DNA from: Spirochaetia bacterium
GTDB lineage: Bacteria; Spirochaetota; Spirochaetia; CADAEX01
Direction of reading: 5' to 3'
DNA: 64,000 bases
NCBI GenBank assembly: GCA_963662265.2
Contig: CAXXHA010000028.1
Coordinates: 39,137-103,136 of the forward strand
This document shows positions 1 through 64,000 of this stretch, piece after piece. Below the pieces are notes generated by a model. It had not been told where the DNA came from and searched no databases. It saw nothing but the letters and a program-made list of their open reading frames with translations. Position numbers and translations under genes: made by a program. How positions within the stretch are numbered: the stretch's first letter is position 1; every line of letters begins with the position of its first letter.

Positions 1-46
1 GACTAAGCATAAAAGAGTTTATTCTCATCTGGAAATATAGATAAAG

Positions 47-86
47 AAAAAAATTCCCCCTCATGTTCTCAAAACATAAGGGGGAA
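47..86 (-). terminator. Rho-independent terminator downstream of murA
   Basis: Minus strand reads ttcccccttatgtt-ttgag-aacatgagggggaa followed by a T-run, about 130 nt after the murA stop. Confidence 0.7.
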
Positions 87-215
87 CATAATCTCCGCAG
101 CCGGGAATTTGACTCGGCCTGAAAATTTAATCAGCTGTAATTATTTAAAGGTAAATAAAACTGATAAACAAACATATAAAAATCTGAAATAAGATAAAAT
201 CTATATGAAAAAGAC

Positions 216-1505
216 TCAGGGACATTCAGATGTTTTCACCTTCTCTATCCTTGCACCAAGAGAAACAAGTCTCCCGACAAGGTCTTCATAACCACGTTCT
301 ATCTGGTAAACATTCTTTATCTCGCTCTTTCCTTCAGCACACAGGGCTGCAATAACCATAGCCATACCTGCCCTGATATCGGGAGAAACAAGTTCAGATC
401 CCTTAAGCCTTGAAGGACCGGAGACAACAGCCCGGTGGGGATCACACAGAACAATCTTTGCACCCATGCCGATGAGTTTATCAACAAAAAACATCCTTGA
501 TTCAAACATCTTTTCATGAATAAGAATTGTCCCTTCAACCTGGGTTGCAACAACTGTCATTATACTTGTAAGGTCAGGCGGGAATCCGGGCCAGGGGGCA
601 TCATCAATAGTGGGGATCTGCCCTCCAAGATCGGGAACAACCTTTAACGGCTGTCCGGGATTAATTTTGATATTTTTCCCGTCGCTCTCCCAGTGGATTC
701 CAAGCTTGTTGAAGCCGTTTCTTGTCATTCTCAAGTTTTCAGGATCAGCATCAATAATCTCAAGCTCGCCCCTTGTAACAGCAGCCAGCCCTATATATGA
801 ACCAACCTCGATAAAATCAGACCCTATCCTGAATTCAGTACCGGAAAGTTTTTTAACACCCTGTATATTCAGGATATTTGATCCTATCCCGGTAATTTTA
901 GCCCCCATGCTGTTAAGCATCCTGCACAGGTCCTGCACATGCGGTTCTGATGCCGCATTCTGGATAACAGTGCTGCCTTCAGCAAGGACAGCAGCCATTA
1001 CAGCATTCTCGGTAGCTGTAACAGAAGCTTCATCAAGAAAAAGATCCACCCCTGCAAGCTTGTTGGCAGAGACCCTGAATATCCCGTCGACATCAACCCT
1101 TGCTCCCAGTTCGGAAAAAGCAAGGAAATGGGTATCCAGCCTTCGCCGTCCTATAACATCACCGCCGGGAGGGGGGAATATAACCTTGCCTGTCCTGGCA
1201 AGAACAGATCCTGCAAAAAGAATTGAAGCTCTTACAGATTTCGCCTCTTCAACAGGAAGTTCAGATGTTATATCACCTGTTTTTACTTCATACACACCGT
1301 TACTGATTTTTTTAACTGATGATCCGATTTTTTCAAGTATATCAAACATAACAGCAACATCCTGGATTTCAGGAACATTCTTCAGAACAACAGTCTCATC
1401 TGTCAGAAGAGTAGCTGCTATACATGGAAGTGCTGCATTCTTATTTCCGCTTGCTTTGATCTTCCCCTTAACAGGAAAAGAACCTTCAATAAAGTATTTG
1501 CACAT
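216..1505 (-). CDS. murA: UDP-N-acetylglucosamine 1-carboxyvinyltransferase (Asp-type active site)
   Basis: [43 protein letters not shown] and IERGYE motifs. Confidence 0.97.
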
Positions 1506-1582
1506 AGATGAAATCTACATTGTACAGTTGCAGTTGTCAATGTCAGTTTTAAAAGGCATTTCAGGTTTTATATCAATAACAA

Positions 1583-2818
1583 TCAGTTGATATGAAAAGA
1601 GAATCGCGGGGATGCAAATGGATTTGAATTCATATAGATTTTCACAAGATAAATTGCCTCTTCCCTGCTTTCACTGCTCACCCTTACATAGGTAGTGAAA
1701 TTATAAATATTACGACGGTCAAACCGGAAAGGATTTTCAACAATTTCAGGAAAGACAAAATCAATTTTACTGCCGTTTTTCATAAATACATTGATATCGG
1801 GAAACAGTTCACTTTCCTTTTTTACAGGATAGAAAATCTTTCTGATAATGTCCCTGCTTCCCAAATTCCTCTCCCTAAGAGCTGTCAGTTTACCGGACGG
1901 AACAGAGTTTCTGAGAAAGGAATCAATATTTTTCGCTTCAAGTGTTTTTTCAGTATCTGCAAGAAATTCTTTCAGCCTTCGTATAACACTCAAAGAACCG
2001 GAAGATTCAAACGAACCGTTTTTGTATTCGAAAAGAGTTATAAAGGTATCATACCCCAGGCCTTCCTCAAAAAGGTTTTCATACCTGAGGATTTCTGTTT
2101 TACCGTCATTATCAATATCTTCAATTCTGTTGAATTCCGTGAGAGTGCTGTTCATGCTGAAAACTGAATAATCACCGCTTGAGGATACAGTAATCAGGTT
2201 ATCAGATAATCCCTCTTCTCCGGAAAATGAAACAACAACAGCTTTCTCTGATGAGTCAACAGAAAGTTTTACAACGGAAAATTCCCTGAAAACAGGGCGG
2301 TAACTTAGGGGAAGTATATCTTTCAGGACCAGGGAACTTTCTGAACCTGTATAAACAGCGGCAAGATACCTGTCAGCAAGAATTTCATCCTCATGACCTC
2401 TCCTTCCGGCAAGATAATCCTTCTCAGTCTCTTCTGATGATTCACCATACGAGTAAAGGATAAAATATTCGGAAGGCCCTCTATTGTCGATATTTTCCTC
2501 AATATATTTGAGCCTTCCCTTTCTGTGAACAGGGTAAAAACGGGATTCCCTGTAAGTTATACCTGATTCAAGAAGCTTATCTGTATGGACATCAGTTAAA
2601 ACAAATTTGTTTTCTGCGGTAACTGGCTCAGGATCTTCTTTTCCGGTCTCTTCCGACAGTATTTCCCTACCAGTTTCTGAAGAGGGAATATCCCTGATAT
2701 ACTGATCAGATTCGGCAACAGACGAATTACCGGATGTTTTACAGGAGCCAATGAGAAAAATTATTAGAAATATCTGAATTAAAGTTTTTAACCTGAAATA
2801 AAAGGAATTCAATATCAT
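1583..2818 (-). CDS. Hypothetical lipoprotein with a DxDxDG Ca-binding/FG-GAP-like motif
   Basis: Hydrophobic signal ending in LIGSC lipobox, acidic tether, and DIDNDGKTEIL motif. Confidence 0.7.
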   Translation of the reverse strand: MILNSFYFRLKTLIQIFLIIFLIGSCKTSGNSSVAESDQYIRDIPSSETGREILSEETGKEDPEPVTAENKFVLTDVHTDKLLESGITYRESRFYPVHRKGRLKYIEENIDNRGPSEYFILYSYGESSEETEKDYLAGRRGHEDEILADRYLAAVYTGSESSLVLKDILPLSYRPVFREFSVVKLSVDSSEKAVVVSFSGEEGLSDNLITVSSSGDYSVFSMNSTLTEFNRIEDIDNDGKTEILRYENLFEEGLGYDTFITLFEYKNGSFESSGSLSVIRRLKEFLADTEKTLEAKNIDSFLRNSVPSGKLTALRERNLGSRDIIRKIFYPVKKESELFPDINVFMKNGSKIDFVFPEIVENPFRFDRRNIYNFTTYVRVSSESREEAIYLVKIYMNSNPFASPRFSFHIN

Positions 2819-3009
2819 AATCCTGAAATAAAATATACTGAATATATCTCTAAATGGGATTATACAGTATAGAAAATAATTTGCCAGAACTTTTTTTAAA
2901 TCAGATAAATTGTTTCATTCCTCCAATATTCATTTGAGGACAAAACCATAGAAAAAATATAAATAACATGCTACAAATTACAGACAAATCATACACAGAG
3001 GGCATTAAA

Positions 3010-4392
3010 ATGAAAGTTATGAAATTCGGCGGAAGTTCAGTCCAGGATGCACAGCACATAAAGAATGTATGTTCGATAGTACTTGAAGAGGCCGGAAAAG
3101 AAAAAACAGCAGTAGTTTTTTCTGCAATGAAGGGAATAACCAACCTTTTACTCGAATCAGCAGATATTGCTTCAACAGGAAGCACGGAATATAAGGAAGC
3201 AATCGAAACGCTTTACAAAAGACAGGTTGAAGCAGTTAGCAGCCTGATGGAAGGGGAAGCGGCTGAAAAATGCCTTTCAGAAATCGATGAAATGGTTGAA
3301 GAACTCAAAAACATTCTGCACGGTGTAGAACTTGTAAAGGAATGTTCTCCCAGGAGCAAAGACCTTATTGTCAGCTTCGGAGAAAGGCTAAATAATTTTC
3401 TCATTACTTCATACCTTAACTCAACAGGGGCAAAAGCGGAATTTATAGATTCCAGAGATATTATAAAGACAAACAGCCAGTACGGACGTGCTCAGGTTAA
3501 ATATGATATTACCTATAAAAACATAAAGAAAAGAGTTTCCAAAGTTAAAGGAATAGCTGTAATTACAGGATTTATCGCGTCTTCTGAAGACGGGGCAACA
3601 ACAACACTAGGAAGAAACGGCTCAGACTTTACGGCTTCAATAATTGCTGCAGGAACAGGTTCAGATCTCATTGAAATATGGACAGATGTAGACGGAGTCT
3701 TGAGTGCAGACCCCAGAATTGTGGGAAGTGCATTCGTAGTTCCTGAAATCAGCATTGAAGAGGCAATGGAGCTTTCATACTTCGGAGCGGAAGTTATCCA
3801 CCCCTATACAATGATACCGGCAGTTGAGAAAAACATTCCAATATGCATAAAAAATACACTAAATACAAAAGCACCCGGTACATATATTGTGAAGAAACCG
3901 AAACCTCACAACAATCCTATTACAGGAATTGCAAGTATCAACAATGTTTCTCTTATTAATATCGAAGGGGGCGGAATGCTTGGAATACCGGGATTCGCTT
4001 CCAGGGTATTTGAAGTTCTTGCGAAGGCGGAAGTAAATGTAATAATGATTTCACAGGCATCAAGCGAACACACAATCTGCATAGTCTGCAGAGAGGATGA
4101 TGCACTCAGGGCACTCGATGCAATGAAAAGCGAACTTCAGGATGAAATTACTTCCCGGAAAATACAGAATTTTGATCTTGTTAAAAACCTTGAAATTGTT
4201 GCTATAATCGGTGAAAACATGAGAGGAACCCCGGGAATTGCAGGAAAGCTTTTCAGCACACTAGGTGAAAACGAGATAAACATCCTTGCAATTGCACAGG
4301 GATCATCAGAGAGAAATGTATCATTTGTAATCAGGAAGGATGAAACAGAAAAAGCTCTCAATGTGATACATAAATCATTTCTTGGCAAATAA
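3010..4392 (+). CDS. lysC: Monofunctional aspartate kinase (kinase plus two ACT domains, ThrA N-terminal-like)
   Basis: KVMKFGGSSV, TTLGRNGSDFTA, WTDVDGVLSADPR and AIAQGSSERN. Start placed at ATG 3010 after a GAGGG RBS. Confidence 0.93.
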   Translation: MKVMKFGGSSVQDAQHIKNVCSIVLEEAGKEKTAVVFSAMKGITNLLLESADIASTGSTEYKEAIETLYKRQVEAVSSLMEGEAAEKCLSEIDEMVEELKNILHGVELVKECSPRSKDLIVSFGERLNNFLITSYLNSTGAKAEFIDSRDIIKTNSQYGRAQVKYDITYKNIKKRVSKVKGIAVITGFIASSEDGATTTLGRNGSDFTASIIAAGTGSDLIEIWTDVDGVLSADPRIVGSAFVVPEISIEEAMELSYFGAEVIHPYTMIPAVEKNIPICIKNTLNTKAPGTYIVKKPKPHNNPITGIASINNVSLINIEGGGMLGIPGFASRVFEVLAKAEVNVIMISQASSEHTICIVCREDDALRALDAMKSELQDEITSRKIQNFDLVKNLEIVAIIGENMRGTPGIAGKLFSTLGENEINILAIAQGSSERNVSFVIRKDETEKALNVIHKSFLGK

Positions 4393-4401
4393 AAGAGCCC
4401 G

Positions 4402-4434
4402 GTTGTATTATAATGACAGATACAACTTTTTTTT
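4402..4434 (+). terminator. Possible terminator after aspartokinase
   Basis: gttgtat(4402-4408)...atacaac(4420-4426) stem followed by T8. Confidence 0.45.
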
Positions 4435-4583
4435 GTTAAGGCAAAGCAGATTTTTTTCTGCTTTGCTGCAATTGACAGGCCGGACAGGGGATTTATCTCA
4501 AAGATTTCCGGAATGTCCGGTTACATAAATCATATTAAGAATTTTACAGAGATTATAAAACAGTTTAATTCAAGGAGTCTGTA

Positions 4584-5888
4584 ATGAAGTTTTCAAGTAC
4601 AAGAAACAAGAACCACATAGTAAGTTTCAAAGAAGCAGTATTTCAGGGACTTTCACCGGAGGGAGGACTTTATAACCCTGTTGTAACTCCCGACCTTTCA
4701 CTCCTTTTTCAGGGTATGGATAAAAACACATCATTTCTTGAGGCAGCTTCCCGCCTTACAGCAGAAATACTAAAGGAAGACCTGAGTGAGGAAAGAGCAC
4801 GTGAAGTGTGTAAAAGAGCATTTCATTTCAAACCAGTACTCACAGACACAGGCAATGATATACAGATTATGGAGCTTTACCACGGCCCATCATGCGCTTT
4901 CAAGGATTTCGGCGCATCTTTCCTCGCATCATCTATGGAGGAATTCCTGAAAGGGGAAAGCAGGAAAGCTATAATCCTTACTGCAACATCAGGCGATACA
5001 GGAAGCGCAGTTGCACAGGCCTTCCATAAAAAAGAAAACATCGAAGTTGTAATTCTCTATCCTTCAGGAAGGGTAAGCCCTCTGCAGGAAAAACAGCTTA
5101 CAACACTGGGTCATAATGTTACTGCACTCGAGGTAAAGGGATCATTCGATGACTGCCAGAGAATGGTAAAAGAGGCATTTACAAGCGAAGACCTTAAGCA
5201 TCTTCCGCTCACATCTGCAAACTCAATCAACCTCGGAAGACTCTTTCCCCAGTCATTCTACTATGTTGATGCAGTCAACAAACTGAAAGAAGAATATAAA
5301 AACATAGTATTCTGCGTACCAAGCGGAAACTTCGGAAACCTTACAGCAGGTGTACTTGCTAACCAGTGGGGACTCCCTGTCAAGGAATTCATCGCAGCAA
5401 CAAACCTCAACAAGGTAGTGCCTGAATACCTTGAATCAGGCATCTACAATGCAAGACCGTCAGAACTTACATACTCCAATGCAATGGATGTTGGTAACCC
5501 GAGCAACTTCGAAAGGCTCAAAGATATTTTTGAAGGTGACTGCAGTAAGATGGGTGAAAGAATCAAGGGCGACTGGGTTGATGATGAGACAACACTTAAA
5601 GTAATAAATGAATATTACAATGATAAAGACAGTTTTATTGATCCCCATACAGCAGTAGCATATGAGGCATCAAGGAGATATAAGGCTGCAAATCCGGACA
5701 AGGATACAGTTGTTGTAAACCTTTCAACTGCACATCCCGGAAAATTCCTGGAAGTTGTTGAACAGGCAACAGGTGTAAGGCCGGAGCTTCCACAGCAGCT
5801 GAAAAAGATACTCAAGCTGGAAAAGGAGTCAGTTGTAATTGAAAACACAACTGAAGATTTAAAGACATTTTTGATGAAGAGTTATTAA
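4584..5888 (+). CDS. thrC: Threonine synthase
   Basis: ELYHGPSCAFKDFG (PLP lysine), ATSGDTGSA, SANSINLGRL, VPSGNFGN, TAHPGKF; AAGGAG RBS. Confidence 0.96.
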   Translation: MKFSSTRNKNHIVSFKEAVFQGLSPEGGLYNPVVTPDLSLLFQGMDKNTSFLEAASRLTAEILKEDLSEERAREVCKRAFHFKPVLTDTGNDIQIMELYHGPSCAFKDFGASFLASSMEEFLKGESRKAIILTATSGDTGSAVAQAFHKKENIEVVILYPSGRVSPLQEKQLTTLGHNVTALEVKGSFDDCQRMVKEAFTSEDLKHLPLTSANSINLGRLFPQSFYYVDAVNKLKEEYKNIVFCVPSGNFGNLTAGVLANQWGLPVKEFIAATNLNKVVPEYLESGIYNARPSELTYSNAMDVGNPSNFERLKDIFEGDCSKMGERIKGDWVDDETTLKVINEYYNDKDSFIDPHTAVAYEASRRYKAANPDKDTVVVNLSTAHPGKFLEVVEQATGVRPELPQQLKKILKLEKESVVIENTTEDLKTFLMKSY

Positions 5889-5903
5889 TTTTTAATATTA
5901 CTG

Positions 5904-5942
5904 AAAAAAATCAGGAGCAGCCTGCCTGTTCCTGATTTTTTT
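5904..5942 (+). terminator. Rho-independent terminator of thrC (bidirectional geometry)
   Basis: aaaaaaatcaggagcag-cctgc-ctgttcctgattttttt. Confidence 0.8.
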
Positions 5943-6128
5943 GTCTTAACCCCGGCAGGTGATGATTTTATTTTTAAAGGAAACGGAATTGCAATATCTG
6001 TTACTGTTCTTTGTTTTATTATGATGTTTCCGAAAAAGCAATGAAAAACAGAGGCCTTTTTATGTAATAAAAGGTCAGTTCTTTACCCATAAACAATAGT
6101 CAAAAAACCTGATAATTCCTGTTTTCAG

Positions 6129-6167
6129 AAAAAACAAGCCCCTGAACTTTTCCAGGGGCCTTTTTTT
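6129..6167. terminator. Bidirectional terminator-like hairpin
   Basis: gcccctg(6138-6144)...caggggc(6153-6159) with an A-run before and T7 after; about 155 nt downstream of the DUF4956 stop. Confidence 0.65.
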
Positions 6168-6321
6168 ACAGAACAAAATGCTTATTTAATGCGTTGTTTC
6201 AGATCTTTATATGTAATATGGTTATTACAATTTCAGATATAATAATTTATTTTACACATTACTGGTTCTGTAATATTTATTACAACAATCTATATTCAGT
6301 AAATTTCAAGAATAATTAAAA

Positions 6322-7008
6322 TCATGGAACCGAGATTGTCAGATCATACTTGTTGTCCTTGAATCTGTCATCCAGGGCCTTTATATATGCATTAAAAGCA
6401 TCTTCATCTGAAACATTTATTTTGTATTTAATCCTCTGCCTGTTTTTCGATGTCCTGTATTCAATAAAAGAGCTCTTGAAATTTTTAAACCCCTCAATAT
6501 CACGGAACAGCTCTTCAGATAAAGGTTCTTCCCCTTTAACCTCAAGTGTAAGAATATATTCATTCGATGTGGGGGGGGACATACCGAATTTAAGAAAATT
6601 AAGAACCAGCATAAGTGCCCCGACAAACAGGGTGATAAGAACAGCAACAGAATAAAAATCAAGGCCGGAAGCCATACCTACTACAATGGAAACAAAGATA
6701 AAAGACATATCAATATAGTTTCTTACAGCTGTCCTGAAACGAATAATTGAAACTGCCCCGACAAGACCAAATGCTATGGCAAGGTTGTTTCCAATAACCA
6801 TCATTGCCCCGGCAAGGATTACTGAAATGAAAATCATTGAATGCATGATGACATGGCAGTCCTCTTTTTCCCTGTGGATAACTTTATATATAAGGGCAAG
6901 GATAAATGTCAGAACAAAGGCTGTAAACAGTCCAAGTACTGCATGAAAAAGTGTTAATTCCCCAGCAAGAGATATTTCATTTATATGTTTGGTTATTTCA
7001 TTCTGCAT
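6322..7008 (-). CDS. DUF4956 domain-containing membrane protein
   Basis: Several TM helices with IGNNLAIAFGLVGAVSIIRFRT...DMSFIF...GMASG, typical of the family; soluble ACT-like C-terminus; GGAG RBS. Confidence 0.85.
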   Translation of the reverse strand: MQNEITKHINEISLAGELTLFHAVLGLFTAFVLTFILALIYKVIHREKEDCHVIMHSMIFISVILAGAMMVIGNNLAIAFGLVGAVSIIRFRTAVRNYIDMSFIFVSIVVGMASGLDFYSVAVLITLFVGALMLVLNFLKFGMSPPTSNEYILTLEVKGEEPLSEELFRDIEGFKNFKSSFIEYRTSKNRQRIKYKINVSDEDAFNAYIKALDDRFKDNKYDLTISVP

Positions 7009-7100
7009 ATATTAAACTCCGATTATTAAAGACCGCAATTATTTGTAAATTGACAGGCAATATCCTAATATAATTGTATAACCTATTGTAAGGCAAGAAA

Positions 7101-7603
7101 ATGAAAAATAAAATTATTTTGATTGTTTTAGTTATTATTTTTACAGGAATAAAAGGATACAGCAGCAGTTTTAACGAGGAACCCGATTTATCCGGAAGGC
7201 TTGGTATAACATTCTCATTTGACGACCTTCTCCATCCTCTTGAAACCTACACAGACAGCATACAGTCCGGCATTGGATTGGTTTATATTTATTCTCCCTT
7301 TATGCTTAAAGCTCTTGTTAATACAACACATATAGATTCTACAAAAGATCAGTTCGGAGGATCTGTTTTAGCCGCATACCGCTTTAAAAAAGCAGTTATT
7401 CACCATATACAGGATAAATAGCAGGTTTCGAAAATCTTGAAGGAAATAATGATTTAAAATATTATGCAGGATTAAATCTCGGAATAAGCTATATTGCATG
7501 GAATTCAATATTTCTATCCGGAGAATATATGCTTTATGTAGTGAAAAATTTTGCCAGTTTTATGAGCTTTACATCAAATATCTCAGTAGGCTTTTTATTC
7601 TGA
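7101..7603 (+). pseudogene. Small outer-membrane beta-barrel protein, disrupted as assembled
   Basis: Signal peptide and beta-strands in 7101-7399. A frame change at ~7400 gives SPYTG*IAGFENLEGNNDLKYYAGLNLGISY...NISVGFLF* (TAA 7415-7417, TGA 7601-7603), ending in a terminal Phe. Confidence 0.65.
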
Positions 7604-7741
7604 TAATAAATTTCAATATTTTAACAGAACATTCTGCGGCAGAATACAGAACTACTCATATAAATAGATTTCCCGGTAAGTTATAATACAGAACATTTCA
7701 TATTTAAAGACATTCAAATAAGTAATATAAAAGAATAAAAT

Positions 7742-8914
7742 CTAATGAAGCCAGGCTGGGATTTCGCTTTCTCTCTCATTAAGAAATATATCAATCAGTC
7801 CGCCGGAACTCATATCCTCTTCAAAAACATCATAACTGTAGTACCTGTTATTGTCATATTTAACAGCGTTTTTTACTTCACTATAAAATTCGTCTTTCTT
7901 TGCTCTTATTTTATCTATAATCGGTTCAGAACCGACATTAGTAATTTCATCCTTAAAAATCTGTATATATTTATCTTTAACAGGAGATCCGTCCATCAGA
8001 AGACGTCGCATCAGCATGTTGTCGCCTTTAAAGGAATCAGATGAAGAATCTACAGCACTCCCGTTGTAGTTACGCCTCATGTTTGCTTCATGATCCCACG
8101 GCAGAAGAGCATATTTGCCGTTGTAGACTACATTGAAGTTCTTTTGAGTTGTATCTGTAACAGAAAGGAAGCTGTGGACAAAAAGGTATTTTGCTGTCTC
8201 TTCTATAAGAAAATTGTTTTCAACAAAATCCAGCCACTGGCTGTCAGTCATGTTTTTTGCATATGAGAGAAGACGGCTCAGACTGGAAAAATCATCATCT
8301 TCAATAATTTTCTTTTCAGAAAGATGATATATGGGAAAGTCACTCCCCATTTCCTCGAACTTACACTTAAACATTTCACATTTTCCAAATACAGTATTAA
8401 GCATATCAGCAGTATAAAGTTCTATCTTTGTATAGCACCCGATATAAACATCATTTATAAAAAGAGCAGTCCCCTCGGTTGAAGGTACAGACAGCCCCAT
8501 GTACCGGTAAGCCTCAAAAGCAAGACGGTTTCTTGCCTGTGAAGGATCTTTATATGATGCATCGAGTGAATATTTTTTTTCATCTCCGTCACGTGTAAAT
8601 TTAAGAGTAAATGATTTTTTCGGATATCCCCTTGATAAGTCGCCCCGGATTTTTATCCATGCATCATATACATGCCCATCCTCCTTATAAGTGCAGTGGG
8701 CATAATCATGGTCAAAAAGAGAGTTATAAAGCTTGTTTTTTTCCTCTTCAGACAGATAAATTTTTATTTTTTTGATATTGCCGAGATCAGGCTGGTCAGG
8801 ATCATCGAAGCCGATGAACTCGCCGCATGAAGTAAGTGAGAAACATATTAAACTGATAAAGACCGGCAGCAGGAGTCTTAAAAAGAAGCCAGGCCGGGAA
8901 TTAAACAACATCAT
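7742..8914 (-). CDS. CotH kinase family lipoprotein (copy 1)
   Basis: Lipobox SLTSC; IKIRGDLSRGYPKKSFTLKF, DPSQARNRLA, FINDVYIGCY and LLPWDHE CotH motifs. Confidence 0.88.
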   Translation of the reverse strand: MMLFNSRPGFFLRLLLPVFISLICFSLTSCGEFIGFDDPDQPDLGNIKKIKIYLSEEEKNKLYNSLFDHDYAHCTYKEDGHVYDAWIKIRGDLSRGYPKKSFTLKFTRDGDEKKYSLDASYKDPSQARNRLAFEAYRYMGLSVPSTEGTALFINDVYIGCYTKIELYTADMLNTVFGKCEMFKCKFEEMGSDFPIYHLSEKKIIEDDDFSSLSRLLSYAKNMTDSQWLDFVENNFLIEETAKYLFVHSFLSVTDTTQKNFNVVYNGKYALLPWDHEANMRRNYNGSAVDSSSDSFKGDNMLMRRLLMDGSPVKDKYIQIFKDEITNVGSEPIIDKIRAKKDEFYSEVKNAVKYDNNRYYSYDVFEEDMSSGGLIDIFLNERESEIPAWLH

Positions 8915-9044
8915 CTACAATATTTCTATGAATCTAATCAATAATATATTAATTTAATAAAGGATTATCCATATTTATCCACAACTTATCAGGCTGAAAA
9001 AACCGGGATGAACAGAATCCGAAACATAAATAAATCCAGCAGTC

Positions 9045-9602
9045 TTAATAATCCTTTTCCACAAGCTCGCAGATGATATGATAAATCATAAGGTGCATCT
9101 CCTGCACCCTTGCTGTTGTTTCAATCTCAACTGTTATTGAAACATCGCACTTATCTTTCAGAAGACCTCCGTCCCTGCCCAGGAATCCGATTGTCCGGCA
9201 TCCTGCAGCAGACGCAGCATCAGCCGCCTCAATAACATTAGTACTGTTTCCCGATGTGGAAAAACAGATTACAGCATCCCCTTCTTCGCCGAGCGCCTCG
9301 ACCTGCCGTGAAAACACCTTATCATAACCGTAATCATTACCAACAGCAGTAAGAATTGAAGTATCTGTAGAAAGAGCGATTGCAGGAAGCGCCTTCCTGT
9401 TTTTCTGGAAACGGCCCACAATTTCAGCAGCAAAATGCTGGCTGTCTGCAGCGCTTCCCCCGTTACCCATAATAAGAAGTTTCTTCCCTTTATTCAGGGT
9501 ATCTATAATTATATCTGCAATTTCCTTTATCTTTTCATTCTGGTTTTTAACCAGATCGAGAGCTTTCTGATGCTCATCTATAATTCTTTTTATATCTTCC
9601 AT
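9045..9602 (-). CDS. gmhA: D-sedoheptulose 7-phosphate isomerase
   Basis: [30 protein letters not shown] and TARVQEMH. Confidence 0.93.
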
Positions 9603-9619
9603 TTATACTTCCTGTTATA

Positions 9620-9656
9620 TTTCTATAATTATCAGCACTCCGGATAATTATAGAAA
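9620..9656. repeat. Perfect 14-bp inverted repeat in the divergent gmhA/porin intergenic region
   Basis: tttctataattatc-agcactccg-gataattatagaaa. Confidence 0.8.
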
Positions 9657-9838
9657 AACACCGGCTTGAATCATTATGCTGTCATACCGGAATAAAATAT
9701 TTCATTATTACAACTGCATTTTATCAGAATCATATATAAAAATATATATCTTTTCTATCTATGTGCGGAACTGCCTGTGATATCTGTCATTATTTTCTAT
9801 TTACAGCATTATGATTTATAAGTACTATTTTGAGTATT

Positions 9839-10849
9839 ATGACTGATAAAACTAAACTGCTTATTTTAATTATACTGATTTTTTCCGCATCCATACTTCA
9901 GGCAGAAAACAACAACCTGCCTTTTGATCTTGATGCGCGTTTTTCCTTTTCAACAAATGATGAAATTACATATTCAGACCAGTATCAGCTTAAAGCTGAA
10001 CTTGAGTTTCAGTTTCCGGTAACTGAAGATTTTGAATGCGAACTTGAACTTGAAGCAGATAAGTATGAAATAGATGTCGAAGAAGTATTCTTCCGGTTTA
10101 AGAGAGACGGATATGATATCCTTGCAGGAAAATATTCGAATACACTTCTTTTAAGTAATATTCTAAGCAGCAAAAAAAATCCGCTGGCATTCGGAAGCGC
10201 AACAGACAGGCTTCTCGTGGATATGAGCTATATCAATCATGCAATAGGCGCCGGAATAGAAGCAGATGAAGTTAATTATTTTTATTTCAATATTCAGTCA
10301 ATAGAAGCCCAGTTTTTCGAGCCTCAGTTTAACGGCGGGTACCTGTATCAGTTTTCAAACAAGATATGGGCAGGACTTACAGGATGCTATTTTCCTTTCT
10401 TTATAAAAGACAGCTATATCGGAGACTTTGATAATGTTGAAAATAATTTTCTGATAAATGCTGTTACCTACAAACATGAAGGTTTTCTTGTATATGGAAG
10501 CGAAGTAACATTCGGAAAAAATATTGAAGATCCGATAGGAATACTTAATTCCGGTGTAAATTCAGACAGGGAATATTTCCTGGGAGGTGACTTCTATGGA
10601 GGAGTAAGAGTCTATGCTGAAAAAACAGAGCTTATTCCTCTTTTAAGAACTTCCCTGCTGTTTCCTGATACAGAAGATTTAAAATGCAGCCTTATTGAGA
10701 CAAGTTTCAACAGCAAGATAGGATTCAGTGAAAATGTAAGACTTGATTTTGCGGCAGGACTTCAGATTAAGACTGAGTATGATTATAAGGAGGACCTTAT
10801 AACTTCACTCGACCCGCTGTGGAATATTGGGTTTAAGGTTTTTATATAA
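9839..10849 (+). CDS. Outer-membrane beta-barrel/porin-like protein (copy 1)
   Basis: Sec signal (ILQA), amphipathic strands, C-terminal WNIGFKVFI; paralog of 12106..13131. Confidence 0.7.
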   Translation: MTDKTKLLILIILIFSASILQAENNNLPFDLDARFSFSTNDEITYSDQYQLKAELEFQFPVTEDFECELELEADKYEIDVEEVFFRFKRDGYDILAGKYSNTLLLSNILSSKKNPLAFGSATDRLLVDMSYINHAIGAGIEADEVNYFYFNIQSIEAQFFEPQFNGGYLYQFSNKIWAGLTGCYFPFFIKDSYIGDFDNVENNFLINAVTYKHEGFLVYGSEVTFGKNIEDPIGILNSGVNSDREYFLGGDFYGGVRVYAEKTELIPLLRTSLLFPDTEDLKCSLIETSFNSKIGFSENVRLDFAAGLQIKTEYDYKEDLITSLDPLWNIGFKVFI

Positions 10850-10994
10850 TAAGAAGTCTTTTTCTTTACTTGAATTGTTAAGGAACACATCATTTGCTGT
10901 TAATTTCTTATAAACAGGCAGACTTATGTCTCTGAATTCTAATTATTAGATGATATTTCTGGTTCCTGTTTAATGCAAAAACAGATACTTATGT

Positions 10995-12113
10995 TTATGG
11001 AATATGAGGTGCAATTTTTGCAGACCTCTGGTCGATGAAATCATCAATATGCTTTTTCATTTTCTCAAAATCATCTATATCATGGTAAAAAACCGGATCA
11101 TGTTTTACAGCACTTTTTGATTCATTATAATACTTCTGAACAACAGATTTTAAATGACCAAGAAAAGCATTATCAGTTCTGAATTCTGTCATTGCATTCT
11201 CATAATCTGTCCTGACAGAAGGTATTTCCAGAATCCTCTTTGTCAGTTCATTGTGACCGTAAAAATCGCTGAAATCAAGATCCATTCCAAGCTCATTATC
11301 CCAGGGAAGAATAATCATTTTTCCATAGTTATAAATATAATAATTCTGAATTGTAGTATCTGTAACACCGAAAAAATCATGTACAACCATATACCGGATA
11401 AAATCATCAAGCTCAATATATGTTTTTACCCAGTTCTCCCATTCAGAATCAGACATTGTTTTAACATTATAAACCAGTGCCTCGAGAGATGAATAGTTAT
11501 CATCATCCGGGAATTTCTTCTCGCTTCTGGAATACAGCGGAGTCTCACTGTATGATTCAAGATGAACCTTGAAAAGTTCTGATTCAGATCCCTTCCTGTA
11601 TGACTCAAGAGAGTCCTGAGTATATATATCAACCTTTGAGTAGTAACCGATATATTCATCATTTACAAATAGGGCAGATGCTTCTGTTTCAGGAGCAGCG
11701 GTTAGAGCTGTCCCCTTGTATTTGTAGTTATTGTAAGCATACATCACGATCCGGTTTTTCATCCAGGTTCCGGCTTCTGTCATCAACGCAAAGGGAACCT
11801 CTTCACCGTTTGAGTCAATCAGTCGAAGTGTATAGTTTTTCTTGGGTTCAGTCCTTGATGTATATCCTCTGACCCTCATAAGAGCATCAGCATGTTTACC
11901 GCCTATAACAGTTCTGCAGGGGACAAAATTCTCTTCAGGTTTTGATGCAGTATTCTGGAATTTTACAAGGTTTTCCTCTGTAAACAGCGATTCAATTTTA
12001 AGAACATTTCCAATATCAGGTTCTGCAAAATCATCTGTACCGATAAACTGGCCGCAGGAAAGAATAGAGAGAAACAAAACTGTAAATATTGAAAATGATA
12101 AAAATCTAGCCAT
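10995..12113 (-). CDS. CotH kinase family lipoprotein (copy 2)
   Basis: Lipobox SILSC; MRVRGYTSRTEPKKNYTL, FVNDEYIGYY, DTTIQNYY and ILPWDNE. Confidence 0.88.
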   Translation of the reverse strand: MARFLSFSIFTVLFLSILSCGQFIGTDDFAEPDIGNVLKIESLFTEENLVKFQNTASKPEENFVPCRTVIGGKHADALMRVRGYTSRTEPKKNYTLRLIDSNGEEVPFALMTEAGTWMKNRIVMYAYNNYKYKGTALTAAPETEASALFVNDEYIGYYSKVDIYTQDSLESYRKGSESELFKVHLESYSETPLYSRSEKKFPDDDNYSSLEALVYNVKTMSDSEWENWVKTYIELDDFIRYMVVHDFFGVTDTTIQNYYIYNYGKMIILPWDNELGMDLDFSDFYGHNELTKRILEIPSVRTDYENAMTEFRTDNAFLGHLKSVVQKYYNESKSAVKHDPVFYHDIDDFEKMKKHIDDFIDQRSAKIAPHIP

Positions 12114-13131
12114 TTATAATCAGTGTTACACTCCACCGCCATTCCAGCTTTGTCTTTAATTCATTATCGCCGTATGTATCATAACGGGTTATAAATCCGG
12201 GACCTCCGTCTACATGAAGCTTTACATTTTCCTTGTAGCTGAGCTGGTTTGCAATAAGAACATCAACAAACCGGCATTCAAATTCCGATACAGCAGGCTC
12301 AAGAACTGTTGTTCTAATCATCGGGATCCAGTAAATTGAATCCTTCTCTTTAATTACAAACCTTAGTCCTGCATGAAGATCGAGTCCGAGAAATACCGGG
12401 TAATCATTATTAGGCTTATGATTGATAAGTCCTAAAGGGGTTACAAGATTGGATCCTGCGGTAAACTCTGCTCCGTAAAGAAAACTTCCTGTATAATCTG
12501 TATAAACTAAATCAACAAGAAAGTTGTGAATATTTGAATAAGAATCCTCGCCGTCCCATGCATCATGATTTATAAAAGGATAGTAGGAGGCAAAAATACC
12601 TGCAAGCTTTAGATCATTCTTTTCCCTGTTAAGTAATCCGAAGTTGAGCTGCGGTTCAAACTGGGACGGGATATAGATGAAATGGCCGAAATAACTTATA
12701 TCATCCTGTTTCCTGTTTTTTCTTTCATATTTGAATCCGACAGATCTTGCAGTATATCCCTGTCTTTGTATTTCTCTTGTTACAATATTTGTCCTTGCAA
12801 AAAGAGAATCAAAATCACCCAGATATTCATCCAAAGTAAGATCATTACTGAATTTTCCGACTTTAATACAGTTTTTTCCGTCAATGCTGAATCTTGCAGA
12901 TAATTCTTCAACATCAACTTCTCTCTTATCAAGCTCTGTCTTAAAAATAAGCTCAATATCATCAGTTGCGGGGAATTTTATTCTGAGATCACCTTTTATA
13001 TCATAGAAATCATCTACAGTAAGATCATCGTTAGTTGTGATTTTCAGCTCGGGATCAAATTCCGGTTCTGCCGCTGTTACAAAGGAAATAGAAATAAGTA
13101 ATATAATAATTATAAGTGCTGTCTTTTTCAT
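12106..13131 (-). CDS. Outer-membrane beta-barrel/porin-like protein (copy 2)
   Basis: Sec signal (VTA-AE), amphipathic strands; its stop overlaps the start of CotH copy 2. Confidence 0.7.
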   Translation of the reverse strand: MKKTALIIIILLISISFVTAAEPEFDPELKITTNDDLTVDDFYDIKGDLRIKFPATDDIELIFKTELDKREVDVEELSARFSIDGKNCIKVGKFSNDLTLDEYLGDFDSLFARTNIVTREIQRQGYTARSVGFKYERKNRKQDDISYFGHFIYIPSQFEPQLNFGLLNREKNDLKLAGIFASYYPFINHDAWDGEDSYSNIHNFLVDLVYTDYTGSFLYGAEFTAGSNLVTPLGLINHKPNNDYPVFLGLDLHAGLRFVIKEKDSIYWIPMIRTTVLEPAVSEFECRFVDVLIANQLSYKENVKLHVDGGPGFITRYDTYGDNELKTKLEWRWSVTLIING

Positions 13132-13200
13132 ACAGTAAAAATATACAGGGAAATTGATATTCTGTTAATAGGATTATTTTAAAGAGAACTATCTATAAAC

Positions 13201-14256
13201 CTATTTTACCAAAACTTTGAAAGAAGAGGTTGATTCATCAATACCGCAAAATCCAATTGCAAGGTTATTTTCCAGCTTTATATATCCCTTCCTTCCAGCT
13301 GATATTTCTCTTATACTAATAGGCCGCCTATTTGTATATAATTTACAGTTTGTTATATTAATAGAAACTGGTAACGAATTACTACTCAAATTAGCAAAAT
13401 AACAAAGTATTCCTGGCCCAAAATTGTATCGCAAAACACAACTGTCAATTATACAATTAATAAGTCTCTGATTATCATTATTTGGTTCAAAGTCTATACC
13501 TGCAGAAGGGAGGTGTGTTCCTGTATTCTCTATTATACAGTCTTTAATTAAAATATTTTCACCACTGATAATAGAGATTCCCTGCCGATAATGACCGGAA
13601 AGCAATATATCTTCAATTATAATATCTTTACAAAAATTTACTAAAGATTCTTTTCCGGAAGATCCAATATAAATTCCATCCCCTCCGCTATCTTTAATAG
13701 ACAGGCCCTTAATTGTCACATTTTTGCAACTTGTAAAAGAAAGACAATGTCTCCACTGCCCTTCTTTATAAGGAGGATATGTATAATCAGCTCTATTCAT
13801 CCGTAATTCAGCACCAGATCCATATAGGTGTATATTCTCTTTATCAATTGCACTTATTAATTTATCCCCACTGTTCTTAAAACTCTTTTTTTTTGCTGTA
13901 ATTACAACGCCGCGATCAAAAAAAATAATTGTATCAGATTCAAGAAATAGAGGCTCTGTTACCCAAGGTCTACCTATATTAGTTATCGAAATAAAATCAG
14001 CTCCTGAAGATAAAGCATTCTGAAGAACAAAAGTATCAGAAAGGTTTTTATTCTGCATATAATCTTCATCAAGTAGCCACCATTCAGCAAGCGCATAATT
14101 GATTTTTCCAGCTTTTAAAAGTGATATATGATATGCATCATAAGAAAAAACAGAAAAAGAAATCAGTTGAAACAGAAATATTAAAAGACTCTTTCTATAT
14201 TTAATTATTAATAATTTATAGAGTTTAATAATTCTGTCTTTAGCAATAATTAACAT
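13201..14256 (-). CDS. Right-handed parallel beta-helix protein (pectate-lyase-like fold), probably secreted
   Basis: SGGDGIYIG, YRQGISIISGENILIKDCIIEN and AGIDFEPN repeat pattern; signal-like N-terminus. Confidence 0.8.
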   Translation of the reverse strand: MLIIAKDRIIKLYKLLIIKYRKSLLIFLFQLISFSVFSYDAYHISLLKAGKINYALAEWWLLDEDYMQNKNLSDTFVLQNALSSGADFISITNIGRPWVTEPLFLESDTIIFFDRGVVITAKKKSFKNSGDKLISAIDKENIHLYGSGAELRMNRADYTYPPYKEGQWRHCLSFTSCKNVTIKGLSIKDSGGDGIYIGSSGKESLVNFCKDIIIEDILLSGHYRQGISIISGENILIKDCIIENTGTHLPSAGIDFEPNNDNQRLINCIIDSCVLRYNFGPGILCYFANLSSNSLPVSINITNCKLYTNRRPISIREISAGRKGYIKLENNLAIGFCGIDESTSSFKVLVK

Positions 14257-14297
14257 TTAATATAATTATTATACAAACAGATAATAAAATAAAGGAT

Positions 14298-14332
14298 AAA
14301 AAAACCTGAAATGCATAATTTCAGATCAGGTT
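14298..14332 (-). terminator. Terminator ending the minus-strand glycan operon
   Basis: Minus strand aacctgatctgaaattatgcatttcaggttttttt, 45 nt after the stop of 14377..15327. Confidence 0.6.
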
Positions 14333-14376
14333 CTCAGAGATTAAGAACAAACACTTAATGTTTATAATCGAGAATT

Positions 14377-15327
14377 TTACAGGAATTCCGCTTTTATAGT
14401 TTCTGCAAGAGCCTCTTCAATTTTAACAGGTGCATTATAACCTGTCTCTGAAATAAATGAAGAAGTAAAATGAGAATCAGAACAGAATTTCTTTACCCTG
14501 ATTACACTTATAGGGAATTTCTTTCCTGTAATCTTTGAGAGAAGATCAAATACAGAAGCACCTGCAATCCCCAGCCACATTGGAAAGTGTATTCCTGAAT
14601 ACTTTCGCCCAAGGGAACTGTAAACAGTTTCAACAAGAGAATTCATATCAAAATCAGGCTTATCAACATAATTACAGACAATATATCTCTTTTCAAAAGA
14701 TAAAAGATGTTCAAGAAATGCTGCAACATTTTCAACATATGCCATTGATTTCTTATTATTACCCTTACCAACCATAAGAAATTTTCCAGAAGCAATCTGT
14801 CTTAGAAGGTTATAGACATTTCCCCTGTTACTTTTACCGAAAACAACTGAAGGTCTTATGATCTGAAGTGAATTATCTTCTGACTTTTCAAGCCAGGCTC
14901 TGTATACTTTTTCAGCCTCATATTTTGTTCTGCCGTACTCATTAAAATAATTAAAACTGCCGCGTTCATCTGTTTCTCCAACAGAATTACCATAGACAGC
15001 AACAGAGCTTGTAAATATAATTTTTTTAATTCCGTTAGCCTCAGCTGCGTCACAGACATTGGAAGCTCCATCAACATTGACTTGCTGATACAGTTCAACA
15101 GGGGTTACATTGTCCTTATGCTCTGCTGCAAGATTAATTACAACTTCAAAACCATTAAGAAGCCGGATAAGGTCATCTTTATCAAGGATATTAACCTTAA
15201 TTGTTTCATTAGGATAAGTACTGCTAATTTCCTTATCAAAAATTGTAAAATCAATATTATTTTTTTTAAAATTTCCAGCAAGTACAGTTCCAATAAAACC
15301 ACTTCCGCCAATCAATGCTATTTTCAT
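14377..15327 (-). CDS. gnu: GlcNAc-PP-undecaprenol 4-epimerase-like NAD-dependent epimerase
   Basis: LAAEHKDNV, FTSSVAVYG, YGRTK, NRGNVYNLLRQIASGKF and KSMAYVEN closely follow E. coli Gnu as I recall it. Confidence 0.78.
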   Translation of the reverse strand: MKIALIGGSGFIGTVLAGNFKKNNIDFTIFDKEISSTYPNETIKVNILDKDDLIRLLNGFEVVINLAAEHKDNVTPVELYQQVNVDGASNVCDAAEANGIKKIIFTSSVAVYGNSVGETDERGSFNYFNEYGRTKYEAEKVYRAWLEKSEDNSLQIIRPSVVFGKSNRGNVYNLLRQIASGKFLMVGKGNNKKSMAYVENVAAFLEHLLSFEKRYIVCNYVDKPDFDMNSLVETVYSSLGRKYSGIHFPMWLGIAGASVFDLLSKITGKKFPISVIRVKKFCSDSHFTSSFISETGYNAPVKIEEALAETIKAEFL

Positions 15328-15348
15328 CAGTCACTCCTGAACAGTTTT

Positions 15349-16449
15349 TTATTTAGTAATATATTCGAGAAATTTACCAATAAGATAATCCCAATTAAAA
15401 TAATTTTCAGCCCGAGATTTTCCATATTCGCCAATATTTTTAGAAACTTTTTTATTTTCTATTAGATATGCTATCTTTTCTTTAAGATCTTCAACAGAGT
15501 ATGGATCAACAAGATAACCGCTTTTACCATCTTCTATTGCATCAATAACCCCGCCTGAACGACCTCCAATCACAGGTTTATTATATAAATTAGCTTCTAA
15601 AAATGTGATCCCGAAACCTTCAACATCATTATTAGATAATATTCTGTTTGGCATCACATATAAATCACATAGCTTATATAAAACTTTTTTTTCTTCATCT
15701 GTTACAGATCCAATAAATAAAATATTTGTTAATTGCATGGATTTTGCTAATTTTTTTAATTCATTTAAATAAGGACCTTCTCCTGCAATTATATATGTTA
15801 TTGGTTTTTTAATAAGTGATAAGGCAGAAATTGTTGTATCCAAGCCTTTTCTCTCTACAATCCGGCATAACGACAGTATAATAGTTTTTTCTTCATCAAT
15901 ATGATACCTGTCAATTGTTGTCCTGTATAATTTTTCATCATAAGTATCATCAGCTACTACACCTGGATTAAGTATAAAAGTTTTTTTTCTTTTTACACCT
16001 TTATTAACAACAACTTCCTGTGTATAAGAACTGTTACAGATTACTAAATTAGAATGTTTTAATGATATTTTTATTTTTAACTGATTATTATTTGTATCTG
16101 TTATTTCAAGACCATGAGCAATTAAACATAATTTTGAACGAAGCAATTTGCTTAATATAAAAGATTTATCCCAGTCACTGCCACATTTATTAACAATAAT
16201 ATAGTCAAATCGGTTTTCAGGTTTTATATTTATAATTTCCTGAAAAAAATTATTCTTAATTCTATATATTTTATATCCGGCATTTAAATCAAAACTTTCT
16301 GAATCATCCACAGTTCTTGATACTACCAGAACATTATGCCCTGCATTTTTCAAAGATAATGCCAGATTATGCGTATATTCAGCAACTCCGCCTACAGAAG
16401 GTTTAAAATCTCTTGTTGCAACTATTAAAAAACTTTTTTCATTATTCAT
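15349..16449 (-). CDS. Glycosyltransferase family 4 (PimB-like)
   Basis: PSVGGVAEY, RIVERKG and VEGFGITFLEA. Confidence 0.9.
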   Translation of the reverse strand: MNNEKSFLIVATRDFKPSVGGVAEYTHNLALSLKNAGHNVLVVSRTVDDSESFDLNAGYKIYRIKNNFFQEIINIKPENRFDYIIVNKCGSDWDKSFILSKLLRSKLCLIAHGLEITDTNNNQLKIKISLKHSNLVICNSSYTQEVVVNKGVKRKKTFILNPGVVADDTYDEKLYRTTIDRYHIDEEKTIILSLCRIVERKGLDTTISALSLIKKPITYIIAGEGPYLNELKKLAKSMQLTNILFIGSVTDEEKKVLYKLCDLYVMPNRILSNNDVEGFGITFLEANLYNKPVIGGRSGGVIDAIEDGKSGYLVDPYSVEDLKEKIAYLIENKKVSKNIGEYGKSRAENYFNWDYLIGKFLEYITK

Positions 16450-17606
16450 TTGGGTATACCTAAAATAAAATCAGTTAATTCTTCCAGATCTTCGAGTTCT
16501 CTTTGTCTAAGATTTTCAGCATGCTCTGGCCCCTCAGCTATAAGTTTTCTTCTCAGTTTCTCATCATATACTACCTGCAGCATTCTGTTTTTGATTTCCC
16601 GTATTGAATAAGGATTAAAATATAGAACCTTGTCTTTTTGCAGTTCAGGAATAGAATTTATAGAAGAAGCAATAACAGGTGTTCCATATTTCATGCAATC
16701 TATCGGAGGATATCCAAATCCTTCATTTAAAGTTGGGTAAATAAAAGAAAATGCATATTTATATAACGTCTCAAGCATATTCCTGTCAACATAATCAAGT
16801 ACAATAATTTTATCAATTCCTTTAACCATCTTTCTGTTTTTTAAACCTACCACTACCATCTGGTAATCAAACTCTTTAAACTTATCAACTATTTGTTTAT
16901 ATGCTATAATTGCTCTATATGCATTTTTCTCCCACCGATTGGCGCTTATTATTAAGAAATATTTTTTTTCTTTAATACCATACTGTGTTAATAAATCTTC
17001 ACTATACGGATTTTCAATACTTAATGGAGGAGCATAAAACTTTAAAACCTTATCTTTTTTTAGTTCAGGATATTCTTCTATTACAGAATAACGGCTGTGG
17101 TTTGAAACAGTAACTACATAAAAATTCTTAGATGAATGAAACAGCTTTTGGAACTCTTCATGCCTGTATTTTAAATATGGCTTGCGTAAATATTTTTTAA
17201 CAGCATATTTAAGATAATCTTTTATTTTAACTGCATATTTTAATTCATAAATATCATTTGAAAGCTCAAGAGGGCGTAGTCCATGAATAGTTAATATATA
17301 TTTTGTATTTATCGATAATTTCTTGAACTTAAGAGGCAATGCTGAATAGAATACATCTATTTCATAATTATCTATAATTTTTTCAATTTCTTCAATATTT
17401 TTTATTTTAATTATTTTGTAAGCTTTATGAAATAATTTTGTAACTTGTTCATCAATATATTTTTTATCATCATATATACAAAATATTTTATTTTCTGTAC
17501 TTTTATCAATTATTTTTTTAAAAACTTCTTTGGCATATTCTCCACCACCATGATACTTGGCATTTCCAACAGGCTGTGTTGCAATCAAATCAAACAGAAT
17601 ATTCAA
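16446..17606 (-). CDS. Glycosyltransferase family 4
   Basis: HGGGEY, RWEKN and YPTLNEGFGYPPIDCM. Confidence 0.88.
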   Translation of the reverse strand: MNILFDLIATQPVGNAKYHGGGEYAKEVFKKIIDKSTENKIFCIYDDKKYIDEQVTKLFHKAYKIIKIKNIEEIEKIIDNYEIDVFYSALPLKFKKLSINTKYILTIHGLRPLELSNDIYELKYAVKIKDYLKYAVKKYLRKPYLKYRHEEFQKLFHSSKNFYVVTVSNHSRYSVIEEYPELKKDKVLKFYAPPLSIENPYSEDLLTQYGIKEKKYFLIISANRWEKNAYRAIIAYKQIVDKFKEFDYQMVVVGLKNRKMVKGIDKIIVLDYVDRNMLETLYKYAFSFIYPTLNEGFGYPPIDCMKYGTPVIASSINSIPELQKDKVLYFNPYSIREIKNRMLQVVYDEKLRRKLIAEGPEHAENLRQRELEDLEELTDFILGIPK

Positions 17607-17626
17607 ACTATATGCTCCTTTATTTA

Positions 17627-18577
17627 TTATCCTGCTTTATTTAATAGTATATGCAGTAATTTTTTTATTTTTATCACACTGCTGTATTTGATAAAAAAAG
17701 ACAATCCTTCAATATAATTCAACATATTTAAAGGTCGATTTTTTACAGATTTAATAAAATACCAGAATGCAGTTTTTTTATCGGCTAGCAATATATATTC
17801 CCTGCATAAAGTTAAATTATGACTATTAAGAATTCTATTAATTTCTTTTTTTGTCAGTAAATTAAAATGATTTTTTTTAATTTCAAGAAGGTATTCCCTT
17901 CCTTTAATAATTTTCTCGTTAGTGTTAATTCTTTCTTCATCATGGAGATAAACTGAAGTCAGTATTTCATCAACATAATCAACTTCGTAACCATTTAAAA
18001 GGATCCTTAGAACAAGATCATATTCTTGCCCGCAGATGAGATCCCGGAATCCATGGACCTCTTCAACAATATCTTTTTTAAAAAGCATTGTTGATGTAAT
18101 AGCAATATTCCTCAACAATTGATACTTAACTGCATTCCCCCGAACATTAGCTACACTGTATCTCAGGATTTTATCATTATCATCAAGGTAATTGTTTTTA
18201 CAATAAACAATTGCAAGTTTTTCATTATCTTTTTCTTTAAAAAGATTAACCTGTTTTTCAATTTTTGTCGGAAATAGATAATCATCATCATCAAGAAATG
18301 ATATGAATGTACAAGAAGCATATTTTAAGCCAGTATTTCTTGCGGCTGGAGCACCCATGTTTTTTTCATGTTTTATATATTTTATTCTTTTATCAGTTAA
18401 CAATACTTCAACAGCGGCTTCTGTATTTTTTCTTTCTTCAGAACCAGGATTATTATCATCAACTATTATTATTTCAATATTTGTAAATGTCTGCCTGAAA
18501 ACACTCTCAACAGTTTTTTTAAGCCTTTCAGGTCTCTTATAAGTAGGAATTACAACAGTAACTTTATCCACGTACAA
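17627..18577 (-). CDS. Glycosyltransferase family 2
   Basis: VVIPTYKR, IIVDD, ARNTG and FLDDDD. Confidence 0.9.
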   Translation of the reverse strand: MYVDKVTVVIPTYKRPERLKKTVESVFRQTFTNIEIIIVDDNNPGSEERKNTEAAVEVLLTDKRIKYIKHEKNMGAPAARNTGLKYASCTFISFLDDDDYLFPTKIEKQVNLFKEKDNEKLAIVYCKNNYLDDNDKILRYSVANVRGNAVKYQLLRNIAITSTMLFKKDIVEEVHGFRDLICGQEYDLVLRILLNGYEVDYVDEILTSVYLHDEERINTNEKIIKGREYLLEIKKNHFNLLTKKEINRILNSHNLTLCREYILLADKKTAFWYFIKSVKNRPLNMLNYIEGLSFFIKYSSVIKIKKLLHILLNKAG

Positions 18578-19970
18578 CCTTCTTTATTTTTTTGAAATTA
18601 TCAATAATTTCATTTTTATATATAAAAACAAATACTACAAACGGAATTATCTGCTGATATTTAAACCCCGAATAATCAAGTATACATGTAGCAATAAAAA
18701 GCAGAACTGAAGAATATATTTTTATCCAGTTGATTCCATATTTATAATATTTATCTGCAATATGAGACCTTAAAATGAAAAATACAATATAAGAAAAACC
18801 TATTGATATAGATGCTCCCCATATACCATATGCTTTAATAAATATATAATTTGATACAATATTCACTATTAATACAATAAGTGTAATAACAACATGCCAG
18901 TAAGTTTTTTTGGCAAAGTTGATACCTACAACAGTAATTTCCGATAAAATATTCATTACAGGAACAAGCAAAAGAAATGGAATCACAAAAACAGCATTGC
19001 TGTACTCTGCAGAGATAATCTTAATTATTATATTTTTAGAAAAGACAACCATATACGCAAAGAAAAACATTATAAAAGTCATCAAATTAGCAACTTTTTT
19101 ATAAAAATATTTATTATCCTCTTTTTCAAATTTTTCAAATGCTACAGGAATCCAGAAAGTTTGAAATGTTGTCTGAATAATTTTTAAAGCACCTACAATT
19201 TTAAATCCGACACTGTAAATACCAAGGTCTTCAAAAGAACAAAGTGATCTAATAAATATTTTATCTGTGCTTTCAAAAACAAAATAAAGTATCTGTGACG
19301 GAATAAAGGGGAGTCCGTATAAGAAAAGGTTTTTAAAACTAATATGTATTTTTCTGAAATTTTTCAGCAAACTGATCCAGTATTTTCTGCTGAAATAAAA
19401 TCCTGTCAGCATTGAACCGAATATACTTAAAATATAAGCAATAACTATAGAATCATAACTTTTTGATACAAACATCGTAAGAAAAATAGCTATAGATGTA
19501 TTCAATAATGCCTGAACAAAATTCAGTATTGAACAATGAATTCCTTTCTGCTGCATTCTTAAAACCAGAAATACATATCTGTAAATTATAGAAAATAAAA
19601 CAGCAACAAAAAGCATTATAAAAACTTTTAAACTGTAATTTTCAAATAAATAAGAAGTAATTTCTTTATAAAAATTTACAGAAATAATAAAAGTCAGAAG
19701 CAACAAAACAACACTGTAATTTATTGCTTTAAAAATTATTGCCTTTTGAGTTAAGTCATCTTTCTCATAAAAGACCCTCATAAATGAAGCATCAAGTCCC
19801 ATTAACATTATAGTAAGAAGTATTTTATGAGCCAGAATAAACATGGATGACTTACCCAGTTCATCAGGCAGAATCAGCCAAGTCAGTACTGGAACAAGAA
19901 AAATATTAATAACTGCTGCGAAATAGGATCCTATAGAAAATGAAAAATATTTTTTTACTAATTTAGACAT
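18564..19970 (-). CDS. wzx: Wzx-type oligosaccharide flippase
   Basis: About 12-14 TM helices; YGLPFIP...TDKIFI...LGIYSVG MOP-family pattern. Confidence 0.85.
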   Translation of the reverse strand: MSKLVKKYFSFSIGSYFAAVINIFLVPVLTWLILPDELGKSSMFILAHKILLTIMLMGLDASFMRVFYEKDDLTQKAIIFKAINYSVVLLLLTFIISVNFYKEITSYLFENYSLKVFIMLFVAVLFSIIYRYVFLVLRMQQKGIHCSILNFVQALLNTSIAIFLTMFVSKSYDSIVIAYILSIFGSMLTGFYFSRKYWISLLKNFRKIHISFKNLFLYGLPFIPSQILYFVFESTDKIFIRSLCSFEDLGIYSVGFKIVGALKIIQTTFQTFWIPVAFEKFEKEDNKYFYKKVANLMTFIMFFFAYMVVFSKNIIIKIISAEYSNAVFVIPFLLLVPVMNILSEITVVGINFAKKTYWHVVITLIVLIVNIVSNYIFIKAYGIWGASISIGFSYIVFFILRSHIADKYYKYGINWIKIYSSVLLFIATCILDYSGFKYQQIIPFVVFVFIYKNEIIDNFKKIKKVVRG

Positions 19971-19971
19971 A

Positions 19972-20994
19972 TTAACTTTTCACATCTGCATTATAATATT
20001 CTTTATACCAGCTTACAAATTCTTTTAAACCATACTCAAGATCAATACAAGGTTCATAATTATAATCTTTTTTAAGTTTATCGATATCTGCATATGTCTC
20101 TGGAACATCGCCTTTCTGAATAGGCATCATCTTTTTAACAGCCTTAATCCCTATAAGTTTTTCAATAATCCTGATAAACTCCATAAGATCAACAGGATTA
20201 CCACGGCCGATATTATAAACAGCAGACAATTCTGAACACTTGGATTTATTTTTAATTATTGAACATATTCCATTTATAATATCATCAATATATGTAAAAT
20301 CTCGTTTCATATTACCATTGTTAAAAACCTTAATCGGAATACCTTCAATTATATTTTTTAGAAATGAATAATATGCCATATCCGGTCTTCCCCAGGGGCC
20401 ATACACAGTAAAGAATCTCAATCCTACAGTCTGAATATTATAAAGTTTTGAATATGTATAAGCCATCAATTCATTGCTTTTTTTTGTTGCAGCATACAAG
20501 CTTTCCGGGTGATCAACTATATCCTCTTCTGAAAAAGGCTGTTTTTCATTACCGCCGTAAACACTTGAACTACTTGCATATACAAGCTTTTTTATATTGT
20601 TTTCTCTACAGACTTCAAGAACATTAAAATAACCGGTAATATTATTTTCAATATATGATCTGGGATTAATCAGAGAATATCTAACACCTGCCTGAGCAGC
20701 AAGATGACATATAAGATCAATATTCTCATCCTGGATTATTTTATTTAATGAATCAAAGTTTTTAATATCAGTCTTGTAAAACATTATATTATTATATTTG
20801 CAGGATAGATTTTTTAAATTATCCCGAATATCTTCTCTGTAGAAGCCAAGATTTTTTAACCGGTCATATTTCAGCTCAATGTCATAGTAATCATTAATAT
20901 TATCAATGCAAATGATCTTGTAATTCTCACTTTTCAATTTTTCAGTCAGCTGATAACCTACAAAGCCAGCAGCTCCTGTAACTAGTATATTCAC
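19972..20994 (-). CDS. UDP-glucuronate 4-epimerase (CapI/LpsL-like)
   Basis: TGAAGFVG, HLAAQAGVRYS, SLYAATKKSNE and GPWGRPDMA. Confidence 0.9.
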   Translation of the reverse strand: MNILVTGAAGFVGYQLTEKLKSENYKIICIDNINDYYDIELKYDRLKNLGFYREDIRDNLKNLSCKYNNIMFYKTDIKNFDSLNKIIQDENIDLICHLAAQAGVRYSLINPRSYIENNITGYFNVLEVCRENNIKKLVYASSSSVYGGNEKQPFSEEDIVDHPESLYAATKKSNELMAYTYSKLYNIQTVGLRFFTVYGPWGRPDMAYYSFLKNIIEGIPIKVFNNGNMKRDFTYIDDIINGICSIIKNKSKCSELSAVYNIGRGNPVDLMEFIRIIEKLIGIKAVKKMMPIQKGDVPETYADIDKLKKDYNYEPCIDLEYGLKEFVSWYKEYYNADVKS

Positions 20995-21004
20995 AATCAG
21001 TTTC

Positions 21005-22141
21005 CTATTTTTTTCTTATTTCTATTTCTTCCAGATATATTTTTTTCAAATAATCAACTACTTTATTTTCATCACAATGTTCTAGACAGTATTTTCTGGC
21101 ATTTTCACTAATTTTTTTTGCCAGAGTATTATCATTAAGAATATCATAAATCCTATCAGCCATCATTTCATGATTATTCAAAGGTACCAAGTAACCATTT
21201 TTACCATTTTCAATTAACTCATTAGAACCTATCACATCAGTGGCAATACAAGGGATGCCAAAATACATTGATTCCATAATGCTTCGCGGTTTACCTTCTT
21301 TTATTGAAGAAAGAACAGAAATATCAGCAGATGCAAGATATCTTTTTATTTCATCTCTATCCAGTTTTCCTGTAAATACTACTTTATCTGTTAATCTGTA
21401 TTTTTTTATTTTATCAGAAATTAATTCCCGATCCCCTTCCCCTATCAGATAAAGCTTATAGTTTTTAAATTGATGTTTTTGCTCGAGAATATTTAAAGCT
21501 TCAATCAGCATTACATGATTTTTTACAGGCTCAATACGAGCAACACAGATTATTTTTTTAATATTTTCATTTGATTTTTTTTTATCAATTTTATTAAACT
21601 CATCAAAATTAATTCCATTACTAATATAAATCAGTTTACATTTCTTTAAATTAAAACTATATGCTAATTCATATTCATATCTATTCTGAAAAAGAAGTAT
21701 ATCTGTAAGCAAACCCAGTATTCTTTCAATGATATAAAATATTTTTCTTTTAATACCATTATATTTAGTAAAATGAAAACCATGCACCTGATGAATAATA
21801 ATCATCTTTTTTTGATGGAAAAAATTGTACATCCAGCAAATAATACGTCCAATAGCTCCGGCTTTTGAGTTGTGAGTATGAATTATATCAGGATTCTCAC
21901 TCTTAATAGTCTTAAATAAAACAATTGATTCCTTAATAATATTTAAGATTCCCAATCCTCTTGTAACATCTATTGTTTTTACTTGAACACCACTATTCCT
22001 GATTACTTCTGCATCCGGACCTTCTGGACAAAGAATAATATTATTTATATCTGATCCTTCATTGATCTTTTTAACACGTGACAAAAGCAACCGCAATGCA
22101 CCCTGTGTAGTTGTCGAAAAATCTATTATTTTTATAGACAT
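21005..22141 (-). CDS. Glycosyltransferase family 4
   Basis: IHTHNSKAGAIGR, VHGFHF, RIEPVKN and EGKPRSIMES. Confidence 0.88.
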   Translation of the reverse strand: MSIKIIDFSTTTQGALRLLLSRVKKINEGSDINNIILCPEGPDAEVIRNSGVQVKTIDVTRGLGILNIIKESIVLFKTIKSENPDIIHTHNSKAGAIGRIICWMYNFFHQKKMIIIHQVHGFHFTKYNGIKRKIFYIIERILGLLTDILLFQNRYEYELAYSFNLKKCKLIYISNGINFDEFNKIDKKKSNENIKKIICVARIEPVKNHVMLIEALNILEQKHQFKNYKLYLIGEGDRELISDKIKKYRLTDKVVFTGKLDRDEIKRYLASADISVLSSIKEGKPRSIMESMYFGIPCIATDVIGSNELIENGKNGYLVPLNNHEMMADRIYDILNDNTLAKKISENARKYCLEHCDENKVVDYLKKIYLEEIEIRKK

Positions 22142-23371
22142 CTATCTAATTCTCTTTTTTTTCCAGATTATTTTGTTATACATTAGCCAATTGTAAGGAA
22201 CAACAAGTAAGCCTATCGCTAAAATAAGAGATACCTGCCGAACAAAAACAGTATCTGATATTAATATTGTTGCCAACCCTATAAACACAAACTGGATGAT
22301 AATTGCGCCAAATGAAGTTAAATTAAATTTAAGAAAACTGGAAAGTACATGTTTTATTCTGTTTAATTTTCTATCTGAAAAAGTCCAGTTATTGTTTAGT
22401 ATGTAATTTGATATTATTGCCATTTCTGTAGCCATTCCAGCGGCCCATGAAGATGGATTTGATAATAAATTAATAGGTTTTCCTGTTAATTTAATAATTA
22501 CATCTGATATATTTACAGCAATACTGTTTCTAAATACTTCCATAAACACAGCATTTACCAAAAATCCGATGAAGCCGACAATTCCAAATTTTACAAACCG
22601 TCTTGTTTCTTTATCGCAGCATCTAAGTCGGATAACTGTCTTTAAAATCTCAACAGGAGTCTGGCCAGTTATTTTAGATTCACCTTCTTCTCTTAATTTA
22701 AAATTCAAAGGGATTTCCTTAACATTTGCACCGCTTTTTACTGTTCGGAAAAGCCATTCCAGCTTATATCCAAATCCTCTTGAATATATCTGTTCATAGT
22801 TTATTTTATTTAATACTGGATATACTCTTGTCGCTTTTAACCCGGTTGTAGGATCTGTAACTTTAAAAAAATCTTTTGTCGGGAAAAAAAGAATCATTCT
22901 TGCAACAAATCCACCAAAAACACTGAAGAATAATCGCTTTAATCCCCAATTTTCAGGGAATCCTCCCCCTTTTACCCTTCTGGAGCCCAATACATAATCA
23001 TATCCGTTATCAATTTCCTCAAGCATTACAGGTATTGTTTCGGGAGGATGCTGAAAATCTCCATCAAATTCAAATACAACATCTGCATCCAATTCATTAA
23101 CTGCATATTTAAAACCTTTTATATATGCTGCGCCAATACCTTCTTTTTCTTTTTCTTCATATAAGAATAAATCTTTATATTTTTCCTTTCTTTTTTTTAC
23201 TTCTTCCGCAGTACCATCAGGAGACTGTCCGTCTACTATCAATATTTTTAATATCCAGTTTTTAACAGGAATTATTTTGCTAAAGAGATAATCAATCATT
23301 TTACCGATCGATTCTTTTTCATTATATGTCGGTATTACTACTACAGCTGTTTTTTCATTTTGTGTTTTCAT
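22142..23371 (-). CDS. Polyprenol-phosphate glycosyltransferase (DPM1-like GT2) fused to a GtrA flippase domain
   Basis: IPTYNE, VDGQSPDGT, FDGDFQHPP, DPTTG; C-terminal RFVKFGIVG...NYILNNNWTF GtrA pattern. Confidence 0.88.
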   Translation of the reverse strand: MKTQNEKTAVVVIPTYNEKESIGKMIDYLFSKIIPVKNWILKILIVDGQSPDGTAEEVKKRKEKYKDLFLYEEKEKEGIGAAYIKGFKYAVNELDADVVFEFDGDFQHPPETIPVMLEEIDNGYDYVLGSRRVKGGGFPENWGLKRLFFSVFGGFVARMILFFPTKDFFKVTDPTTGLKATRVYPVLNKINYEQIYSRGFGYKLEWLFRTVKSGANVKEIPLNFKLREEGESKITGQTPVEILKTVIRLRCCDKETRRFVKFGIVGFIGFLVNAVFMEVFRNSIAVNISDVIIKLTGKPINLLSNPSSWAAGMATEMAIISNYILNNNWTFSDRKLNRIKHVLSSFLKFNLTSFGAIIIQFVFIGLATILISDTVFVRQVSLILAIGLLVVPYNWLMYNKIIWKKKRIR

Positions 23372-24912
23372 TAATTTCCATCTTTTCTTTTATATATTTT
23401 ACAGTTATTTACAACCTTAACAGGTATATAATTCATTTCAATAATCTTATGAAATTTATCTAAATTATTCTGTATATATTCATTGACAATCCTTCCATCT
23501 GAATCAAAATATTCAGTTTTGTCTATAATCAAAACAGGAGGATTATCATTAAATTTTTCAAAAAAATAATTGTAAACAAGATCTGCACTTTCCCTGGTTC
23601 TTAGATAATTATTTCCAAGTAAATGACCGCTGGGATCATATACAGGATTTGCTAATAATCTATCTGAGGCAAAATAATATGCGCCGCCAAAAGGCCATAC
23701 AAATATTTTGTCATCCTTTGATGTATTAGATTTTATATATTCTATAACATTGTTCTTATTATTCATATATTCTGTCCATGTGGGAGGATGATGCATTATA
23801 TTAAAATGTAAATGAAGGAAAGGTGGAAATGATAATAATACAACAATAAAACAATAAATGATTTTTTTGTTTACTGTTTTATTAAATATAATATTTATAT
23901 TGTCAATAAAAATAGAAAGTCCAGCTGCACAAATTGGAATAATTGATAAAAAAGTCAAATAATAATATCGTTCTACATGCTTTCCGCCGGAAAATGCTGA
24001 TAGATAAGTAAATAAGAAAACTAATAATAAAAATAGATTCTCTTTTTCCCTTAATTTTTTTCGTTTGGATATCAGATAATAACATCCAAAAATCAGGATT
24101 GGAACTAATCCAACTAAAAACCGAAGGACTAGAATTCCCCGTGCTATTCTTTTAAAGAGTGAGTAAGCACCAACATAATACCCTGAAAAAGAATACTGCC
24201 ATAGAAGCAAATCATCTAAAGAGTTATTCAATTTATAATATAATAAAACCATTAGCGGAGGTAACAAAAAAAACACAGCTGAAGTAATAATTTTTAATAC
24301 TTTTTTTATTGAAGTGTTGTTTGATAACGCAACTATGACAACATATGGAATAACTAATATTCCGATTCGCATGTTAATTAAAAATGCAAAAGATAAAAAT
24401 AATGAAGATAATAGTAAATTACTCCATGAAAGTTCCATTTTTTTTCTAACAAAAAAATACATACTGATTGAAGTAAAAAAAACTACAAAAACTTCGGTAT
24501 TTGCAGCAAGAACTTCACTAGCCCTTACACAGGTGCTGTATGAAGCAAATAATAAAGCTGCCAAAAACCCTGCTTTTTTGTTAAACAACTCTTTTGTAAT
24601 CAGCCAGAAAAAAACAGAAATTGAGAAAACACAACAAATATTTACAATTTTAAGCACAAAAAAATCATTTTGAAAATTATCACCACCAAGAAAATCAATA
24701 AAAGAATAGATATAAAAAATTCCAGGAGATTTAATATCTGCAAAATCTTGATAAGGAAGACCACCTGCATTAATAATTTTTGCAGCAGTCATATAAAAAA
24801 ATTCGTCTTCTTTCCAAGAGTAATAAGGGAAAATTACAGATCTGAAAAGTATAACTGTAAATATGAGAAAAATTATTTTTGAAAATGTATAGTTATTAAA
24901 GGTTTTTTCCAT
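23371..24912 (-). CDS. GT-C fold (ArnT/PMT-like) glycosyltransferase
   Basis: DEFFY...GGLPYQDFADIKSPG first-loop motif, ANTE motif, about 11 TM helices and a periplasmic C-terminus. Confidence 0.8.
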   Translation of the reverse strand: MEKTFNNYTFSKIIFLIFTVILFRSVIFPYYSWKEDEFFYMTAAKIINAGGLPYQDFADIKSPGIFYIYSFIDFLGGDNFQNDFFVLKIVNICCVFSISVFFWLITKELFNKKAGFLAALLFASYSTCVRASEVLAANTEVFVVFFTSISMYFFVRKKMELSWSNLLLSSLFLSFAFLINMRIGILVIPYVVIVALSNNTSIKKVLKIITSAVFFLLPPLMVLLYYKLNNSLDDLLLWQYSFSGYYVGAYSLFKRIARGILVLRFLVGLVPILIFGCYYLISKRKKLREKENLFLLLVFLFTYLSAFSGGKHVERYYYLTFLSIIPICAAGLSIFIDNINIIFNKTVNKKIIYCFIVVLLSFPPFLHLHFNIMHHPPTWTEYMNNKNNVIEYIKSNTSKDDKIFVWPFGGAYYFASDRLLANPVYDPSGHLLGNNYLRTRESADLVYNYFFEKFNDNPPVLIIDKTEYFDSDGRIVNEYIQNNLDKFHKIIEMNYIPVKVVNNCKIYKRKDGN

Positions 24913-24924
24913 TGCACCAACCTG

Positions 24925-27849
24925 CTATTTTATTTTCTTCCAGTTTTTTGAATCAAAAATATTATTTTTAACACTATATTGGAATTCAATATTAATAGAT
25001 TTATTTCTTAAAACCTGTTCCCATCTCCAGGTATCAGCTTTAGTAAAGGTAAGCTCACGGGAAAAACTATTATCACTTGCTGTAAAATTATTACCAAAGA
25101 TATTTTTATCCAAAACACCAGAAGCAACGAGTGACGGAACATCGGAATTACTCATAAATCTATTATCAATTTTCATTTTGTCAGAATTATTAAAATCTTT
25201 AACCAGCAAAAGAGCATGAGCACGTGTAAATTCTTTTGCACTCAATCCTTCAATATTGAAACTGTCTTTCATCATAGGATTAATAGCAACTTCATTTCCA
25301 TGGTCGGAAACAATAATAATTCTTGTATTATCATATAATTCCTCATTTTTCAGCCAGGTGATCCATTTGGAAACTGATCTCAAAGCTGCCTTTGCACTAT
25401 AATATGCACTCAAACCTTCCTCATTATTTCCAGTTTCCGGATCAGGATATCCATTAGTCAAATTTCCATCTTTATCTATTGAATAAGGTACATGTGTTGT
25501 AAAATTATGAAAAAACTTAAATGTATTTCCATCTGATTCAGAATTTGACAGCTCTCCAAGCAGGTCAAGGAAAGCATATGATCTGAGAGCATGATTATAG
25601 GCCCTGTTTTTAATTGTATCACTGTTGATAAAAATCCACCTGCCGCTGTTATAGATAAAAGGTTTTATTATAAAAGGTACAGATTTAAATATTGATACAG
25701 CTAGTAAAATATTACTGGAATAATTTTCAATATCGTCAGATGAAACATTAATTGAATTTTTATGAACCCAATAATTAACATAATCTCTGTCAAAAACTGC
25801 TAAGATATCCTGCTTTTTAAGACTGGACAAACTTCCCAATGGAGTATGATATGAATCAGGATTTGTACGTGCTATTTTGAAATCATTATCCTTCAGTTTA
25901 TTATGTAAATCATCATAGGATTTTGAAATAACATTTACTATATAATCATCTTTCCGTTTATTTATTTCATCAGGCAAATATTTAAATCCGGCATTTATTG
26001 AAGGAAGACTTGTTGTTGTATGATATCCAACACTAAGAGTATTAGGGTACCAGTAGAAACCTGTATAGTTACTCATTATTTCAGGCTCTTCATCAAGAAC
26101 CTGCTGAATATATCCACCTGTAAACATGTCCAGCAACAATACAACAATGTTCTTTCCATTTCTGGAAAATCCAAGTAATTCATCATTATAATCAGGAACA
26201 AAATCATTGTTGTTACTAAAATCACTGACAAAAGCTTCATTATTAATTTTTCTTATTCCGTAAATACTGACTGATGTCTGAACAAAACCTATAAGACACA
26301 TTAATATGAAAAAACCAAACAGCTGTTTCCGCCATGATTTTACAAGAAACACTGAACCAATAAAAATCAAAATCAGTACACAGAATTCAAGAAGTATTCC
26401 AGAAAGTTCGGTATGAAGATTATTTGCTTTTGATAAAGTAAATTGATCAAGAGAACCAAAATCTCCGATAAATACTGTATTATATACAAGAATCAAAATA
26501 GCAAGAAAAACCATAAAGTAATTTACAGAACTTACTTTCTTTTTAGGAATTATAAATATCCCGGCTAATATAATTGAATAGATCAAACCTGCTATAGCTA
26601 AAAGAACAAAAACAATACTGAATATAGATTTATTAAAATCACCAGGTGAAGTTGCAAAAAGCCTGATTGGTGTATAAACAATTACCATCAATATAGAATA
26701 TAAAGCAGATAATAAGTAAATTCTTTTATTATATTTTATAATACCAGTTTCTTTTTGATCTGTAATTTTATTTATATATATTGCAGGGAACATTATACCG
26801 ATCAGCATAAGATGCGATGCAATATATAATTTTTTAAAAATATCCAGTGTTGATATTATATTAATTTTAAAGCAATTATCAAAAGAAAGAAAAAGAACAG
26901 CAAATACAGTTAATACAATAATCGACTTATAGATTTTATAAAGGATATTTCTACTCTTATCCTTGAAAATAACTATAAATGAATATATTTCAACAATAAA
27001 CATGAGAAAATAAACAAGATTCAGAGCATTAAATCTTGTTTCGGAATATTTATATCCAAAATGAAATATCAGTAAATAAAAAATCAACGAAATAATTACA
27101 AGATAAATATAAAATATTTTTAAATTGTTGTAATTAATTTCTTTTTTAATAAAACCAAGAAAATCCGGACTCTCTTCATTTTCAATAAAATAAAGAACAA
27201 TATTCTTAAAAAGAGAAAAAATATTATTAAATGTCCAGTATAATAAAAGAGAAGATGGTGAGTTATATAAAAGTACAAGAAATAAGCCAGCCATAATCCA
27301 TAACTGTATCTTATCTTTTTTTTCTAAACCTTTTGTATAAACATATGCAGATAAAATATTAACAACAGTCATTATAAAAGGCATAATATTTATATTCATA
27401 CCGGCTAAATTTATTAATTGATCAGCCGTTCCAAGATCATCAAGAAAAAGAAAATTTATACCTAATAGGTCAGGCAGATGAGACAGCAGGTGATAAGCAG
27501 ACATAAAAAAAGGAACCTGAATAAGAAATCCAAAACTAACCCGGAAAGCCATCAGCGGATTATAATTAAATCGCCGATATACGGCCATTGTATAATAATA
27601 TTTTAATTCTCCGGAAAAAGCTTCATTTATTTTATCAAGCTCCGGTTTCATTTTTTTTGTTATACATCTTTCAGCTTTCTGCCATTTTTCTGCCAGCAGA
27701 TATAAAGGAATAAGAACAATATTTACACAAATACTTAATAAAATTATTGAAAATCCGTAGTTATCAGTTAATGAGAAAGAAAATCTCAGTATAATATTCA
27801 TTAAACATTCAAGAGGAAAAATAAATATATTATATAAAAAATGCATCAT
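24925..27849 (-). CDS. YidC/Oxa1-domain protein fused to a multi-TM linker and an alkaline-phosphatase-superfamily (LtaS/EptA-like) domain
   Basis: N-terminal YGFSIILLS..LIPL, MKPELDKI, LIQVPFF and PSSLLLYWTFNNIFS. C-terminal NIVVLLLD, HTTTSLPS, THVPY and IIIVSDHG. Confidence 0.88.
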   Translation of the reverse strand: MMHFLYNIFIFPLECLMNIILRFSFSLTDNYGFSIILLSICVNIVLIPLYLLAEKWQKAERCITKKMKPELDKINEAFSGELKYYYTMAVYRRFNYNPLMAFRVSFGFLIQVPFFMSAYHLLSHLPDLLGINFLFLDDLGTADQLINLAGMNINIMPFIMTVVNILSAYVYTKGLEKKDKIQLWIMAGLFLVLLYNSPSSLLLYWTFNNIFSLFKNIVLYFIENEESPDFLGFIKKEINYNNLKIFYIYLVIISLIFYLLIFHFGYKYSETRFNALNLVYFLMFIVEIYSFIVIFKDKSRNILYKIYKSIIVLTVFAVLFLSFDNCFKINIISTLDIFKKLYIASHLMLIGIMFPAIYINKITDQKETGIIKYNKRIYLLSALYSILMVIVYTPIRLFATSPGDFNKSIFSIVFVLLAIAGLIYSIILAGIFIIPKKKVSSVNYFMVFLAILILVYNTVFIGDFGSLDQFTLSKANNLHTELSGILLEFCVLILIFIGSVFLVKSWRKQLFGFFILMCLIGFVQTSVSIYGIRKINNEAFVSDFSNNNDFVPDYNDELLGFSRNGKNIVVLLLDMFTGGYIQQVLDEEPEIMSNYTGFYWYPNTLSVGYHTTTSLPSINAGFKYLPDEINKRKDDYIVNVISKSYDDLHNKLKDNDFKIARTNPDSYHTPLGSLSSLKKQDILAVFDRDYVNYWVHKNSINVSSDDIENYSSNILLAVSIFKSVPFIIKPFIYNSGRWIFINSDTIKNRAYNHALRSYAFLDLLGELSNSESDGNTFKFFHNFTTHVPYSIDKDGNLTNGYPDPETGNNEEGLSAYYSAKAALRSVSKWITWLKNEELYDNTRIIIVSDHGNEVAINPMMKDSFNIEGLSAKEFTRAHALLLVKDFNNSDKMKIDNRFMSNSDVPSLVASGVLDKNIFGNNFTASDNSFSRELTFTKADTWRWEQVLRNKSINIEFQYSVKNNIFDSKNWKKIK

Positions 27850-29126
27850 TATACTGTACTCAAACCTTCAGAAATCTTTATCAACTGTTCTGCAGCAGTA
27901 TCTCCTGCAGATCCAAAATTATAGAAAGATTTTTCAATTAATAGATTAATATCTTTTAAATCAAAATCCGTTATCAATTCCTCTACAAAATCAGGTAATT
28001 TATCCAACTCACTTTCATCAACCAGTTTTCCCAGTTTTTCCCTGATATTCAATTCCCAAATATCATTGAGATCCATATCATCTGCTTCAAGTCCAATTGT
28101 TTCAACTGGAGCATCTATAGTAATAACAGGTTTTTTATACATAAAAGAGTATTCAAAAATTATACCTGATAAATCAGATATAAGAATGTCAGATTTTGTC
28201 ATAGCCGTTTCACCTGAAGGATTTTCATCCCATATAATCTCACTGTATTCTGCTGTTTCCTTTTTCAGTTTTTTAATTAAATCTTTTTGAGAAACATACA
28301 TTTGAGGATGCGGCCTGAGAATAATTTTGTAATTTCGGTTAAGCAATGGTTTGATAATATTCATTTCAAAACGAGTTAAAAGGCTGTTTTTATTCCAGGT
28401 TGGAGCTAATAGAATTGTTTTTATTTCATTACCTTTCTTTTCAGATTCAAGTTTCTTTTTAAGCATTACATCAAAAGGTGTATAACCAGTTTCATATAGT
28501 TCTTTTTTGGCTGTTCCCCTCATTTCTTCAAAACGGATGAGATTTTCTTTCTGATGAGGTCCGGAACATAAAATTGAATCAAAACAGTCAAACGCATAAC
28601 GCCCATATATACCTATATCAGTCGGAGCATGAAATATATGTGTATAATGCTTTACAGACTTAGACCGCCTGATTGTTAAAATATCGAGCTGCGGTGTTGT
28701 CATTACAACAAGATTAGCTTTCATATTATTTAAAAAAACAGAAGACTTAACTGCATTTCCAATATACAAAGAATCTACAATTGTTGAATTATATTTCAAT
28801 CCTGGATCATCTTTATCTGATGAAATATAAATACATTTCCGGCTAAGATTTTCAAGCGCTTTTACTACAGAAGAAAAAACAATCCAGTATTGTTTTCCCT
28901 CAGAAAATAATACTATTTCATATTTCCGTAAATCATTATCTGTATTAACAGCTTTTCCAGTAAAAAAATATTTAAACCTGTAATATACTCCCTTAACAGC
29001 ATATAATGCAGCTGCCACAATACCGACAAATGCATATAAAAGCATACTGCCGGTGCCTGGATCTATATATGAGTAGGCAGGAAACGTAACCAGCAATAAA
29101 AATATAAATATATAATACAGTCTCAT
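27849..29126 (-). CDS. CDP-glycerol/alditol phosphotransferase family (TagB/TagF-like) with an N-terminal membrane hairpin
   Basis: HIFHA, TGYTPFD, ILLAPTW, ILRPHP and SDILISDLSGIIFEY; N-terminal signal plus YIDPGTGS plus TM helix. Confidence 0.85.
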   Translation of the reverse strand: MRLYYIFIFLLLVTFPAYSYIDPGTGSMLLYAFVGIVAAALYAVKGVYYRFKYFFTGKAVNTDNDLRKYEIVLFSEGKQYWIVFSSVVKALENLSRKCIYISSDKDDPGLKYNSTIVDSLYIGNAVKSSVFLNNMKANLVVMTTPQLDILTIRRSKSVKHYTHIFHAPTDIGIYGRYAFDCFDSILCSGPHQKENLIRFEEMRGTAKKELYETGYTPFDVMLKKKLESEKKGNEIKTILLAPTWNKNSLLTRFEMNIIKPLLNRNYKIILRPHPQMYVSQKDLIKKLKKETAEYSEIIWDENPSGETAMTKSDILISDLSGIIFEYSFMYKKPVITIDAPVETIGLEADDMDLNDIWELNIREKLGKLVDESELDKLPDFVEELITDFDLKDINLLIEKSFYNFGSAGDTAAEQLIKISEGLSTV

Positions 29127-29575
29127 TCAGATCGCTCTTCTACAATATCTCCATTTACCAGCTTGATAACATGTGTTGTTGAAATATCTTTAGTACGGGG
29201 AACAATTACAACCTTCCCCAGTTCATATAAATGACCAAACCAGTATTTAACATACTCCTCATCATCGGAAGCAACAAACATGGCATCTACTTTATATTTC
29301 TCCATAAATTCATCGACTTTTGCCGAATCAGTGGCATGAGGCCCCCATGATCTGTCGATAATAACAGCATCATCTGTATATCTACATGCTTTTATTATTT
29401 CAAGTCTCTCATTTTCATTAAAAATGGGTTTTCTTTTTTCCTGCATTGTAAGTTCATCAGAATCTATAGTAACGATAACTTCTTCAAACATCTCTTTAGC
29501 TCTTTTTAACAGCCTCACATGCCCCACATGGAAAAGATCAAATACCCCGTTAACAGCACATCTTTTATAATTCAT
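29123..29575 (-). CDS. TagD-like cytidylyltransferase (copy 2)
   Basis: GVFDLFHVGH and PRTKDISTT motifs. Confidence 0.88.
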   Translation of the reverse strand: MNYKRCAVNGVFDLFHVGHVRLLKRAKEMFEEVIVTIDSDELTMQEKRKPIFNENERLEIIKACRYTDDAVIIDRSWGPHATDSAKVDEFMEKYKVDAMFVASDDEEYVKYWFGHLYELGKVVIVPRTKDISTTHVIKLVNGDIVEERSE

Positions 29576-29652
29576 ACTTAATCCTTTAATTCCAATACAT
29601 CACTCATATAAACTCTCCATCAGCAAGGAATACATGTAAGCTAAGAGCAAAT

Positions 29653-30138
29653 CTAACCGAAATCAGAAAGTTCCTTATCATTTTTCTTTACTCTATCCCG
29701 TGTTATTTCGCCATTCACAATTTTAATTACATGTGTTGTTGATATATCCTGAGTTCTGGGAACAACAACAGTTCTATTGGTTTTATGAAGATGAGAGAAC
29801 CATTTTAATACATCTTCTTCTGTATCTGCTGCTATAAAAACTGCATCAAGATTATATTGATCCATGAAATTGTCGACCTTGTCATCTTCAAAAGCAAAAG
29901 GACCATATGAATCATCAACTAATACAGCATCATCAACATAACTACATGATTTAACAATATTCAGCCTGTCCATTTCACTGAAAACAGGCTGTCTTTTTAC
30001 TCGGGATGCAAATTCATCAGAATCAACAGCAGCAATTACTTCATCAAATATTTCTTTAGCTCTTTTTAAGAGATTTACATGACCAATGTGAAAAAGATCA
30101 AAAACTCCATTGACAACACACCTGCTGTATTTCATCAA
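29653..30138 (-). CDS. TagD-like cytidylyltransferase (copy 1)
   Basis: GVFDLFHIGH and PRTQDISTT motifs. Confidence 0.88.
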   Translation of the reverse strand: MMKYSRCVVNGVFDLFHIGHVNLLKRAKEIFDEVIAAVDSDEFASRVKRQPVFSEMDRLNIVKSCSYVDDAVLVDDSYGPFAFEDDKVDNFMDQYNLDAVFIAADTEEDVLKWFSHLHKTNRTVVVPRTQDISTTHVIKIVNGEITRDRVKKNDKELSDFG

Positions 30139-30228
30139 AATTTGTCCTGCTTAAAATAATATTTATATAATTCTATAAAAATATTAACACTTTTTATACA
30201 CTCTAATAGATAAATATTATTGATCTGA

Positions 30229-31530
30229 TTAAACACCGACACCAGTATATGAAAATCCTGACTTTTCAACATTTTCAGAATTATAAACATTTCGAAGATC
30301 GACAAATACATTGCCGTTCATTACATCGTTCAGCTTTTTAAAATCTAGCGCCCTGTACTGGTTCCATTCTGTCATTATTACAACAGCATCTGCACCCTTA
30401 CATGTTTCATAGGGGTCGTTATAATACTCAACTTTTTCAAGATGCGGTTTTGCCTCTTCCATACCTTCAGGATCAGTAAGTCTTAATACAGCACCATCAT
30501 TAACAAGAGACGGAACAATTGTAAGCGCTGGAGCTTCTCTCATATCATCAGTCTCCGGCTTGAAAGTAAGACCCAAGACTGCAATAGTTTTTCCTGATAC
30601 TTCTCCGCCGAGAGCCTTTCTGATTTTTTTAACCATCAGAGATTTCTGTGAATTATTCACATTGAGAACAGATTCGAGAATTCTTGAACTCATTCCGTTG
30701 TCATGAAAAATCTTTACAAGAGCAGTAACATCCTTTGGAAAGCATGATCCGCCGTATCCGGGACCTGCATGGAGGAATTTTGAACCGATCCTCTTATCAA
30801 GGCCCATTCCTTTCGAAACATCCTTGACATCTGCACCTACTTTTTCACAAAGGTTTGCAATTTCATTGATAAAAGATATTTTTGCGGCAAGAAAAGAATT
30901 GCTTGCATATTTTATAAGCTCAGCTGTTTCTAGGCCTGTTATAACCATCGGTGTTTCAAGGAGATAAAGAGGTCTGTAAAGCTCTCTTAAAAGCTCTTTA
31001 GCCCTGTCGCTTTCAGCTCCAAGTACAACCCTGTCAGGTCTCATAAAATCGCCGATTGCAGATCCTTCCCTGAGAAATTCCGGGTTTGATGCTACATCGA
31101 AATCAGCTTCAGGATTTGTATCCCTGATAATTCTTTCAACATTTCTTGCAGTGCCTACAGGAACTGTACTCTTATCAACAATTACAGTATAGCCTTTAAG
31201 ATGGGATGCAATCTCCTCAGCTGCGCTGTAAACATAACTGAGATCAGCATAGCCGTCTCCTCTTCTTGAAGGAGTTCCGACAGCAATAAATACAACATCA
31301 GCCTCTTCAACAGGTGGCTCATATGAGAGAGAAAAGCTGATTCTTCCAGCTCTTACATTTTTTTTAACCAGATCTTCAAGACCTGGTTCATAAATAGGCA
31401 TAATTCCGTTTTTAAGAGCATTGATTCTTTCTTCACTCTTATCAACACATACGACATCCCAGCCGAACTCTGCAAAACATGTCCCAGATACAAGCCCTAC
31501 ATAGCCTGTTCCTATCATAACTATTTTCAT
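30229..31530 (-). CDS. ugd: UDP-glucose 6-dehydrogenase
   Basis: GTGYVG, KSTVPVGT, NPEFLREG, GYGGSCFPKD and FKPETDDMREAP. Confidence 0.95.
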   Translation of the reverse strand: MKIVMIGTGYVGLVSGTCFAEFGWDVVCVDKSEERINALKNGIMPIYEPGLEDLVKKNVRAGRISFSLSYEPPVEEADVVFIAVGTPSRRGDGYADLSYVYSAAEEIASHLKGYTVIVDKSTVPVGTARNVERIIRDTNPEADFDVASNPEFLREGSAIGDFMRPDRVVLGAESDRAKELLRELYRPLYLLETPMVITGLETAELIKYASNSFLAAKISFINEIANLCEKVGADVKDVSKGMGLDKRIGSKFLHAGPGYGGSCFPKDVTALVKIFHDNGMSSRILESVLNVNNSQKSLMVKKIRKALGGEVSGKTIAVLGLTFKPETDDMREAPALTIVPSLVNDGAVLRLTDPEGMEEAKPHLEKVEYYNDPYETCKGADAVVIMTEWNQYRALDFKKLNDVMNGNVFVDLRNVYNSENVEKSGFSYTGVGV

Positions 31531-31533
31531 TGT

Positions 31534-32883
31534 TTATTCCTTTAATTCATAAATATCATTAAAAACTGTGTTACCAAGTTTATATTTTTCAGTATCAATC
31601 ATATAAATCTGCTCCAGATTTTTTTTAAATCCTTTATTTACAAAATTATTTATAAAATTCAGATTACTATTATCTAAATCGGTTTTTATAAACCAGAATT
31701 TCCCATAATTATTATTGCTCACAATTAAAAACATAAGTTTTAGGCTGTTTTTGATTATATGATCTGGGATATCATAATAATTGTTATCAAATAGTTTATA
31801 TCCGGTAATTACAGGAGTTCCTGTAAAAGCAATACTTATATTACGGGATTTTAAATTATTAATCACTCCCTTGTATTTCAATGGAAGAAGAAGCAGTGTT
31901 TTAGAATCCGAGTATTTCTCTATATACTGCATTATTTCATTATTATATTGTTCTTCCGGATTGATACTTCCGGAATATAAAAAGCGAGTATCAACTGAAA
32001 GAAAATCAGTATCCGGAATAGTAAAAACAGACTTAAAATCCATAAAAGGACTTTTTACCTGACAGTTTTTAAATACTTCAGAACCATAAAATTTTATCTG
32101 TTCTTCACCAAAATATGAATCAACATCATGCGGAAGGTTATTATCAATAAAGCTGTTTAAAAATAAATCACTTATAGAAAAAGGTCTTAATTCGGCATTT
32201 TTATCAAGACAGTATACATTTCTTCCAATCTTTTCAGATTTATTTAATATGATCATCTTTTCTTCAAAATCAGGATTCCCTATAATAATAATATTTTCAG
32301 TCTCTCTTTCAGAATTTGAAACAGGGATACCTAAAAAAGAGGAATCAAGATCTGTAACACTTTTAGTATAAATGAAAGATATTTTCACATCATTATTATT
32401 GATAATATTCTGCAGTGTTTTCTTCTCATGAATACCAAAGTTTGAAGAAAATACTCCCATTTCCGGAATTATTTTATTATCAGAAAACTTTATATTTCTG
32501 TAGAAAAAATATCTTATAAACATCATTCCTGCAGAAGTCACCATATATTCTGTGAAAATAATTGCAAGCGGCATTCTTATTTCCTGAATTGGAGAAAATA
32601 ATCTGAGAAATAAAAACAAAAGTGAGGAATATATATTAATTTTAAATATTTTTATTATCATTTCTCTCTGAAATGTGTTGTAATAATAAGAATATCCTTC
32701 AAGAAGCATAGTTACAAGAATCCTCGTTAAAATTACATAAGGCATAATGAAAAGAAGCCCTTCTATTGTATAGAAAAACTCTTTAAACCTGGATCTAATC
32801 ATCCAAGATGCAACGAGAGATATTACAATGATTAAAATATCAAGAAGAATAAGAGAAAAACTGTATTTATTATTTTTTTTCAT
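31534..32883 (-). CDS. Membrane protein resembling a degenerate CapD/WbpM/PglF
   Basis: Four N-terminal TM helices with LLD..., MPLAIIFTEY...IRYFFYR, then RPFSISDLF; no intact Rossmann glycine motif or YxxxK. Confidence 0.5.
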   Translation of the reverse strand: MKKNNKYSFSLILLDILIIVISLVASWMIRSRFKEFFYTIEGLLFIMPYVILTRILVTMLLEGYSYYYNTFQREMIIKIFKINIYSSLLFLFLRLFSPIQEIRMPLAIIFTEYMVTSAGMMFIRYFFYRNIKFSDNKIIPEMGVFSSNFGIHEKKTLQNIINNNDVKISFIYTKSVTDLDSSFLGIPVSNSERETENIIIIGNPDFEEKMIILNKSEKIGRNVYCLDKNAELRPFSISDLFLNSFIDNNLPHDVDSYFGEEQIKFYGSEVFKNCQVKSPFMDFKSVFTIPDTDFLSVDTRFLYSGSINPEEQYNNEIMQYIEKYSDSKTLLLLPLKYKGVINNLKSRNISIAFTGTPVITGYKLFDNNYYDIPDHIIKNSLKLMFLIVSNNNYGKFWFIKTDLDNSNLNFINNFVNKGFKKNLEQIYMIDTEKYKLGNTVFNDIYELKE

Positions 32884-34069
32884 TTTCAGAAAACACTCCG
32901 TCCAATATTACTTTAAACTGATTCAGTGAATTATTAATAGAATAATATTTCTCAGAAAAATGTTTAATTCTTCTACAAATATTTCTGTAATTTTCAAAAT
33001 CAGAATTCAGCTTTTTTATATATGATATAACATTATCTATATCTGTACTGTTTTCCAGAACAATCCCAATTTCATTAGTAATCAGAATTTCCCCAATTTC
33101 AGAATTTTTAGGACCAAAAAAGATCATCGGTCTACCGGATGCCAGATAACTATAGAATTTTGATGGGACAATATCTCCAACAGAATCCTTTTTCTGAGCT
33201 AACATTAGAACAGACGCATTACTCAAATTTTTACTGACTTCTTCAATAGGAGCATATGGTTCGAATTTAAAATAAATTTCTTTGTTGTCAAATAATTGAC
33301 AAGTTTTATTATAATTTTTCCCTCCGCCTACAAAATGGAAATAAATATTTTCTTCTTTAAAATATGGAACAGATATTAAATCCTCCATAATACTCAAATC
33401 ATGGGGTATTCCTATATTACCAGAATAAAGAATTTCAAACACATCTTTTTGTTGAGGATCATTATATTCAATCATATTAGGCCAATTATGAATAATGGAA
33501 ATTCTTTTGCCGGGAATATTATAGTTTTCAATTTTCCTTTTCATATAACTGCCAATTGTAATAATTTCGGCAGATTTTTTTATTGCAAGTTTATTAAATA
33601 CTTTTAAGCGCCTCACTATCCAGGGATTTTTAATAATTTTAAGGTCATATAATATTTCAGGATAAAGATCCTGGACATAAAAAATCATCTTAGTATTTCT
33701 GAAAAGGTTTGCAAAACCAACAGAAAACTGTATAAGAGGAGGCAGAGTCAAAGTAACAACACAATCATACTTTTCTTTAAAAATAAGAAATATAAAAACT
33801 TTAATATAAAATAACAGATAGTTTATAAGTTTTCCCATCATATTATTTTTCTTAAAATTTGTAGCTTTTAACTTCTGAATTATTACATTATCAGGAATAT
33901 TAACTTCCCAGTCTGTTTCATCTTTATAATATTCACTGCTGGTTGACAAGACTGTTATCTCGTATTTCTTATCAGATGACAGTTTGAGAATAAATTCTGT
34001 AAATAATTGTGATATTGCAGAAATATCAGGATAAAAATAATACGGAATAAAAAGAATTCTTTTCATCAT
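32870..34069 (-). CDS. Glycosyltransferase family 4 (WbuB/WcaI-like)
   Basis: YFYPD, TLPP, VQDLYPE, IHNW, YSGNIG and VPSKFYSYLASGRP. Confidence 0.88.
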   Translation of the reverse strand: MMKRILFIPYYFYPDISAISQLFTEFILKLSSDKKYEITVLSTSSEYYKDETDWEVNIPDNVIIQKLKATNFKKNNMMGKLINYLLFYIKVFIFLIFKEKYDCVVTLTLPPLIQFSVGFANLFRNTKMIFYVQDLYPEILYDLKIIKNPWIVRRLKVFNKLAIKKSAEIITIGSYMKRKIENYNIPGKRISIIHNWPNMIEYNDPQQKDVFEILYSGNIGIPHDLSIMEDLISVPYFKEENIYFHFVGGGKNYNKTCQLFDNKEIYFKFEPYAPIEEVSKNLSNASVLMLAQKKDSVGDIVPSKFYSYLASGRPMIFFGPKNSEIGEILITNEIGIVLENSTDIDNVISYIKKLNSDFENYRNICRRIKHFSEKYYSINNSLNQFKVILDGVFSENEKK

Positions 34070-35187
34070 TTTTCATCCTGCTTATGTTCTGTATATAAAT
34101 AAACAGAGTAAAATAAAAAAATAAGAATTAAATGTATATTTGCTCTGTATCTTATAGCTGCTCCCGAATTCATAATTCCCTGAATATATTGTGCAAATGA
34201 TATCCACCAGAATGTTGTCACAAGCATAAAAAACCACTGATAATAATTTTTAAAATTTATAAAGACTGGAACAATTTTATCCTTAATTAAAAATAATAAT
34301 ACCCCATAATAAAGAAAACTCTCAATAAATGAAAATAAATGAAGTATAGAATATTTTATTTCGGAAAATGACGGTCCCCACATAGAAAGCGGCATTAAAT
34401 ATGGAAGTTTTTTAAAAAAGTCATATTGTTCAAGAAACATCATCTCTCTTGTAGATCTAGCATTTTTACTATACCAGTCATCTAATTGACGAGAATAACT
34501 ATCAATTTTGTCTTTAAAAATATATATTAATATTAACGATCCAATAATTACAAAAATCCATAAAATAATTTCAGTCTTCCATTTTATACTAACGAATTTT
34601 TTATATATGGCAAATAAAACTAATAGATATACTGCCGGAATATACTGTGTTTTAATTACTGTTATCAAATATAATGCAATTATTAAACTAAAAGATATTT
34701 TGATTTTTTGCCCAATAATTACTTTAATAATTTCACTTAAAAATATTCCGATCGAAAAAACAATTAATGCTTCTTTTCCTGCAACAGATGACCAGATATT
34801 AAAAGATGGAAAATAACATAACAGTATAATAATCTTATAATTTTTAGTATTTTCAGGTATGGATTTAAGAAATTTTCGAATACCATAATATGCAATAAGA
34901 GAACAAAAAATATGAATCAAGATATCATATCGTAATAGAGAACTTATGGATCCTATGAGAAATCTGGGAAGAAGAGTTCTTTCAATAAATATTCCAAATT
35001 TGTAAGTATAAAAAAGTTCAACAGGGTTTGAACTTATATACAGTCCGGTATCTCCGAGAAAAGTCATTTTTTTTATTACAAATTCAGCAACAAATGCAAG
35101 AATAAGCCTGTAAAATAATAAATAATCAATTAATTTATTATTAAAAAATTTTTCTTTTATTTTTATATCATTCATATTAACACTCAA
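34066..35187 (-). CDS. Putative Wzy-like polysaccharide polymerase
   Basis: About 10 TM helices; GDTGLY, PSFNIWSSVAGKEA and NSGAAIRYR motifs seen in polymerase-like glycan-locus proteins. Confidence 0.6.
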   Translation of the reverse strand: MSVNMNDIKIKEKFFNNKLIDYLLFYRLILAFVAEFVIKKMTFLGDTGLYISSNPVELFYTYKFGIFIERTLLPRFLIGSISSLLRYDILIHIFCSLIAYYGIRKFLKSIPENTKNYKIIILLCYFPSFNIWSSVAGKEALIVFSIGIFLSEIIKVIIGQKIKISFSLIIALYLITVIKTQYIPAVYLLVLFAIYKKFVSIKWKTEIILWIFVIIGSLILIYIFKDKIDSYSRQLDDWYSKNARSTREMMFLEQYDFFKKLPYLMPLSMWGPSFSEIKYSILHLFSFIESFLYYGVLLFLIKDKIVPVFINFKNYYQWFFMLVTTFWWISFAQYIQGIMNSGAAIRYRANIHLILIFLFYSVYLYTEHKQDEK

Positions 35188-35293
35188 ACAAATATAGTTT
35201 ACCCAATATAATAAATATCTGCTTTTATATTACCTTGTCTAATTTTTTTTTTGAATCTATAATTCTATTTATCTTTATTAGAGAGAGGAATAA

Positions 35294-35995
35294 ATGTCAA
35301 TTATAACCCTTGAAAATGTACAAAAAACTTATCCTTTAGGAAAAACAAAAGTTCAAGCCATTAAAGGAGTATCTTTTGACATTGAAAAAGGGGATTTCAT
35401 ATCCATTATAGGACCTTCTGGCTCCGGAAAATCAACAATCCTCAATATGATAGGCTGTATAGATGTCCCAACAAAAGGAAAACTCTATATAAACGGGCAG
35501 GAGACAGGAATCCTTTCAGATATAGAAATAACAAATCTCCGGCACTCAGTTATTGGATTTATCTTCCAGTCTTTTAACCTTCTTCCTGTTTTAAATGTAT
35601 ATGAAAATATTGAGTTTCCTCTATTAATTGGAAAAACCAAGCCCTCAAAAGCCGCAAAAAAAGAAATCAAAGAATATATAGATTTTCTGATTGATGAAGT
35701 GGGACTTAACAAATGGAAAACTCACAAACCGGGTGAGCTTTCAGGCGGGCAGAGACAGAGAGTGGCAATTGCAAGGGCTCTAGCTACCAGACCGGAAATA
35801 GTGCTTGCAGATGAACCGACAGCAAATCTCGACAGTAAAACAGGTGAAGATATAATTGAACTCATGAAAAAAATAAATCATGAGCTAAAAACCACTTTTA
35901 TTTTTTCTACACATGACCAGAATATATTTTCAATAGCCGATCATGTAATACGACTTAAAGATGGATTTGTATCTGAGAATTTCAGACAATCCTAA
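35294..35995 (+). CDS. ABC transporter ATPase (LolD/MacB-like)
   Basis: [44 protein letters not shown] and STHD. Confidence 0.93.
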
Positions 35996-36059
35996 AATTA
36001 TAGGATTATAAAGAATACAATTTTCTGTCTATTTTTTTCTGAACTGTAATATACAGCTA

Positions 36060-37229
36060 TTAAAATGATGCAGAAAGTTCAAGTGTCATTACAAATGCAA
36101 CACGTCTTCCACTGAGATCTTCATCATCTTCATTATAATATCTTGATCCTGTAGTACCATAGTTTACTGGAACAGCTATACTGGATTTAACAAACTTCCA
36201 TGGAGACCAGGAAATTCCTGGCAAAAATTTACCAGAATTATCCATAAATCCATGCTTCCACTCAAGCCCAAGATCAACAGGAGATGAAAACAGGTTATTA
36301 TACCCAAGTGCTATTCCCACACTATGATCCTCACCTCCAGATGTTTTACCATCAAAACTATATTCACCATAAAGTTTGAAATCATCCCATTCTCTGAAAA
36401 ACCCGGCAACTGTCTGGAAAAAATAATCATCTCGGATATCATCATATGTAAATACAAGATCTGTAAAAATATCTGTCTTTAAAACAACTTTTTTTAAAGA
36501 GTTGAGAACACGAAGCCCCTCATTTCTCTGATATCTTGTTCCTGCAGAATAGTAATAACTTCCGAAAAGTGTATCCAGAAGTGCTCCTGCAGCAACATCT
36601 TTAGACGATAAACTTTCTCCCGATGTATTAAGATTTTCATCAAGAAGAGTCACAAATGACAAGCCGCTGAATACTGATGGAAAACTAACCCTGAATGCAA
36701 CACCATCCTCGCTGTTTTCCATAAGGTTTCCAGGAGTAAAAAGCCTCCCCTGTCCCCATGTTATCTTGTGCTTCCCTATTCTTAAGAATGCTGTATCAAG
36801 CCAGGTGTAATCGCAGAAAAGTTCATCAATTTTTGCTTCTGACCAGTCTGTATTTCCAGAACCGGGATCTATTTCAGTGTAAAAATTGCCGGTAACAGCA
36901 AAATCCGGATCAGGTTTTGCATTGAATTTTACTCTCGCAAGAGATTTTGCTCCAATTTCAGCATCAAGACCTTCAAGAGGATCTGAGAAGTCAGGAGTTT
37001 CTTTCCAGCCGACAGCACCTCCTCCTGTTGCGGAAAAAGAACCGCTGAAACTGATTTTATCTTCCTGTTCGAACTGGGTTATATGATCGGTTTCTGTATT
37101 TTCTACAATAATATCTTCTGCAGGTTCCTCAAACAGATCATCAATACTTTCATCTGTCTGCTGAGAAACAGCAGACATGATTAAAACTGTGCTAAATAGC
37201 GCAATACATAATATCAGCCTGAATTCCAC
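36060..37229 (-). CDS. Outer-membrane beta-barrel protein with an acidic N-terminal extension
   Basis: Signal peptide; IDELFCDY, LRIGKHKITWGQG; ends LELSASF (terminal Phe). Confidence 0.7.
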   Translation of the reverse strand: MEFRLILCIALFSTVLIMSAVSQQTDESIDDLFEEPAEDIIVENTETDHITQFEQEDKISFSGSFSATGGGAVGWKETPDFSDPLEGLDAEIGAKSLARVKFNAKPDPDFAVTGNFYTEIDPGSGNTDWSEAKIDELFCDYTWLDTAFLRIGKHKITWGQGRLFTPGNLMENSEDGVAFRVSFPSVFSGLSFVTLLDENLNTSGESLSSKDVAAGALLDTLFGSYYYSAGTRYQRNEGLRVLNSLKKVVLKTDIFTDLVFTYDDIRDDYFFQTVAGFFREWDDFKLYGEYSFDGKTSGGEDHSVGIALGYNNLFSSPVDLGLEWKHGFMDNSGKFLPGISWSPWKFVKSSIAVPVNYGTTGSRYYNEDDEDLSGRRVAFVMTLELSASF

Positions 37230-37249
37230 AAAATATCCTTAAATAATTA

Positions 37250-38020
37250 TTAACTGTTTACTTTTTCAAGATATTCTTTTGTATAAACAGTATCAGGAAG
37301 TTTCTTTAAAGAAGGATTACTAACTGTTATTGTAGTCCTCTCATAAACATTTTTATCATTTACTTTCCTAAAGACAAGATGATCAAGAATAACAATTTTT
37401 TTGGTTACCCATCTTTCTCCGACTTTCTGATAAGTGGGAATAGCTGTAGTTCTCATTTTTTGCCCGGAAAGACTGTAATCTTCAATTTTTCTTACAAGAT
37501 TATCTTGAGAAATCCATATCTTAATTTTCTGAAAAGATACATTATCACTAACAGCTTCGAGATCAAGAAGCGTGCAGTTGAATTTTCCAAGTTTGGCTTT
37601 TTTCCCGAAAACAACCTTATATTCTTTTGAATAATTTGATCTTTTAAAATCAGAATTCCTTGCACTCGAATTCTGAAATCTTTCACGGGCACTTGTAAAT
37701 GTAAAACTTCGCCCGACAGGATCATAAAGCCACAGATTGTCTCCAATTTTAAGATACCCCTTACCCTTATCGATTCGAGGTTCAAGAATCAAAATAAGGA
37801 ACTGATCTGTCCAGTCGCGCCTGAACATAGCAGCAACATTTGTCGATGTTGTGCCGTCCGGGTTCCGTTTAACAATTTTGTATTCCGCAGAAAGATCTGT
37901 ATCATTAAATGTTACAAGATTATCAACTTTTTCAAGAAGTTTCTGATAATCCTTCATAGATTCTGCAAAGATAAACGATGAAGTAACTAATAAAAGACAA
38001 ACAATAATATTTTTTTTCAT
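37250..38020 (-). CDS. Outer membrane lipoprotein-sorting protein (LolA-like)
   Basis: Signal peptide (IFA); DQFLILILEP..DKGKGYLKIGDNLWLYDP and FQNSSARNSDF. Confidence 0.85.
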   Translation of the reverse strand: MKKNIIVCLLLVTSSFIFAESMKDYQKLLEKVDNLVTFNDTDLSAEYKIVKRNPDGTTSTNVAAMFRRDWTDQFLILILEPRIDKGKGYLKIGDNLWLYDPVGRSFTFTSARERFQNSSARNSDFKRSNYSKEYKVVFGKKAKLGKFNCTLLDLEAVSDNVSFQKIKIWISQDNLVRKIEDYSLSGQKMRTTAIPTYQKVGERWVTKKIVILDHLVFRKVNDKNVYERTTITVSNPSLKKLPDTVYTKEYLEKVNS

Positions 38021-38025
38021 TCAAT

Positions 38026-39327
38026 TTATTCCTTTCTCAAAGCTTCTGCAGGAGACATTAAACTTGCTTTTTTTGCAGGACTCCAGGCAGCAGCAACAAC
38101 TGCAGCAAACATAAATATAAAATTAACAGCTGCTGTTTTAAAATTAAGATAAAAAATTAGTTTTCCAAAAGTTGTAAACATATCGGAAGCAGGAATATTA
38201 CTTAAATCAGCATACTCAATAATAATAAACAGAACAATAATTCCAAGAACAAATCCAATAATTGAAGAAATAACAGACAGTGCAGAAGCTTCATAAAGAA
38301 ACAGTTTTCTTACATCAGAACTCTGCATTCCTATCGCTCTCATTGTTCCTATTTCACGAGTCCGTTCATAAACGAGAACACGGTATGTATTAAGAATACC
38401 AGCCATAACTATAAGAAGAAAAACAATAAGAATGAAATAAGTTACAATTAAAAATGCATCAAGTATATCTTTTAACTGATCAAGCTGCCCGTCTACAGAA
38501 ATTACTGCATATACTTTTTCTTTATTGCCACGGTTACCGGCCCGTTTACTTTGAAAGTCTGCTCTATCTTTAATACGTGAAAGTATATTATATTTTTTTC
38601 CAATAAGCTTTCGGACAGATTCCGAAAATCCCCCTATATCTGTTCCTTTTTTGCCGAAAACAGCTATTTCACTGGCCCAGGATGGATCTTTTTGTATTAA
38701 TTTATTTAAATCTTCCCTATGAACATATGCGGAATATCCAAAAATACCTTTTTCTTCAAAAATACCTTTTACAACCAATACAGCAGTATTCTGCTTTCCA
38801 CCGGATGTCACCAGATTCAGAATAACATCGTCTCCGACTTTTGCTCCAAGCAGCCTGGCAGAAATTCTGCTTATCAGAATACCTTTACGTTCATCATCTT
38901 CAAGCATATCATCAATACTGCCGTCCAGAATTGGAAGAGATGAAATCTCTGTATACTCTTTTTCAAAATCAATGCCGACAGGTCTTAATATTCGGATATA
39001 TTTTCCCCCGAAAAAAAGGCGGGTTTCCTTACCGTAATAAACTGTTCTTGGAGAAGCAGATCTTACTGGAAGAGAAGAATTATTTATCATATTTACAATA
39101 TTGTTCGGATTATCTATATCAAACCATACTTCATCCAGTCCATATACTGTAACATCGCCTGAATAGTAAAGAGAGGCTTTTCCCTTAACAGTTTCGAGAG
39201 CCCCGAATGATACCGCAGTCAAAACCGTAATAAGTAAAAAACCGATTGTAATTGCGGCACCCATAAGAAAATATCTCTTTCTCTGAAGATAAAGGTTTCT
39301 AAGTGAAAGAAAAAAAACAGAGTTCAT
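38026..39327 (-). CDS. FtsX/LolC-E-like ABC permease
   Basis: LRNL...R N-terminus, large periplasmic domain, ERTREIGTMRAIG and PAEALR. Confidence 0.9.
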   Translation of the reverse strand: MNSVFFLSLRNLYLQRKRYFLMGAAITIGFLLITVLTAVSFGALETVKGKASLYYSGDVTVYGLDEVWFDIDNPNNIVNMINNSSLPVRSASPRTVYYGKETRLFFGGKYIRILRPVGIDFEKEYTEISSLPILDGSIDDMLEDDERKGILISRISARLLGAKVGDDVILNLVTSGGKQNTAVLVVKGIFEEKGIFGYSAYVHREDLNKLIQKDPSWASEIAVFGKKGTDIGGFSESVRKLIGKKYNILSRIKDRADFQSKRAGNRGNKEKVYAVISVDGQLDQLKDILDAFLIVTYFILIVFLLIVMAGILNTYRVLVYERTREIGTMRAIGMQSSDVRKLFLYEASALSVISSIIGFVLGIIVLFIIIEYADLSNIPASDMFTTFGKLIFYLNFKTAAVNFIFMFAAVVAAAWSPAKKASLMSPAEALRKE

Positions 39328-39333
39328 ATTAGA

Positions 39334-40786
39334 CTAACCTTTTCCCATAACAGAAGCCGGTTGAATTTTTACAGCTACCGATACAGGATATATCCAGGCA
39401 ACAGAAGCAATTACAAACGCAGCAGAAAGATGTGCTAGCATCCCCGATATAGTAACGGCAGGTTTTATATATTCTCCGCCGAACATATTAATAAGAACTT
39501 CATTTTTTAGTGGAATTCCATTTACCGATACAATTAAAGACATTAAAGCTCCTATAATTATTCCAATAAAAGCAGAAGCCATTACAAGAATCATAGATTC
39601 TGCAACAAATAAATATCTTATAAAATTTTTATCTGCCCCTATCGCTCTCATTGTTCCGATTTCACCAGTCCTTTCTAAAACAGAGATTACCAGTGCATTC
39701 ATTATAACAAGGACTGCTCCGAGAACAATAAAAACCATTCCTCCGTTAAAAGCACTATGAAGCGCAAATACAGCCTGAGCACTGAGCCCTGCAGCTTCCC
39801 TCCAGCCCATTGTTTTAACTTCAGAATAATTTTTATCAACAATTGAAGATACTTTTTTTATAAGCTTTTTTTCTCTGTCGGTCTGTGCTTTAAGAAGTAT
39901 AAAGCTCCAGGATGAAGCATCAGTTGCATATACTATTTCATCTGAATCTTCAGAAAGAGTGTCTTCTAGTTTCTCGAGACTGAAACTTTCTGTATTTTCA
40001 GAAGCTGATACATCATTCCCTTCATCTGAAAACAAATCATCCATTTCAAAATCATCGATATCACTGTTTGAAGACTGTTCATTAACAACATGTGAGAGTG
40101 TATAGTTTGCAAGACTTCTTACAATAACCGGATCGGTCAGAACAACCCTCTCAAGTGTTTTTGTCCGGCCAATATAACTGTGAACACCTGCAAACAATGC
40201 AGTCCTTATTCTAAAACTCCCGTCAGAATACATACTTAAAGTAACAGGTTCTCCGATTTTTAAAGTTCTATTTAGTTTTTTTTCAATTATTCCAAGCAGC
40301 GCTGTATTTATGAAGATCCCGTTATTTTTTAATTTATCAATACTGCCTTCAACAATTTCAATATCACTGCAGACATTAAAATAGGTATCAGGATCTATAC
40401 CAAAAACTGGAACAGCTGTCTTAACACCATCAACTTCAAGATATCCTGCACCAGATACAATTGGACTTAGAAATTCTACATTTTCGAGTCTTTCTAAAGA
40501 ATCCATAATATCTAAATATCCAGAAAGAGGAGGGATGTTTTCAAATTCTCCTATTATCGGCATTTCATTTCCAAAAAGGCTGAAATTTGTTTCCGAAGCT
40601 GCAGCAAGTACAAGATCACCGGAAAATGATCCAACAAATGATTTTTTAAGTCCTTGATTTATATTTTCAAAGAGTGAGTTGGCAAAAAAAAACAAAAGCC
40701 ATTCCCAATATTATTAGAGAGGCAAGTAAAAGAGTCTTACGTGTATGACGCTTAAGATTTCTAAATGCAAGTTTAATTATAAGCAT
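39334..40786 (-). pseudogene. FtsX/LolC-E-like ABC permease, frameshifted as assembled (probably intact)
   Basis: ATG 40786 reads MLIIKLAFRNLKRHTRKTLLL...GMA. One extra base in the A9 (40684-40692) or A4 run joins it to the 39334..40695 ORF (ERTGEIGTMRAIGA). Confidence 0.85.
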
Positions 40787-40808
40787 ATTTTAAATATTCC
40801 ATATTTTA

Positions 40809-41237
40809 CTATATATGTTTTTTTCTAAAAACCAGACGATCATATCCAATAAAATTTATACATACAGCAATAAAAATACCAATTAATGTATTTAATCTAT
40901 AATCCATTCCAGATTTTGATAACACTGCAAAGAGAATTATTCTGATAAGAAAAGAAATTCCTGTTACACCATGAAATATTATTAAGCCTTTTAATACAGA
41001 ACTGCTGTTCTCAAATGTATGTTTCCAGCTAATACGTGAATGTAGATAAAAAGCAACAAGAATTGATATCTCTATACTTATAACATTAGCAGTATTTTCC
41101 AACAAAATAGTGGAAAATTTTAGATATTCAACAAACAAATACATAGACAAAAACTGAGACGTAGCGACTATGAATCCACTAAATCCATACCTGATAATTT
41201 TTGCCAATAATCTATTACTGTTATAAATTGATTTCAT
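40809..41237 (-). CDS. GtrA family flippase
   Basis: 142 aa with four TM helices; IIRYGFSG, AFYLHSRISW and NFIGYDRLVF. Confidence 0.85.
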   Translation of the reverse strand: MKSIYNSNRLLAKIIRYGFSGFIVATSQFLSMYLFVEYLKFSTILLENTANVISIEISILVAFYLHSRISWKHTFENSSSVLKGLIIFHGVTGISFLIRIILFAVLSKSGMDYRLNTLIGIFIAVCINFIGYDRLVFRKKHI

Positions 41238-41250
41238 TTAAATTAACAAT

Positions 41251-41952
41251 TTATCTGCCGGAATTATACTTCAAAATACAGTAAAGAGCCCTGAAACCGT
41301 CTTTCCAACCTATCTTCTTACCTTCATCATATGTTCTTCCATAATATGAAATTCCAACTTCATATATACGAAGTCCCTCTTTTTTTGATTTTCTGGCAAG
41401 CTTGGCTGTAATTTCAGGCTCAAAACCAAACCGGTTTTCCTTAATCTTTATACTCTGGATTATTTCCCTTTTAAAAACCTTATAGCAGGTTTCCATATCT
41501 GTTAAATTAAGGTCAGTAAACATATTGGAAAGAAAAGTAAGGAACTTGTTTCCCATACTGTGCCAAAAATAAAGGACACGGTGTGCACGCCCCCCTAAAA
41601 ATCTTGATCCATAAACAACATCAGCCTTGTTATCAATAATTGGCTGTAGCAGAATACCATATTCATTAGGATCATATTCAAGATCTGCATCCTGAATAAT
41701 TACAACATCTCCTGTTGCAGCTGCAATACCTGTTCTGAGCGCAGCGCCTTTTCCTTTATTAACATCATGATACAGTACTTTAGAAACTCTCTGCTCCATT
41801 TCATTTTTCAGCTTTTTTCTTGTACCGTCAGTAGAATAATCATCTACAATTATTATTTCTTTTTCAAAATGAGGCGATTTCTCAACAGCATTGATAATTT
41901 CATCAAGTGTTTCAAGTTCATTATAACAGGGTATAACAACTGAAAGTTTCAT
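41251..41952 (-). CDS. Polyprenol-phosphate glycosyltransferase (DPM/ArnC-like GT2)
   Basis: [32 protein letters not shown] and GKKIGWKDG. Confidence 0.92.
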
Positions 41953-41963
41953 ATATTATTCTC

Positions 41964-42906
41964 CTAATTATTCTCAAGCAGATCTTGAAAATAAAAAATT
42001 GTTTTCTGTAATCCTTTCCTTAAAGCTACTTCAGGTTTCCAGCCAAGTTTATCTCCTGCAAGAGAAATATCCGGTTTCCGCTGTTTTGGATCATCACTTG
42101 GAAGCAGGAAATATTTGATTTTTGATGAAGAGCCTGTAAGTTCTATAATAATTTCTGCAAAGCTCATTCATAGTAAATTCACCTGGGTTTCCTATATTTA
42201 CAGGGCCGGTAAATCCTTTTTCTGTATTCATCATTTTAATAAGCCCGTTTACAAGATCATCAACATAGCAGAAAGATCTTGTCTGATTTCCATCTCCGTA
42301 TATTGTTATGTCTTCACCTTTTAATGCCTGTACAATAAAATTACTTACAACTCTGCCGTCTTCAGGATTCATATTAGGCCCATAAGTATTAAAAATTCTT
42401 ACTACTTTTATATCCACATCATTCTGTCTGTAGTAATCAAAAAAAAGTGTTTCTGCACATCTTTTTCCCTCATCATAACAGCTTCTAATACCAATAGGAT
42501 TAACCCTTCCCCAATAACTTTCCACCTGAGGATGTATTTCAGGATCACCGTAAACTTCAGAAGTAGAAGCCTGAAGAATTCTGGCTTTTGTTCTTTTTGC
42601 AAGCCCAAGCATATTGATTGCTCCATGCACAGAAGTTTTTGTAGTCTGAACAGGATCAAACTGATAATGAACAGGACTAGCAGGACATGCAAGATTATAT
42701 ATCTGATCTACTTCTACATAGAGAGGAAATGTTACATCATGCCGTAAAATTTCAAAATAATTATTTCCAAACAGATCTCTTATATTCTGTTTATTCCCGG
42801 TATAATAATTATCAAGACAGATTACATCATTTCCCTCTTCAAGCAGTTTTTTGCACAGATGGGAACCTATAAAACCGGCACCGCCGGTTACAAGTATTTT
42901 TTTCAT
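41964..42906 (-). pseudogene. uxs: UDP-glucuronate decarboxylase (UDP-xylose synthase), frameshifted as assembled
   Basis: [26 protein letters not shown] and DGRVVSNFI. One extra A at 42159-42161 separates FTMNEL from AEIIIELTG...DDPKQRKPDIS. Confidence 0.88.
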
Positions 42907-42917
42907 ATCATAAATCC

Positions 42918-44732
42918 TTAATTAATAATTCTGTAAATTCCAATTTTAAAAGATTTCCCCTTGTTAAATGGATTCCGTACACCATGAAAAAATTCCTCAG
43001 GTCCGTGAATCAGCTCAACTTCTTTATCAAGATTTTTAAGTAAATTATCAGATACAGGATAATTTGTAATTAAGCTGTTAACGTTTTTTTCATTAATTAA
43101 ATCAGTTACAGCTTTTTTTTCATAATCACTATCAAAATTTGTATAATTTATTATATCTGCATTAAAAAAACTAACAGGACTAAGATATCCGGAGCGGAAA
43201 GTTGTTATAACAACATCGCTGTCTGATAATTTATCATCAGCCCATTCAAGGACTGTAAAATAATCAGCCTGTCTTTCCATTACTTTGTGTCTGAGGTCTT
43301 TTGTTAAACTGCCGGGAAAAGAACTGTATACACCAAAAAATGTTATAAGAAGCATTCCCGATGCCTGAAGTAATAAAAAGGATTCCAGAAATTTCCTCGA
43401 TTTTGAATAAGTTACACCGGAAACAGCAAAACAGAGAATTACATATAATTCAAAATAATAACGGGAACATCGGGCTCCATTAAAAAAGAAAAGAACTGCT
43501 ATAAGCAGGATAAAGGAAATTAAGTATTTATTTTTTGAAAACTGTTCCTTTAATGCAAAAAGAATAATTATTATTCCGCCGCCTAATACAGTTGTGATAC
43601 CGCCGGGGGAATCAGGGAAAATAAGATTCAATGGAAAAATAAAATCAGAATCCCTGAAATTCTTAAGCATCTCTGAAAAACGAACCAGAGGAGCTGTGTT
43701 TTCGCCCAGATATGAAGCAAGAATAGGAGATACGGGATCTCCATAAAAAATAAAATTATGTATATGTACAGGCAGTAGAAATATCACATAAACAGCAAAA
43801 AAGGATAATAAATAAGAATATTTCCGGTCACGTATTACAGAAAAATAAAATAAAACTATAAATATTATTACTCCGGGAATATAAAAAGAATACTTGCCAG
43901 CCATTCCGAATAAAACAGCAGCTGTTACAAGAATAAATTCATTTCTTTTTAAAGCCCCTTTTTTACCCGTAATATAAACAGATGCTATTAATATGGCCGC
44001 TCCATGCAGCAGCTGGGGTTTCTGATTTGGAACAAGAAACATTAAAACAGGGCTTGAAACAATAAGCAGAAAAAAAAGTATTCTGTTTTCATCTTTTTTA
44101 ATATAACTGCAAAGTGAACATAAAATAGCAAGAAGTCCTGAAAACTGCAGAACAGCTCCAAAATTATCTGTTCCGGCCGAAAGACCAATCATGTTCAGGA
44201 TTTCGCCAAGGCCGGAAAGCCTGTAATGAAACCAGTCGTATCTCGGCTTCAGAGCTCCCTCTCTTATGAAATTAAAAGCAGCTCCAAGGTGATAACCAAG
44301 AGAATCTGCATCTGTAGGGGGTGCGAGAACATTCAAAAACAAAGCTGATAGTATCAAAAATCCGATAACAAGGCAGTATTTATAAAAATGAGACTGCCTT
44401 TTATAAAACAGGTAAAGTTTTTTAAAGCTGTTTTCTGTTTTTAAGATCCTAATCAGTTCCAAAATACCTGTAAAAGCAATAACCCATGAAAACCATTTTA
44501 ACAGCTGTAAATTAATACCCAAAAAACTGCCTGCAATAAAAACAAAAGCAGAAATAATCCCCAATGTAAAAAAATACCAAAGGCTCCGCATACCCGGCTT
44601 TAATTCAGTTTTAAAAATATTATGAAGGCTTATCTCCGAAATAAACTTAAATCCCAATGCGAGAAAAACAGCTAATACAGTAGAAAACGGGGGAGGCATC
44701 AGTAAATCTGAATATTTAATTATTTCTGTCAT
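42918..44732 (-). CDS. DUF1420-like multi-TM GT-C fold protein
   Basis: [11 protein letters not shown] loop, GLGEIL...G.DNFGA, QKPQL and YGDPVSP; about 13 TM helices. Confidence 0.7.
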
Positions 44733-45820
44733 TTTGAAATCACTTTATCAAAGATATTTTTTATATCAGATATATATCTTTCATCTTTATATAATTCTTT
44801 TGCAGAAGAGCTATTATGATTTCCAATCCTTAACAATTCTTCTTTATTCATATTATTTATGGATAATAATGCTTCTACGATTGATTCTGCTGATTTCTGC
44901 TCAATCAATATTCCGTTTATCCTGTCGGTAAAAATATCCGGTATTCCTCCGCATTCTGTTGTTAAAACAAAACAACCGGAAGCATAAGCCTCAATTATTG
45001 ATATTGGCTGCCCCTCATATTTGTAATATGAAGCCAAACAAAATACTGCGGAGTTTTTGAACAATTCTTTTTTAGATTCTCCGGAAACAACACCATGATA
45101 AACAGCGCTTTTAGTTTCTTCGAGGTTTTTTAGAAAAAACTCTTTATCCACATCCGAAGCAAATCCACCTGCAAAAGAAACAGATAAATTAATATTGTAA
45201 TCTCTTTCTACTATCTTTACAGCTTCAAGAAGTTCCTCATACCCTTTTCCCGGTATAAGATTACTTAAAAAAAGTATATTAAGTTTTTCGGAATTGTATT
45301 TTTTACTGATTTCATATTCTTTTAGAAAAAAACAATTGTCTGCCGAATTCGTGACAACCGATATTTTTTCTAATGGAATAAAATCGTATATCTTTTTAAG
45401 CGAGTCTCCAAGAACGATAATATTGTCAACTTTTTCCAGTATTTTTTTATTCAGATATTTTAAGAATCGGCTCTTCTCATAAATAAGTTTGCCGATTCCT
45501 CCGCCATGCAGATGTATAACCTGTTTTTTCCGTGATGTTAAAAACAGAATTACAAGGTCCTTAATATTACCTGCAAAAGACTGCGATAGAGTTAGATATA
45601 CAAGATCGCACTTTTTCTTTTTTCGTTGTACATCCTGAATAATATTAAAAATCTCGAAAATTCTGCCGAATGAATTTATTCCATGTTTAAATGTTTCTTT
45701 TGCAAAATTAATTACATCAAAATCATAATGATTTTTAAGACCATCTATTATTTTTTGAGATGCGGCAGCCTGCCCTGTTACAGGAGGCGGAAGCGGAGCA
45801 ATAAAAAGTATTTTTTTCAT
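44729..45820 (-). CDS. Glycosyltransferase family 4
   Basis: PLPPPVTGQ, HLHGG, FLSNLIPGKG and EGQPISIIEA. Confidence 0.9.
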   Translation of the reverse strand: MKKILFIAPLPPPVTGQAAASQKIIDGLKNHYDFDVINFAKETFKHGINSFGRIFEIFNIIQDVQRKKKKCDLVYLTLSQSFAGNIKDLVILFLTSRKKQVIHLHGGGIGKLIYEKSRFLKYLNKKILEKVDNIIVLGDSLKKIYDFIPLEKISVVTNSADNCFFLKEYEISKKYNSEKLNILFLSNLIPGKGYEELLEAVKIVERDYNINLSVSFAGGFASDVDKEFFLKNLEETKSAVYHGVVSGESKKELFKNSAVFCLASYYKYEGQPISIIEAYASGCFVLTTECGGIPDIFTDRINGILIEQKSAESIVEALLSINNMNKEELLRIGNHNSSSAKELYKDERYISDIKNIFDKVISK

Positions 45821-45822
45821 CT

Positions 45823-46626
45823 TTACCTGACAGATTTTAATTTTTTATAATGATAAAAGCTTTTTCTAATAATATTGAGAATATAAAAAACTGTGTATAA
45901 AATCAGAAAACACTTTAATAAGATATATTCATATTTTTCATTACTAATAAAATAATCAATTACAGAAATAACTGAAAATATATAGATGGGCCCCGGAAAA
46001 ACTATTAGTTCGGTAATAAGTCTTTTTAGAATAGCAGTAATACTTTTATTATTAGCCAGAGTATATTTCCCGCCGCCAAGTTCTTTTATATAATCATGTA
46101 TAGATTCATTTTCTATAATTTTTTTTTCTGCTGCAAGTTTCTGAATAAAGACAAAGTTAGCAGTGCTGTTTGAAAAATTACTTGCCCCAAAACAGGAAAT
46201 AACACCAAAAATAATAAAATACATTTCACCGGTAATTCTGAATAATCCCAGCCCGATAAAGCAAAAAACAAGGTTCATTGAAAAACTATGTATAAGAAGA
46301 TCGAAATAAAGCCCTGAAAATGATGGCTTTTTTAAACCTGCTTTTATTTCATACCTTGCAATTTCACCATCCACTGTATCCAGAAAAATATAGGTAAAAA
46401 GAAATATACCGCCGATAAGAATGTAAAAATTCTTCAGGAAGAAAAATCCCGCACAGCTGAATATTATAGAAAAAAAGCTTAATAAAGTAACAAAGTCTGC
46501 TTTAAAACCCAGTTTTATAAATATGTATGAAAAAAAAACTGATATTCTTCTTAATATCAGTTTGTCTATAATAAAGCTTTCTTCATTTCCTTTTCTACAA
46601 ATATTTTTTAATTCTTTAAAAGTCAT
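45823..46626 (-). CDS. CDP-alcohol phosphotransferase family protein
   Basis: LDTVDGEIAR...G.YFD signature; multi-TM. Confidence 0.82.
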   Translation of the reverse strand: MTFKELKNICRKGNEESFIIDKLILRRISVFFSYIFIKLGFKADFVTLLSFFSIIFSCAGFFFLKNFYILIGGIFLFTYIFLDTVDGEIARYEIKAGLKKPSFSGLYFDLLIHSFSMNLVFCFIGLGLFRITGEMYFIIFGVISCFGASNFSNSTANFVFIQKLAAEKKIIENESIHDYIKELGGGKYTLANNKSITAILKRLITELIVFPGPIYIFSVISVIDYFISNEKYEYILLKCFLILYTVFYILNIIRKSFYHYKKLKSVR

Positions 46627-46697
46627 ATTATTCCTGCAATATTATAATTTGATTATCATAAAACTGATTTCCAAAGCTCGTGAGTTTGAAAATTGCC

Positions 46698-47936
46698 TTA
46701 ACTGTTAATACCTATCCCTTTATAAACAAAAGGATATTCTTCATTATTATTAACAGGCAGACAGTTTCTTCCGTCCACAACAATCTTTACATCTCTATAC
46801 AGCTCAGGATCAATAAACTCTTTATGAGCAGTTGTTATAACAACACAGTCTGCACTTATTACTGCATCCGCTGTATTATTAAAAGTGTTATATTCTTCAA
46901 CATAAGGATCATATATTTTTACAGAATCATTTTTCTCGTTTAATGATTCAATTACTTTGTAAGATGGAGATTCCCTGTCATCAGAAACATGCGGTTTATA
47001 AGCTACTCCAAGAACTGTAATTTTAGCCCTTGATAAGGCAATTCCCAGTTTATCAAGTTCATCCTGAATAATTTTTACAGTGAAATCCGGCATAGACTTA
47101 TTTATACGTCTGGCAAGCGATAAAAAATCATGATTAAATCCTACATCTTTTCCTTTTTTTATCATGTAATAGGGATCCACAGCAATACAATGACCGCCGA
47201 CACCTACACCCGGAAAATGGGGAAGAAAACCAAACGGTTTTGTAGATGCCCCTTTTATAACTTCAGAAATATCAATTCCCAGTTTATAAAAAGATTGCGC
47301 CATTTCATTAACAAATGCAATATTTATATCACGGAATGTGTTTTCAAGAATTTTTGTAGCTTCTGCAGCCCTTATCTGTGATACTTTTGTTACAGACGCA
47401 TCAATAATCTTTGAATAAACATCAAATGCTGCATCGGTTGATTCTTTATCTATACCGCCGACAACACGGGGAATATTACTCACATTCCATTTTTTATCGC
47501 CGGGATTAATTCTTTCAGGACAATGAGCAAGAAGATACTTTTTCCCGCTTCTATTTAATAAAGGATCTACAGATTCTTCACAAACACCCGGATTAATTGT
47601 TGATTCAATAACAATCAGCTGATTATCTTCGAGAACATCTGTTATCTCTTCGACTGCTTTTTTAACATAGCTTAAGTCCGGTTCATCCCCATTTTTTACA
47701 GGAGTTGGTACACAGACAATATATACATCTGATGCTGTTAATTTTTCAGAATAATCTATATTTACTTTTTCAATATTATTATTAGTAAAGGAATCCTCTA
47801 ATAAGGATTTTCCTTTTTTTAACGATTCAAGAAGTTTGATATTTTTATCTACACCAGCAACATTAAATCCTTTTAAAGCTGTCTGTACAGCAAGTGGAAG
47901 GCCCACATAGCCAAGTCCAATTATTGTAATTTTCAT
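46698..47936 (-). CDS. UDP-HexNAc 6-dehydrogenase (WbpA/WecC/WbpO family)
   Basis: GLGYVGLP, CVPTP, CPERINPG, GVGGHCIAVDP and DDRESP; GAGG RBS before ATG 47936. Confidence 0.9.
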   Translation of the reverse strand: MKITIIGLGYVGLPLAVQTALKGFNVAGVDKNIKLLESLKKGKSLLEDSFTNNNIEKVNIDYSEKLTASDVYIVCVPTPVKNGDEPDLSYVKKAVEEITDVLEDNQLIVIESTINPGVCEESVDPLLNRSGKKYLLAHCPERINPGDKKWNVSNIPRVVGGIDKESTDAAFDVYSKIIDASVTKVSQIRAAEATKILENTFRDINIAFVNEMAQSFYKLGIDISEVIKGASTKPFGFLPHFPGVGVGGHCIAVDPYYMIKKGKDVGFNHDFLSLARRINKSMPDFTVKIIQDELDKLGIALSRAKITVLGVAYKPHVSDDRESPSYKVIESLNEKNDSVKIYDPYVEEYNTFNNTADAVISADCVVITTAHKEFIDPELYRDVKIVVDGRNCLPVNNNEEYPFVYKGIGINS

Positions 47937-47956
47937 TTTTATCCTCAAATTATTAT

Positions 47957-48919
47957 TTATAGTTCATTAATTGTATATTCTTTAATCTTATTAACAGAAA
48001 GTAATCCTAAAAAAAATTCAAAAACAGATAGAAAAGATAGAATACGGGCTGCAATGCTTTCTCCCATTTCTCTTTTAACTCTTATAACAAATAAAAAAAA
48101 ACAAGACGGAAAGATATATAACACAGGTTTTGAAATAAAAGAAAATGCGAAAAGCATTAACAAAAAAAAACGCAGTCCTACAGCAAGAATAGAACCACAC
48201 TTTATCATGTCAAAACTGTATCTGGAAAATATGTATTTTCTGAATAGTCTGCCGGTATACACATATTTAAAGTTCTTAAGATCACTATAAATTCTTTTAA
48301 AGTTAAAATAATGAACCGTAAAATGATCCCCCAGAAAAAAAGAGGTTTTCATTAACTTATATCCAAGACTTCTTATTCTGAATGAAAAATCAATATCTTG
48401 ATGTTTAACAAATTTTTCATCGAACAAACCGACAGAATCAAGAGTCTTTTTCCGGATTATAAAATTACCGCCATGTTCCTTAACTGTTTCATCTTTTGTA
48501 TTGGTTCTTGTAATTTTTATATCATCAGATATACGGTCATTTACAAGTCCTGTAACTGTACCTATTTCATTATTTTTCTCAAGAATTGAGATTGCCTTGG
48601 AAACAAAAACTTTATCAAATAAAATATCGCCATCAAGAAAAAAGACATACCCGGTAGATTGACTGATATTTTTTATGCCTACATTTCTGCCTATTGCAGC
48701 ATTTTTATTTCCACGTACCTGAAAGATTTTTATATTAAGTTCAGAATTTTCTTCCCTGAAATCAGAAACAATTGAAACAGAATTATCTGTTGATTCCGAG
48801 TCAATAAATATCATTTCAACATCATTATTCATTTCATGGCTGAGAATTTTAAATCGTATACAGTTTTCAGGTAATGTTTCAGCTTCATTTCTGCCTATTA
48901 TAACTAATGATAATTTCAA
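47957..48919 (-). CDS. Glycosyltransferase family 2 with C-terminal TM helices
   Basis: IIGRNEA, IDSESTD, GRNVG and FLDGD. Confidence 0.85.
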   Translation of the reverse strand: MKLSLVIIGRNEAETLPENCIRFKILSHEMNNDVEMIFIDSESTDNSVSIVSDFREENSELNIKIFQVRGNKNAAIGRNVGIKNISQSTGYVFFLDGDILFDKVFVSKAISILEKNNEIGTVTGLVNDRISDDIKITRTNTKDETVKEHGGNFIIRKKTLDSVGLFDEKFVKHQDIDFSFRIRSLGYKLMKTSFFLGDHFTVHYFNFKRIYSDLKNFKYVYTGRLFRKYIFSRYSFDMIKCGSILAVGLRFFLLMLFAFSFISKPVLYIFPSCFFLFVIRVKREMGESIAARILSFLSVFEFFLGLLSVNKIKEYTINEL

Positions 48920-48920
48920 C

Positions 48921-49781
48921 TTATCCTCGATTCTTTAATATGTATTGCTTAACATAAGCTAAAACAAAACGTATAAAATTTATACTTATGTAATAGCATG
49001 CATAAAACTTATTAAAGCAAAGAAATGCCATTTTATTTACTACAAACATATTTCCAGGTTTTTTTTTATCAAAAATAAAATCTCTAAAGCTTTTTTTATA
49101 CATATAAACATTTCTGCTTTTTGGTGCGGTATATACAATACAACTTTTACAGCAATAGGATTTAATACTTTTTCTTTTTGCACGCCACACATATTCATAA
49201 TCTGCCGCATAATGAGGAAGATTTATCTGATCAAATAATCCATTAACCTTTATCACTTCATCCGGTATCAGTAATCCTCTCCCAGATAAAAAATCAGATT
49301 CCTTATATTCTTCTGAAATATTATCTACAGTTTTGTCTTCCCATGATGATTTACTTTTAGCTTGAATATATGAAATATTACTTCCGGCATTTATAATATT
49401 TTCATTATTTTTGTTAACACTAATACTCCCAATTATAGAACTGGGATACTTATTACTACATTTAATTATATTAATTAAATAATTATTTTCTAAAGAAACA
49501 TCATCATTTATTACTAAAATCAGATCTTTTTTATTCTTTTCTTTATATGCAAATCGTATTCCATAATTTACAGCTTCTGTCCACCAGTAATCAGAACTTC
49601 CGGAAATTACAATAATTCGCTCATCAGAAAATGAAGAAAAATCAATCTTCCTTGTTCCATGATCAACTATAACAATTTTAAATTTTGAATATGACTGTCT
49701 GAAAAAATCATTAATTAAACTATAAATTTCTGAAACTCTATTAAATACTGGAACTACTATCCAGATTACTGGATCATTCAT
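48921..49781 (-). CDS. Glycosyltransferase family 2
   Basis: VPVFNR, WWTEAVNYG, INDD and HYAADYE. Confidence 0.87.
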   Translation of the reverse strand: MNDPVIWIVVPVFNRVSEIYSLINDFFRQSYSKFKIVIVDHGTRKIDFSSFSDERIIVISGSSDYWWTEAVNYGIRFAYKEKNKKDLILVINDDVSLENNYLINIIKCSNKYPSSIIGSISVNKNNENIINAGSNISYIQAKSKSSWEDKTVDNISEEYKESDFLSGRGLLIPDEVIKVNGLFDQINLPHYAADYEYVWRAKRKSIKSYCCKSCIVYTAPKSRNVYMYKKSFRDFIFDKKKPGNMFVVNKMAFLCFNKFYACYYISINFIRFVLAYVKQYILKNRG

Positions 49782-49790
49782 TAATATTAT

Positions 49791-50783
49791 TTACCTTGAT
49801 TTTATGAAAGAATGTATTATATTTTTAATGTTTATTGGTATCTTTACACTTAATATTTTTTTTATTACTAATTTAGAAATAATATAAATATTATATAAAT
49901 ATTGTTTACTGAATGAGAATATTTCTTTAACAGCCTTAAATCCGCCACAAAGATCACCATTTACAATTCTTTCAGAAGCAAGCATGCTGATAACCCAGGC
50001 AAAATATTTTTCACCATATGCATTTCCATTCTTTCTGCCAAACCATTCCCTGTATACGGGCAGCCATTTTTCTACATATTGTTTAAGACCTTTTATCCTC
50101 GGCTCAACAGATGTCATCATTGTTTTTCCAACAACAGGAGCTTTACAAATAACAAGAGGATCATTTAATACATCTGCATCATACCCGGCTACTGCAAGTT
50201 TCATCCACATATCATGATCTACAGATGAAACCAGATTCTCATCATATCCAGAAACATCCTCTAGAACTTTTCTGGGAAAAATACATGCAGAAGGAACAGT
50301 ATTTGCTCCATATTTAATTATACAGTTTTTTAAATTACCGATATTAGTAAATGACGTTCTTTTACAGATTCTTCCGTCACTGTAGTGAATCTCATTTCCA
50401 CAATATAATACTCCAAGTTTATTCAATTTTTCAGAATCAAATGAATATAAATATTCCATCTGCTTTGATAATTTTTCAGGTTTCCATATATCATCATCAT
50501 CTAAAAAAGCAATATAATTACCTTTTGCGTTTTTCCATCCTGTATTTCTTGATGCAGATAATCCTTTATTTTTATCATGTTTAATATATTTAATTTGATT
50601 TAAATTATTCTCTTTTAGCCATGTTTCTATTCCAGAATCTGTTCCGTCTTCAACAACAATAATTTCAACTGGTGTATATGTCTGTTTAATAACACTATGT
50701 ACAGCTTTTTTTGTACTTTCAAAACGATTATATGTAGTTATAATTACAGTTATTAAATCGCTATAATTTACTTTTTCTGACAT
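49791..50783 (-). CDS. Glycosyltransferase family 2
   Basis: ITTYNR, VVEDG, SRNTG and FLDDDD. Confidence 0.9.
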   Translation of the reverse strand: MSEKVNYSDLITVIITTYNRFESTKKAVHSVIKQTYTPVEIIVVEDGTDSGIETWLKENNLNQIKYIKHDKNKGLSASRNTGWKNAKGNYIAFLDDDDIWKPEKLSKQMEYLYSFDSEKLNKLGVLYCGNEIHYSDGRICKRTSFTNIGNLKNCIIKYGANTVPSACIFPRKVLEDVSGYDENLVSSVDHDMWMKLAVAGYDADVLNDPLVICKAPVVGKTMMTSVEPRIKGLKQYVEKWLPVYREWFGRKNGNAYGEKYFAWVISMLASERIVNGDLCGGFKAVKEIFSFSKQYLYNIYIISKLVIKKILSVKIPINIKNIIHSFIKSR

Positions 50784-51529
50784 ATAACAGCAATTCTCCC
50801 ACAGTCTTTTTCATTTGGTGCATACAAATATTTCTTAATATATAATTTATATAAAAAAGAAGTTATTTTTTTATTTGTAATAATATAATTTTTTCCCAAA
50901 CCACCGATCATTTTTTGATAATAGGATAAAAATCTTGAAGAAGGATCAAAGGGAATTATCCTTAAATCAGAAAAGAATGGTTCCAATATTTTTTTTACTT
51001 CTGCACCTGTAAAATGCTGATAATGTTTTTCATTTAACTGTTTATTTTTATGTGGTACAGTTAAAATAAAATAGCCGTTATCATTCAGTAAATCTGCTAT
51101 AGAATGAACAAACTGATTTAATTTATCAGGAGGAATATGCTCTAATACTTCAACGGATGTCACAACATCATATTTATATCCAGTATGATTATCTGTAATA
51201 TCAATACACTCATAATTTAGATCAGGATTCATCATCTGAGCCATTTTAACTGCCCGCGATGAATAATCAACACCTTTACATGAAACTTCGGGATATTTAT
51301 TAAATAATTCTCTAATAAATCTACCATCTCCACATCCTACATCTAATACAGATTTAAAAGATAATTTATTTAATTGATCTAAAACAATTTTTATACCACC
51401 GAGATATCGATAACCCCAGGACCAGTATCTAAATTGTGAAAAATCATTTCCATCAAAATATGGAATATAATGATAAGGATAATCATATTGATTTTCCTGA
51501 ATTTTTTGCTGTGAACTTAGATCAGACAT
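50768..51529 (-). CDS. Class I SAM-dependent methyltransferase
   Basis: VLDVGCGDG, GVDYS, YDVVTSVEVLEHI and LTVP. Confidence 0.9.
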   Translation of the reverse strand: MSDLSSQQKIQENQYDYPYHYIPYFDGNDFSQFRYWSWGYRYLGGIKIVLDQLNKLSFKSVLDVGCGDGRFIRELFNKYPEVSCKGVDYSSRAVKMAQMMNPDLNYECIDITDNHTGYKYDVVTSVEVLEHIPPDKLNQFVHSIADLLNDNGYFILTVPHKNKQLNEKHYQHFTGAEVKKILEPFFSDLRIIPFDPSSRFLSYYQKMIGGLGKNYIITNKKITSFLYKLYIKKYLYAPNEKDCGRIAVICQKK

Positions 51530-52358
51530 AAAATAACCTTTTACAAGTTTTTGTTAATAATAGTTTACATAATCTTAAAAATGCTAATACAATAGTTTTA
51601 ACTCTCTTAAATAATGCTTTAGGATAAATCATGAAATAAAAATAATATTTTTTTAATAAATATAAATTGGCATAAATAGTTTTCAACATTGACTTAATAT
51701 TATTTTGAGGAGTTATTCTATCATCTCCATATTCATGTACAGCTGTAGTTATATCATTCATGATATAAACATCATAGCCTTTTTTCACAATGCACATTCT
51801 ATAAAAATCACTATCTATTCCTCTTGGTAATTTTACATCAAAACCTGAAACTTCTTTCATAATACTTAATTTTGTCATTACTGTAGGGCTATATATAATA
51901 CCATTACGTGATAAAATATGTTCAACTAACTTCGCTGGTTTTTTTATTATTTTGTCCGTGTAGTTATTATTATTACAATACAATCTTACAGAAGTAGAAC
52001 ATATTGCAATTTTCTCTGTTAAATCATTCTCAAATACTTCTATTTGTTTTTTTATTTTATCAACATCAATCCATTCATCATCATCATCTAGAAATGCAAC
52101 ATAATGGCCATTACTATTATTCATTGCTGTATTTCGTGCAAATGCATTACCTCTATTAACATCATGTTTTATATATTTTATTCTTTTATCAGAATCAATG
52201 TATTTTTTTATCACCAATTCTGTTTCATCTATTGAACAATCATCTACTATAATTATTTCAATATTCTTATAACTTTGTTTTAAAACAGATTTCAAACATC
52301 GATTTAAAAGAGAAGCCCTATTAAAAGTTGTTATATTAATACTAACTAATTTTTCCAA
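51522..52358 (-). CDS. Glycosyltransferase family 2
   Basis: ITTFNR, IVDDCS, ARN and FLDDDDEW. Confidence 0.9.
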   Translation of the reverse strand: MEKLVSINITTFNRASLLNRCLKSVLKQSYKNIEIIIVDDCSIDETELVIKKYIDSDKRIKYIKHDVNRGNAFARNTAMNNSNGHYVAFLDDDDEWIDVDKIKKQIEVFENDLTEKIAICSTSVRLYCNNNNYTDKIIKKPAKLVEHILSRNGIIYSPTVMTKLSIMKEVSGFDVKLPRGIDSDFYRMCIVKKGYDVYIMNDITTAVHEYGDDRITPQNNIKSMLKTIYANLYLLKKYYFYFMIYPKALFKRVKTIVLAFLRLCKLLLTKTCKRLFYV

Positions 52359-52365
52359 AATAATT

Positions 52366-53211
52366 CTATTTCATAATCCTTATAATTAAATTGATATATT
52401 TGTATATATTAAGAAAAAATATAATTTTTATTCTTTTAAAAAAAGAAATATTATACTCTGAACTAAAATTATATATTGGAATAAAACTTCTCCATGTAAT
52501 ATATCCATGTTTTAAGCTTTTATCCTTAGATAATTCTTTTTGTCCTAATGCAACACGTTTAGTTTTTTTTAATATCTGTTTAAAAGTATAACGAGCAGGA
52601 TGATAAATAACTGCATTTTCCATATATAACATTTTCTGACCGGATTCTGTTATCCTTCTTCCAAATTCATAATCACCACCAGAAATAAGATTTGGACAGA
52701 AAAATCCATATTTTTCTATTACATTTTTTTTAATAAAGAAATTTGCAGTTGCTGCAAATCCAGCTGATTCAATATATGACTTTTGATTTAATTTCCTTGT
52801 AGAATCAATAATTTCATATATATTTGGTTTTATTTCTTTGAAAGTAAATTTAATTTGCCCTCCACCACAAACGACATTGGAATTTTTTAAAGAGAAAACA
52901 GCATTTTCAATCCAATTATATTCTGGAATACAATCAGAATCTGTAAATCCTAAAATATCACCATTAGCAATTCTTATACCTGCATTTCTAGCAGCATATG
53001 AACTCTGCTTTTTTTCAAAACCAATTTTAATTAAATCTGAATTATCAACATAATATCTCTCAATTATTTCAGATGTATTATCTGTAGAATTATTATCAAT
53101 AATAATTATTTCATAATTCTTCTTTGGAAATGATTGATTAATCAGTTTTTCTAATACAATTGATATTCCTTTCGGATCATTATATACAGGTACAATTATT
53201 GAAACAAACAA
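52366..53211 (-). CDS. Glycosyltransferase family 2 (resembles haloarchaeal AglE/AglI type)
   Basis: VPVYND, IDNNSTD, SSYAARNAG, FTDSDC and SGGDYEFG. Confidence 0.87.
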   Translation of the reverse strand: MFVSIIVPVYNDPKGISIVLEKLINQSFPKKNYEIIIIDNNSTDNTSEIIERYYVDNSDLIKIGFEKKQSSYAARNAGIRIANGDILGFTDSDCIPEYNWIENAVFSLKNSNVVCGGGQIKFTFKEIKPNIYEIIDSTRKLNQKSYIESAGFAATANFFIKKNVIEKYGFFCPNLISGGDYEFGRRITESGQKMLYMENAVIYHPARYTFKQILKKTKRVALGQKELSKDKSLKHGYITWRSFIPIYNFSSEYNISFFKRIKIIFFLNIYKYINLIIRIMK

Positions 53212-54362
53212 TCTTTAACCTCTATTTTTTCTAATATATTTTTATTCATTCGTGTTAATTCATATATTCTTGAAGTTAATGTAATTTTATCTGTAGTATT
53301 ATTTGAAAACATAAGTTCTTTACAATTATATGTATTTAATATCTGTTGTGATATCCAATTTTCATATACACTATACTCAACATTTGTATTTTTACCAAGA
53401 ATACTTATTGAATAAGGAATTTCAAATCCGGGAGGATTATATGAAAATCCATACTTATTCTCTGAAATAGCATTTTTATATTCTATTGATTTTAAGTATT
53501 CAATCATAGTTTTAATATATTCTTTCTTCCAAATTGGATGTTCTGGATAATTTTCTTTTAATATTGAAAAAGCATAAGTATTAAATGATTGATACCCTAT
53601 TGACTTATATATTAATTTTTTTCGAACATCTTTTAGATATTTTTTTTTATTCTCAATACGACTTAATGTTTTAAATAAAAGATATTTCTTTATTATTCTT
53701 TTTATTGTTGAAATTAATGTATAATTTTTTAGTATTCTTTTATTAATTAAATGTTCTATCGGATGATATATTAATCCATTTGAAAAAATAGTCATATTTT
53801 TATCAACATTATTCATAAAAATCCTAATCTGATTGTTAATAAAACTCTTTTTTTCACCAGTAATCATTGATGCACAGGAAGCAAACCATAATTGATGATT
53901 AAATGTTGGATCAGGACCATTATTAGAACCATCTATCTCGCAAATATCCCAAAGTCCTGCTTTATACTTAAAACTATGAAGCAAAAATAATTTCTCTGCT
54001 TCTTCCATATACTTTTTCATTCCCAAACATTTACTCGCACTTACTAGAGCTTCTATTGTCCAAGCCTGTCCAATCAGACCATTACATCTATCCTTATTTT
54101 CATTATTACGATGCCAATATGTAAATCCAAAAGGTTTATACTTTTCATTAAGAAAGATTTCTGATAATTCTTTAACTCTCTCTTTATATTTTAAATCATT
54201 TGTCCATTCAAAACATTTTGAGAAAATAATAATCCAGGCTCCATATACTCTAACAATCTTTTCATCGTCGTAATAAGGACCATTATGACCACTTACTAAG
54301 TATTTTTGAGGATTCAAGAGACATTCTTCTGCAATATTGATTATAAATGATAATAAACTCAT
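53196..54362 (-). CDS. AglQ-like protein (putative hexuronate epimerase)
   Basis: GHNGPY, KDRCNGLIGQAW..EAL, TFNHQLWFA, GYQSFN and YNPPGFE match Haloferax AglQ as I recall it. Start at 54362 gives a TAATG overlap with the upstream gene. Confidence 0.75.
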   Translation of the reverse strand: MSLLSFIINIAEECLLNPQKYLVSGHNGPYYDDEKIVRVYGAWIIIFSKCFEWTNDLKYKERVKELSEIFLNEKYKPFGFTYWHRNNENKDRCNGLIGQAWTIEALVSASKCLGMKKYMEEAEKLFLLHSFKYKAGLWDICEIDGSNNGPDPTFNHQLWFASCASMITGEKKSFINNQIRIFMNNVDKNMTIFSNGLIYHPIEHLINKRILKNYTLISTIKRIIKKYLLFKTLSRIENKKKYLKDVRKKLIYKSIGYQSFNTYAFSILKENYPEHPIWKKEYIKTMIEYLKSIEYKNAISENKYGFSYNPPGFEIPYSISILGKNTNVEYSVYENWISQQILNTYNCKELMFSNNTTDKITLTSRIYELTRMNKNILEKIEVKDCLFQ

Positions 54363-55363
54363 TAAAACATTCTCTTGGTCCATGTATCCGGAGTTTTATC
54401 ATTTATAATTTCGAGATCCAAATGATATCTAAATTTCTTAACACCTTTTCTATCTATATATTCAATCATAGACTGCAGACCGTCTCTTAAATTTATCTTT
54501 GTTTTATAATCCAATAACTTTCTTGCTTTATCTGCTGAACAAGTAGCCAATTCCACTTCCTGAGGTCTACCTTTAACAAAGATAGGATCAAGTTTAAAAT
54601 TCAAAATATCAGCTATTTCAACCGCTAAATCTAAAATAGAAATAAAGTTTTCATCTGGACCAATATTAATTATTTCCCCTACTACAGAATCTTTAAAACC
54701 AATTTTTTCTAAGCAATAAATTACATCATCAATAAAAGAAAAACATCTTTTTTGCTGTCCAGTTCCATATATGACAGGTTGTCTTTTCTGTAACATTAAA
54801 TTTATCATTATACTTGCAACATTTCTATATGGATCATCATATTTTTGTCTTGGTCCAATGATATTATGAGGAACTGCAATAACATGTTCCATGTTATGTA
54901 CTTCAGATAAATTTGTTACCATCATTTCAGCAGCATATTTTGCAATTCCATATGGGTCTTGTGGCTTTGGTAACATACCTTCTGAAAAAGGAACTTGCTG
55001 TGTCCCATATCTTGCCATACTAGAACAATATACAAATCTCTTTATATTGTTTTGTATTGCAGCACTTAAAACAGTTGCTGTAATTTGAGATGTATTCTGA
55101 ACAACTAAATGTGGTGAAAATACAGAAAGCCCTTCATAAGCTGTACATGCAGTATGATATACTACATCACACCCTTTCATAATTTTAACCATTGAATTTA
55201 AATAAGAACAATCAATTTGATGAAATTCAACATCTTCTGGAACATTATCAAGATATCCACCAATCAAATTATCCATTCCAACAACGGAGTGTCCTAACTC
55301 AATCATTCTCTCAGCAATATAACTTCCTAAGAAACCAGCAACTCCAGTAACGCAAACTTTCAT
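54362..55363 (-). CDS. NAD-dependent epimerase/dehydratase
   Basis: TGVAGFLG, AYEGLSVFSP, SSMARYG and PYGIAK; GGAG RBS. Confidence 0.88.
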   Translation of the reverse strand: MKVCVTGVAGFLGSYIAERMIELGHSVVGMDNLIGGYLDNVPEDVEFHQIDCSYLNSMVKIMKGCDVVYHTACTAYEGLSVFSPHLVVQNTSQITATVLSAAIQNNIKRFVYCSSMARYGTQQVPFSEGMLPKPQDPYGIAKYAAEMMVTNLSEVHNMEHVIAVPHNIIGPRQKYDDPYRNVASIMINLMLQKRQPVIYGTGQQKRCFSFIDDVIYCLEKIGFKDSVVGEIINIGPDENFISILDLAVEIADILNFKLDPIFVKGRPQEVELATCSADKARKLLDYKTKINLRDGLQSMIEYIDRKGVKKFRYHLDLEIINDKTPDTWTKRMF

Positions 55364-56370
55364 TTTTTTCTCCATTTTTTACGAATTCCATTTGGAAGGG
55401 GTTCATAAAACAAAAACCCTTTTTTTATTTTATTAATAAATTGTTTAAAGTAATATTTTTTAGTATTTTCAGTTTTAAAAACACAAGATAATAATAATAA
55501 GAAAATATTCAGAACTGCTCCTTTTATATATGCAATATGCAATTTAAAAACTCCTAAACTACCATTATGTTTTTTATAGAATTTATAATAACTTGAAGTG
55601 TGTATCATATCAAACAACGAACCATTACTTTGGGTTGTTCCTGCCCATTTATGCATAATTTTTGCATTTCTTAATACATAATTTGTTAATCCATATTTAT
55701 AAAACCTAAGAGCCCAATCAGTTTCTTCACAATATATAAAAAAGCGTTCATCTAACATTCCAATTTGTTTAATATAACTGTGTTTTACCATAAATGCACA
55801 ACCCCGTGGTCTCCCAAAAATTGGTAAAATGTTTTCGGACTCCTTATGTCCTGACTCTTTATTTTCTGTTTCTTTTTTCTCTATTATTTTTTTATTTTTT
55901 AATAATCTAAATATTTCTTTTATTTCAAATCCATATTCCCAACCACATCTATTTTTTAATGAATGAAATGGTCCATATGATTTTTGCAGACTTCCATTCG
56001 GATAATATAACTGAGGGCCAATAGCACCGGCATCTGGATGATTTTTCATAAAATCTACCATAATTGATAATGCATCGTTAATGAGTTCAGTATCATTATT
56101 TAGTAGAATAATATAATCACCTTTTGCTTCTTTTATGCCTAAATTATTTCCACGAGAAAAACCACAATTATAATCTGCTTCAATAAATATTATATTCTTT
56201 AAGTTATTCAACATCATAACAGAATCATCAGTTGACTTATTATCAATAATTATTATTTCATAGTTTATATTTTTTGTTTTTTCTATTATTGAATTATAAC
56301 AATCTATTGTGTCTTTATAACCATTATAATTTAATATTATTATAGATAAATCAATATTGTATTTTGACAT
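55360..56370 (-). CDS. Glycosyltransferase family 2 (WbbL/rhamnosyltransferase-like)
   Basis: IIILNYN, GFSRGNN, LLNNDT and LDERFFIYCEETDW. Confidence 0.88.
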   Translation of the reverse strand: MSKYNIDLSIIILNYNGYKDTIDCYNSIIEKTKNINYEIIIIDNKSTDDSVMMLNNLKNIIFIEADYNCGFSRGNNLGIKEAKGDYIILLNNDTELINDALSIMVDFMKNHPDAGAIGPQLYYPNGSLQKSYGPFHSLKNRCGWEYGFEIKEIFRLLKNKKIIEKKETENKESGHKESENILPIFGRPRGCAFMVKHSYIKQIGMLDERFFIYCEETDWALRFYKYGLTNYVLRNAKIMHKWAGTTQSNGSLFDMIHTSSYYKFYKKHNGSLGVFKLHIAYIKGAVLNIFLLLLSCVFKTENTKKYYFKQFINKIKKGFLFYEPLPNGIRKKWRKK

Positions 56371-56390
56371 AATTATACCTTTCATATTTT

Positions 56391-57776
56391 TCAACAATTA
56401 ATACTTTCAATAGAGTTAATATAAATCTGATCAGGAGACTCTGTATAGGATCCCATTACATATTCGGTTAAAAGCTCCATTTTACTATATATTTCATTTT
56501 TATTATTTTCATAATAAGATAATAATTCTAATAGTTCATTTTTTGTTTTAAATTTCATATTTAATGACGGAGCATCTCTAAGATATTCATCTTCAAAATG
56601 AAAACATGGGAAACCACAAGCTATTACTTCATAATAAGCACTAGTCGTACCAGAAATAAATAGAGTATCACCATTACATAAATCCCTAACACTTTTTTCC
56701 GAACCAATAACAGTTTCGCAATTTTCACAATTTTTTAGTAACTCTTTATACTTTTTAATATTACAGCTTGGATGAAGTTTTATTGAAAAATTAATCATAT
56801 TCGACAATTCTTTACAAATTTCAATCATCCTTAAATTTGATTCCTCAAGTCTTTTCTGTGATCCTAATATCCAAATATGCTTTGGAGCTATCATTTTCCA
56901 TTTCGATTTTTCTAGATACATGTTTCTACAAGGATGACAAACTGTTAAAAAATGCTTCTTATTTATTATATTTAATTGATTAGAAAGACGTTCTTCAAGA
57001 TATCGTCCCCAACTTAATAGATAATCTGCTGTAAAATTATGAAAAACTATATTTCCAAGAAAAGCCTTTTCTCCAGTGTTAGCAGGATAAACTGCATGCT
57101 GTAATGCAAATGTTCTACAATTATTCTTTTTGAAAATCTGGCATAAAACATTTTCATAACCTCTCCAATCAAAAGAAAAAACAACAGACTTTTCATAAAA
57201 ATCATTTTCTATTTTTGAAAAGAATTCTATAAATCTTTTATATTCAATTACTTTAAGAGCTAAATAAAATCTTATAATGTTATTACCTAAAAAAGAACTT
57301 TTAATTTTATTATATATTTTGAAAAAATCAATAACTCTTTTTATTTGCTTAATTGATAGAAACTCATATTTTGAAAGAAATAATCCTTTCTTCAAATTAC
57401 CCCAGATTACAGATTTATTTTTAGATAAATTTCGTAAATTATCAACACTATCATTCCGTTGATTATATATTAATACATAAACAACTTTTGTTAGTGTTTT
57501 TCTTTCTATTGTGATAAAACCATCATTCAATTTTTTGAAGAAAATAGATATTAAATATTTTATTATATTTTTTTTTGTTACAGATCCAAACCAAGGATCA
57601 AATATTGAACCTAATTTGTTATTACCATTAATACAAAACTTCGTAATTTCTGCTATATCAGAGTATAATATTTTATCCCATTCAAAACCAAAGTAATTTA
57701 AATTTTTAAATATTTTTAACTCATATTCAAGTTTTTTTTCTAATTCAAATCCTGTTAAATATTTTTTTATTTCCAT
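56391..57776 (-). CDS. Hypothetical GT-B-like protein, candidate nonulosonate transferase
   Basis: FALQHA, LLSWG, IKLHP and TSAYYE.IACG.P, a pattern resembling HP-motif sialyltransferase-like proteins. Confidence 0.5.
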   Translation of the reverse strand: MEIKKYLTGFELEKKLEYELKIFKNLNYFGFEWDKILYSDIAEITKFCINGNNKLGSIFDPWFGSVTKKNIIKYLISIFFKKLNDGFITIERKTLTKVVYVLIYNQRNDSVDNLRNLSKNKSVIWGNLKKGLFLSKYEFLSIKQIKRVIDFFKIYNKIKSSFLGNNIIRFYLALKVIEYKRFIEFFSKIENDFYEKSVVFSFDWRGYENVLCQIFKKNNCRTFALQHAVYPANTGEKAFLGNIVFHNFTADYLLSWGRYLEERLSNQLNIINKKHFLTVCHPCRNMYLEKSKWKMIAPKHIWILGSQKRLEESNLRMIEICKELSNMINFSIKLHPSCNIKKYKELLKNCENCETVIGSEKSVRDLCNGDTLFISGTTSAYYEVIACGFPCFHFEDEYLRDAPSLNMKFKTKNELLELLSYYENNKNEIYSKMELLTEYVMGSYTESPDQIYINSIESINC

Positions 57777-59194
57777 CAGTTAACTCTATTTTTTTTATAT
57801 GAAAAAATAATACATATTATATAAATAATAGCGCATAAAGTTATTTTTATAAAATAATATATAATATTATTTTCCCTTATGATAAATTGAAAAAATATAT
57901 ATGTAACATATAAAACAAATATTGATATTATATTATTTTTTATAGTACCTAAAACCTCAATAAACTTTATATTAATCATCCTTTGTACAAAATAATAATC
58001 CAAGATAATAATTGTAAACTGACTTATAATCAGCCCCATTAAATATCCTCTAATTCCATATAAAATCCCTAATAAAAGAACAATAGGTAATCTTATTGCT
58101 ACATATCTGATAATAGACAATTTAAATTGAAGTTTTACATGTCCCAAACTTTTAAAAATTGTACCTGGAGTACCTCCAAATGCAATAATTATTATATATA
58201 AACTTAAAAAAAATAATATTTTATCTAATCCCTTCCAAACGTCATAGAACAAAATATTTATTCCTTCTTTAGAAAACAAAATAATAAAAGTAGATAATGG
58301 TATTATTATTAATAAAGTACTTTCGATTTGTTTTAAATAATATTTCTTAATTCTTTCTATATCATTTTTGATTTCTGAAAAAAAAGGGAAAAACACTTTT
58401 TTAAAAACAGAATTTAATAGTTGAACAATTTGAACAGTAAATGATGAAGCTAAAGAATAAAGCCCAAGAGTTGTTGGATCAAATAAAATACCAATTAATA
58501 AAATATTAAATCTTAGATTAATAAAACTGATCAACCTATTTAATACATCATAAGAACCAAATGATATAAGATCTATCGAGGCTCTTTTTGAAATATTAAA
58601 AGATGGTTTCCATTTAACCATAAAAGGATAAATTACCAATGGAATAATCGAAGATGAAATGCTTTGACCAACAATACTCCAAATACCATTTCCATTTATA
58701 GCCATTAATATTCCAACAGAACCTCCAACAACATTTTTTGTAATATTAATAATACAAAGGTATTTGAACGATAGATTTTTATTTAACTTTATATCATGTA
58801 TAAAAACAAGAGGAGACCATAACATATTGATGCTCAGAAAAATACATAACTTATTCAACTCTACGTAACCATATATTTTTGCACTAACAGGAGCAAAAAT
58901 AAAAGATATTATTATAAAACCTAACCAGCTAATTCCTAAATTAATCCAAAAAGCTGTATCCCAATGTGTTGATAATAATTTTTTATTTTCTTTTTGAATT
59001 AATGCAGCTCCTATTCCAAAATCGGTATAAGCAGATACTAATCCAACAACAATGCCTCCTAAGCTTATTAAACCAAAATGCTCCGGTAATAAATAACGAG
59101 TTAATATTAGCTTTATAATAAGACTAACAATTTTATTAAAAAAAACAGATACACTTTTCCAAGAAAGACTATTAATAATTTTATGCTTGTTCAT
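57776..59194 (-). CDS. wzx: Wzx flippase (WzxC-like)
   Basis: LTRYLLPEHFG, DFGIGAALIQ, TAFW and LGLYSLA; multi-TM. Confidence 0.88.
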   Translation of the reverse strand: MNKHKIINSLSWKSVSVFFNKIVSLIIKLILTRYLLPEHFGLISLGGIVVGLVSAYTDFGIGAALIQKENKKLLSTHWDTAFWINLGISWLGFIIISFIFAPVSAKIYGYVELNKLCIFLSINMLWSPLVFIHDIKLNKNLSFKYLCIINITKNVVGGSVGILMAINGNGIWSIVGQSISSSIIPLVIYPFMVKWKPSFNISKRASIDLISFGSYDVLNRLISFINLRFNILLIGILFDPTTLGLYSLASSFTVQIVQLLNSVFKKVFFPFFSEIKNDIERIKKYYLKQIESTLLIIIPLSTFIILFSKEGINILFYDVWKGLDKILFFLSLYIIIIAFGGTPGTIFKSLGHVKLQFKLSIIRYVAIRLPIVLLLGILYGIRGYLMGLIISQFTIIILDYYFVQRMINIKFIEVLGTIKNNIISIFVLYVTYIFFQFIIRENNIIYYFIKITLCAIIYIICIIFSYKKNRVN

Positions 59195-60473
59195 CAGAAT
59201 ATGTTTTTTGATAATCTTCTATTAAATATATCCCAGCGTTTTTACCTACTAAGTGTCCCTTTCTTAATATATTACTTCTTGTAATTGTACCTAAACCATT
59301 AATTGCTTTATATAAAGGATCTCTTTTCTCATGAGGAAGCCAATTACCAACCATTGAAAATTGCCCATCACTATTTTTTAACCAATAATTATGATAATCT
59401 TCACTAGCAGGGAAAACAGTATCAATTCCTTTATATTGTATTTTTTCTATTATGTTTTCAAAAAGTTTTGGTGGTCTTTTATGAAACTGATAATTTGTAT
59501 ATAAAATTAATTCGGGAAAAAAACTATTTTTTTCACAATGAAAAAGAGCATATTTCAAAATTTCTTCAATAGTTGCATTTTTAGGCATTAAATGATCAGG
59601 TCTTTTTATAAAATTAATTTTATTTATTTTACAATACTCTTCTACAGTAACTAATTCTGAAATGATATAAATATCATCGATATAACTACAATTTCTTATA
59701 TCAAAGATTAATTTATCCATGTCCTTAGAATTAAATTTATACACAACAGGGCAAATTGCAGCAATTTTAACTTTTTCAGGCAACATGCTATCTGGTATTT
59801 TTTTTATCGTATTTTCCAGTCCTTCTAATACTTTTACAGTACTTTTCAATCTGGAAGAATTACCATTATGATGGATACCATGATGGTGATAAACTATAGC
59901 ATCTGGTTCATACAGTAAATAATAATTATTTTCTGTTACTATTTTTGCCCAAATACGATCTTCAATATTTGTTACAGCTGAATCAAATGGATATTTTTTT
60001 AATATACTTTTTCGAATTGCGCTATTTGCATTATGAAAAAAATAATCTTTTTTTTGTAAACGCCTATCTAAACCAAATGTTATTAATAAATCTCTTTTAT
60101 CACCATCCTCACTAAATGATAATGGTATTTGACGACCATAAATACCAACAATTTTTTCATCCTTAAAACCCTTAATTAGATTTTCTATCCAAAACTCATC
60201 AACAGGTATACAATGAGCTGATAAACAAACTATATATTCTCCTCTTGAGACTTCTATACCTTTATTTAACGAAGCTCCTGGTAAATAGTTTTCGATAAAA
60301 ATAATTTTATTTACTCCAAATCTTTTTGCAATATCAACAGTACCGTCATCACTATTATTATCAATCAAAATTATTTCATAATCTTTTTCTGTCTGTTTAT
60401 AAATCATAGATAAGCAGTGCCCAATCCATTTCTCTTCATTTTTTGTTCTAATTATTATTGAAACTTTTGGCAT
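59181..60473 (-). CDS. GT2 fused to a degenerate CMP-nonulosonate-synthetase-like domain
   Basis: IIRTKNEE, LSAHCIP and IEDRIW in the N-terminal half; KRPDHL...ATIEE and DTVFP in the C-terminal half. Confidence 0.75.
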   Translation of the reverse strand: MPKVSIIIRTKNEEKWIGHCLSMIYKQTEKDYEIILIDNNSDDGTVDIAKRFGVNKIIFIENYLPGASLNKGIEVSRGEYIVCLSAHCIPVDEFWIENLIKGFKDEKIVGIYGRQIPLSFSEDGDKRDLLITFGLDRRLQKKDYFFHNANSAIRKSILKKYPFDSAVTNIEDRIWAKIVTENNYYLLYEPDAIVYHHHGIHHNGNSSRLKSTVKVLEGLENTIKKIPDSMLPEKVKIAAICPVVYKFNSKDMDKLIFDIRNCSYIDDIYIISELVTVEEYCKINKINFIKRPDHLMPKNATIEEILKYALFHCEKNSFFPELILYTNYQFHKRPPKLFENIIEKIQYKGIDTVFPASEDYHNYWLKNSDGQFSMVGNWLPHEKRDPLYKAINGLGTITRSNILRKGHLVGKNAGIYLIEDYQKTYSDEQA

Positions 60474-60484
60474 CTAATAAAATC

Positions 60485-61495
60485 CTATTCAAACATATCT
60501 AAGGAAATAATATTATCAATTGGAATATCACAAATAACTTTTCTTCCAATTACTTTTTTGGACATTGCAGGAGATATTCCTGTACCAGGATTACGATACT
60601 CTATCATTTCTTCAGTCAAAATACTCCCACGCAGAATATTTTCTTTTGATACCATAGAAACATGATATTTTTTTCTAGTAATCATTTCTGTATCTGAAAC
60701 TTTTTTTTCAGAATTACCTAATGAACTTTCGATTTTTCTTATATTTTTTGTCATCAAAAATAATTCATCTGGTTCAAGTGATATTTTATGATCAAATCCT
60801 TCCATATTCTTGTCTAATGTAAAATGCCTTTCAATAATAGATGCCCCTAAAGCTACAGCTGTAAGAGATGGTAAATATCCTAACTCATGTCCTGAATAAC
60901 CTATTGGAATTTTATATCTTTTTTTTAGAACATTAATCATATCAAGATTAGATTCAGATTCTTTTTGGGGATATGATGAAACACAATGTAATAATTTTAA
61001 ATTTGAGCATCCTTTTCTTAAGATTGAAATTGCAACATCTAATTCTTCAAAAGTACACATACCTGAGGAAATTATGACTCTATCAAATTGTTCTGATATA
61101 TATTGAATTAACGGTATATTAGTTACTGAATGACTGGCAATTTTAACAATATTTATTTCTAATTTTTTTAAAAAATCAACAGACTCTTTATCAAATGCTG
61201 TACATATGAAATCAAGATCTTTAGATTCAGCATATTCCTTTAATTCTTGAAATTGTTTTAAATTAAATTCTAGAGATTCTCGTATTTCTCTATATGTTCT
61301 ACCTAAAGAAGGAAATCTATCATCTTTAGCATCAAGAATTTCTTTAATTGCTAAAGTAGAAACATTGCGTTTTTGAAATTTCACAGCATCTACTTGCGAT
61401 ACAGAAGCTACATCGATTAGTTTTTTAGCTAATTCTAATGAACCATTATGATTTAAACCAGCTTCTGCTATTATATAACATTGTTTGCTTTTCAT
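60485..61495 (-). CDS. neuB: Nonulosonic acid synthase with C-terminal SAF domain
   Basis: IAEAGLNHNG, AVKFQKR, LHCVSSYP, GYSGHE, IERHFTLD and PGTGISP. Confidence 0.92.
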   Translation of the reverse strand: MKSKQCYIIAEAGLNHNGSLELAKKLIDVASVSQVDAVKFQKRNVSTLAIKEILDAKDDRFPSLGRTYREIRESLEFNLKQFQELKEYAESKDLDFICTAFDKESVDFLKKLEINIVKIASHSVTNIPLIQYISEQFDRVIISSGMCTFEELDVAISILRKGCSNLKLLHCVSSYPQKESESNLDMINVLKKRYKIPIGYSGHELGYLPSLTAVALGASIIERHFTLDKNMEGFDHKISLEPDELFLMTKNIRKIESSLGNSEKKVSDTEMITRKKYHVSMVSKENILRGSILTEEMIEYRNPGTGISPAMSKKVIGRKVICDIPIDNIISLDMFE

Positions 61496-61515
61496 AATAA
61501 TATTCTCCTTCTATA

Positions 61516-62472
61516 TTAACAAAAATAGTTTATTAATAATTTAGCAGCATGCGAATATGCTATTTCTTGCCCTTCTCGAGTCATACCCCCTATATGTGGA
61601 GTTACTAATAATTGATGATTCCCATTCTTTATAGCATTTAAAAGTAAATTCTGTTGTTTTTTTTCTGTTTCATTTGACAAAACATCTGTTGAATATCGAG
61701 CTTTTGGGTTATCATTCAAAAATTTTAATAAATCTTCATCAACAATAATATCACCTCGTGAAGTATTTATCATCAATACATCATCTTTCATTTTTGAAAA
61801 CCATTCTTTGCTTACCATTTTTTCTGTTTCATTAGAAACATGCACATGAAAACTAATTACATCACAATTCATTAACAATTCATTAAGATCAACCTTATTA
61901 ATCTCTGTATCATGAATTTCTTTATAGGGATCATATACTAAAACTTTTGATCCAAATGCTTTAGCATAATTACAAAAAAATGTTCCAAGTCTTCCATATC
62001 CAATAGAACCTATAACTAGTTTATCCAATTGCCGCCCAATATAAGGTTCATAATCCCAACTTCCATCTTTTACAGAATCCCAAGCCATCGGAATATTTCT
62101 AATCGTTGATAACAATAATGCAAATGCATGTTCTGCAGTAGAAGAAATAGTATTAATGATTTTACGCTCTTCGGTTAATGAAATTAAATTAATATTCTTT
62201 TCTCTTAAATATTTTTTATCTATATGATTTGTTCCTGTTGATGCCGTACATACAACTTTTAAGCTTTTTGCATTATCAATAAGATCCTTTCCGATAAAAA
62301 TATTTGATTTATTAGGATTCGTATATATAGCTTCAATATCTTTTGAATTGTTTATTACTTCTTCTTTTGTTGCTTCAGGTATATAAATAATTTCAAAATA
62401 TTTTGAAAGTTCATTATAAACATCAGAAATATGCTTTATAGGTGTTATCACAAGTATTTTGGGCTTACCCAT
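61516..62472 (-). CDS. D-isomer-specific 2-hydroxyacid dehydrogenase
   Basis: TGTNHID, STAEHA, GYGRLG, INTSRG and TPHIGG. Confidence 0.9.
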   Translation of the reverse strand: MGKPKILVITPIKHISDVYNELSKYFEIIYIPEATKEEVINNSKDIEAIYTNPNKSNIFIGKDLIDNAKSLKVVCTASTGTNHIDKKYLREKNINLISLTEERKIINTISSTAEHAFALLLSTIRNIPMAWDSVKDGSWDYEPYIGRQLDKLVIGSIGYGRLGTFFCNYAKAFGSKVLVYDPYKEIHDTEINKVDLNELLMNCDVISFHVHVSNETEKMVSKEWFSKMKDDVLMINTSRGDIIVDEDLLKFLNDNPKARYSTDVLSNETEKKQQNLLLNAIKNGNHQLLVTPHIGGMTREGQEIAYSHAAKLLINYFC

Positions 62473-63186
62473 TATCCCCCTCCATTTTCATTAAATAATC
62501 TGCAGCTAAAAAGTCCAAAGGAGAATCAATATTAATTGATAAATTTTCATCCATTATATAGGGACGACTTTCAACTGTACCATATCTTGCTCTAGTCTCT
62601 AATAAGACATCTCTTTTAACAGCATATATCGCTCCATTTCTCAGATATGCAGGAGGATTGAGATCCTGACGCCTATTTTCAGGTTTTTCATATACACAAA
62701 AATCAACCAGTTTATCATCAATTATTTTTTTTACACGTATTGGATGTTGATCCCAAATTCTAATGACAGAAACTACAGAATCAGAATTTGTATCGACTAG
62801 TTTTTTTATAATATTATCTATATCATTTGTTTTTTTAAATGGATTTGTACACATTAATTCAACGATAATATCATATTTTATATTCTCATTTTCTTCCATC
62901 CATTCAACTGAATGAATTAAACTATCAGCGGAAGTAGCTGTATCTGAAGCCAGATTTGAAGGCCGTAAAAAGGGAACATTTGCACCATATTTTTTTGCAG
63001 CTTCAGCAATTTCAACATCATCAGTTGATACAATATAATTATTCAATGTACTTAGATTTTACTGCTTCATTAACTGTATAATATATTAATGGAAATCCAT
63101 TTAATAATGCTATATTCTTTTTCTTAATAGATTTTGAACCACCTCTTGCTAAAGTAACAGCAAGGATTTTTTTTATTTTTATACAT
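62465..63186 (-). pseudogene. neuA: Acylneuraminate cytidylyltransferase, with two +1 frameshifts as assembled
   Basis: ATG 63186 reads MYKNKK. Removing one base from T8 (63167-63174) gives ILAVTLARGGSKSIKKKNI; removing one T at 63042-63043 gives KYIDNYIVSTDD, then PFLRP, NGAIY and NIDSPLD. Confidence 0.85.
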
Positions 63187-63202
63187 TATCTTTCCTCTAA
63201 AA

Positions 63203-63884
63203 CTATTTCTTTTTTTTGAATAACATATATCTAAACTCTTTATGACTTGTCGATGAATCACTTATTTTGTAATCTATTAAATCAAAACCATTAAACTTAT
63301 TTTCAAACCTATCTGATGCCCATAAAAATCCATCTGTCATAGTTACTCTTTCTCCATATGGTTCTCTTATTAATATATATTTACTTGAATACTTTGAAAT
63401 ATAATTATATACATCTGTAATTATATCTCTTCCCAAGTGCATCATATGATCTGAAGATAATAATAAATCAACTGATTTATTATTACTAACCTGAGATAAT
63501 AAATATTTTAAAGTATCTTCTTCAATAAAATTTAAACGTTTGCTTAAATTATCATCCATGTGGGAAAAACATGATTCTTTACTTAAATCATTACCACTAA
63601 ATACAATTTGTTTTTCAAATTTGTTTAAAATATATGCTAGATTTCTACCACAACCACAACCAATTTCATGAATAGAATCTACATAATTTATTATGCCATT
63701 TTTTTTGTATAAATTTTACTAATTCATTAGAATTCTTATTTAAAACTTCACGATTTGCAATATTTTCCTGATAATCATCATCAATATTTTTTGTTAGCCA
63801 TTTTTTCTTTAATTCTGTATTTTTTAATACTTCTTCATTATTCTTTGTAAAAAGCTTTATAAATTTCTTAAAACTACTATTCAT
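63203..63884 (-). pseudogene. Class I SAM-dependent methyltransferase, frameshifted as assembled
   Basis: Removing one T from T8 (63699-63706) joins the two ORFs through ...IHEIGCGCGRNLAY...GNDLS.... Confidence 0.8.
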
Positions 63885-63932
63885 TTTTTTTTCCTTTCAA
63901 TTTTTACTATATTATTTTTATGAAAAATAATA

Positions 63933-64000
63933 TTAAACAAATAATTCTCCTAACCAATATATACATATTGGGTATATATGTAACAAAATTCTATTACCGC
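63933..64000 (-). CDS. Possible C-terminal tail of an upstream membrane protein (truncated by window edge)
   Basis: Open frame GNRILLHIYPICIYWLGELFV*; too short to be sure, and a second frame is also open. Confidence 0.3.
   Translation of the reverse strand, partial: GNRILLHIYPICIYWLGELFV

Follow-up and report, generated by a model that had tools for sequence, protein, structure and literature searches.

Introduction

Phosphate-linked decorations of surface glycans, among them glycerol-phosphate, phosphoethanolamine, phosphocholine and aminoethylphosphonate, shape charge, immune recognition, and phage and antimicrobial-peptide sensitivity. They are known to be added either by LicD enzymes in the cytoplasm or by enzymes of the LtaS/EptA/GacH type, which draw on bulk phospholipids. 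To our knowledge, all characterised LtaS/EptA-type enzymes (LtaS, EptA, GacH, OpgB) take bulk membrane phospholipids as donors. The usual acceptors of TagF-family enzymes are glycan-lipids. Aminoethylphosphonate lacks a hydroxyl and cannot be polymerised.

The groove of the YidC insertase is suited to short polar segments, not polymers. It carries a basic residue, R72 in Bacillus halodurans YidC2 and R366 in Escherichia coli YidC. E. coli YidC is also reported to scramble glycerophospholipids in vitro (10.1101/2023.09.01.555937).

The gene cluster and its setting

The window is a 64,000-nucleotide stretch of a Spirochaetia genome. At positions 24925-30138, four co-directional ORFs on the minus strand (161, 150, 425 and 974 aa) code for a pair of cytidylyltransferases, an enzyme of the TagF fold and a fusion protein (Table 1). 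The initial annotation had listed these ORFs and two overlaps, ATGA at 29123-29126 and TAATG at 27847-27851; all coordinates proved exact. The four genes sit within a low-GC surface-glycan locus of about 50 kb. The GT2-GtrA and GT-C genes form a Gtr/Arn-type periplasmic glycosylation cassette directly downstream of the fusion gene. Related loci were surveyed in 80 neighbourhoods from Spirochaetota, Bacteroidota, Desulfovibrionaceae, Sutterella, Verrucomicrobia, Firmicutes and one actinobacterium, and the UDP-glucose/GDP-mannose dehydrogenase family was found again in 15 of them.

Table 1. Genes and protein regions of the cassette and its immediate surroundings (positions in the window)
Feature	Position	Strand	Remarks
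UDP-glucose/GDP-mannose dehydrogenase	30229..31530	(-)	directly upstream of the cassette
Cytidylyltransferase 2 (P0004), GCT/ECT/CCT type	29653..30138	(-)	161 aa; CTP_transf_like
Cytidylyltransferase 1 (P0003)	29123..29575	(-)	150 aa; stop overlaps start of TagF-like gene (ATGA)
Membrane-anchored TagF-fold CDP-alcohol phosphotransferase (P0002)	27849..29126	(-)	425 aa; Glyphos_transf
Y-I-D-P-G-T-G-S motif of TagF-like protein, aa 20-27	29046..29069	(-)	signal-like helix before, one TM helix after
Fusion (P0001): YidC-like module, 9 TM helices, outer AP-superfamily domain	24925..27849	(-)	974 aa
YidC-like 5-TM module, aa 1-223	27181..27849	(-)	60KD_IMP, 79.2 bits
Cytoplasmic C1 helical hairpin, aa 54-97, turn at invariant G80	27559..27690	(-)	AF2; predicted TagF-like docking site
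Variable four-helix membrane linker, aa 243-360	26770..27123	(-)	hydropathy peaks; AF2 helices
Conserved five-helix membrane base, aa 375-536	26242..26727	(-)	confident AF2 helices
Extracytoplasmic AP-superfamily domain, aa 555-974	24928..26187	(-)	D574, T611, H786, D849, H850
GT-C glycosyltransferase (PMT_2)	23371..24912	(-)	start 12 nt past fusion stop
GT2 domain fused to GtrA-like domain	22142..23371	(-)	context gene

The fusion protein

The fusion protein is real and belongs to an uncharacterised family of very large size. A database search with it returned 146 hits. Among representatives of 50% identity clusters, 1314 match it at E<=1e-30, the best 150 of which are 745-1247 aa long, and of at least 580 pattern matches in genomes, 521 or more proved to be relatives. 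The size of the family excludes an assembly artefact, a risk raised by the initial annotation. Fusion matches occur in 16 of 19 other genomes of the taxonomic family to which this spirochaete belongs and in none of 21 genomes that represent the remaining families of its class. Relatives can be aligned over residues 1-16, with P12 almost invariant, which supports the start that gives 974 aa; the database copy has 958 aa and begins at M17. In their source annotations the database hits are named YidC insertase or hypothetical protein. A literature search for a functional study of the family found none.

The N-terminal YidC core proposed earlier stands on two profiles, both above their curated cut-offs. 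Residues 31-219 match 60KD_IMP (PF02096) over profile positions 1-161 of 163 (Pfam cut-off 35 bits), and TIGR03592 (YidC core) scores 92 bits against 84.3. The whole YidC core is kept, with its motifs Q111, Y204-W205 and N208-N209. In the alignment, N43 lies opposite the groove Arg of B. halodurans YidC2 (3WO6) and E. coli YidC (3WVF); at this position all 45 of the 45 family members have N, T, S or Q, and none has Arg or Lys. The module has lost the positive charge of the groove. The C1 hairpin is modelled by AF2 as helices 31-77 and 80-93; besides the invariant G80, R92 and Y96 are conserved in at least 90% of sequences. A separate housekeeping YidC, for which the initial annotation had suggested a search, is present on another contig: it has 578 aa and a periplasmic domain, is encoded between yidD and jag, and carries Lys at the groove position. 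The module of the fusion lies in the glycan locus, outside the housekeeping (yidD/rnpA-yidC-jag) context, and is not the only YidC of the genome.

The initial annotation counted about eight further TM helices behind the YidC core; hydropathy and AF2 give nine, that is 14 in total, with the C-terminal domain outside the cytoplasm. In the linker region (226-370), helices are predicted at pLDDT below 55, and pLDDT is high over residues 375-974. The outer domain had been described as LtaS/EptA-like, and its Thr/metal site is complete. D574 (LLLD), T611 (first Thr of HTTT), H786 (THVPY) and D849/H850 (SDHG) do not vary among the 45 aligned members (45 of 45) and align with the matching LtaS motifs. 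By phmmer the domain matches Listeria LtaS (4uoo) at 0.0033; by Foldseek it matches LtaS, LtaP, 3lxq, PbgA and EptA at 5e-08 to 6e-07. Foldseek on the model returned 6v8q, 2w5r, 4uor, 5fgn and 9nww at E 5e-08 to 9e-07, and the alignments to full-length PbgA (6v8q), EptA (5fgn) and MCR-1 (9nww) cover five TM helices plus the AP domain. The Sulfatase profile (PF00884) matches residues 756-854 weakly, at 19.2 bits under the cut-off of 25; in a whole-genome search the fusion was the sole match to the Sulfatase family, at 21.8 bits, still under the cut-off.

The TagF-like partner

The enzyme encoded next to the fusion matches Glyphos_transf (PF04464) over part of the profile, at 49.9 bits against a cut-off of 22.1; no NCBIfam model matched it. 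Its AF2 model (pLDDT 90) has TagF (3l7k, 9.3e-14) as best Foldseek match, followed by Cps3D, TarL and Bcs3, and its family profile matches Cps3D (2.1e-09) and TarL (2.1e-05) in alignments that span the RPHP and SDFS motifs. Across 48 sequences, Y20, D22, P23 and S27 of the N-terminal motif are invariant, and G24, T25 and G26 are conserved in at least 90%. The Y-x-D-P-G-T-G-S motif was found too in single-chain proteins joining TagF and AP domains.

The enzyme is a conserved partner of the fusion, and the linkage to TagF on which the initial annotation depended is strongly conserved. Of the 80 loci, 57 have an orthologue; of the 30 that span 20 kb or more, 25 do. Among 64 TagF-like ORFs in the 80 loci, 55 lie within 250 bp of a same-strand fusion ORF, on either side, 49 of them within 30 bp. 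The gene was absent nearby in five of 30 loci with full 10-kb flanks (L017, L063, L070, L078, L081). About 41 clusters combine a TagF-like domain, TM helices and a weak Sulfatase match in a single chain; two clusters join YidC, TagF-like and AP domains, and one locus (L040) encodes these three parts as separate genes. At least two fusion paralogues occur in 27 of 80 loci, usually with one TagF-like gene, which fits one donor serving several acceptors.

Binding between the YidC hairpin and the TagF-like enzyme is supported by a structure prediction of the complex. Three runs gave ipSAE 0.68, 0.67 and 0.69, against 0.01 for the best control. In the calibration of the tool, 58 of 80 complexes of solved structure reached the mark, as did 2 of 110 mismatched pairs, counts that hold only roughly here since the model was built on our own alignments. 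The partner has pLDDT 76-78, and at least 25% of the contacts are shared between runs. Fusion residues 73-93 are predicted to meet residues 148-151, 176-177, 180, 203, 205 and 344-349 of the partner, so that the cytoplasmic hairpin touches the catalytic domain and not the TM anchor. On the fusion side, interface conservation is no better than average (0.48 vs 0.56).

Cytidylyltransferases and the head group

Both small enzymes match CTP_transf_like (P0003 at 76.8 bits, P0004 at 75.2 bits, Pfam cut-off 21), and P0004 is 59% identical to P0003 (tblastn). The real start of P0004 is probably an ATG one codon inside the listed TTG. Cytidylyltransferases of this kind are recognised by the motifs HxGH and RTxxISTT; here HVGH/HIGH and PRT(K/Q)DISTTH are present in both enzymes and mark the GCT/ECT/CCT class, not the substrate. 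The initial annotation called both enzymes TagD-like. This identity is not supported by TIGR01518, the TagD equivalog model, since P0003 (72.5 bits) and P0004 (61.3 bits) are both far under its cut-off of 165.4. Against solved structures, P0003 is equally close to ethanolamine-phosphate (ECT 3elb, 5.9e-18), choline-phosphate (CCT 3hl4, 1e-16) and glycerol-3-phosphate (TagD 1coz, 1e-15) cytidylyltransferases.

The proposed TagD linkage is not conserved either. TagD-type genes occur in 6-8 of 80 related loci, and 25 of 80 contain genes for a Ppm-cytidylyltransferase, Ppd or a nucleotidyltransferase-aminotransferase, with a TagF-like gene in all 25. As aminoethylphosphonate has no hydroxyl, the TagF-like enzyme of phosphonate loci must make single transfers. 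At the present locus a phosphonate head group is unlikely; glycerol-phosphate, phosphoethanolamine or phosphocholine are possible. Two genes of the choline/ethanolamine-kinase family are located elsewhere in the genome.

The TagF-like partner and the CDP/CMP activation genes of fusion loci suggest that the outer domain uses a dedicated donor and not bulk phospholipid.

A proposed head-group relay

On balance, and by a little, we hold it probable that the cassette is a head-group relay decorating periplasmic glycans, and not a pathway for a teichoic-acid polymer. The two cytidylyltransferases would supply one or two CDP-activated head groups, CDP-glycerol being the simplest guess and CDP-ethanolamine or CDP-choline being equally allowed. 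The TagF-like catalytic domain would dock on the hairpin that the YidC-like module exposes to the cytoplasm and move phospho-X onto a lipid carrier, either undecaprenyl phosphate or diacylglycerol. The small lipid head group may then cross the membrane through the polar, uncharged groove of the YidC type. Outside, Thr611 would accept phospho-X and pass it to a periplasmic glycan made by the surrounding locus. Lipid intermediate, flipping and acceptor, and with them every transport step, are inferred. Tentatively, and with somewhat less than even confidence, the Arg-less YidC fold could be a flippase dedicated to one small phospho- or phosphono-head group on a lipid, loaded by the TagF-like enzyme that sits on its hairpin and unloaded by the fused LtaS-like domain. 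LtaS, EptA, GacH and OpgB draw on ordinary phospholipids, and a dedicated carrier may be unnecessary.

The cassette could instead hold two independent decorations, which we regard as unlikely. The TagF-like enzyme would modify an undecaprenyl-linked glycan in the cytoplasm, as LicD or TarL does, the outer domain would use PG or PE in the manner of GacH, OpgB and EptA, and the YidC module would be only a scaffold or folding aid. The known donors of LtaS/EptA-type enzymes, the action of the TagF family on glycan-lipids and the fold matches all agree with such a division. It leaves without explanation why the two genes are so tightly paired, why single-chain fusions exist, why genes for phosphonates and other activation steps are linked to them, why one TagF-like gene can accompany several fusion paralogues and why docking on the hairpin is predicted. 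Very little probability is given to a module that is still an insertase or holdase with no role in head-group transfer, its client being either its own 14-helix chain (in cis) or the partner, with its N-out tail and anchor. The intact YidC core would suit that role, and the conserved periplasmic N-terminal motif followed by a single TM helix makes the partner a substrate of the N-tail type that YidC inserts; against it stand the groove basic residue missing across the family, the normal YidC in the genome, predicted contacts that are confident for the hairpin and catalytic domain and not for the TM anchor, and the fact that the module persists both as a stand-alone gene and fused to TagF.

The initial annotation favoured a teichoic-acid-like pathway, in which a polyol phosphate is polymerised on a lipid by the TagF-like enzyme, exported through the YidC groove and ligated to the surface by the outer domain. 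The best structural matches of the partner, namely the polymerases TagF, TarL and Cps3D, speak for this, and the cytidylyltransferases may well make CDP-glycerol among other possible products. The same enzymes score under the TagD cut-off, however, and orthologous pairs adjoin aminoethylphosphonate genes, whose product offers no hydroxyl to extend. A groove that takes short polar segments is ill matched to a polymer, and no TagGH-type ABC exporter was recognised by Pfam among the window ORFs scanned, nor did a linkage-unit enzyme (TagO/TagA/TagB) turn up there. We consider a polymer pathway improbable. What is retained in the relay is the underlying logic of a cytoplasmic CDP-dependent step, a membrane module and an outer Thr transferase, with which the single-chain fusions and the predicted interface agree, whereas the labels "teichoic-acid-like" and "polyol phosphate" find no support.

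The cassette points to a widespread third route of decoration, masked by annotation. If the relay is real, the YidC fold gains a job beyond protein insertion, in line with recent evidence for lipid scrambling by insertases, and the missing transfer step of many phosphonate tailoring loci would be filled. If the module is indeed a flippase, it would be the first case in the Oxa1/YidC superfamily of substrate-specific transport of something other than protein. Bacteria of the gut, rumen and mouth would then, in many cases, possess a general route, free of both LicD and bulk phospholipid, by which glycerol-phosphate, phosphoethanolamine, phosphocholine or aminoethylphosphonate reaches their surface. 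Because the YidC-fusion/TagF-like pair is small, genetically separable and found in Treponema and Brachyspira, which can be cultivated, the idea can be tested directly.

Comparison with known systems

With the YidC/SpoIIIJ/Oxa1 insertases (3WO6, 3WVF) the fusion module shares the full-length five-helix core, the C1 hairpin and the Q, YW and NN motifs. Unlike them, it has N, T, S or Q in place of the groove Arg/Lys (45 of 45 relatives), is located outside yidD-yidC-jag, is joined to a phosphotransferase, and has a C1 hairpin predicted to hold an enzyme.

LtaS/LtaP, GacH, OpgB, EptA/MCR-1 and PbgA resemble the fusion in having five TM helices and an extracytoplasmic domain and are its top fold matches; the metal-binding Asp, Thr nucleophile, His and Asp-His are all present in it. 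The fusion differs from this class by nine more N-terminal helices, including a complete YidC-fold module, by a Sulfatase score below the Pfam cut-off, and by its pairing with a TagF-like partner in loci that hold CDP/CMP activation genes. The partner, in turn, has the fold and the C-domain motifs for CDP-donor binding of TagF/TarL, Cps3D and Bcs3. In contrast to these, it bears a signal-like N-terminal helix, the invariant Y-x-D-P-G-T-G-S motif and a TM anchor, and, in contrast to TagF/TarL, its orthologues adjoin phosphonate genes, where polymerisation is impossible.

The Gtr (GtrA/GtrB/GtrC) and Arn (ArnC/ArnEF/ArnT) systems are alike in principle only: a carrier is charged inside, flipped and used for transfer outside, and one charging enzyme is able to serve several transferases. 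The folds of the proposed relay are entirely different, and its cargo would be a phosphate- or phosphonate-linked group, not a sugar. In LicD-type phosphonate tailoring, as described by Rice et al. 2019 (PMC6697681), whose main text mentions LicD-like enzymes but not YidC, TagF or sulfatase, surface glycans are likewise tailored with CDP/CMP-activated head groups, and Ppm, Ppd and nucleotidyltransferase genes, which also neighbour the fusion relatives, belong to the loci.

Gene cassette and its glycan locus

The four co-directional ORFs of the cassette lie exactly where the initial annotation had placed them, as the ORF listing of the window demonstrates, and the ATGA and TAATG overlaps claimed for them are both present in the sequence. 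The fusion stop is separated from the start of the next gene by 12 nt. In the database copy, the fusion (P0001) starts at M17. Since relatives align over residues 1-16, with P12 nearly invariant, the 974-aa start is the better one. Pfam assigns residues 31-219 of the fusion to 60KD_IMP (79.2 bits, cut-off 35), and the protein passes the YidC core model of NCBIfam (92 bits against a cut-off of 84.3). Its Pfam Sulfatase match at residues 756-854 is weak (19.2 bits, under the cut-off of 25) and is the sole match to this family across the genome.

The cassette is located inside a glycan locus of ~50 kb with 29.5% GC, compared with 38.5% GC in the genome. The locus contains two Wzx-type flippases, many GT2 and GT4 genes, NeuB, a CMP-sugar synthetase-like gene, two Gtr-type cassettes and a DUF1420 protein, whose family is described by Pfam from Leptospira. 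With two Wzx-type flippases, the locus may encode more than one glycan unit. NeuB with a 2-hydroxyacid dehydrogenase and a CTP_transf_3 gene suggests a nonulosonic acid. Pfam gave no match (E<=1e-3 or 1e-4) for six further ORFs, some of which may be Wzy-type polymerases or ligases.

Coordinates of the cassette, its glycan locus and the related genes discussed in the text (positions in the window unless a locus or contig is named)
Feature	Position	Strand	Remarks
Cytidylyltransferase, 161 aa	29653-30138	-	ORF; Pfam CTP_transf_like
Cytidylyltransferase, 150 aa	29123-29575	-	ORF; Pfam CTP_transf_like
TagF-like protein, 425 aa	27849-29126	-	ORF; Pfam Glyphos_transf
Fusion, 974 aa	24925-27849	-	ORF; Pfam 60KD_IMP and weak Sulfatase
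Gtr/Arn-type periplasmic glycosylation cassette 1	22142-24912	-	GT2 fused to GtrA-like domain, PMT_2 GT-C enzyme; directly downstream of the fusion
Gtr/Arn-type cassette 2	40809-41952	-	Separate GT2 gene, then small GtrA gene
DUF1420 protein, 604 aa	42918-44732	-	191.6 bits; among glycosyltransferases
CotH-kinase family proteins (two)	7742-8914; 10995-12113	-	Glycan-locus edge, adjoining SIS-domain protein
Wzx-type flippases (two)	18564-19970; 57776-59194	-	Same 50-kb low-GC locus
NeuB, 2-hydroxyacid dehydrogenase, CTP_transf_3 gene	60485-63046	-	
Six ORFs, 341-461 aa	31534-32883; 34066-35187; 36060-37229; 53196-54383; 56391-57776; 12106-13131	-	
Choline/ethanolamine-kinase family genes (two paralogues)	G000 (the window's own genome) C3:5568-6527; C10:48524-49471		L083, L084
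Split system, Spirochaetaceae MAG	L040 9686-16890		737-aa TM+AP, 371-aa TagF-like, 219-aa stand-alone YidC-like

Architecture and distribution of the fusion

Hydropathy analysis places 14 TM segments in the fusion; the loops follow the positive-inside rule, and the C-terminal domain lies outside. The AlphaFold model (mean pLDDT 82) is confident for the YidC module (1-223), a five-helix bundle (375-536) and the outer domain (555-974), and poor for the four intervening helices (226-370). The best Foldseek matches are full-length PbgA (6v8q), a Vibrio AP-superfamily protein (3lxq), LtaS, LtaP, EptA (5fgn) and MCR-1 (9nww). Because of these matches, the invariance of D574, T611, H786, D849 and H850 in 45 aligned family members and the alignment of the catalytic motifs with those of Listeria LtaS, the outer domain is very probably an active Thr-nucleophile phosphotransferase.

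An assembly artefact is ruled out by the recurrence of this architecture across hundreds of clusters and 80 genomic loci. A word-indexed search found the architecture in 146 matches. An exhaustive search returned 8138 matches at E<=1e-3, ordinary YidCs among them, and 1314 at E<=1e-30; its best 150 matches were all 745-1247 aa long. In species genomes, at least 521 relatives were confirmed, and 80 loci were kept for neighbourhood analysis. These include Treponema putidum, T. pectinovorum, T. brennaborense, Brachyspira alvinipulli and B. pulli, many Spirochaetota, Bacteroidales, Desulfovibrionaceae, Sutterella, Verrucomicrobia, Lachnospiraceae and Clostridiales MAGs, and a Paratractidigestivibacter. 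A query of the membrane base plus outer domain was matched, often several times, in 16 of 19 other genomes from the organism's own family; among 21 genomes representing the class's other families, it had no match.

Nor is the fusion the genome's only yidC. A separate housekeeping YidC, for which the initial annotation had suggested a check, is present; it has 578 aa and a periplasmic domain (218 bits), and its gene is found on another contig between yidD and jag. This periplasmic-domain YidC and the LolA-like and FtsX genes of the window fit a diderm envelope.

Among the word-indexed matches, source names label the fusion as YidC insertase or hypothetical protein. The literature searched (for YidC-sulfatase fusion, YidC-lipoteichoic acid synthase domain, CMP-AEP transferase and AEP-glycerophosphotransferase) held no description of the family. 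The main text of the phosphonate papers examined contains neither 'YidC' nor 'TagF'; supplementary gene lists could name family members. One such paper mentions 'multiple sulfatases' in Selenomonas phosphonate neighbourhoods, and these may be fusion-family genes.

Conservation of the gene neighbourhood

The window proteins were compared with all ORFs of the 80 loci using phmmer. Of the proposed TagD/TagF linkage to the fusion, the TagF part is well conserved, with orthologues in 57 loci (E about 1e-60 to 1e-112), whereas the TagD-type part is not: the two cytidylyltransferases were matched in 6 and 8 loci only. There were 8 loci with a match to the GT2-GtrA gene, 15 with one to UGDH and none with one to the GT-C gene, the Wzx gene or a 449-aa ORF. 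By clustering, the TagF-like gene is present in 25 of the 30 loci that span at least 20 kb and in 31 of the 50 shorter ones; the five full-flank loci lacking it are L017, L063, L070, L078 and L081. Among 64 TagF-like ORFs, 55 lie within 250 bp of a same-strand fusion ORF (49 within 30 bp), 26 upstream and 29 downstream of it. Two or more fusion paralogues occur in 27 of the 80 loci.

The other recurrent neighbours were unexpected: a PEP mutase fused to a cytidylyltransferase domain, a TPP enzyme of the phosphonopyruvate-decarboxylase type, and two kinds of nucleotidyltransferase-aminotransferase fusions. At least one of these genes occurs in 25 loci, all of which also hold the TagF-like gene, and any nucleotidyltransferase or cytidylyltransferase in 39 of the 80. 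Thus, it is the TagF-like/fusion pair that is conserved as a unit, with an interchangeable activation step upstream.

Elsewhere the parts are joined or separated. In a search for longer TagF-like relatives, 43 proteins were found. About 41, of roughly 1010-1040 aa, share the N-terminal motif and the domain of the TagF-like protein and also contain TM helices and a weak match to Sulfatase. The remaining two (1166 and 1172 aa) have a YidC domain at the start; in one of them, P0315, a TagF-like domain comes next, then TM helices and an outer domain aligning with residues 566-922 of P0001 (E 6e-12). In locus L040, the three parts are separate adjacent genes. A 1009-aa ORF with a nucleotidyltransferase-like N-terminus comes after this split system.

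TagF-like partner and predicted complex

The TagF-like protein has a confident fold (pLDDT 90), whose top structural match is TagF (9.3e-14), followed by Cps3D, TarL and Bcs3. A single-sequence PDB search gave nothing useful, whereas the family profile, like the fold search, did match, its RPHP and SDFS motifs aligning with Cps3D and TarL. The distinctive N-terminus consists of a signal-like helix, an invariant Y-x-D-P-G-T-G-S motif and one TM helix. In many orthologues of loci L003-L082 the motif follows an Ala-x-Ala-like signal-peptidase site, and in others it stands at the very N-terminus. In both arrangements, it would lie on the outer side of the membrane.

The complex of fusion residues 1-540 and the TagF-like protein was modelled from the family alignment of each. 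Three runs gave ipSAE values of 0.68, 0.67 and 0.69, against 0.00, 0.00 and 0.01 in three controls; in the calibration of the tool, 58 of 80 solved complexes and 2 of 110 mismatched pairs reach the mark. The partner had a pLDDT of 76-78, and contact agreement between runs was at least 25%. In the contacts predicted with confidence, residues 73-93 of the fusion meet TagF-like residues 148-151, 176-177, 180, 203, 205 and 344-349; the fusion segment forms the tip of the cytoplasmic C1 hairpin of YidC, around invariant G80. To our knowledge, there is no solved YidC-TagF complex that could have been memorised. Conservation at the interface is 0.68 on the TagF-like side (mean 0.55) and 0.48 on the fusion side (mean 0.56). 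The modelling supports binding of the two proteins, with the TagF-like protein predicted to dock on the fusion.

Head group and activation

The two cytidylyltransferases are 59% identical to each other and score 72.5 and 61.3 bits with the TagD equivalog model (cut-off 165.4). Among solved structures, ECT, CCT and TagD are almost equally close to P0003, the 150-aa enzyme, which alone was compared. A phosphonate head group is unlikely here, because neither Ppm nor Ppd was detected in the 90.6%-complete genome; tblastn with related-locus queries hit only cytidylyltransferase domains. Glycerol-phosphate is the simplest guess, since no additional gene would be required. Phosphoethanolamine and phosphocholine fit just as well, and phospho-bases for the cytidylyltransferases could come from two paralogous choline/ethanolamine-kinase family genes elsewhere in the genome. 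One of them neighbours an aminotransferase and the other an M20 peptidase; no nucleotidyltransferase is found among the scanned neighbours of either.

Proposed relay and comparison with known systems

The evidence as a whole best fits a three-part relay for periplasmic glycan decoration. The head group would be activated as a CDP derivative and moved at the inner face by the TagF-like enzyme onto a putative lipid carrier. It would then cross via the uncharged YidC-type groove, to be taken by Thr611 and passed to a periplasmic glycan as the probable acceptor. The initial annotation had proposed a teichoic-acid-like polymer. Aminoethylphosphonate has no hydroxyl, so the TagF-like enzyme could not polymerise it and can be no polymerase in the many phosphonate-linked loci, which argues against such a polymer.

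The flipping step of the relay is plausible, since E. coli YidC is reported to scramble phospholipids in vitro (10.1101/2023.09.01.555937). The YidC module of the fusion keeps the core motifs and differs at the groove position. This is Arg in B. halodurans YidC2 and E. coli YidC and Lys in the housekeeping paralogue, whereas the fusion has N43, in a column occupied by N, T, S or Q in 45 of 45 relatives.

Follow-up and report, generated by a model that had tools for sequence, protein, structure and literature searches.

What does a YidC-like domain do when it lacks the arginine of the insertase groove and is joined, in one polypeptide, to an enzyme of the LtaS/EptA kind? The gene that raises this question occupies 24925..27849 of the window, by which we mean the whole 64,000-nucleotide stretch of Spirochaetia DNA analysed here; it lies on the minus strand, as do all other features given coordinates below. 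It encodes a 974-aa protein in which open reading frame, Pfam and AF2 analyses distinguish three parts: a core like that of YidC, then a polytopic block, then an ectodomain resembling LtaS and EptA. The AF2 model of the full protein has a pLDDT of 82.4 and a pTM of 0.71, and 363 homologues were retrieved at E ≤ 1e-3. From the missing arginine, the initial annotation had proposed a neofunctionalised YidC that acts as a translocator of lipid intermediates, as an in-cis chaperone for its own membrane domain or as an insertase for a single client.

Architecture of the fusion protein

The YidC-like domain (residues 1–223; 27181..27849) was delimited by PF02096, AF2 and Foldseek. Pfam 60KD_IMP (PF02096) matches residues 31–219 at 79.2 bits (cut-off 35), and the domain scored 84.4 bits when the genome was searched with the same profile. 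AF2 predicts an N-terminal helix (2–28), TM1 with CH1 (31–77), CH2 (80–93), TM2 (98–124), TM3 (156–171), TM4 (177–193) and TM5 (199–223), with block-mean pLDDT of 83–96 across residues 1–220. AF2 and Foldseek agree on a core of five helices, the first two joined by a cytoplasmic hairpin, and Foldseek aligns the domain with 3wo7_A (TM 0.73, rmsd 3.0) and 3wo6 (TM 0.76). This core, the coiled-coil hairpin and the kink prolines P48 and P113 are shared with YidC/Oxa1/Alb3 proteins (YidC2, 3WO6/3WO7; E. coli YidC, 3WVF/6AL2), but the signal peptide, TM1, P1 and free C-terminal tail of those proteins are missing. Only some 30 residues precede the first core helix, which bears out the earlier statement that there is no large P1 domain. 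The CH1–CH2 hairpin (residues 53–95; 27565..27693) carries the family motif AEKWQxxER, in which A53, E54, W56, Q57, E60 and R61 are conserved and family-specific.

A polytopic block (residues 243–540; 26230..27123) follows, with nine helices predicted from AF2 secondary structure and pLDDT, the first four at low confidence and the last five confidently. Foldseek alignments with full-length MCR-1, EptA and PbgA span more columns than the length of those chains. Residues 555–974 (24928..26187) form an ectodomain of the alkaline-phosphatase superfamily, recognized as LtaS/EptA-like by Foldseek, phmmer and invariant columns. Its Foldseek matches include MCR-1 (9nww_B, E 2.1e-7), LtaP (4uop_A, 2.4e-7), PbgA (6xlp_A, 4.3e-7) and EptA (5fgn, 7.6e-7), and it stands behind a membrane block as in LtaS/EptA-type phosphotransferases (Foldseek, AF2). 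Pfam Sulfatase (PF00884) gives 19.2 bits on the 974-aa protein, below the cut-off of 25; two homologues exceed that cut-off (P0246, 44.1 bits; P0249, 38.5 bits), and the family profile finds PDB sulfatases and LtaS at E 4e-7 to 2e-4. In a phmmer match to Listeria LtaS (E 0.0043) the ‘SDHG’ segment is aligned, with D849–H850 opposite its ‘DH’. Across 75 sequences D574, T611, D849 and H850 do not vary; they are candidate metal ligands and nucleophile, with T611 presumably the nucleophile by analogy with LtaS and EptA. LtaS/LtaP, EptA/MCR-1 and PbgA have the ectodomain fold, the preceding membrane block and perhaps the Asp/Thr/Asp-His residues of the metal site and nucleophile in common with this protein, but lack a YidC-like domain and an obligatory TagF-like partner, and use bulk phospholipids as donors. 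GacH and OpgB are glycerol-phosphate transferases of the same LtaS/EptA kind.

A separate clade beside the housekeeping YidC

In a quick tree the YidC-like domain forms a clade of its own (branch length 2.05, SH-aLRT 100), and the family profile collects 1625 cluster representatives at E ≤ 1e-30. Each of 11 genomes checked encodes one housekeeping YidC (132–230 bits) together with one to five fusion-type copies (80–98 bits); members of the family differ from YidC/Oxa1/Alb3 proteins in being fused to an enzyme and in supplementing a normal YidC in every case. A fused form of at least 755 aa is encoded in 67 of 77 genome loci, with the YidC-like domain always N-terminal. Standalone forms of 215–245 aa also occur, interleaved with fused ones in the tree, and two loci have split genes: in L003 the YidC-like gene and a TM+sulfatase gene are separate, and in L032 the TagF-like gene described below stands between the two. 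Carriers of the module include gut, rumen, oral and marine bacteria.

A protein atlas returned generic YidC clusters only, with scores of 0.91. Full-text searches of literature from largely non-subscription journals turned up no description of a YidC-like::sulfatase/LtaS fusion or of the TagF-like enzyme that accompanies it. A passage of Rice et al. 2019 (PMC6697681) mentions near phosphonate genes only LicD-like phosphotransferases and glycosyltransferases.

Loss of the groove arginine is common to the family

Residues 31–49 of the fusion protein read YGFSIILLSICVNIVLIPL. In an ungapped phmmer alignment, Asn43 (codon 27721..27723) falls opposite R366 of E. coli YidC (3wvf, in which the chain index equals the residue number); in a second, also ungapped, its counterpart in B. 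halodurans YidC2 (3wo6) is the arginine within ‘tilirlallpl’, which would be R72 on a numbering offset of +24. The consensus Asn of a profile of 75 homologues likewise falls on R366. The two alignments agree in placing Asn at the canonical groove Arg/Lys site of the first core helix, as the initial annotation had claimed.

Among 121 fused proteins, the query included, this column holds N (53), T (34), S (31), Q (2) or G (1), and K or R in none. The 104 short or standalone forms have N (89), S (12), T (1), K (1) and one gap, that is, a single K/R. Among 136 representatives of 50%-identity clusters we counted N73, S35, T20, C4, Q2 and G1, with no K/R among those listed and one residue not printed, and 77 genome loci gave T32, N21, S16 and Q1 with seven unreadable. 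In housekeeping YidCs the column is K or R in six of six genomes that carry the family, the window's own included. The comparison of fused with housekeeping domains that the initial annotation had called for thus upholds the loss of the charge, which is common to the whole family, and not the conservation of Asn itself, since N, S and T interchange. Their interchange followed no pattern with head-group genes in 11 loci.

The alignments place positive charge elsewhere in the domain. Lys215 of TM5 (codon 27205..27207) is a candidate relocated groove charge: it aligns without gaps with E. coli Gln527, one of the groove-lining residues named in the E. coli structure paper (PMC4252904). Of 432 distinct family sequences, at least 419 have K or R in this column (K130/R6 in the 136 representatives), where six of six housekeeping YidCs have Gln. 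A family-specific Arg103 (codon 27541..27543) stands next to a three-residue insertion where TM2 begins on the cytoplasmic side; its column is R189/K9 in 198 family sequences and R120/K16 in the representatives, and G or S in housekeeping YidCs. The initial annotation had named an arginine at a shifted position as what would overturn its reading, and this is in part what was found, in the form of a family-invariant lysine opposite a groove residue.

The hydrophilic groove of E. coli YidC comprises T362, T373, Q429, T474, S520, N521 and Q527 (PMC4252904), to which S39, Y50, Q111, V163, N208, N209 and K215 correspond by alignment; V163 adjoins the invariant N164. The groove appears to have stayed hydrophilic, with six of eight E. 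coli groove-lining positions polar in the aligned YidC-like domain and a seventh occupied by the charged Lys215. Q111, W205 and N209 stand where E. coli YidC has Q429, Y517 and N521, and Trp205, at the position of E. coli residue 517, is invariant. As aligned, then, the groove of the YidC-like domain is not charge-free; R103 and K215 would lie lower, toward its cytoplasmic end, if depth and orientation follow E. coli YidC.

How much may be concluded from the missing arginine? E. coli YidC with R366A or R366N complements fully if residue 517 is aromatic or polar, and R366N/Y517W complements. Some Clostridia (L100, L129, L130, L131), moreover, have sole housekeeping YidCs with Tyr at the TM1 site and an Arg on TM5, three residues before the K215 position. 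These proteins match PF02096 at 146–152 bits, and no other PF02096 match apart from the fusion type scored in their genomes; they are presumably general insertases. They resemble the family in having no TM1 charge and a positive charge on TM5, and differ from it in being unfused to enzymes. Because R366N is functional in E. coli and the charge has shifted from TM1 to TM5 in these Clostridia, loss of the arginine alone is no proof of a new function, and the step from ‘no Arg’ to ‘no insertase chemistry’ is weak.

A TagF-like partner is predicted to dock on the hairpin

Immediately upstream, a 425-aa TagF-like transferase is encoded at 27849..29126 (PF04464 on residues 199–336, 49.9 bits, cut-off 22.1). 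Its stop codon and the start codon of the fusion gene share one base, and the two genes are translationally coupled. At the N-terminus of the TagF-like protein a short tail, in which an Asp is invariant, leads into a single hydrophobic helix and then a Lys/Arg-rich stretch; the tail bears the motif YIDPGTGS (29046..29069), directly before the membrane helix, in which an alignment of 17 partners shows Y20, D22, P23, G24, G26 and S27, and likewise L29, to be near-invariant. All 19 related loci, drawn from several phyla, contain a TagF-like gene, which in 18 of them lies no more than two genes from a YidC-like gene; the count of 19 includes L012, L033, L036 and L076, where the gene was found by tblastn and alignment, being beyond ±3 genes in L036 and L076 and scoring below 1e-5 in L033.

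Models of the TagF-like protein, the predicted binding partner, with the YidC-like domain gave ipSAE values of 0.73, 0.72 and 0.73, the best control reaching 0.05; 116 of 157 solved complexes attain the ipSAE mark applied, as do 2 of 215 mismatched pairs. The runs, made with unpaired alignments, had contact agreement of at least 37% and partner pLDDT of at least 79. The modelled interface on the YidC-like side comprises residues 73–93. The TagF-like enzyme is therefore predicted to dock on the cytoplasmic hairpin. All confident contacts lie between the hairpin and the catalytic domain, and the TagF-like anchor has no confident placement.

Two TagD-like cytidylyltransferases (29123..29575 and 29653..30138; PF01467 at 76.8 and 75.2 bits), the first overlapping the TagF-like gene by 4 bases, are the likely source of CDP-glycerol. 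Downstream, the same-strand run continues with a PMT_2-type GT-C glycosyltransferase (23371..24912) and a GT2-GtrA fusion (22142..23371), both assigned by Pfam. The window also holds two Wzx-type genes. Head-group genes differ by locus: TagD in the window; elsewhere PEP mutase with Ppd, nucleotidyltransferase-aminotransferase fusions or choline kinase.

In other lineages the YidC domain is fused instead to a TagF-like enzyme, with an LtaS-like gene adjoining (L113, L114). Two such YidC-TagF fusions were seen among 150 sampled Clostridia-class genomes and none in five family-bearing genomes, Gram-positive and other; PF04464 was found in none of 24 family representatives of odd length that were scanned. 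These loci contain the same three parts, similar head-group genes nearby and a small Y-x-D-P plus helix element, which adjoins one fusion as a separate 69-aa ORF. They differ in that the fused partner is TagF-like, not LtaS-like, and in that Lys is kept at the canonical site; at the 215-equivalent L114 has Q, and L113 is unaligned there and was read by eye. Their YidC part groups in the tree with ordinary Gram-positive YidCs. Since these fusions keep the canonical Lys, the charge pattern is not tied to membership of the module.

Discussion

The context supports the view that this is a neofunctionalised YidC: the domain belongs to a separate clade, occurs alongside a normal YidC, is joined or adjacent to an LtaS/EptA-like enzyme and has a TagF-like protein as its predicted partner. 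The missing arginine, from which the initial annotation had argued, does not serve as the ground. The reading that we prefer, tentatively and at rather less than even confidence, is that this insertase paralogue has become the membrane hub of a three-part machine placing phospho head groups on envelope glycans. Its observed basis is the fold, the residue pattern of the whole family, the linkage and fusion of the genes and the normal YidC that accompanies the domain; that the intermediate is lipid-linked, that it passes through the groove and what finally accepts it, we infer. CDP-glycerol would be made by the two TagD-like enzymes, and the TagF-like enzyme, held on the CH1–CH2 hairpin, would attach glycerol-phosphate to an acceptor that sits in the membrane where the groove opens. 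The lipid-linked head group would then cross the bilayer through the groove, whose interior would be polar and uncharged (S39, N43, Y50, Q111, N164, N208, N209) with R103 and K215 toward the cytoplasmic end, and the fused LtaS/EptA-like ectodomain would take the head group and pass it to a surface glycan. GtrA/GtrB/GtrC and CsbB/GtcA/YfhO are three-component systems for periplasmic decoration that use undecaprenyl phosphate sugars, GtrA-type flippases and GT-C transferases; the logic is alike, a lipid-linked donor being made inside, flipped and transferred outside, but those systems have no YidC fold or LtaS-like enzyme.

It is possible, if doubtful, that a YidC fold once used for protein insertion now serves in this way as the conduit across the bilayer in a modular machine that makes, flips and transfers a head group, which would be glycerol-phosphate, phosphocholine or phosphonate. 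A precedent exists in E. coli YidC, which in purified form scrambles glycerophospholipids in vitro (PMC11047089). Several points weigh against the hub. The Wzx-type genes of the window do so, because the products of TagF-type enzymes, which normally act on lipid-linked glycans, leave as a rule by Wzx or ABC transporters. So does the fact that LtaS, EptA and similar enzymes draw on bulk phospholipids as donors and need no dedicated flippase. The canonical Lys of the YidC-TagF fusions, and the failure of the residue at position 43 to follow the head-group genes, also count against it. The nine-helix block, moreover, could be the translocator in place of the groove.

An alternative that we regard as somewhat unlikely dispenses with lipid translocation: the domain would be a scaffold and dedicated holdase, whose groove inserts and permanently holds the N-out anchor of the TagF-like protein while the hairpin tethers the enzyme, and the LtaS/EptA-like part would work independently on ordinary lipids or an exported glycan. 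Short-tailed single-helix substrates such as Pf3 coat and MifM are the type that YidC inserts alone, and the TagF-like N-terminus, with its Asp-bearing short tail, single helix and basic stretch, is of this form; the separate 69-aa ORF beside a YidC-TagF fusion and the predicted docking also speak for a holdase, as does a groove that looks insertase-compatible still (complementation by R366N/Y517W, K215 at the Q527 position, the TM5 charge of the Clostridia proteins). The unconfident placement of the anchor in the complex models is evidence neither way. Against a holdase, the housekeeping YidC of every genome checked could insert such an anchor, and the occurrence of a cytoplasmic CDP-X transferase and an outward-facing phosphotransferase on the same hub across phyla would be left unexplained.

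That the domain is an in-cis chaperone for its own nine-helix block and ectodomain, or an ordinary second general insertase, we consider improbable. Its constant N-terminal position means that it is made first, most loci encode the fused form, and the groove stays hydrophilic, all of which would suit such a role; yet LtaS, EptA and MCR-1 are generally known to need no YidC-like domain, the conserved hairpin motif and predicted TagF-like docking would go unexplained, and tandem copies, up to four in one locus and five in one genome, fit enzyme diversification and not a general insertase. Because split loci and interleaved standalone forms exist, in-cis chaperoning is the least likely of the three roles originally offered. 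A decaying YidC remnant kept only as a membrane anchor would account for the absence of the canonical Arg, but we give this almost no credence and rejected it on the pattern of conservation. No part of the protein is better conserved than the YidC-like domain (BLASTP identity 45–53% over about 22% of the query, against 25–34% at full length): 42 sequences share 26 invariant columns, the mean column identity is 53%, and the polar residues in its membrane helices (S39, Q111, T161, N164, N208, N209) are 96–100% conserved.

The groove arginine of YidC is termed ‘strictly conserved’ in ‘all homologs’ in a passage of one paper (PMC8920935). A large natural clade without that arginine but with a conserved Lys elsewhere in the groove alignment, together with the Clostridia YidCs, qualifies this claim, and both charge shifts are natural experiments on the purpose of the groove charge. 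For the envelope, the clade points to a widespread and unstudied module of TagF-like, YidC-like and LtaS/EptA-like parts, which probably puts glycerol-phosphate, phosphocholine or phosphonate on cell surfaces, where such groups shape immune recognition and sensitivity to phage or antimicrobial peptides. Should the groove prove to be the conduit, it would be the first example from nature of an Oxa1-superfamily protein selected for its capacity to scramble lipids; the locus thereby raises the testable question of whether an Oxa1-family groove moves lipids physiologically.

The groove arginine is lost throughout the family

The Arg-less YidC-like domain forms part of a single ORF of 974 aa (window 24925..27849, minus strand), residues 31–49 of which read YGFSIILLSICVNIVLIPL, identical to the first core helix quoted in the initial annotation. 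Pfam 60KD_IMP (YidC/Oxa1) matched residues 31–219 (79.2 bits; cut-off 35), and Sulfatase matched residues 756–854 weakly (19.2 bits; cut-off 25). The AlphaFold2 model, built on 75 homologues (pLDDT 82.4, pTM 0.71), divides into a YidC core of five helices with a cytoplasmic hairpin (residues 1–223; block-mean pLDDT 83–96), nine further helices (243–363 at low confidence, 375–540 confident) and a large ectodomain (555–974). Foldseek matched the N-terminal part to YidC of B. halodurans (3wo7_A, TM 0.73, rmsd 3.0; 3wo6, TM 0.76) and the remainder to MCR-1, LtaP, PbgA and EptA (E 2e-7 to 8e-7). A signal peptide, an extra helix and a P1 domain are all absent ahead of the YidC core, as had been noted for P1.

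The counterpart of Asn43 in ungapped phmmer alignments is R366 in E. coli YidC and the groove Arg in B. halodurans YidC2; the consensus Asn of the family profile is likewise placed on R366. At this column 121 fused proteins carry Asn (53), Thr (34), Ser (31), Gln (2) or Gly (1), and 104 short or standalone forms carry Asn (89), Ser (12), Thr (1) or Lys (1), with one gap. The 136 representatives of 50%-identity clusters have Asn (73), Ser (35), Thr (20), Cys (4), Gln (2) and Gly (1), with Lys and Arg absent among these and one residue beyond those listed; 77 genome loci gave Thr (32), Asn (21), Ser (16) and Gln (1), seven being unreadable. The second, ordinary YidC of the window's genome (578 aa, 221 bits) has Lys at the canonical site, and Lys or Arg was found there in all six housekeeping YidCs, from six genomes. 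The alignments to R366, the residue tallies and the housekeeping proteins together confirm that the groove Arg has been lost, and lost family-wide. Asn itself is not conserved, as it alternates with Ser and Thr; the conserved feature is a small polar residue.

Judged from the aligned residues, the groove is probably re-charged rather than uncharged. The hydrophilic groove residues listed for E. coli YidC (T362, R366, T373, Q429, T474, S520, N521 and Q527; PMC4252904) align, in the same order, with S39, N43, Y50, Q111, V163, N208, N209 and K215, and V163 adjoins an invariant N164. Position 215 is Lys in 184 and Arg in 12 of 198 family sequences (130 and 6 of the 136 representatives); its equivalent is Gln in 6/6 housekeeping YidCs. 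R103, which lies where TM2 starts on the cytoplasmic side, next to an insertion of three residues, is Arg in 189 and Lys in 9 of the 198 (120 and 16 of the 136). Lys or Arg at both positions, with neither at 43, occurs in 419 of 432 distinct family sequences, and P0226, the only one in which position 43 is Lys, carries Glu at 215. K215 is thus a candidate for a groove charge at a shifted position, which would partly count against the initial annotation; the orientation of K215 and R103 into the groove is putative.

A new function is indicated by evidence other than the missing arginine

A positive charge is described as present in all homologues by Chen et al. 2022 (PMC8920935), who also show that E. 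coli R366A/N gives full complementation provided that position 517 holds Y, W, F, N or S, and that S. mutans YidC2 R73Q with its native W234 is dead. The 517 equivalent in the YidC-like family is an invariant Trp205. Among housekeeping YidCs of 20 sampled Clostridia-class genomes, the canonical site was Lys in 13, Arg in four and Tyr in three. Tyr (FTIVIYLLMMPLT) is present in these three (L129, L130 and L131) and, in addition to the sample, in a Lachnospiraceae genome (L100; 1216..2547, minus strand); all four proteins have a TM5 Arg three residues before the K215 position (GLYWIAGxVxRSIQQ), and each is the sole PF02096 match scored in its genome, the fusion type aside. They look like general insertases in which the charge has moved from TM1 to TM5; a missing Arg alone is therefore no proof of new function, and the step taken in the initial annotation from one to the other is weak by itself, given this shift and the complementation by R366A/N.

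The neofunctionalisation proposed there finds its support elsewhere. The family profile matched 14191 cluster representatives at E ≤ 1e-3 and 1625 at E ≤ 1e-30; among the 150 hits listed, the match begins within the first 15 residues and the protein is mostly 800–1100 aa long. A quick maximum-likelihood tree places a branch of 2.05 (SH-aLRT 100) between 11 housekeeping YidCs and a group of 46 fused with 20 standalone forms, which are interleaved with one another, and 11/11 genomes encode one high-scoring YidC plus one to five copies of the YidC-like type. The YidC-like domain is the best-conserved portion of the fusion protein, with a family-specific motif, AEKWQxxER, at the hairpin start and polar residues inside helices (S39, T161, N164, T206, N208 and S212). 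Separate clade, coexistence with a normal YidC, conservation and specific motifs do point to a new function. In one cluster representative (P0366, 618 aa) the YidC-like domain, again Arg-less, is joined to VanW and G5 domains in place of the sulfatase-like part, which may reflect either another type of fusion or an assembly error.

YidC–TagF fusions (PF02096 plus PF04464) were found twice among 150 Clostridia-class genomes. One (L113, 704 aa) adjoins an LtaS-like gene and a separate 69-aa ORF (L113:4612-4821) comprising 'YVDP', a single helix, a basic segment and an acidic tail, an element of the type seen at the N-terminus of TagF-like partners; the other (L114, 633 aa) adjoins phosphonate genes. 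Unlike the window's fusion protein with Asn43, both keep Lys at the canonical site; the 215 equivalent is Gln in L114, in contrast to K215, L113 being unaligned there and read by eye. In the quick tree the YidC part of each falls among the housekeeping YidCs of Gram-positive bacteria. The three-part module has therefore taken up a YidC fold at least twice, and the N43/K215 pattern is a property of one of these events.

Gene neighbourhood

The fusion gene sits within a long minus-strand polysaccharide cluster, in the transcription order UDP-glucose dehydrogenase, two TagD-like cytidylyltransferases, TagF-like enzyme, fusion gene, PMT_2-type GT-C glycosyltransferase and GT2–GtrA fusion, all on the minus strand; the TagF-like gene overlaps the second cytidylyltransferase gene by four bases and the fusion gene by one. 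At least 594 relatives were found among species genomes, the majority Treponema and other spirochaetes, others being labelled Verrucomicrobia, Desulfovibrionaceae, Odoribacter, Photobacterium, Neptunomonas, Sutterella, Bulleidia, Lachnospiraceae and an actinobacterium. At the best 77 loci the protein has at least 755 aa in 67, is cut by a contig end in six and is a standalone gene in two. Neighbours were annotated at 19 of 22 chosen loci, three being left out by size. A TagF-like gene was present in 19/19. In 18 it is no more than two genes away from a YidC-like gene, L076 being included because it lies next to the second YidC-like copy there; at L036 the distance is 8.4 kb. Genes for the activated head group vary: PEP mutase with phosphonopyruvate decarboxylase, nucleotidyltransferase–aminotransferase fusions, choline kinase with nucleotidyltransferase in some loci, and TagD in the window. 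Two loci are split, one (L003) with a YidC-like gene followed by a separate TM+sulfatase gene, the other (L032) in the order TM+sulfatase, TagF-like, YidC-like. Tandem arrays of the YidC-like::LtaS-like gene (four copies at L008, three at L039, two each at L009, L076 and L049) often alternate with TagF-like genes; one Treponema genome (G001) has five copies of the YidC-like type and another genome (G005) four.

Surface-glycan genes occupy some 50 kb of the window almost unbroken (10995..63046, minus strand; G+C 23–36%, against 38–41% at the window's left end). They include two Wzx-type flippases (18564..19970 and 57776..59194, minus strand), more than 15 glycosyltransferases, two UDP-sugar dehydrogenases, one methyltransferase, and NeuB with a CMP-sugar synthetase-like gene (60485..63046, minus strand). 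The left edge of this cluster is flanked by two genes of the CotH-kinase family (7742..8914 and 10995..12113, minus strand; Pfam E 5e-29 and 1e-28). Inside the cluster are a DUF1420 protein (42918..44732, minus strand; 604 aa, 191.6 bits), of a family described in Pfam from Leptospira, and, at 35294..40695, a plus-strand ABC ATPase opposite a minus-strand LolA-like protein and two FtsX/MacB-type permeases.

Predicted docking and the role of the YidC-like domain

Seventeen TagF-like partners (the window's, with its N-terminal segment at 29046..29126, minus strand, and those of L003–L050) share a nearly invariant N-terminal motif, Y-[IL]-D-P-G-T-G-S, followed by one hydrophobic helix and then basic residues. 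In about half, including the window's, the motif comes after a hydrophobic, signal-peptide-like stretch with small residues at its end, as read by eye. Both arrangements would put the motif outside the cell.

When the YidC-like domain (alignment A2) and its TagF-like partner (alignment A4) were modelled as a complex, the runs scored 0.73, 0.72 and 0.73, against 0.05 for the best control, with at least 37% of contacts in agreement between runs and a partner pLDDT of at least 79. Of 157 solved complexes 116 reach the 0.73 level, as do two of 215 mismatched pairs, a rough guide here, with custom alignments in use. No complex of this type is known to us among solved structures, and the high score is therefore unlikely to reflect memorisation by the predictor. 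The confident interface joins hairpin residues 73–93 to TagF-like residues 148–151, 176–180, 203, 205 and 344–349, taking in the invariant R203, and the TagF-like enzyme is predicted to dock on the cytoplasmic hairpin.

As to mechanism, we tentatively prefer, at somewhat less than an even chance, that the groove would pass a lipid-linked head group between a CDP-X transferase and the outward-facing phosphotransferase. To our knowledge no lipid-linked head-group intermediate of this kind is known, which counts against such passage. In its favour we count that another flippase is not obvious in the minimal loci and that E. coli YidC is reported to scramble phospholipids in vitro (PMC11047089). 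The nine-helix block could be the translocator instead of the groove. The main rival, that the domain is a scaffold and a holdase for the N-out anchor of the TagF-like partner, we consider rather unlikely, and an in-cis chaperone, offered in the initial annotation, improbable, as it fits poorly with split loci and standalone forms.

Databases name these proteins 'YidC/Oxa1 family membrane protein insertase', and our literature search found no description of the YidC-like::LtaS-like family. New here are the K215/R103 conservation pattern, mapped to a groove position, natural housekeeping YidCs with Tyr at the canonical site and a TM5 Arg, the Lys retained in YidC–TagF fusions and the predicted hairpin docking. 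The best-supported account of the YidC-like domain is that of a membrane hub joining a cytoplasmic CDP-X transferase to an outward-facing phosphotransferase.
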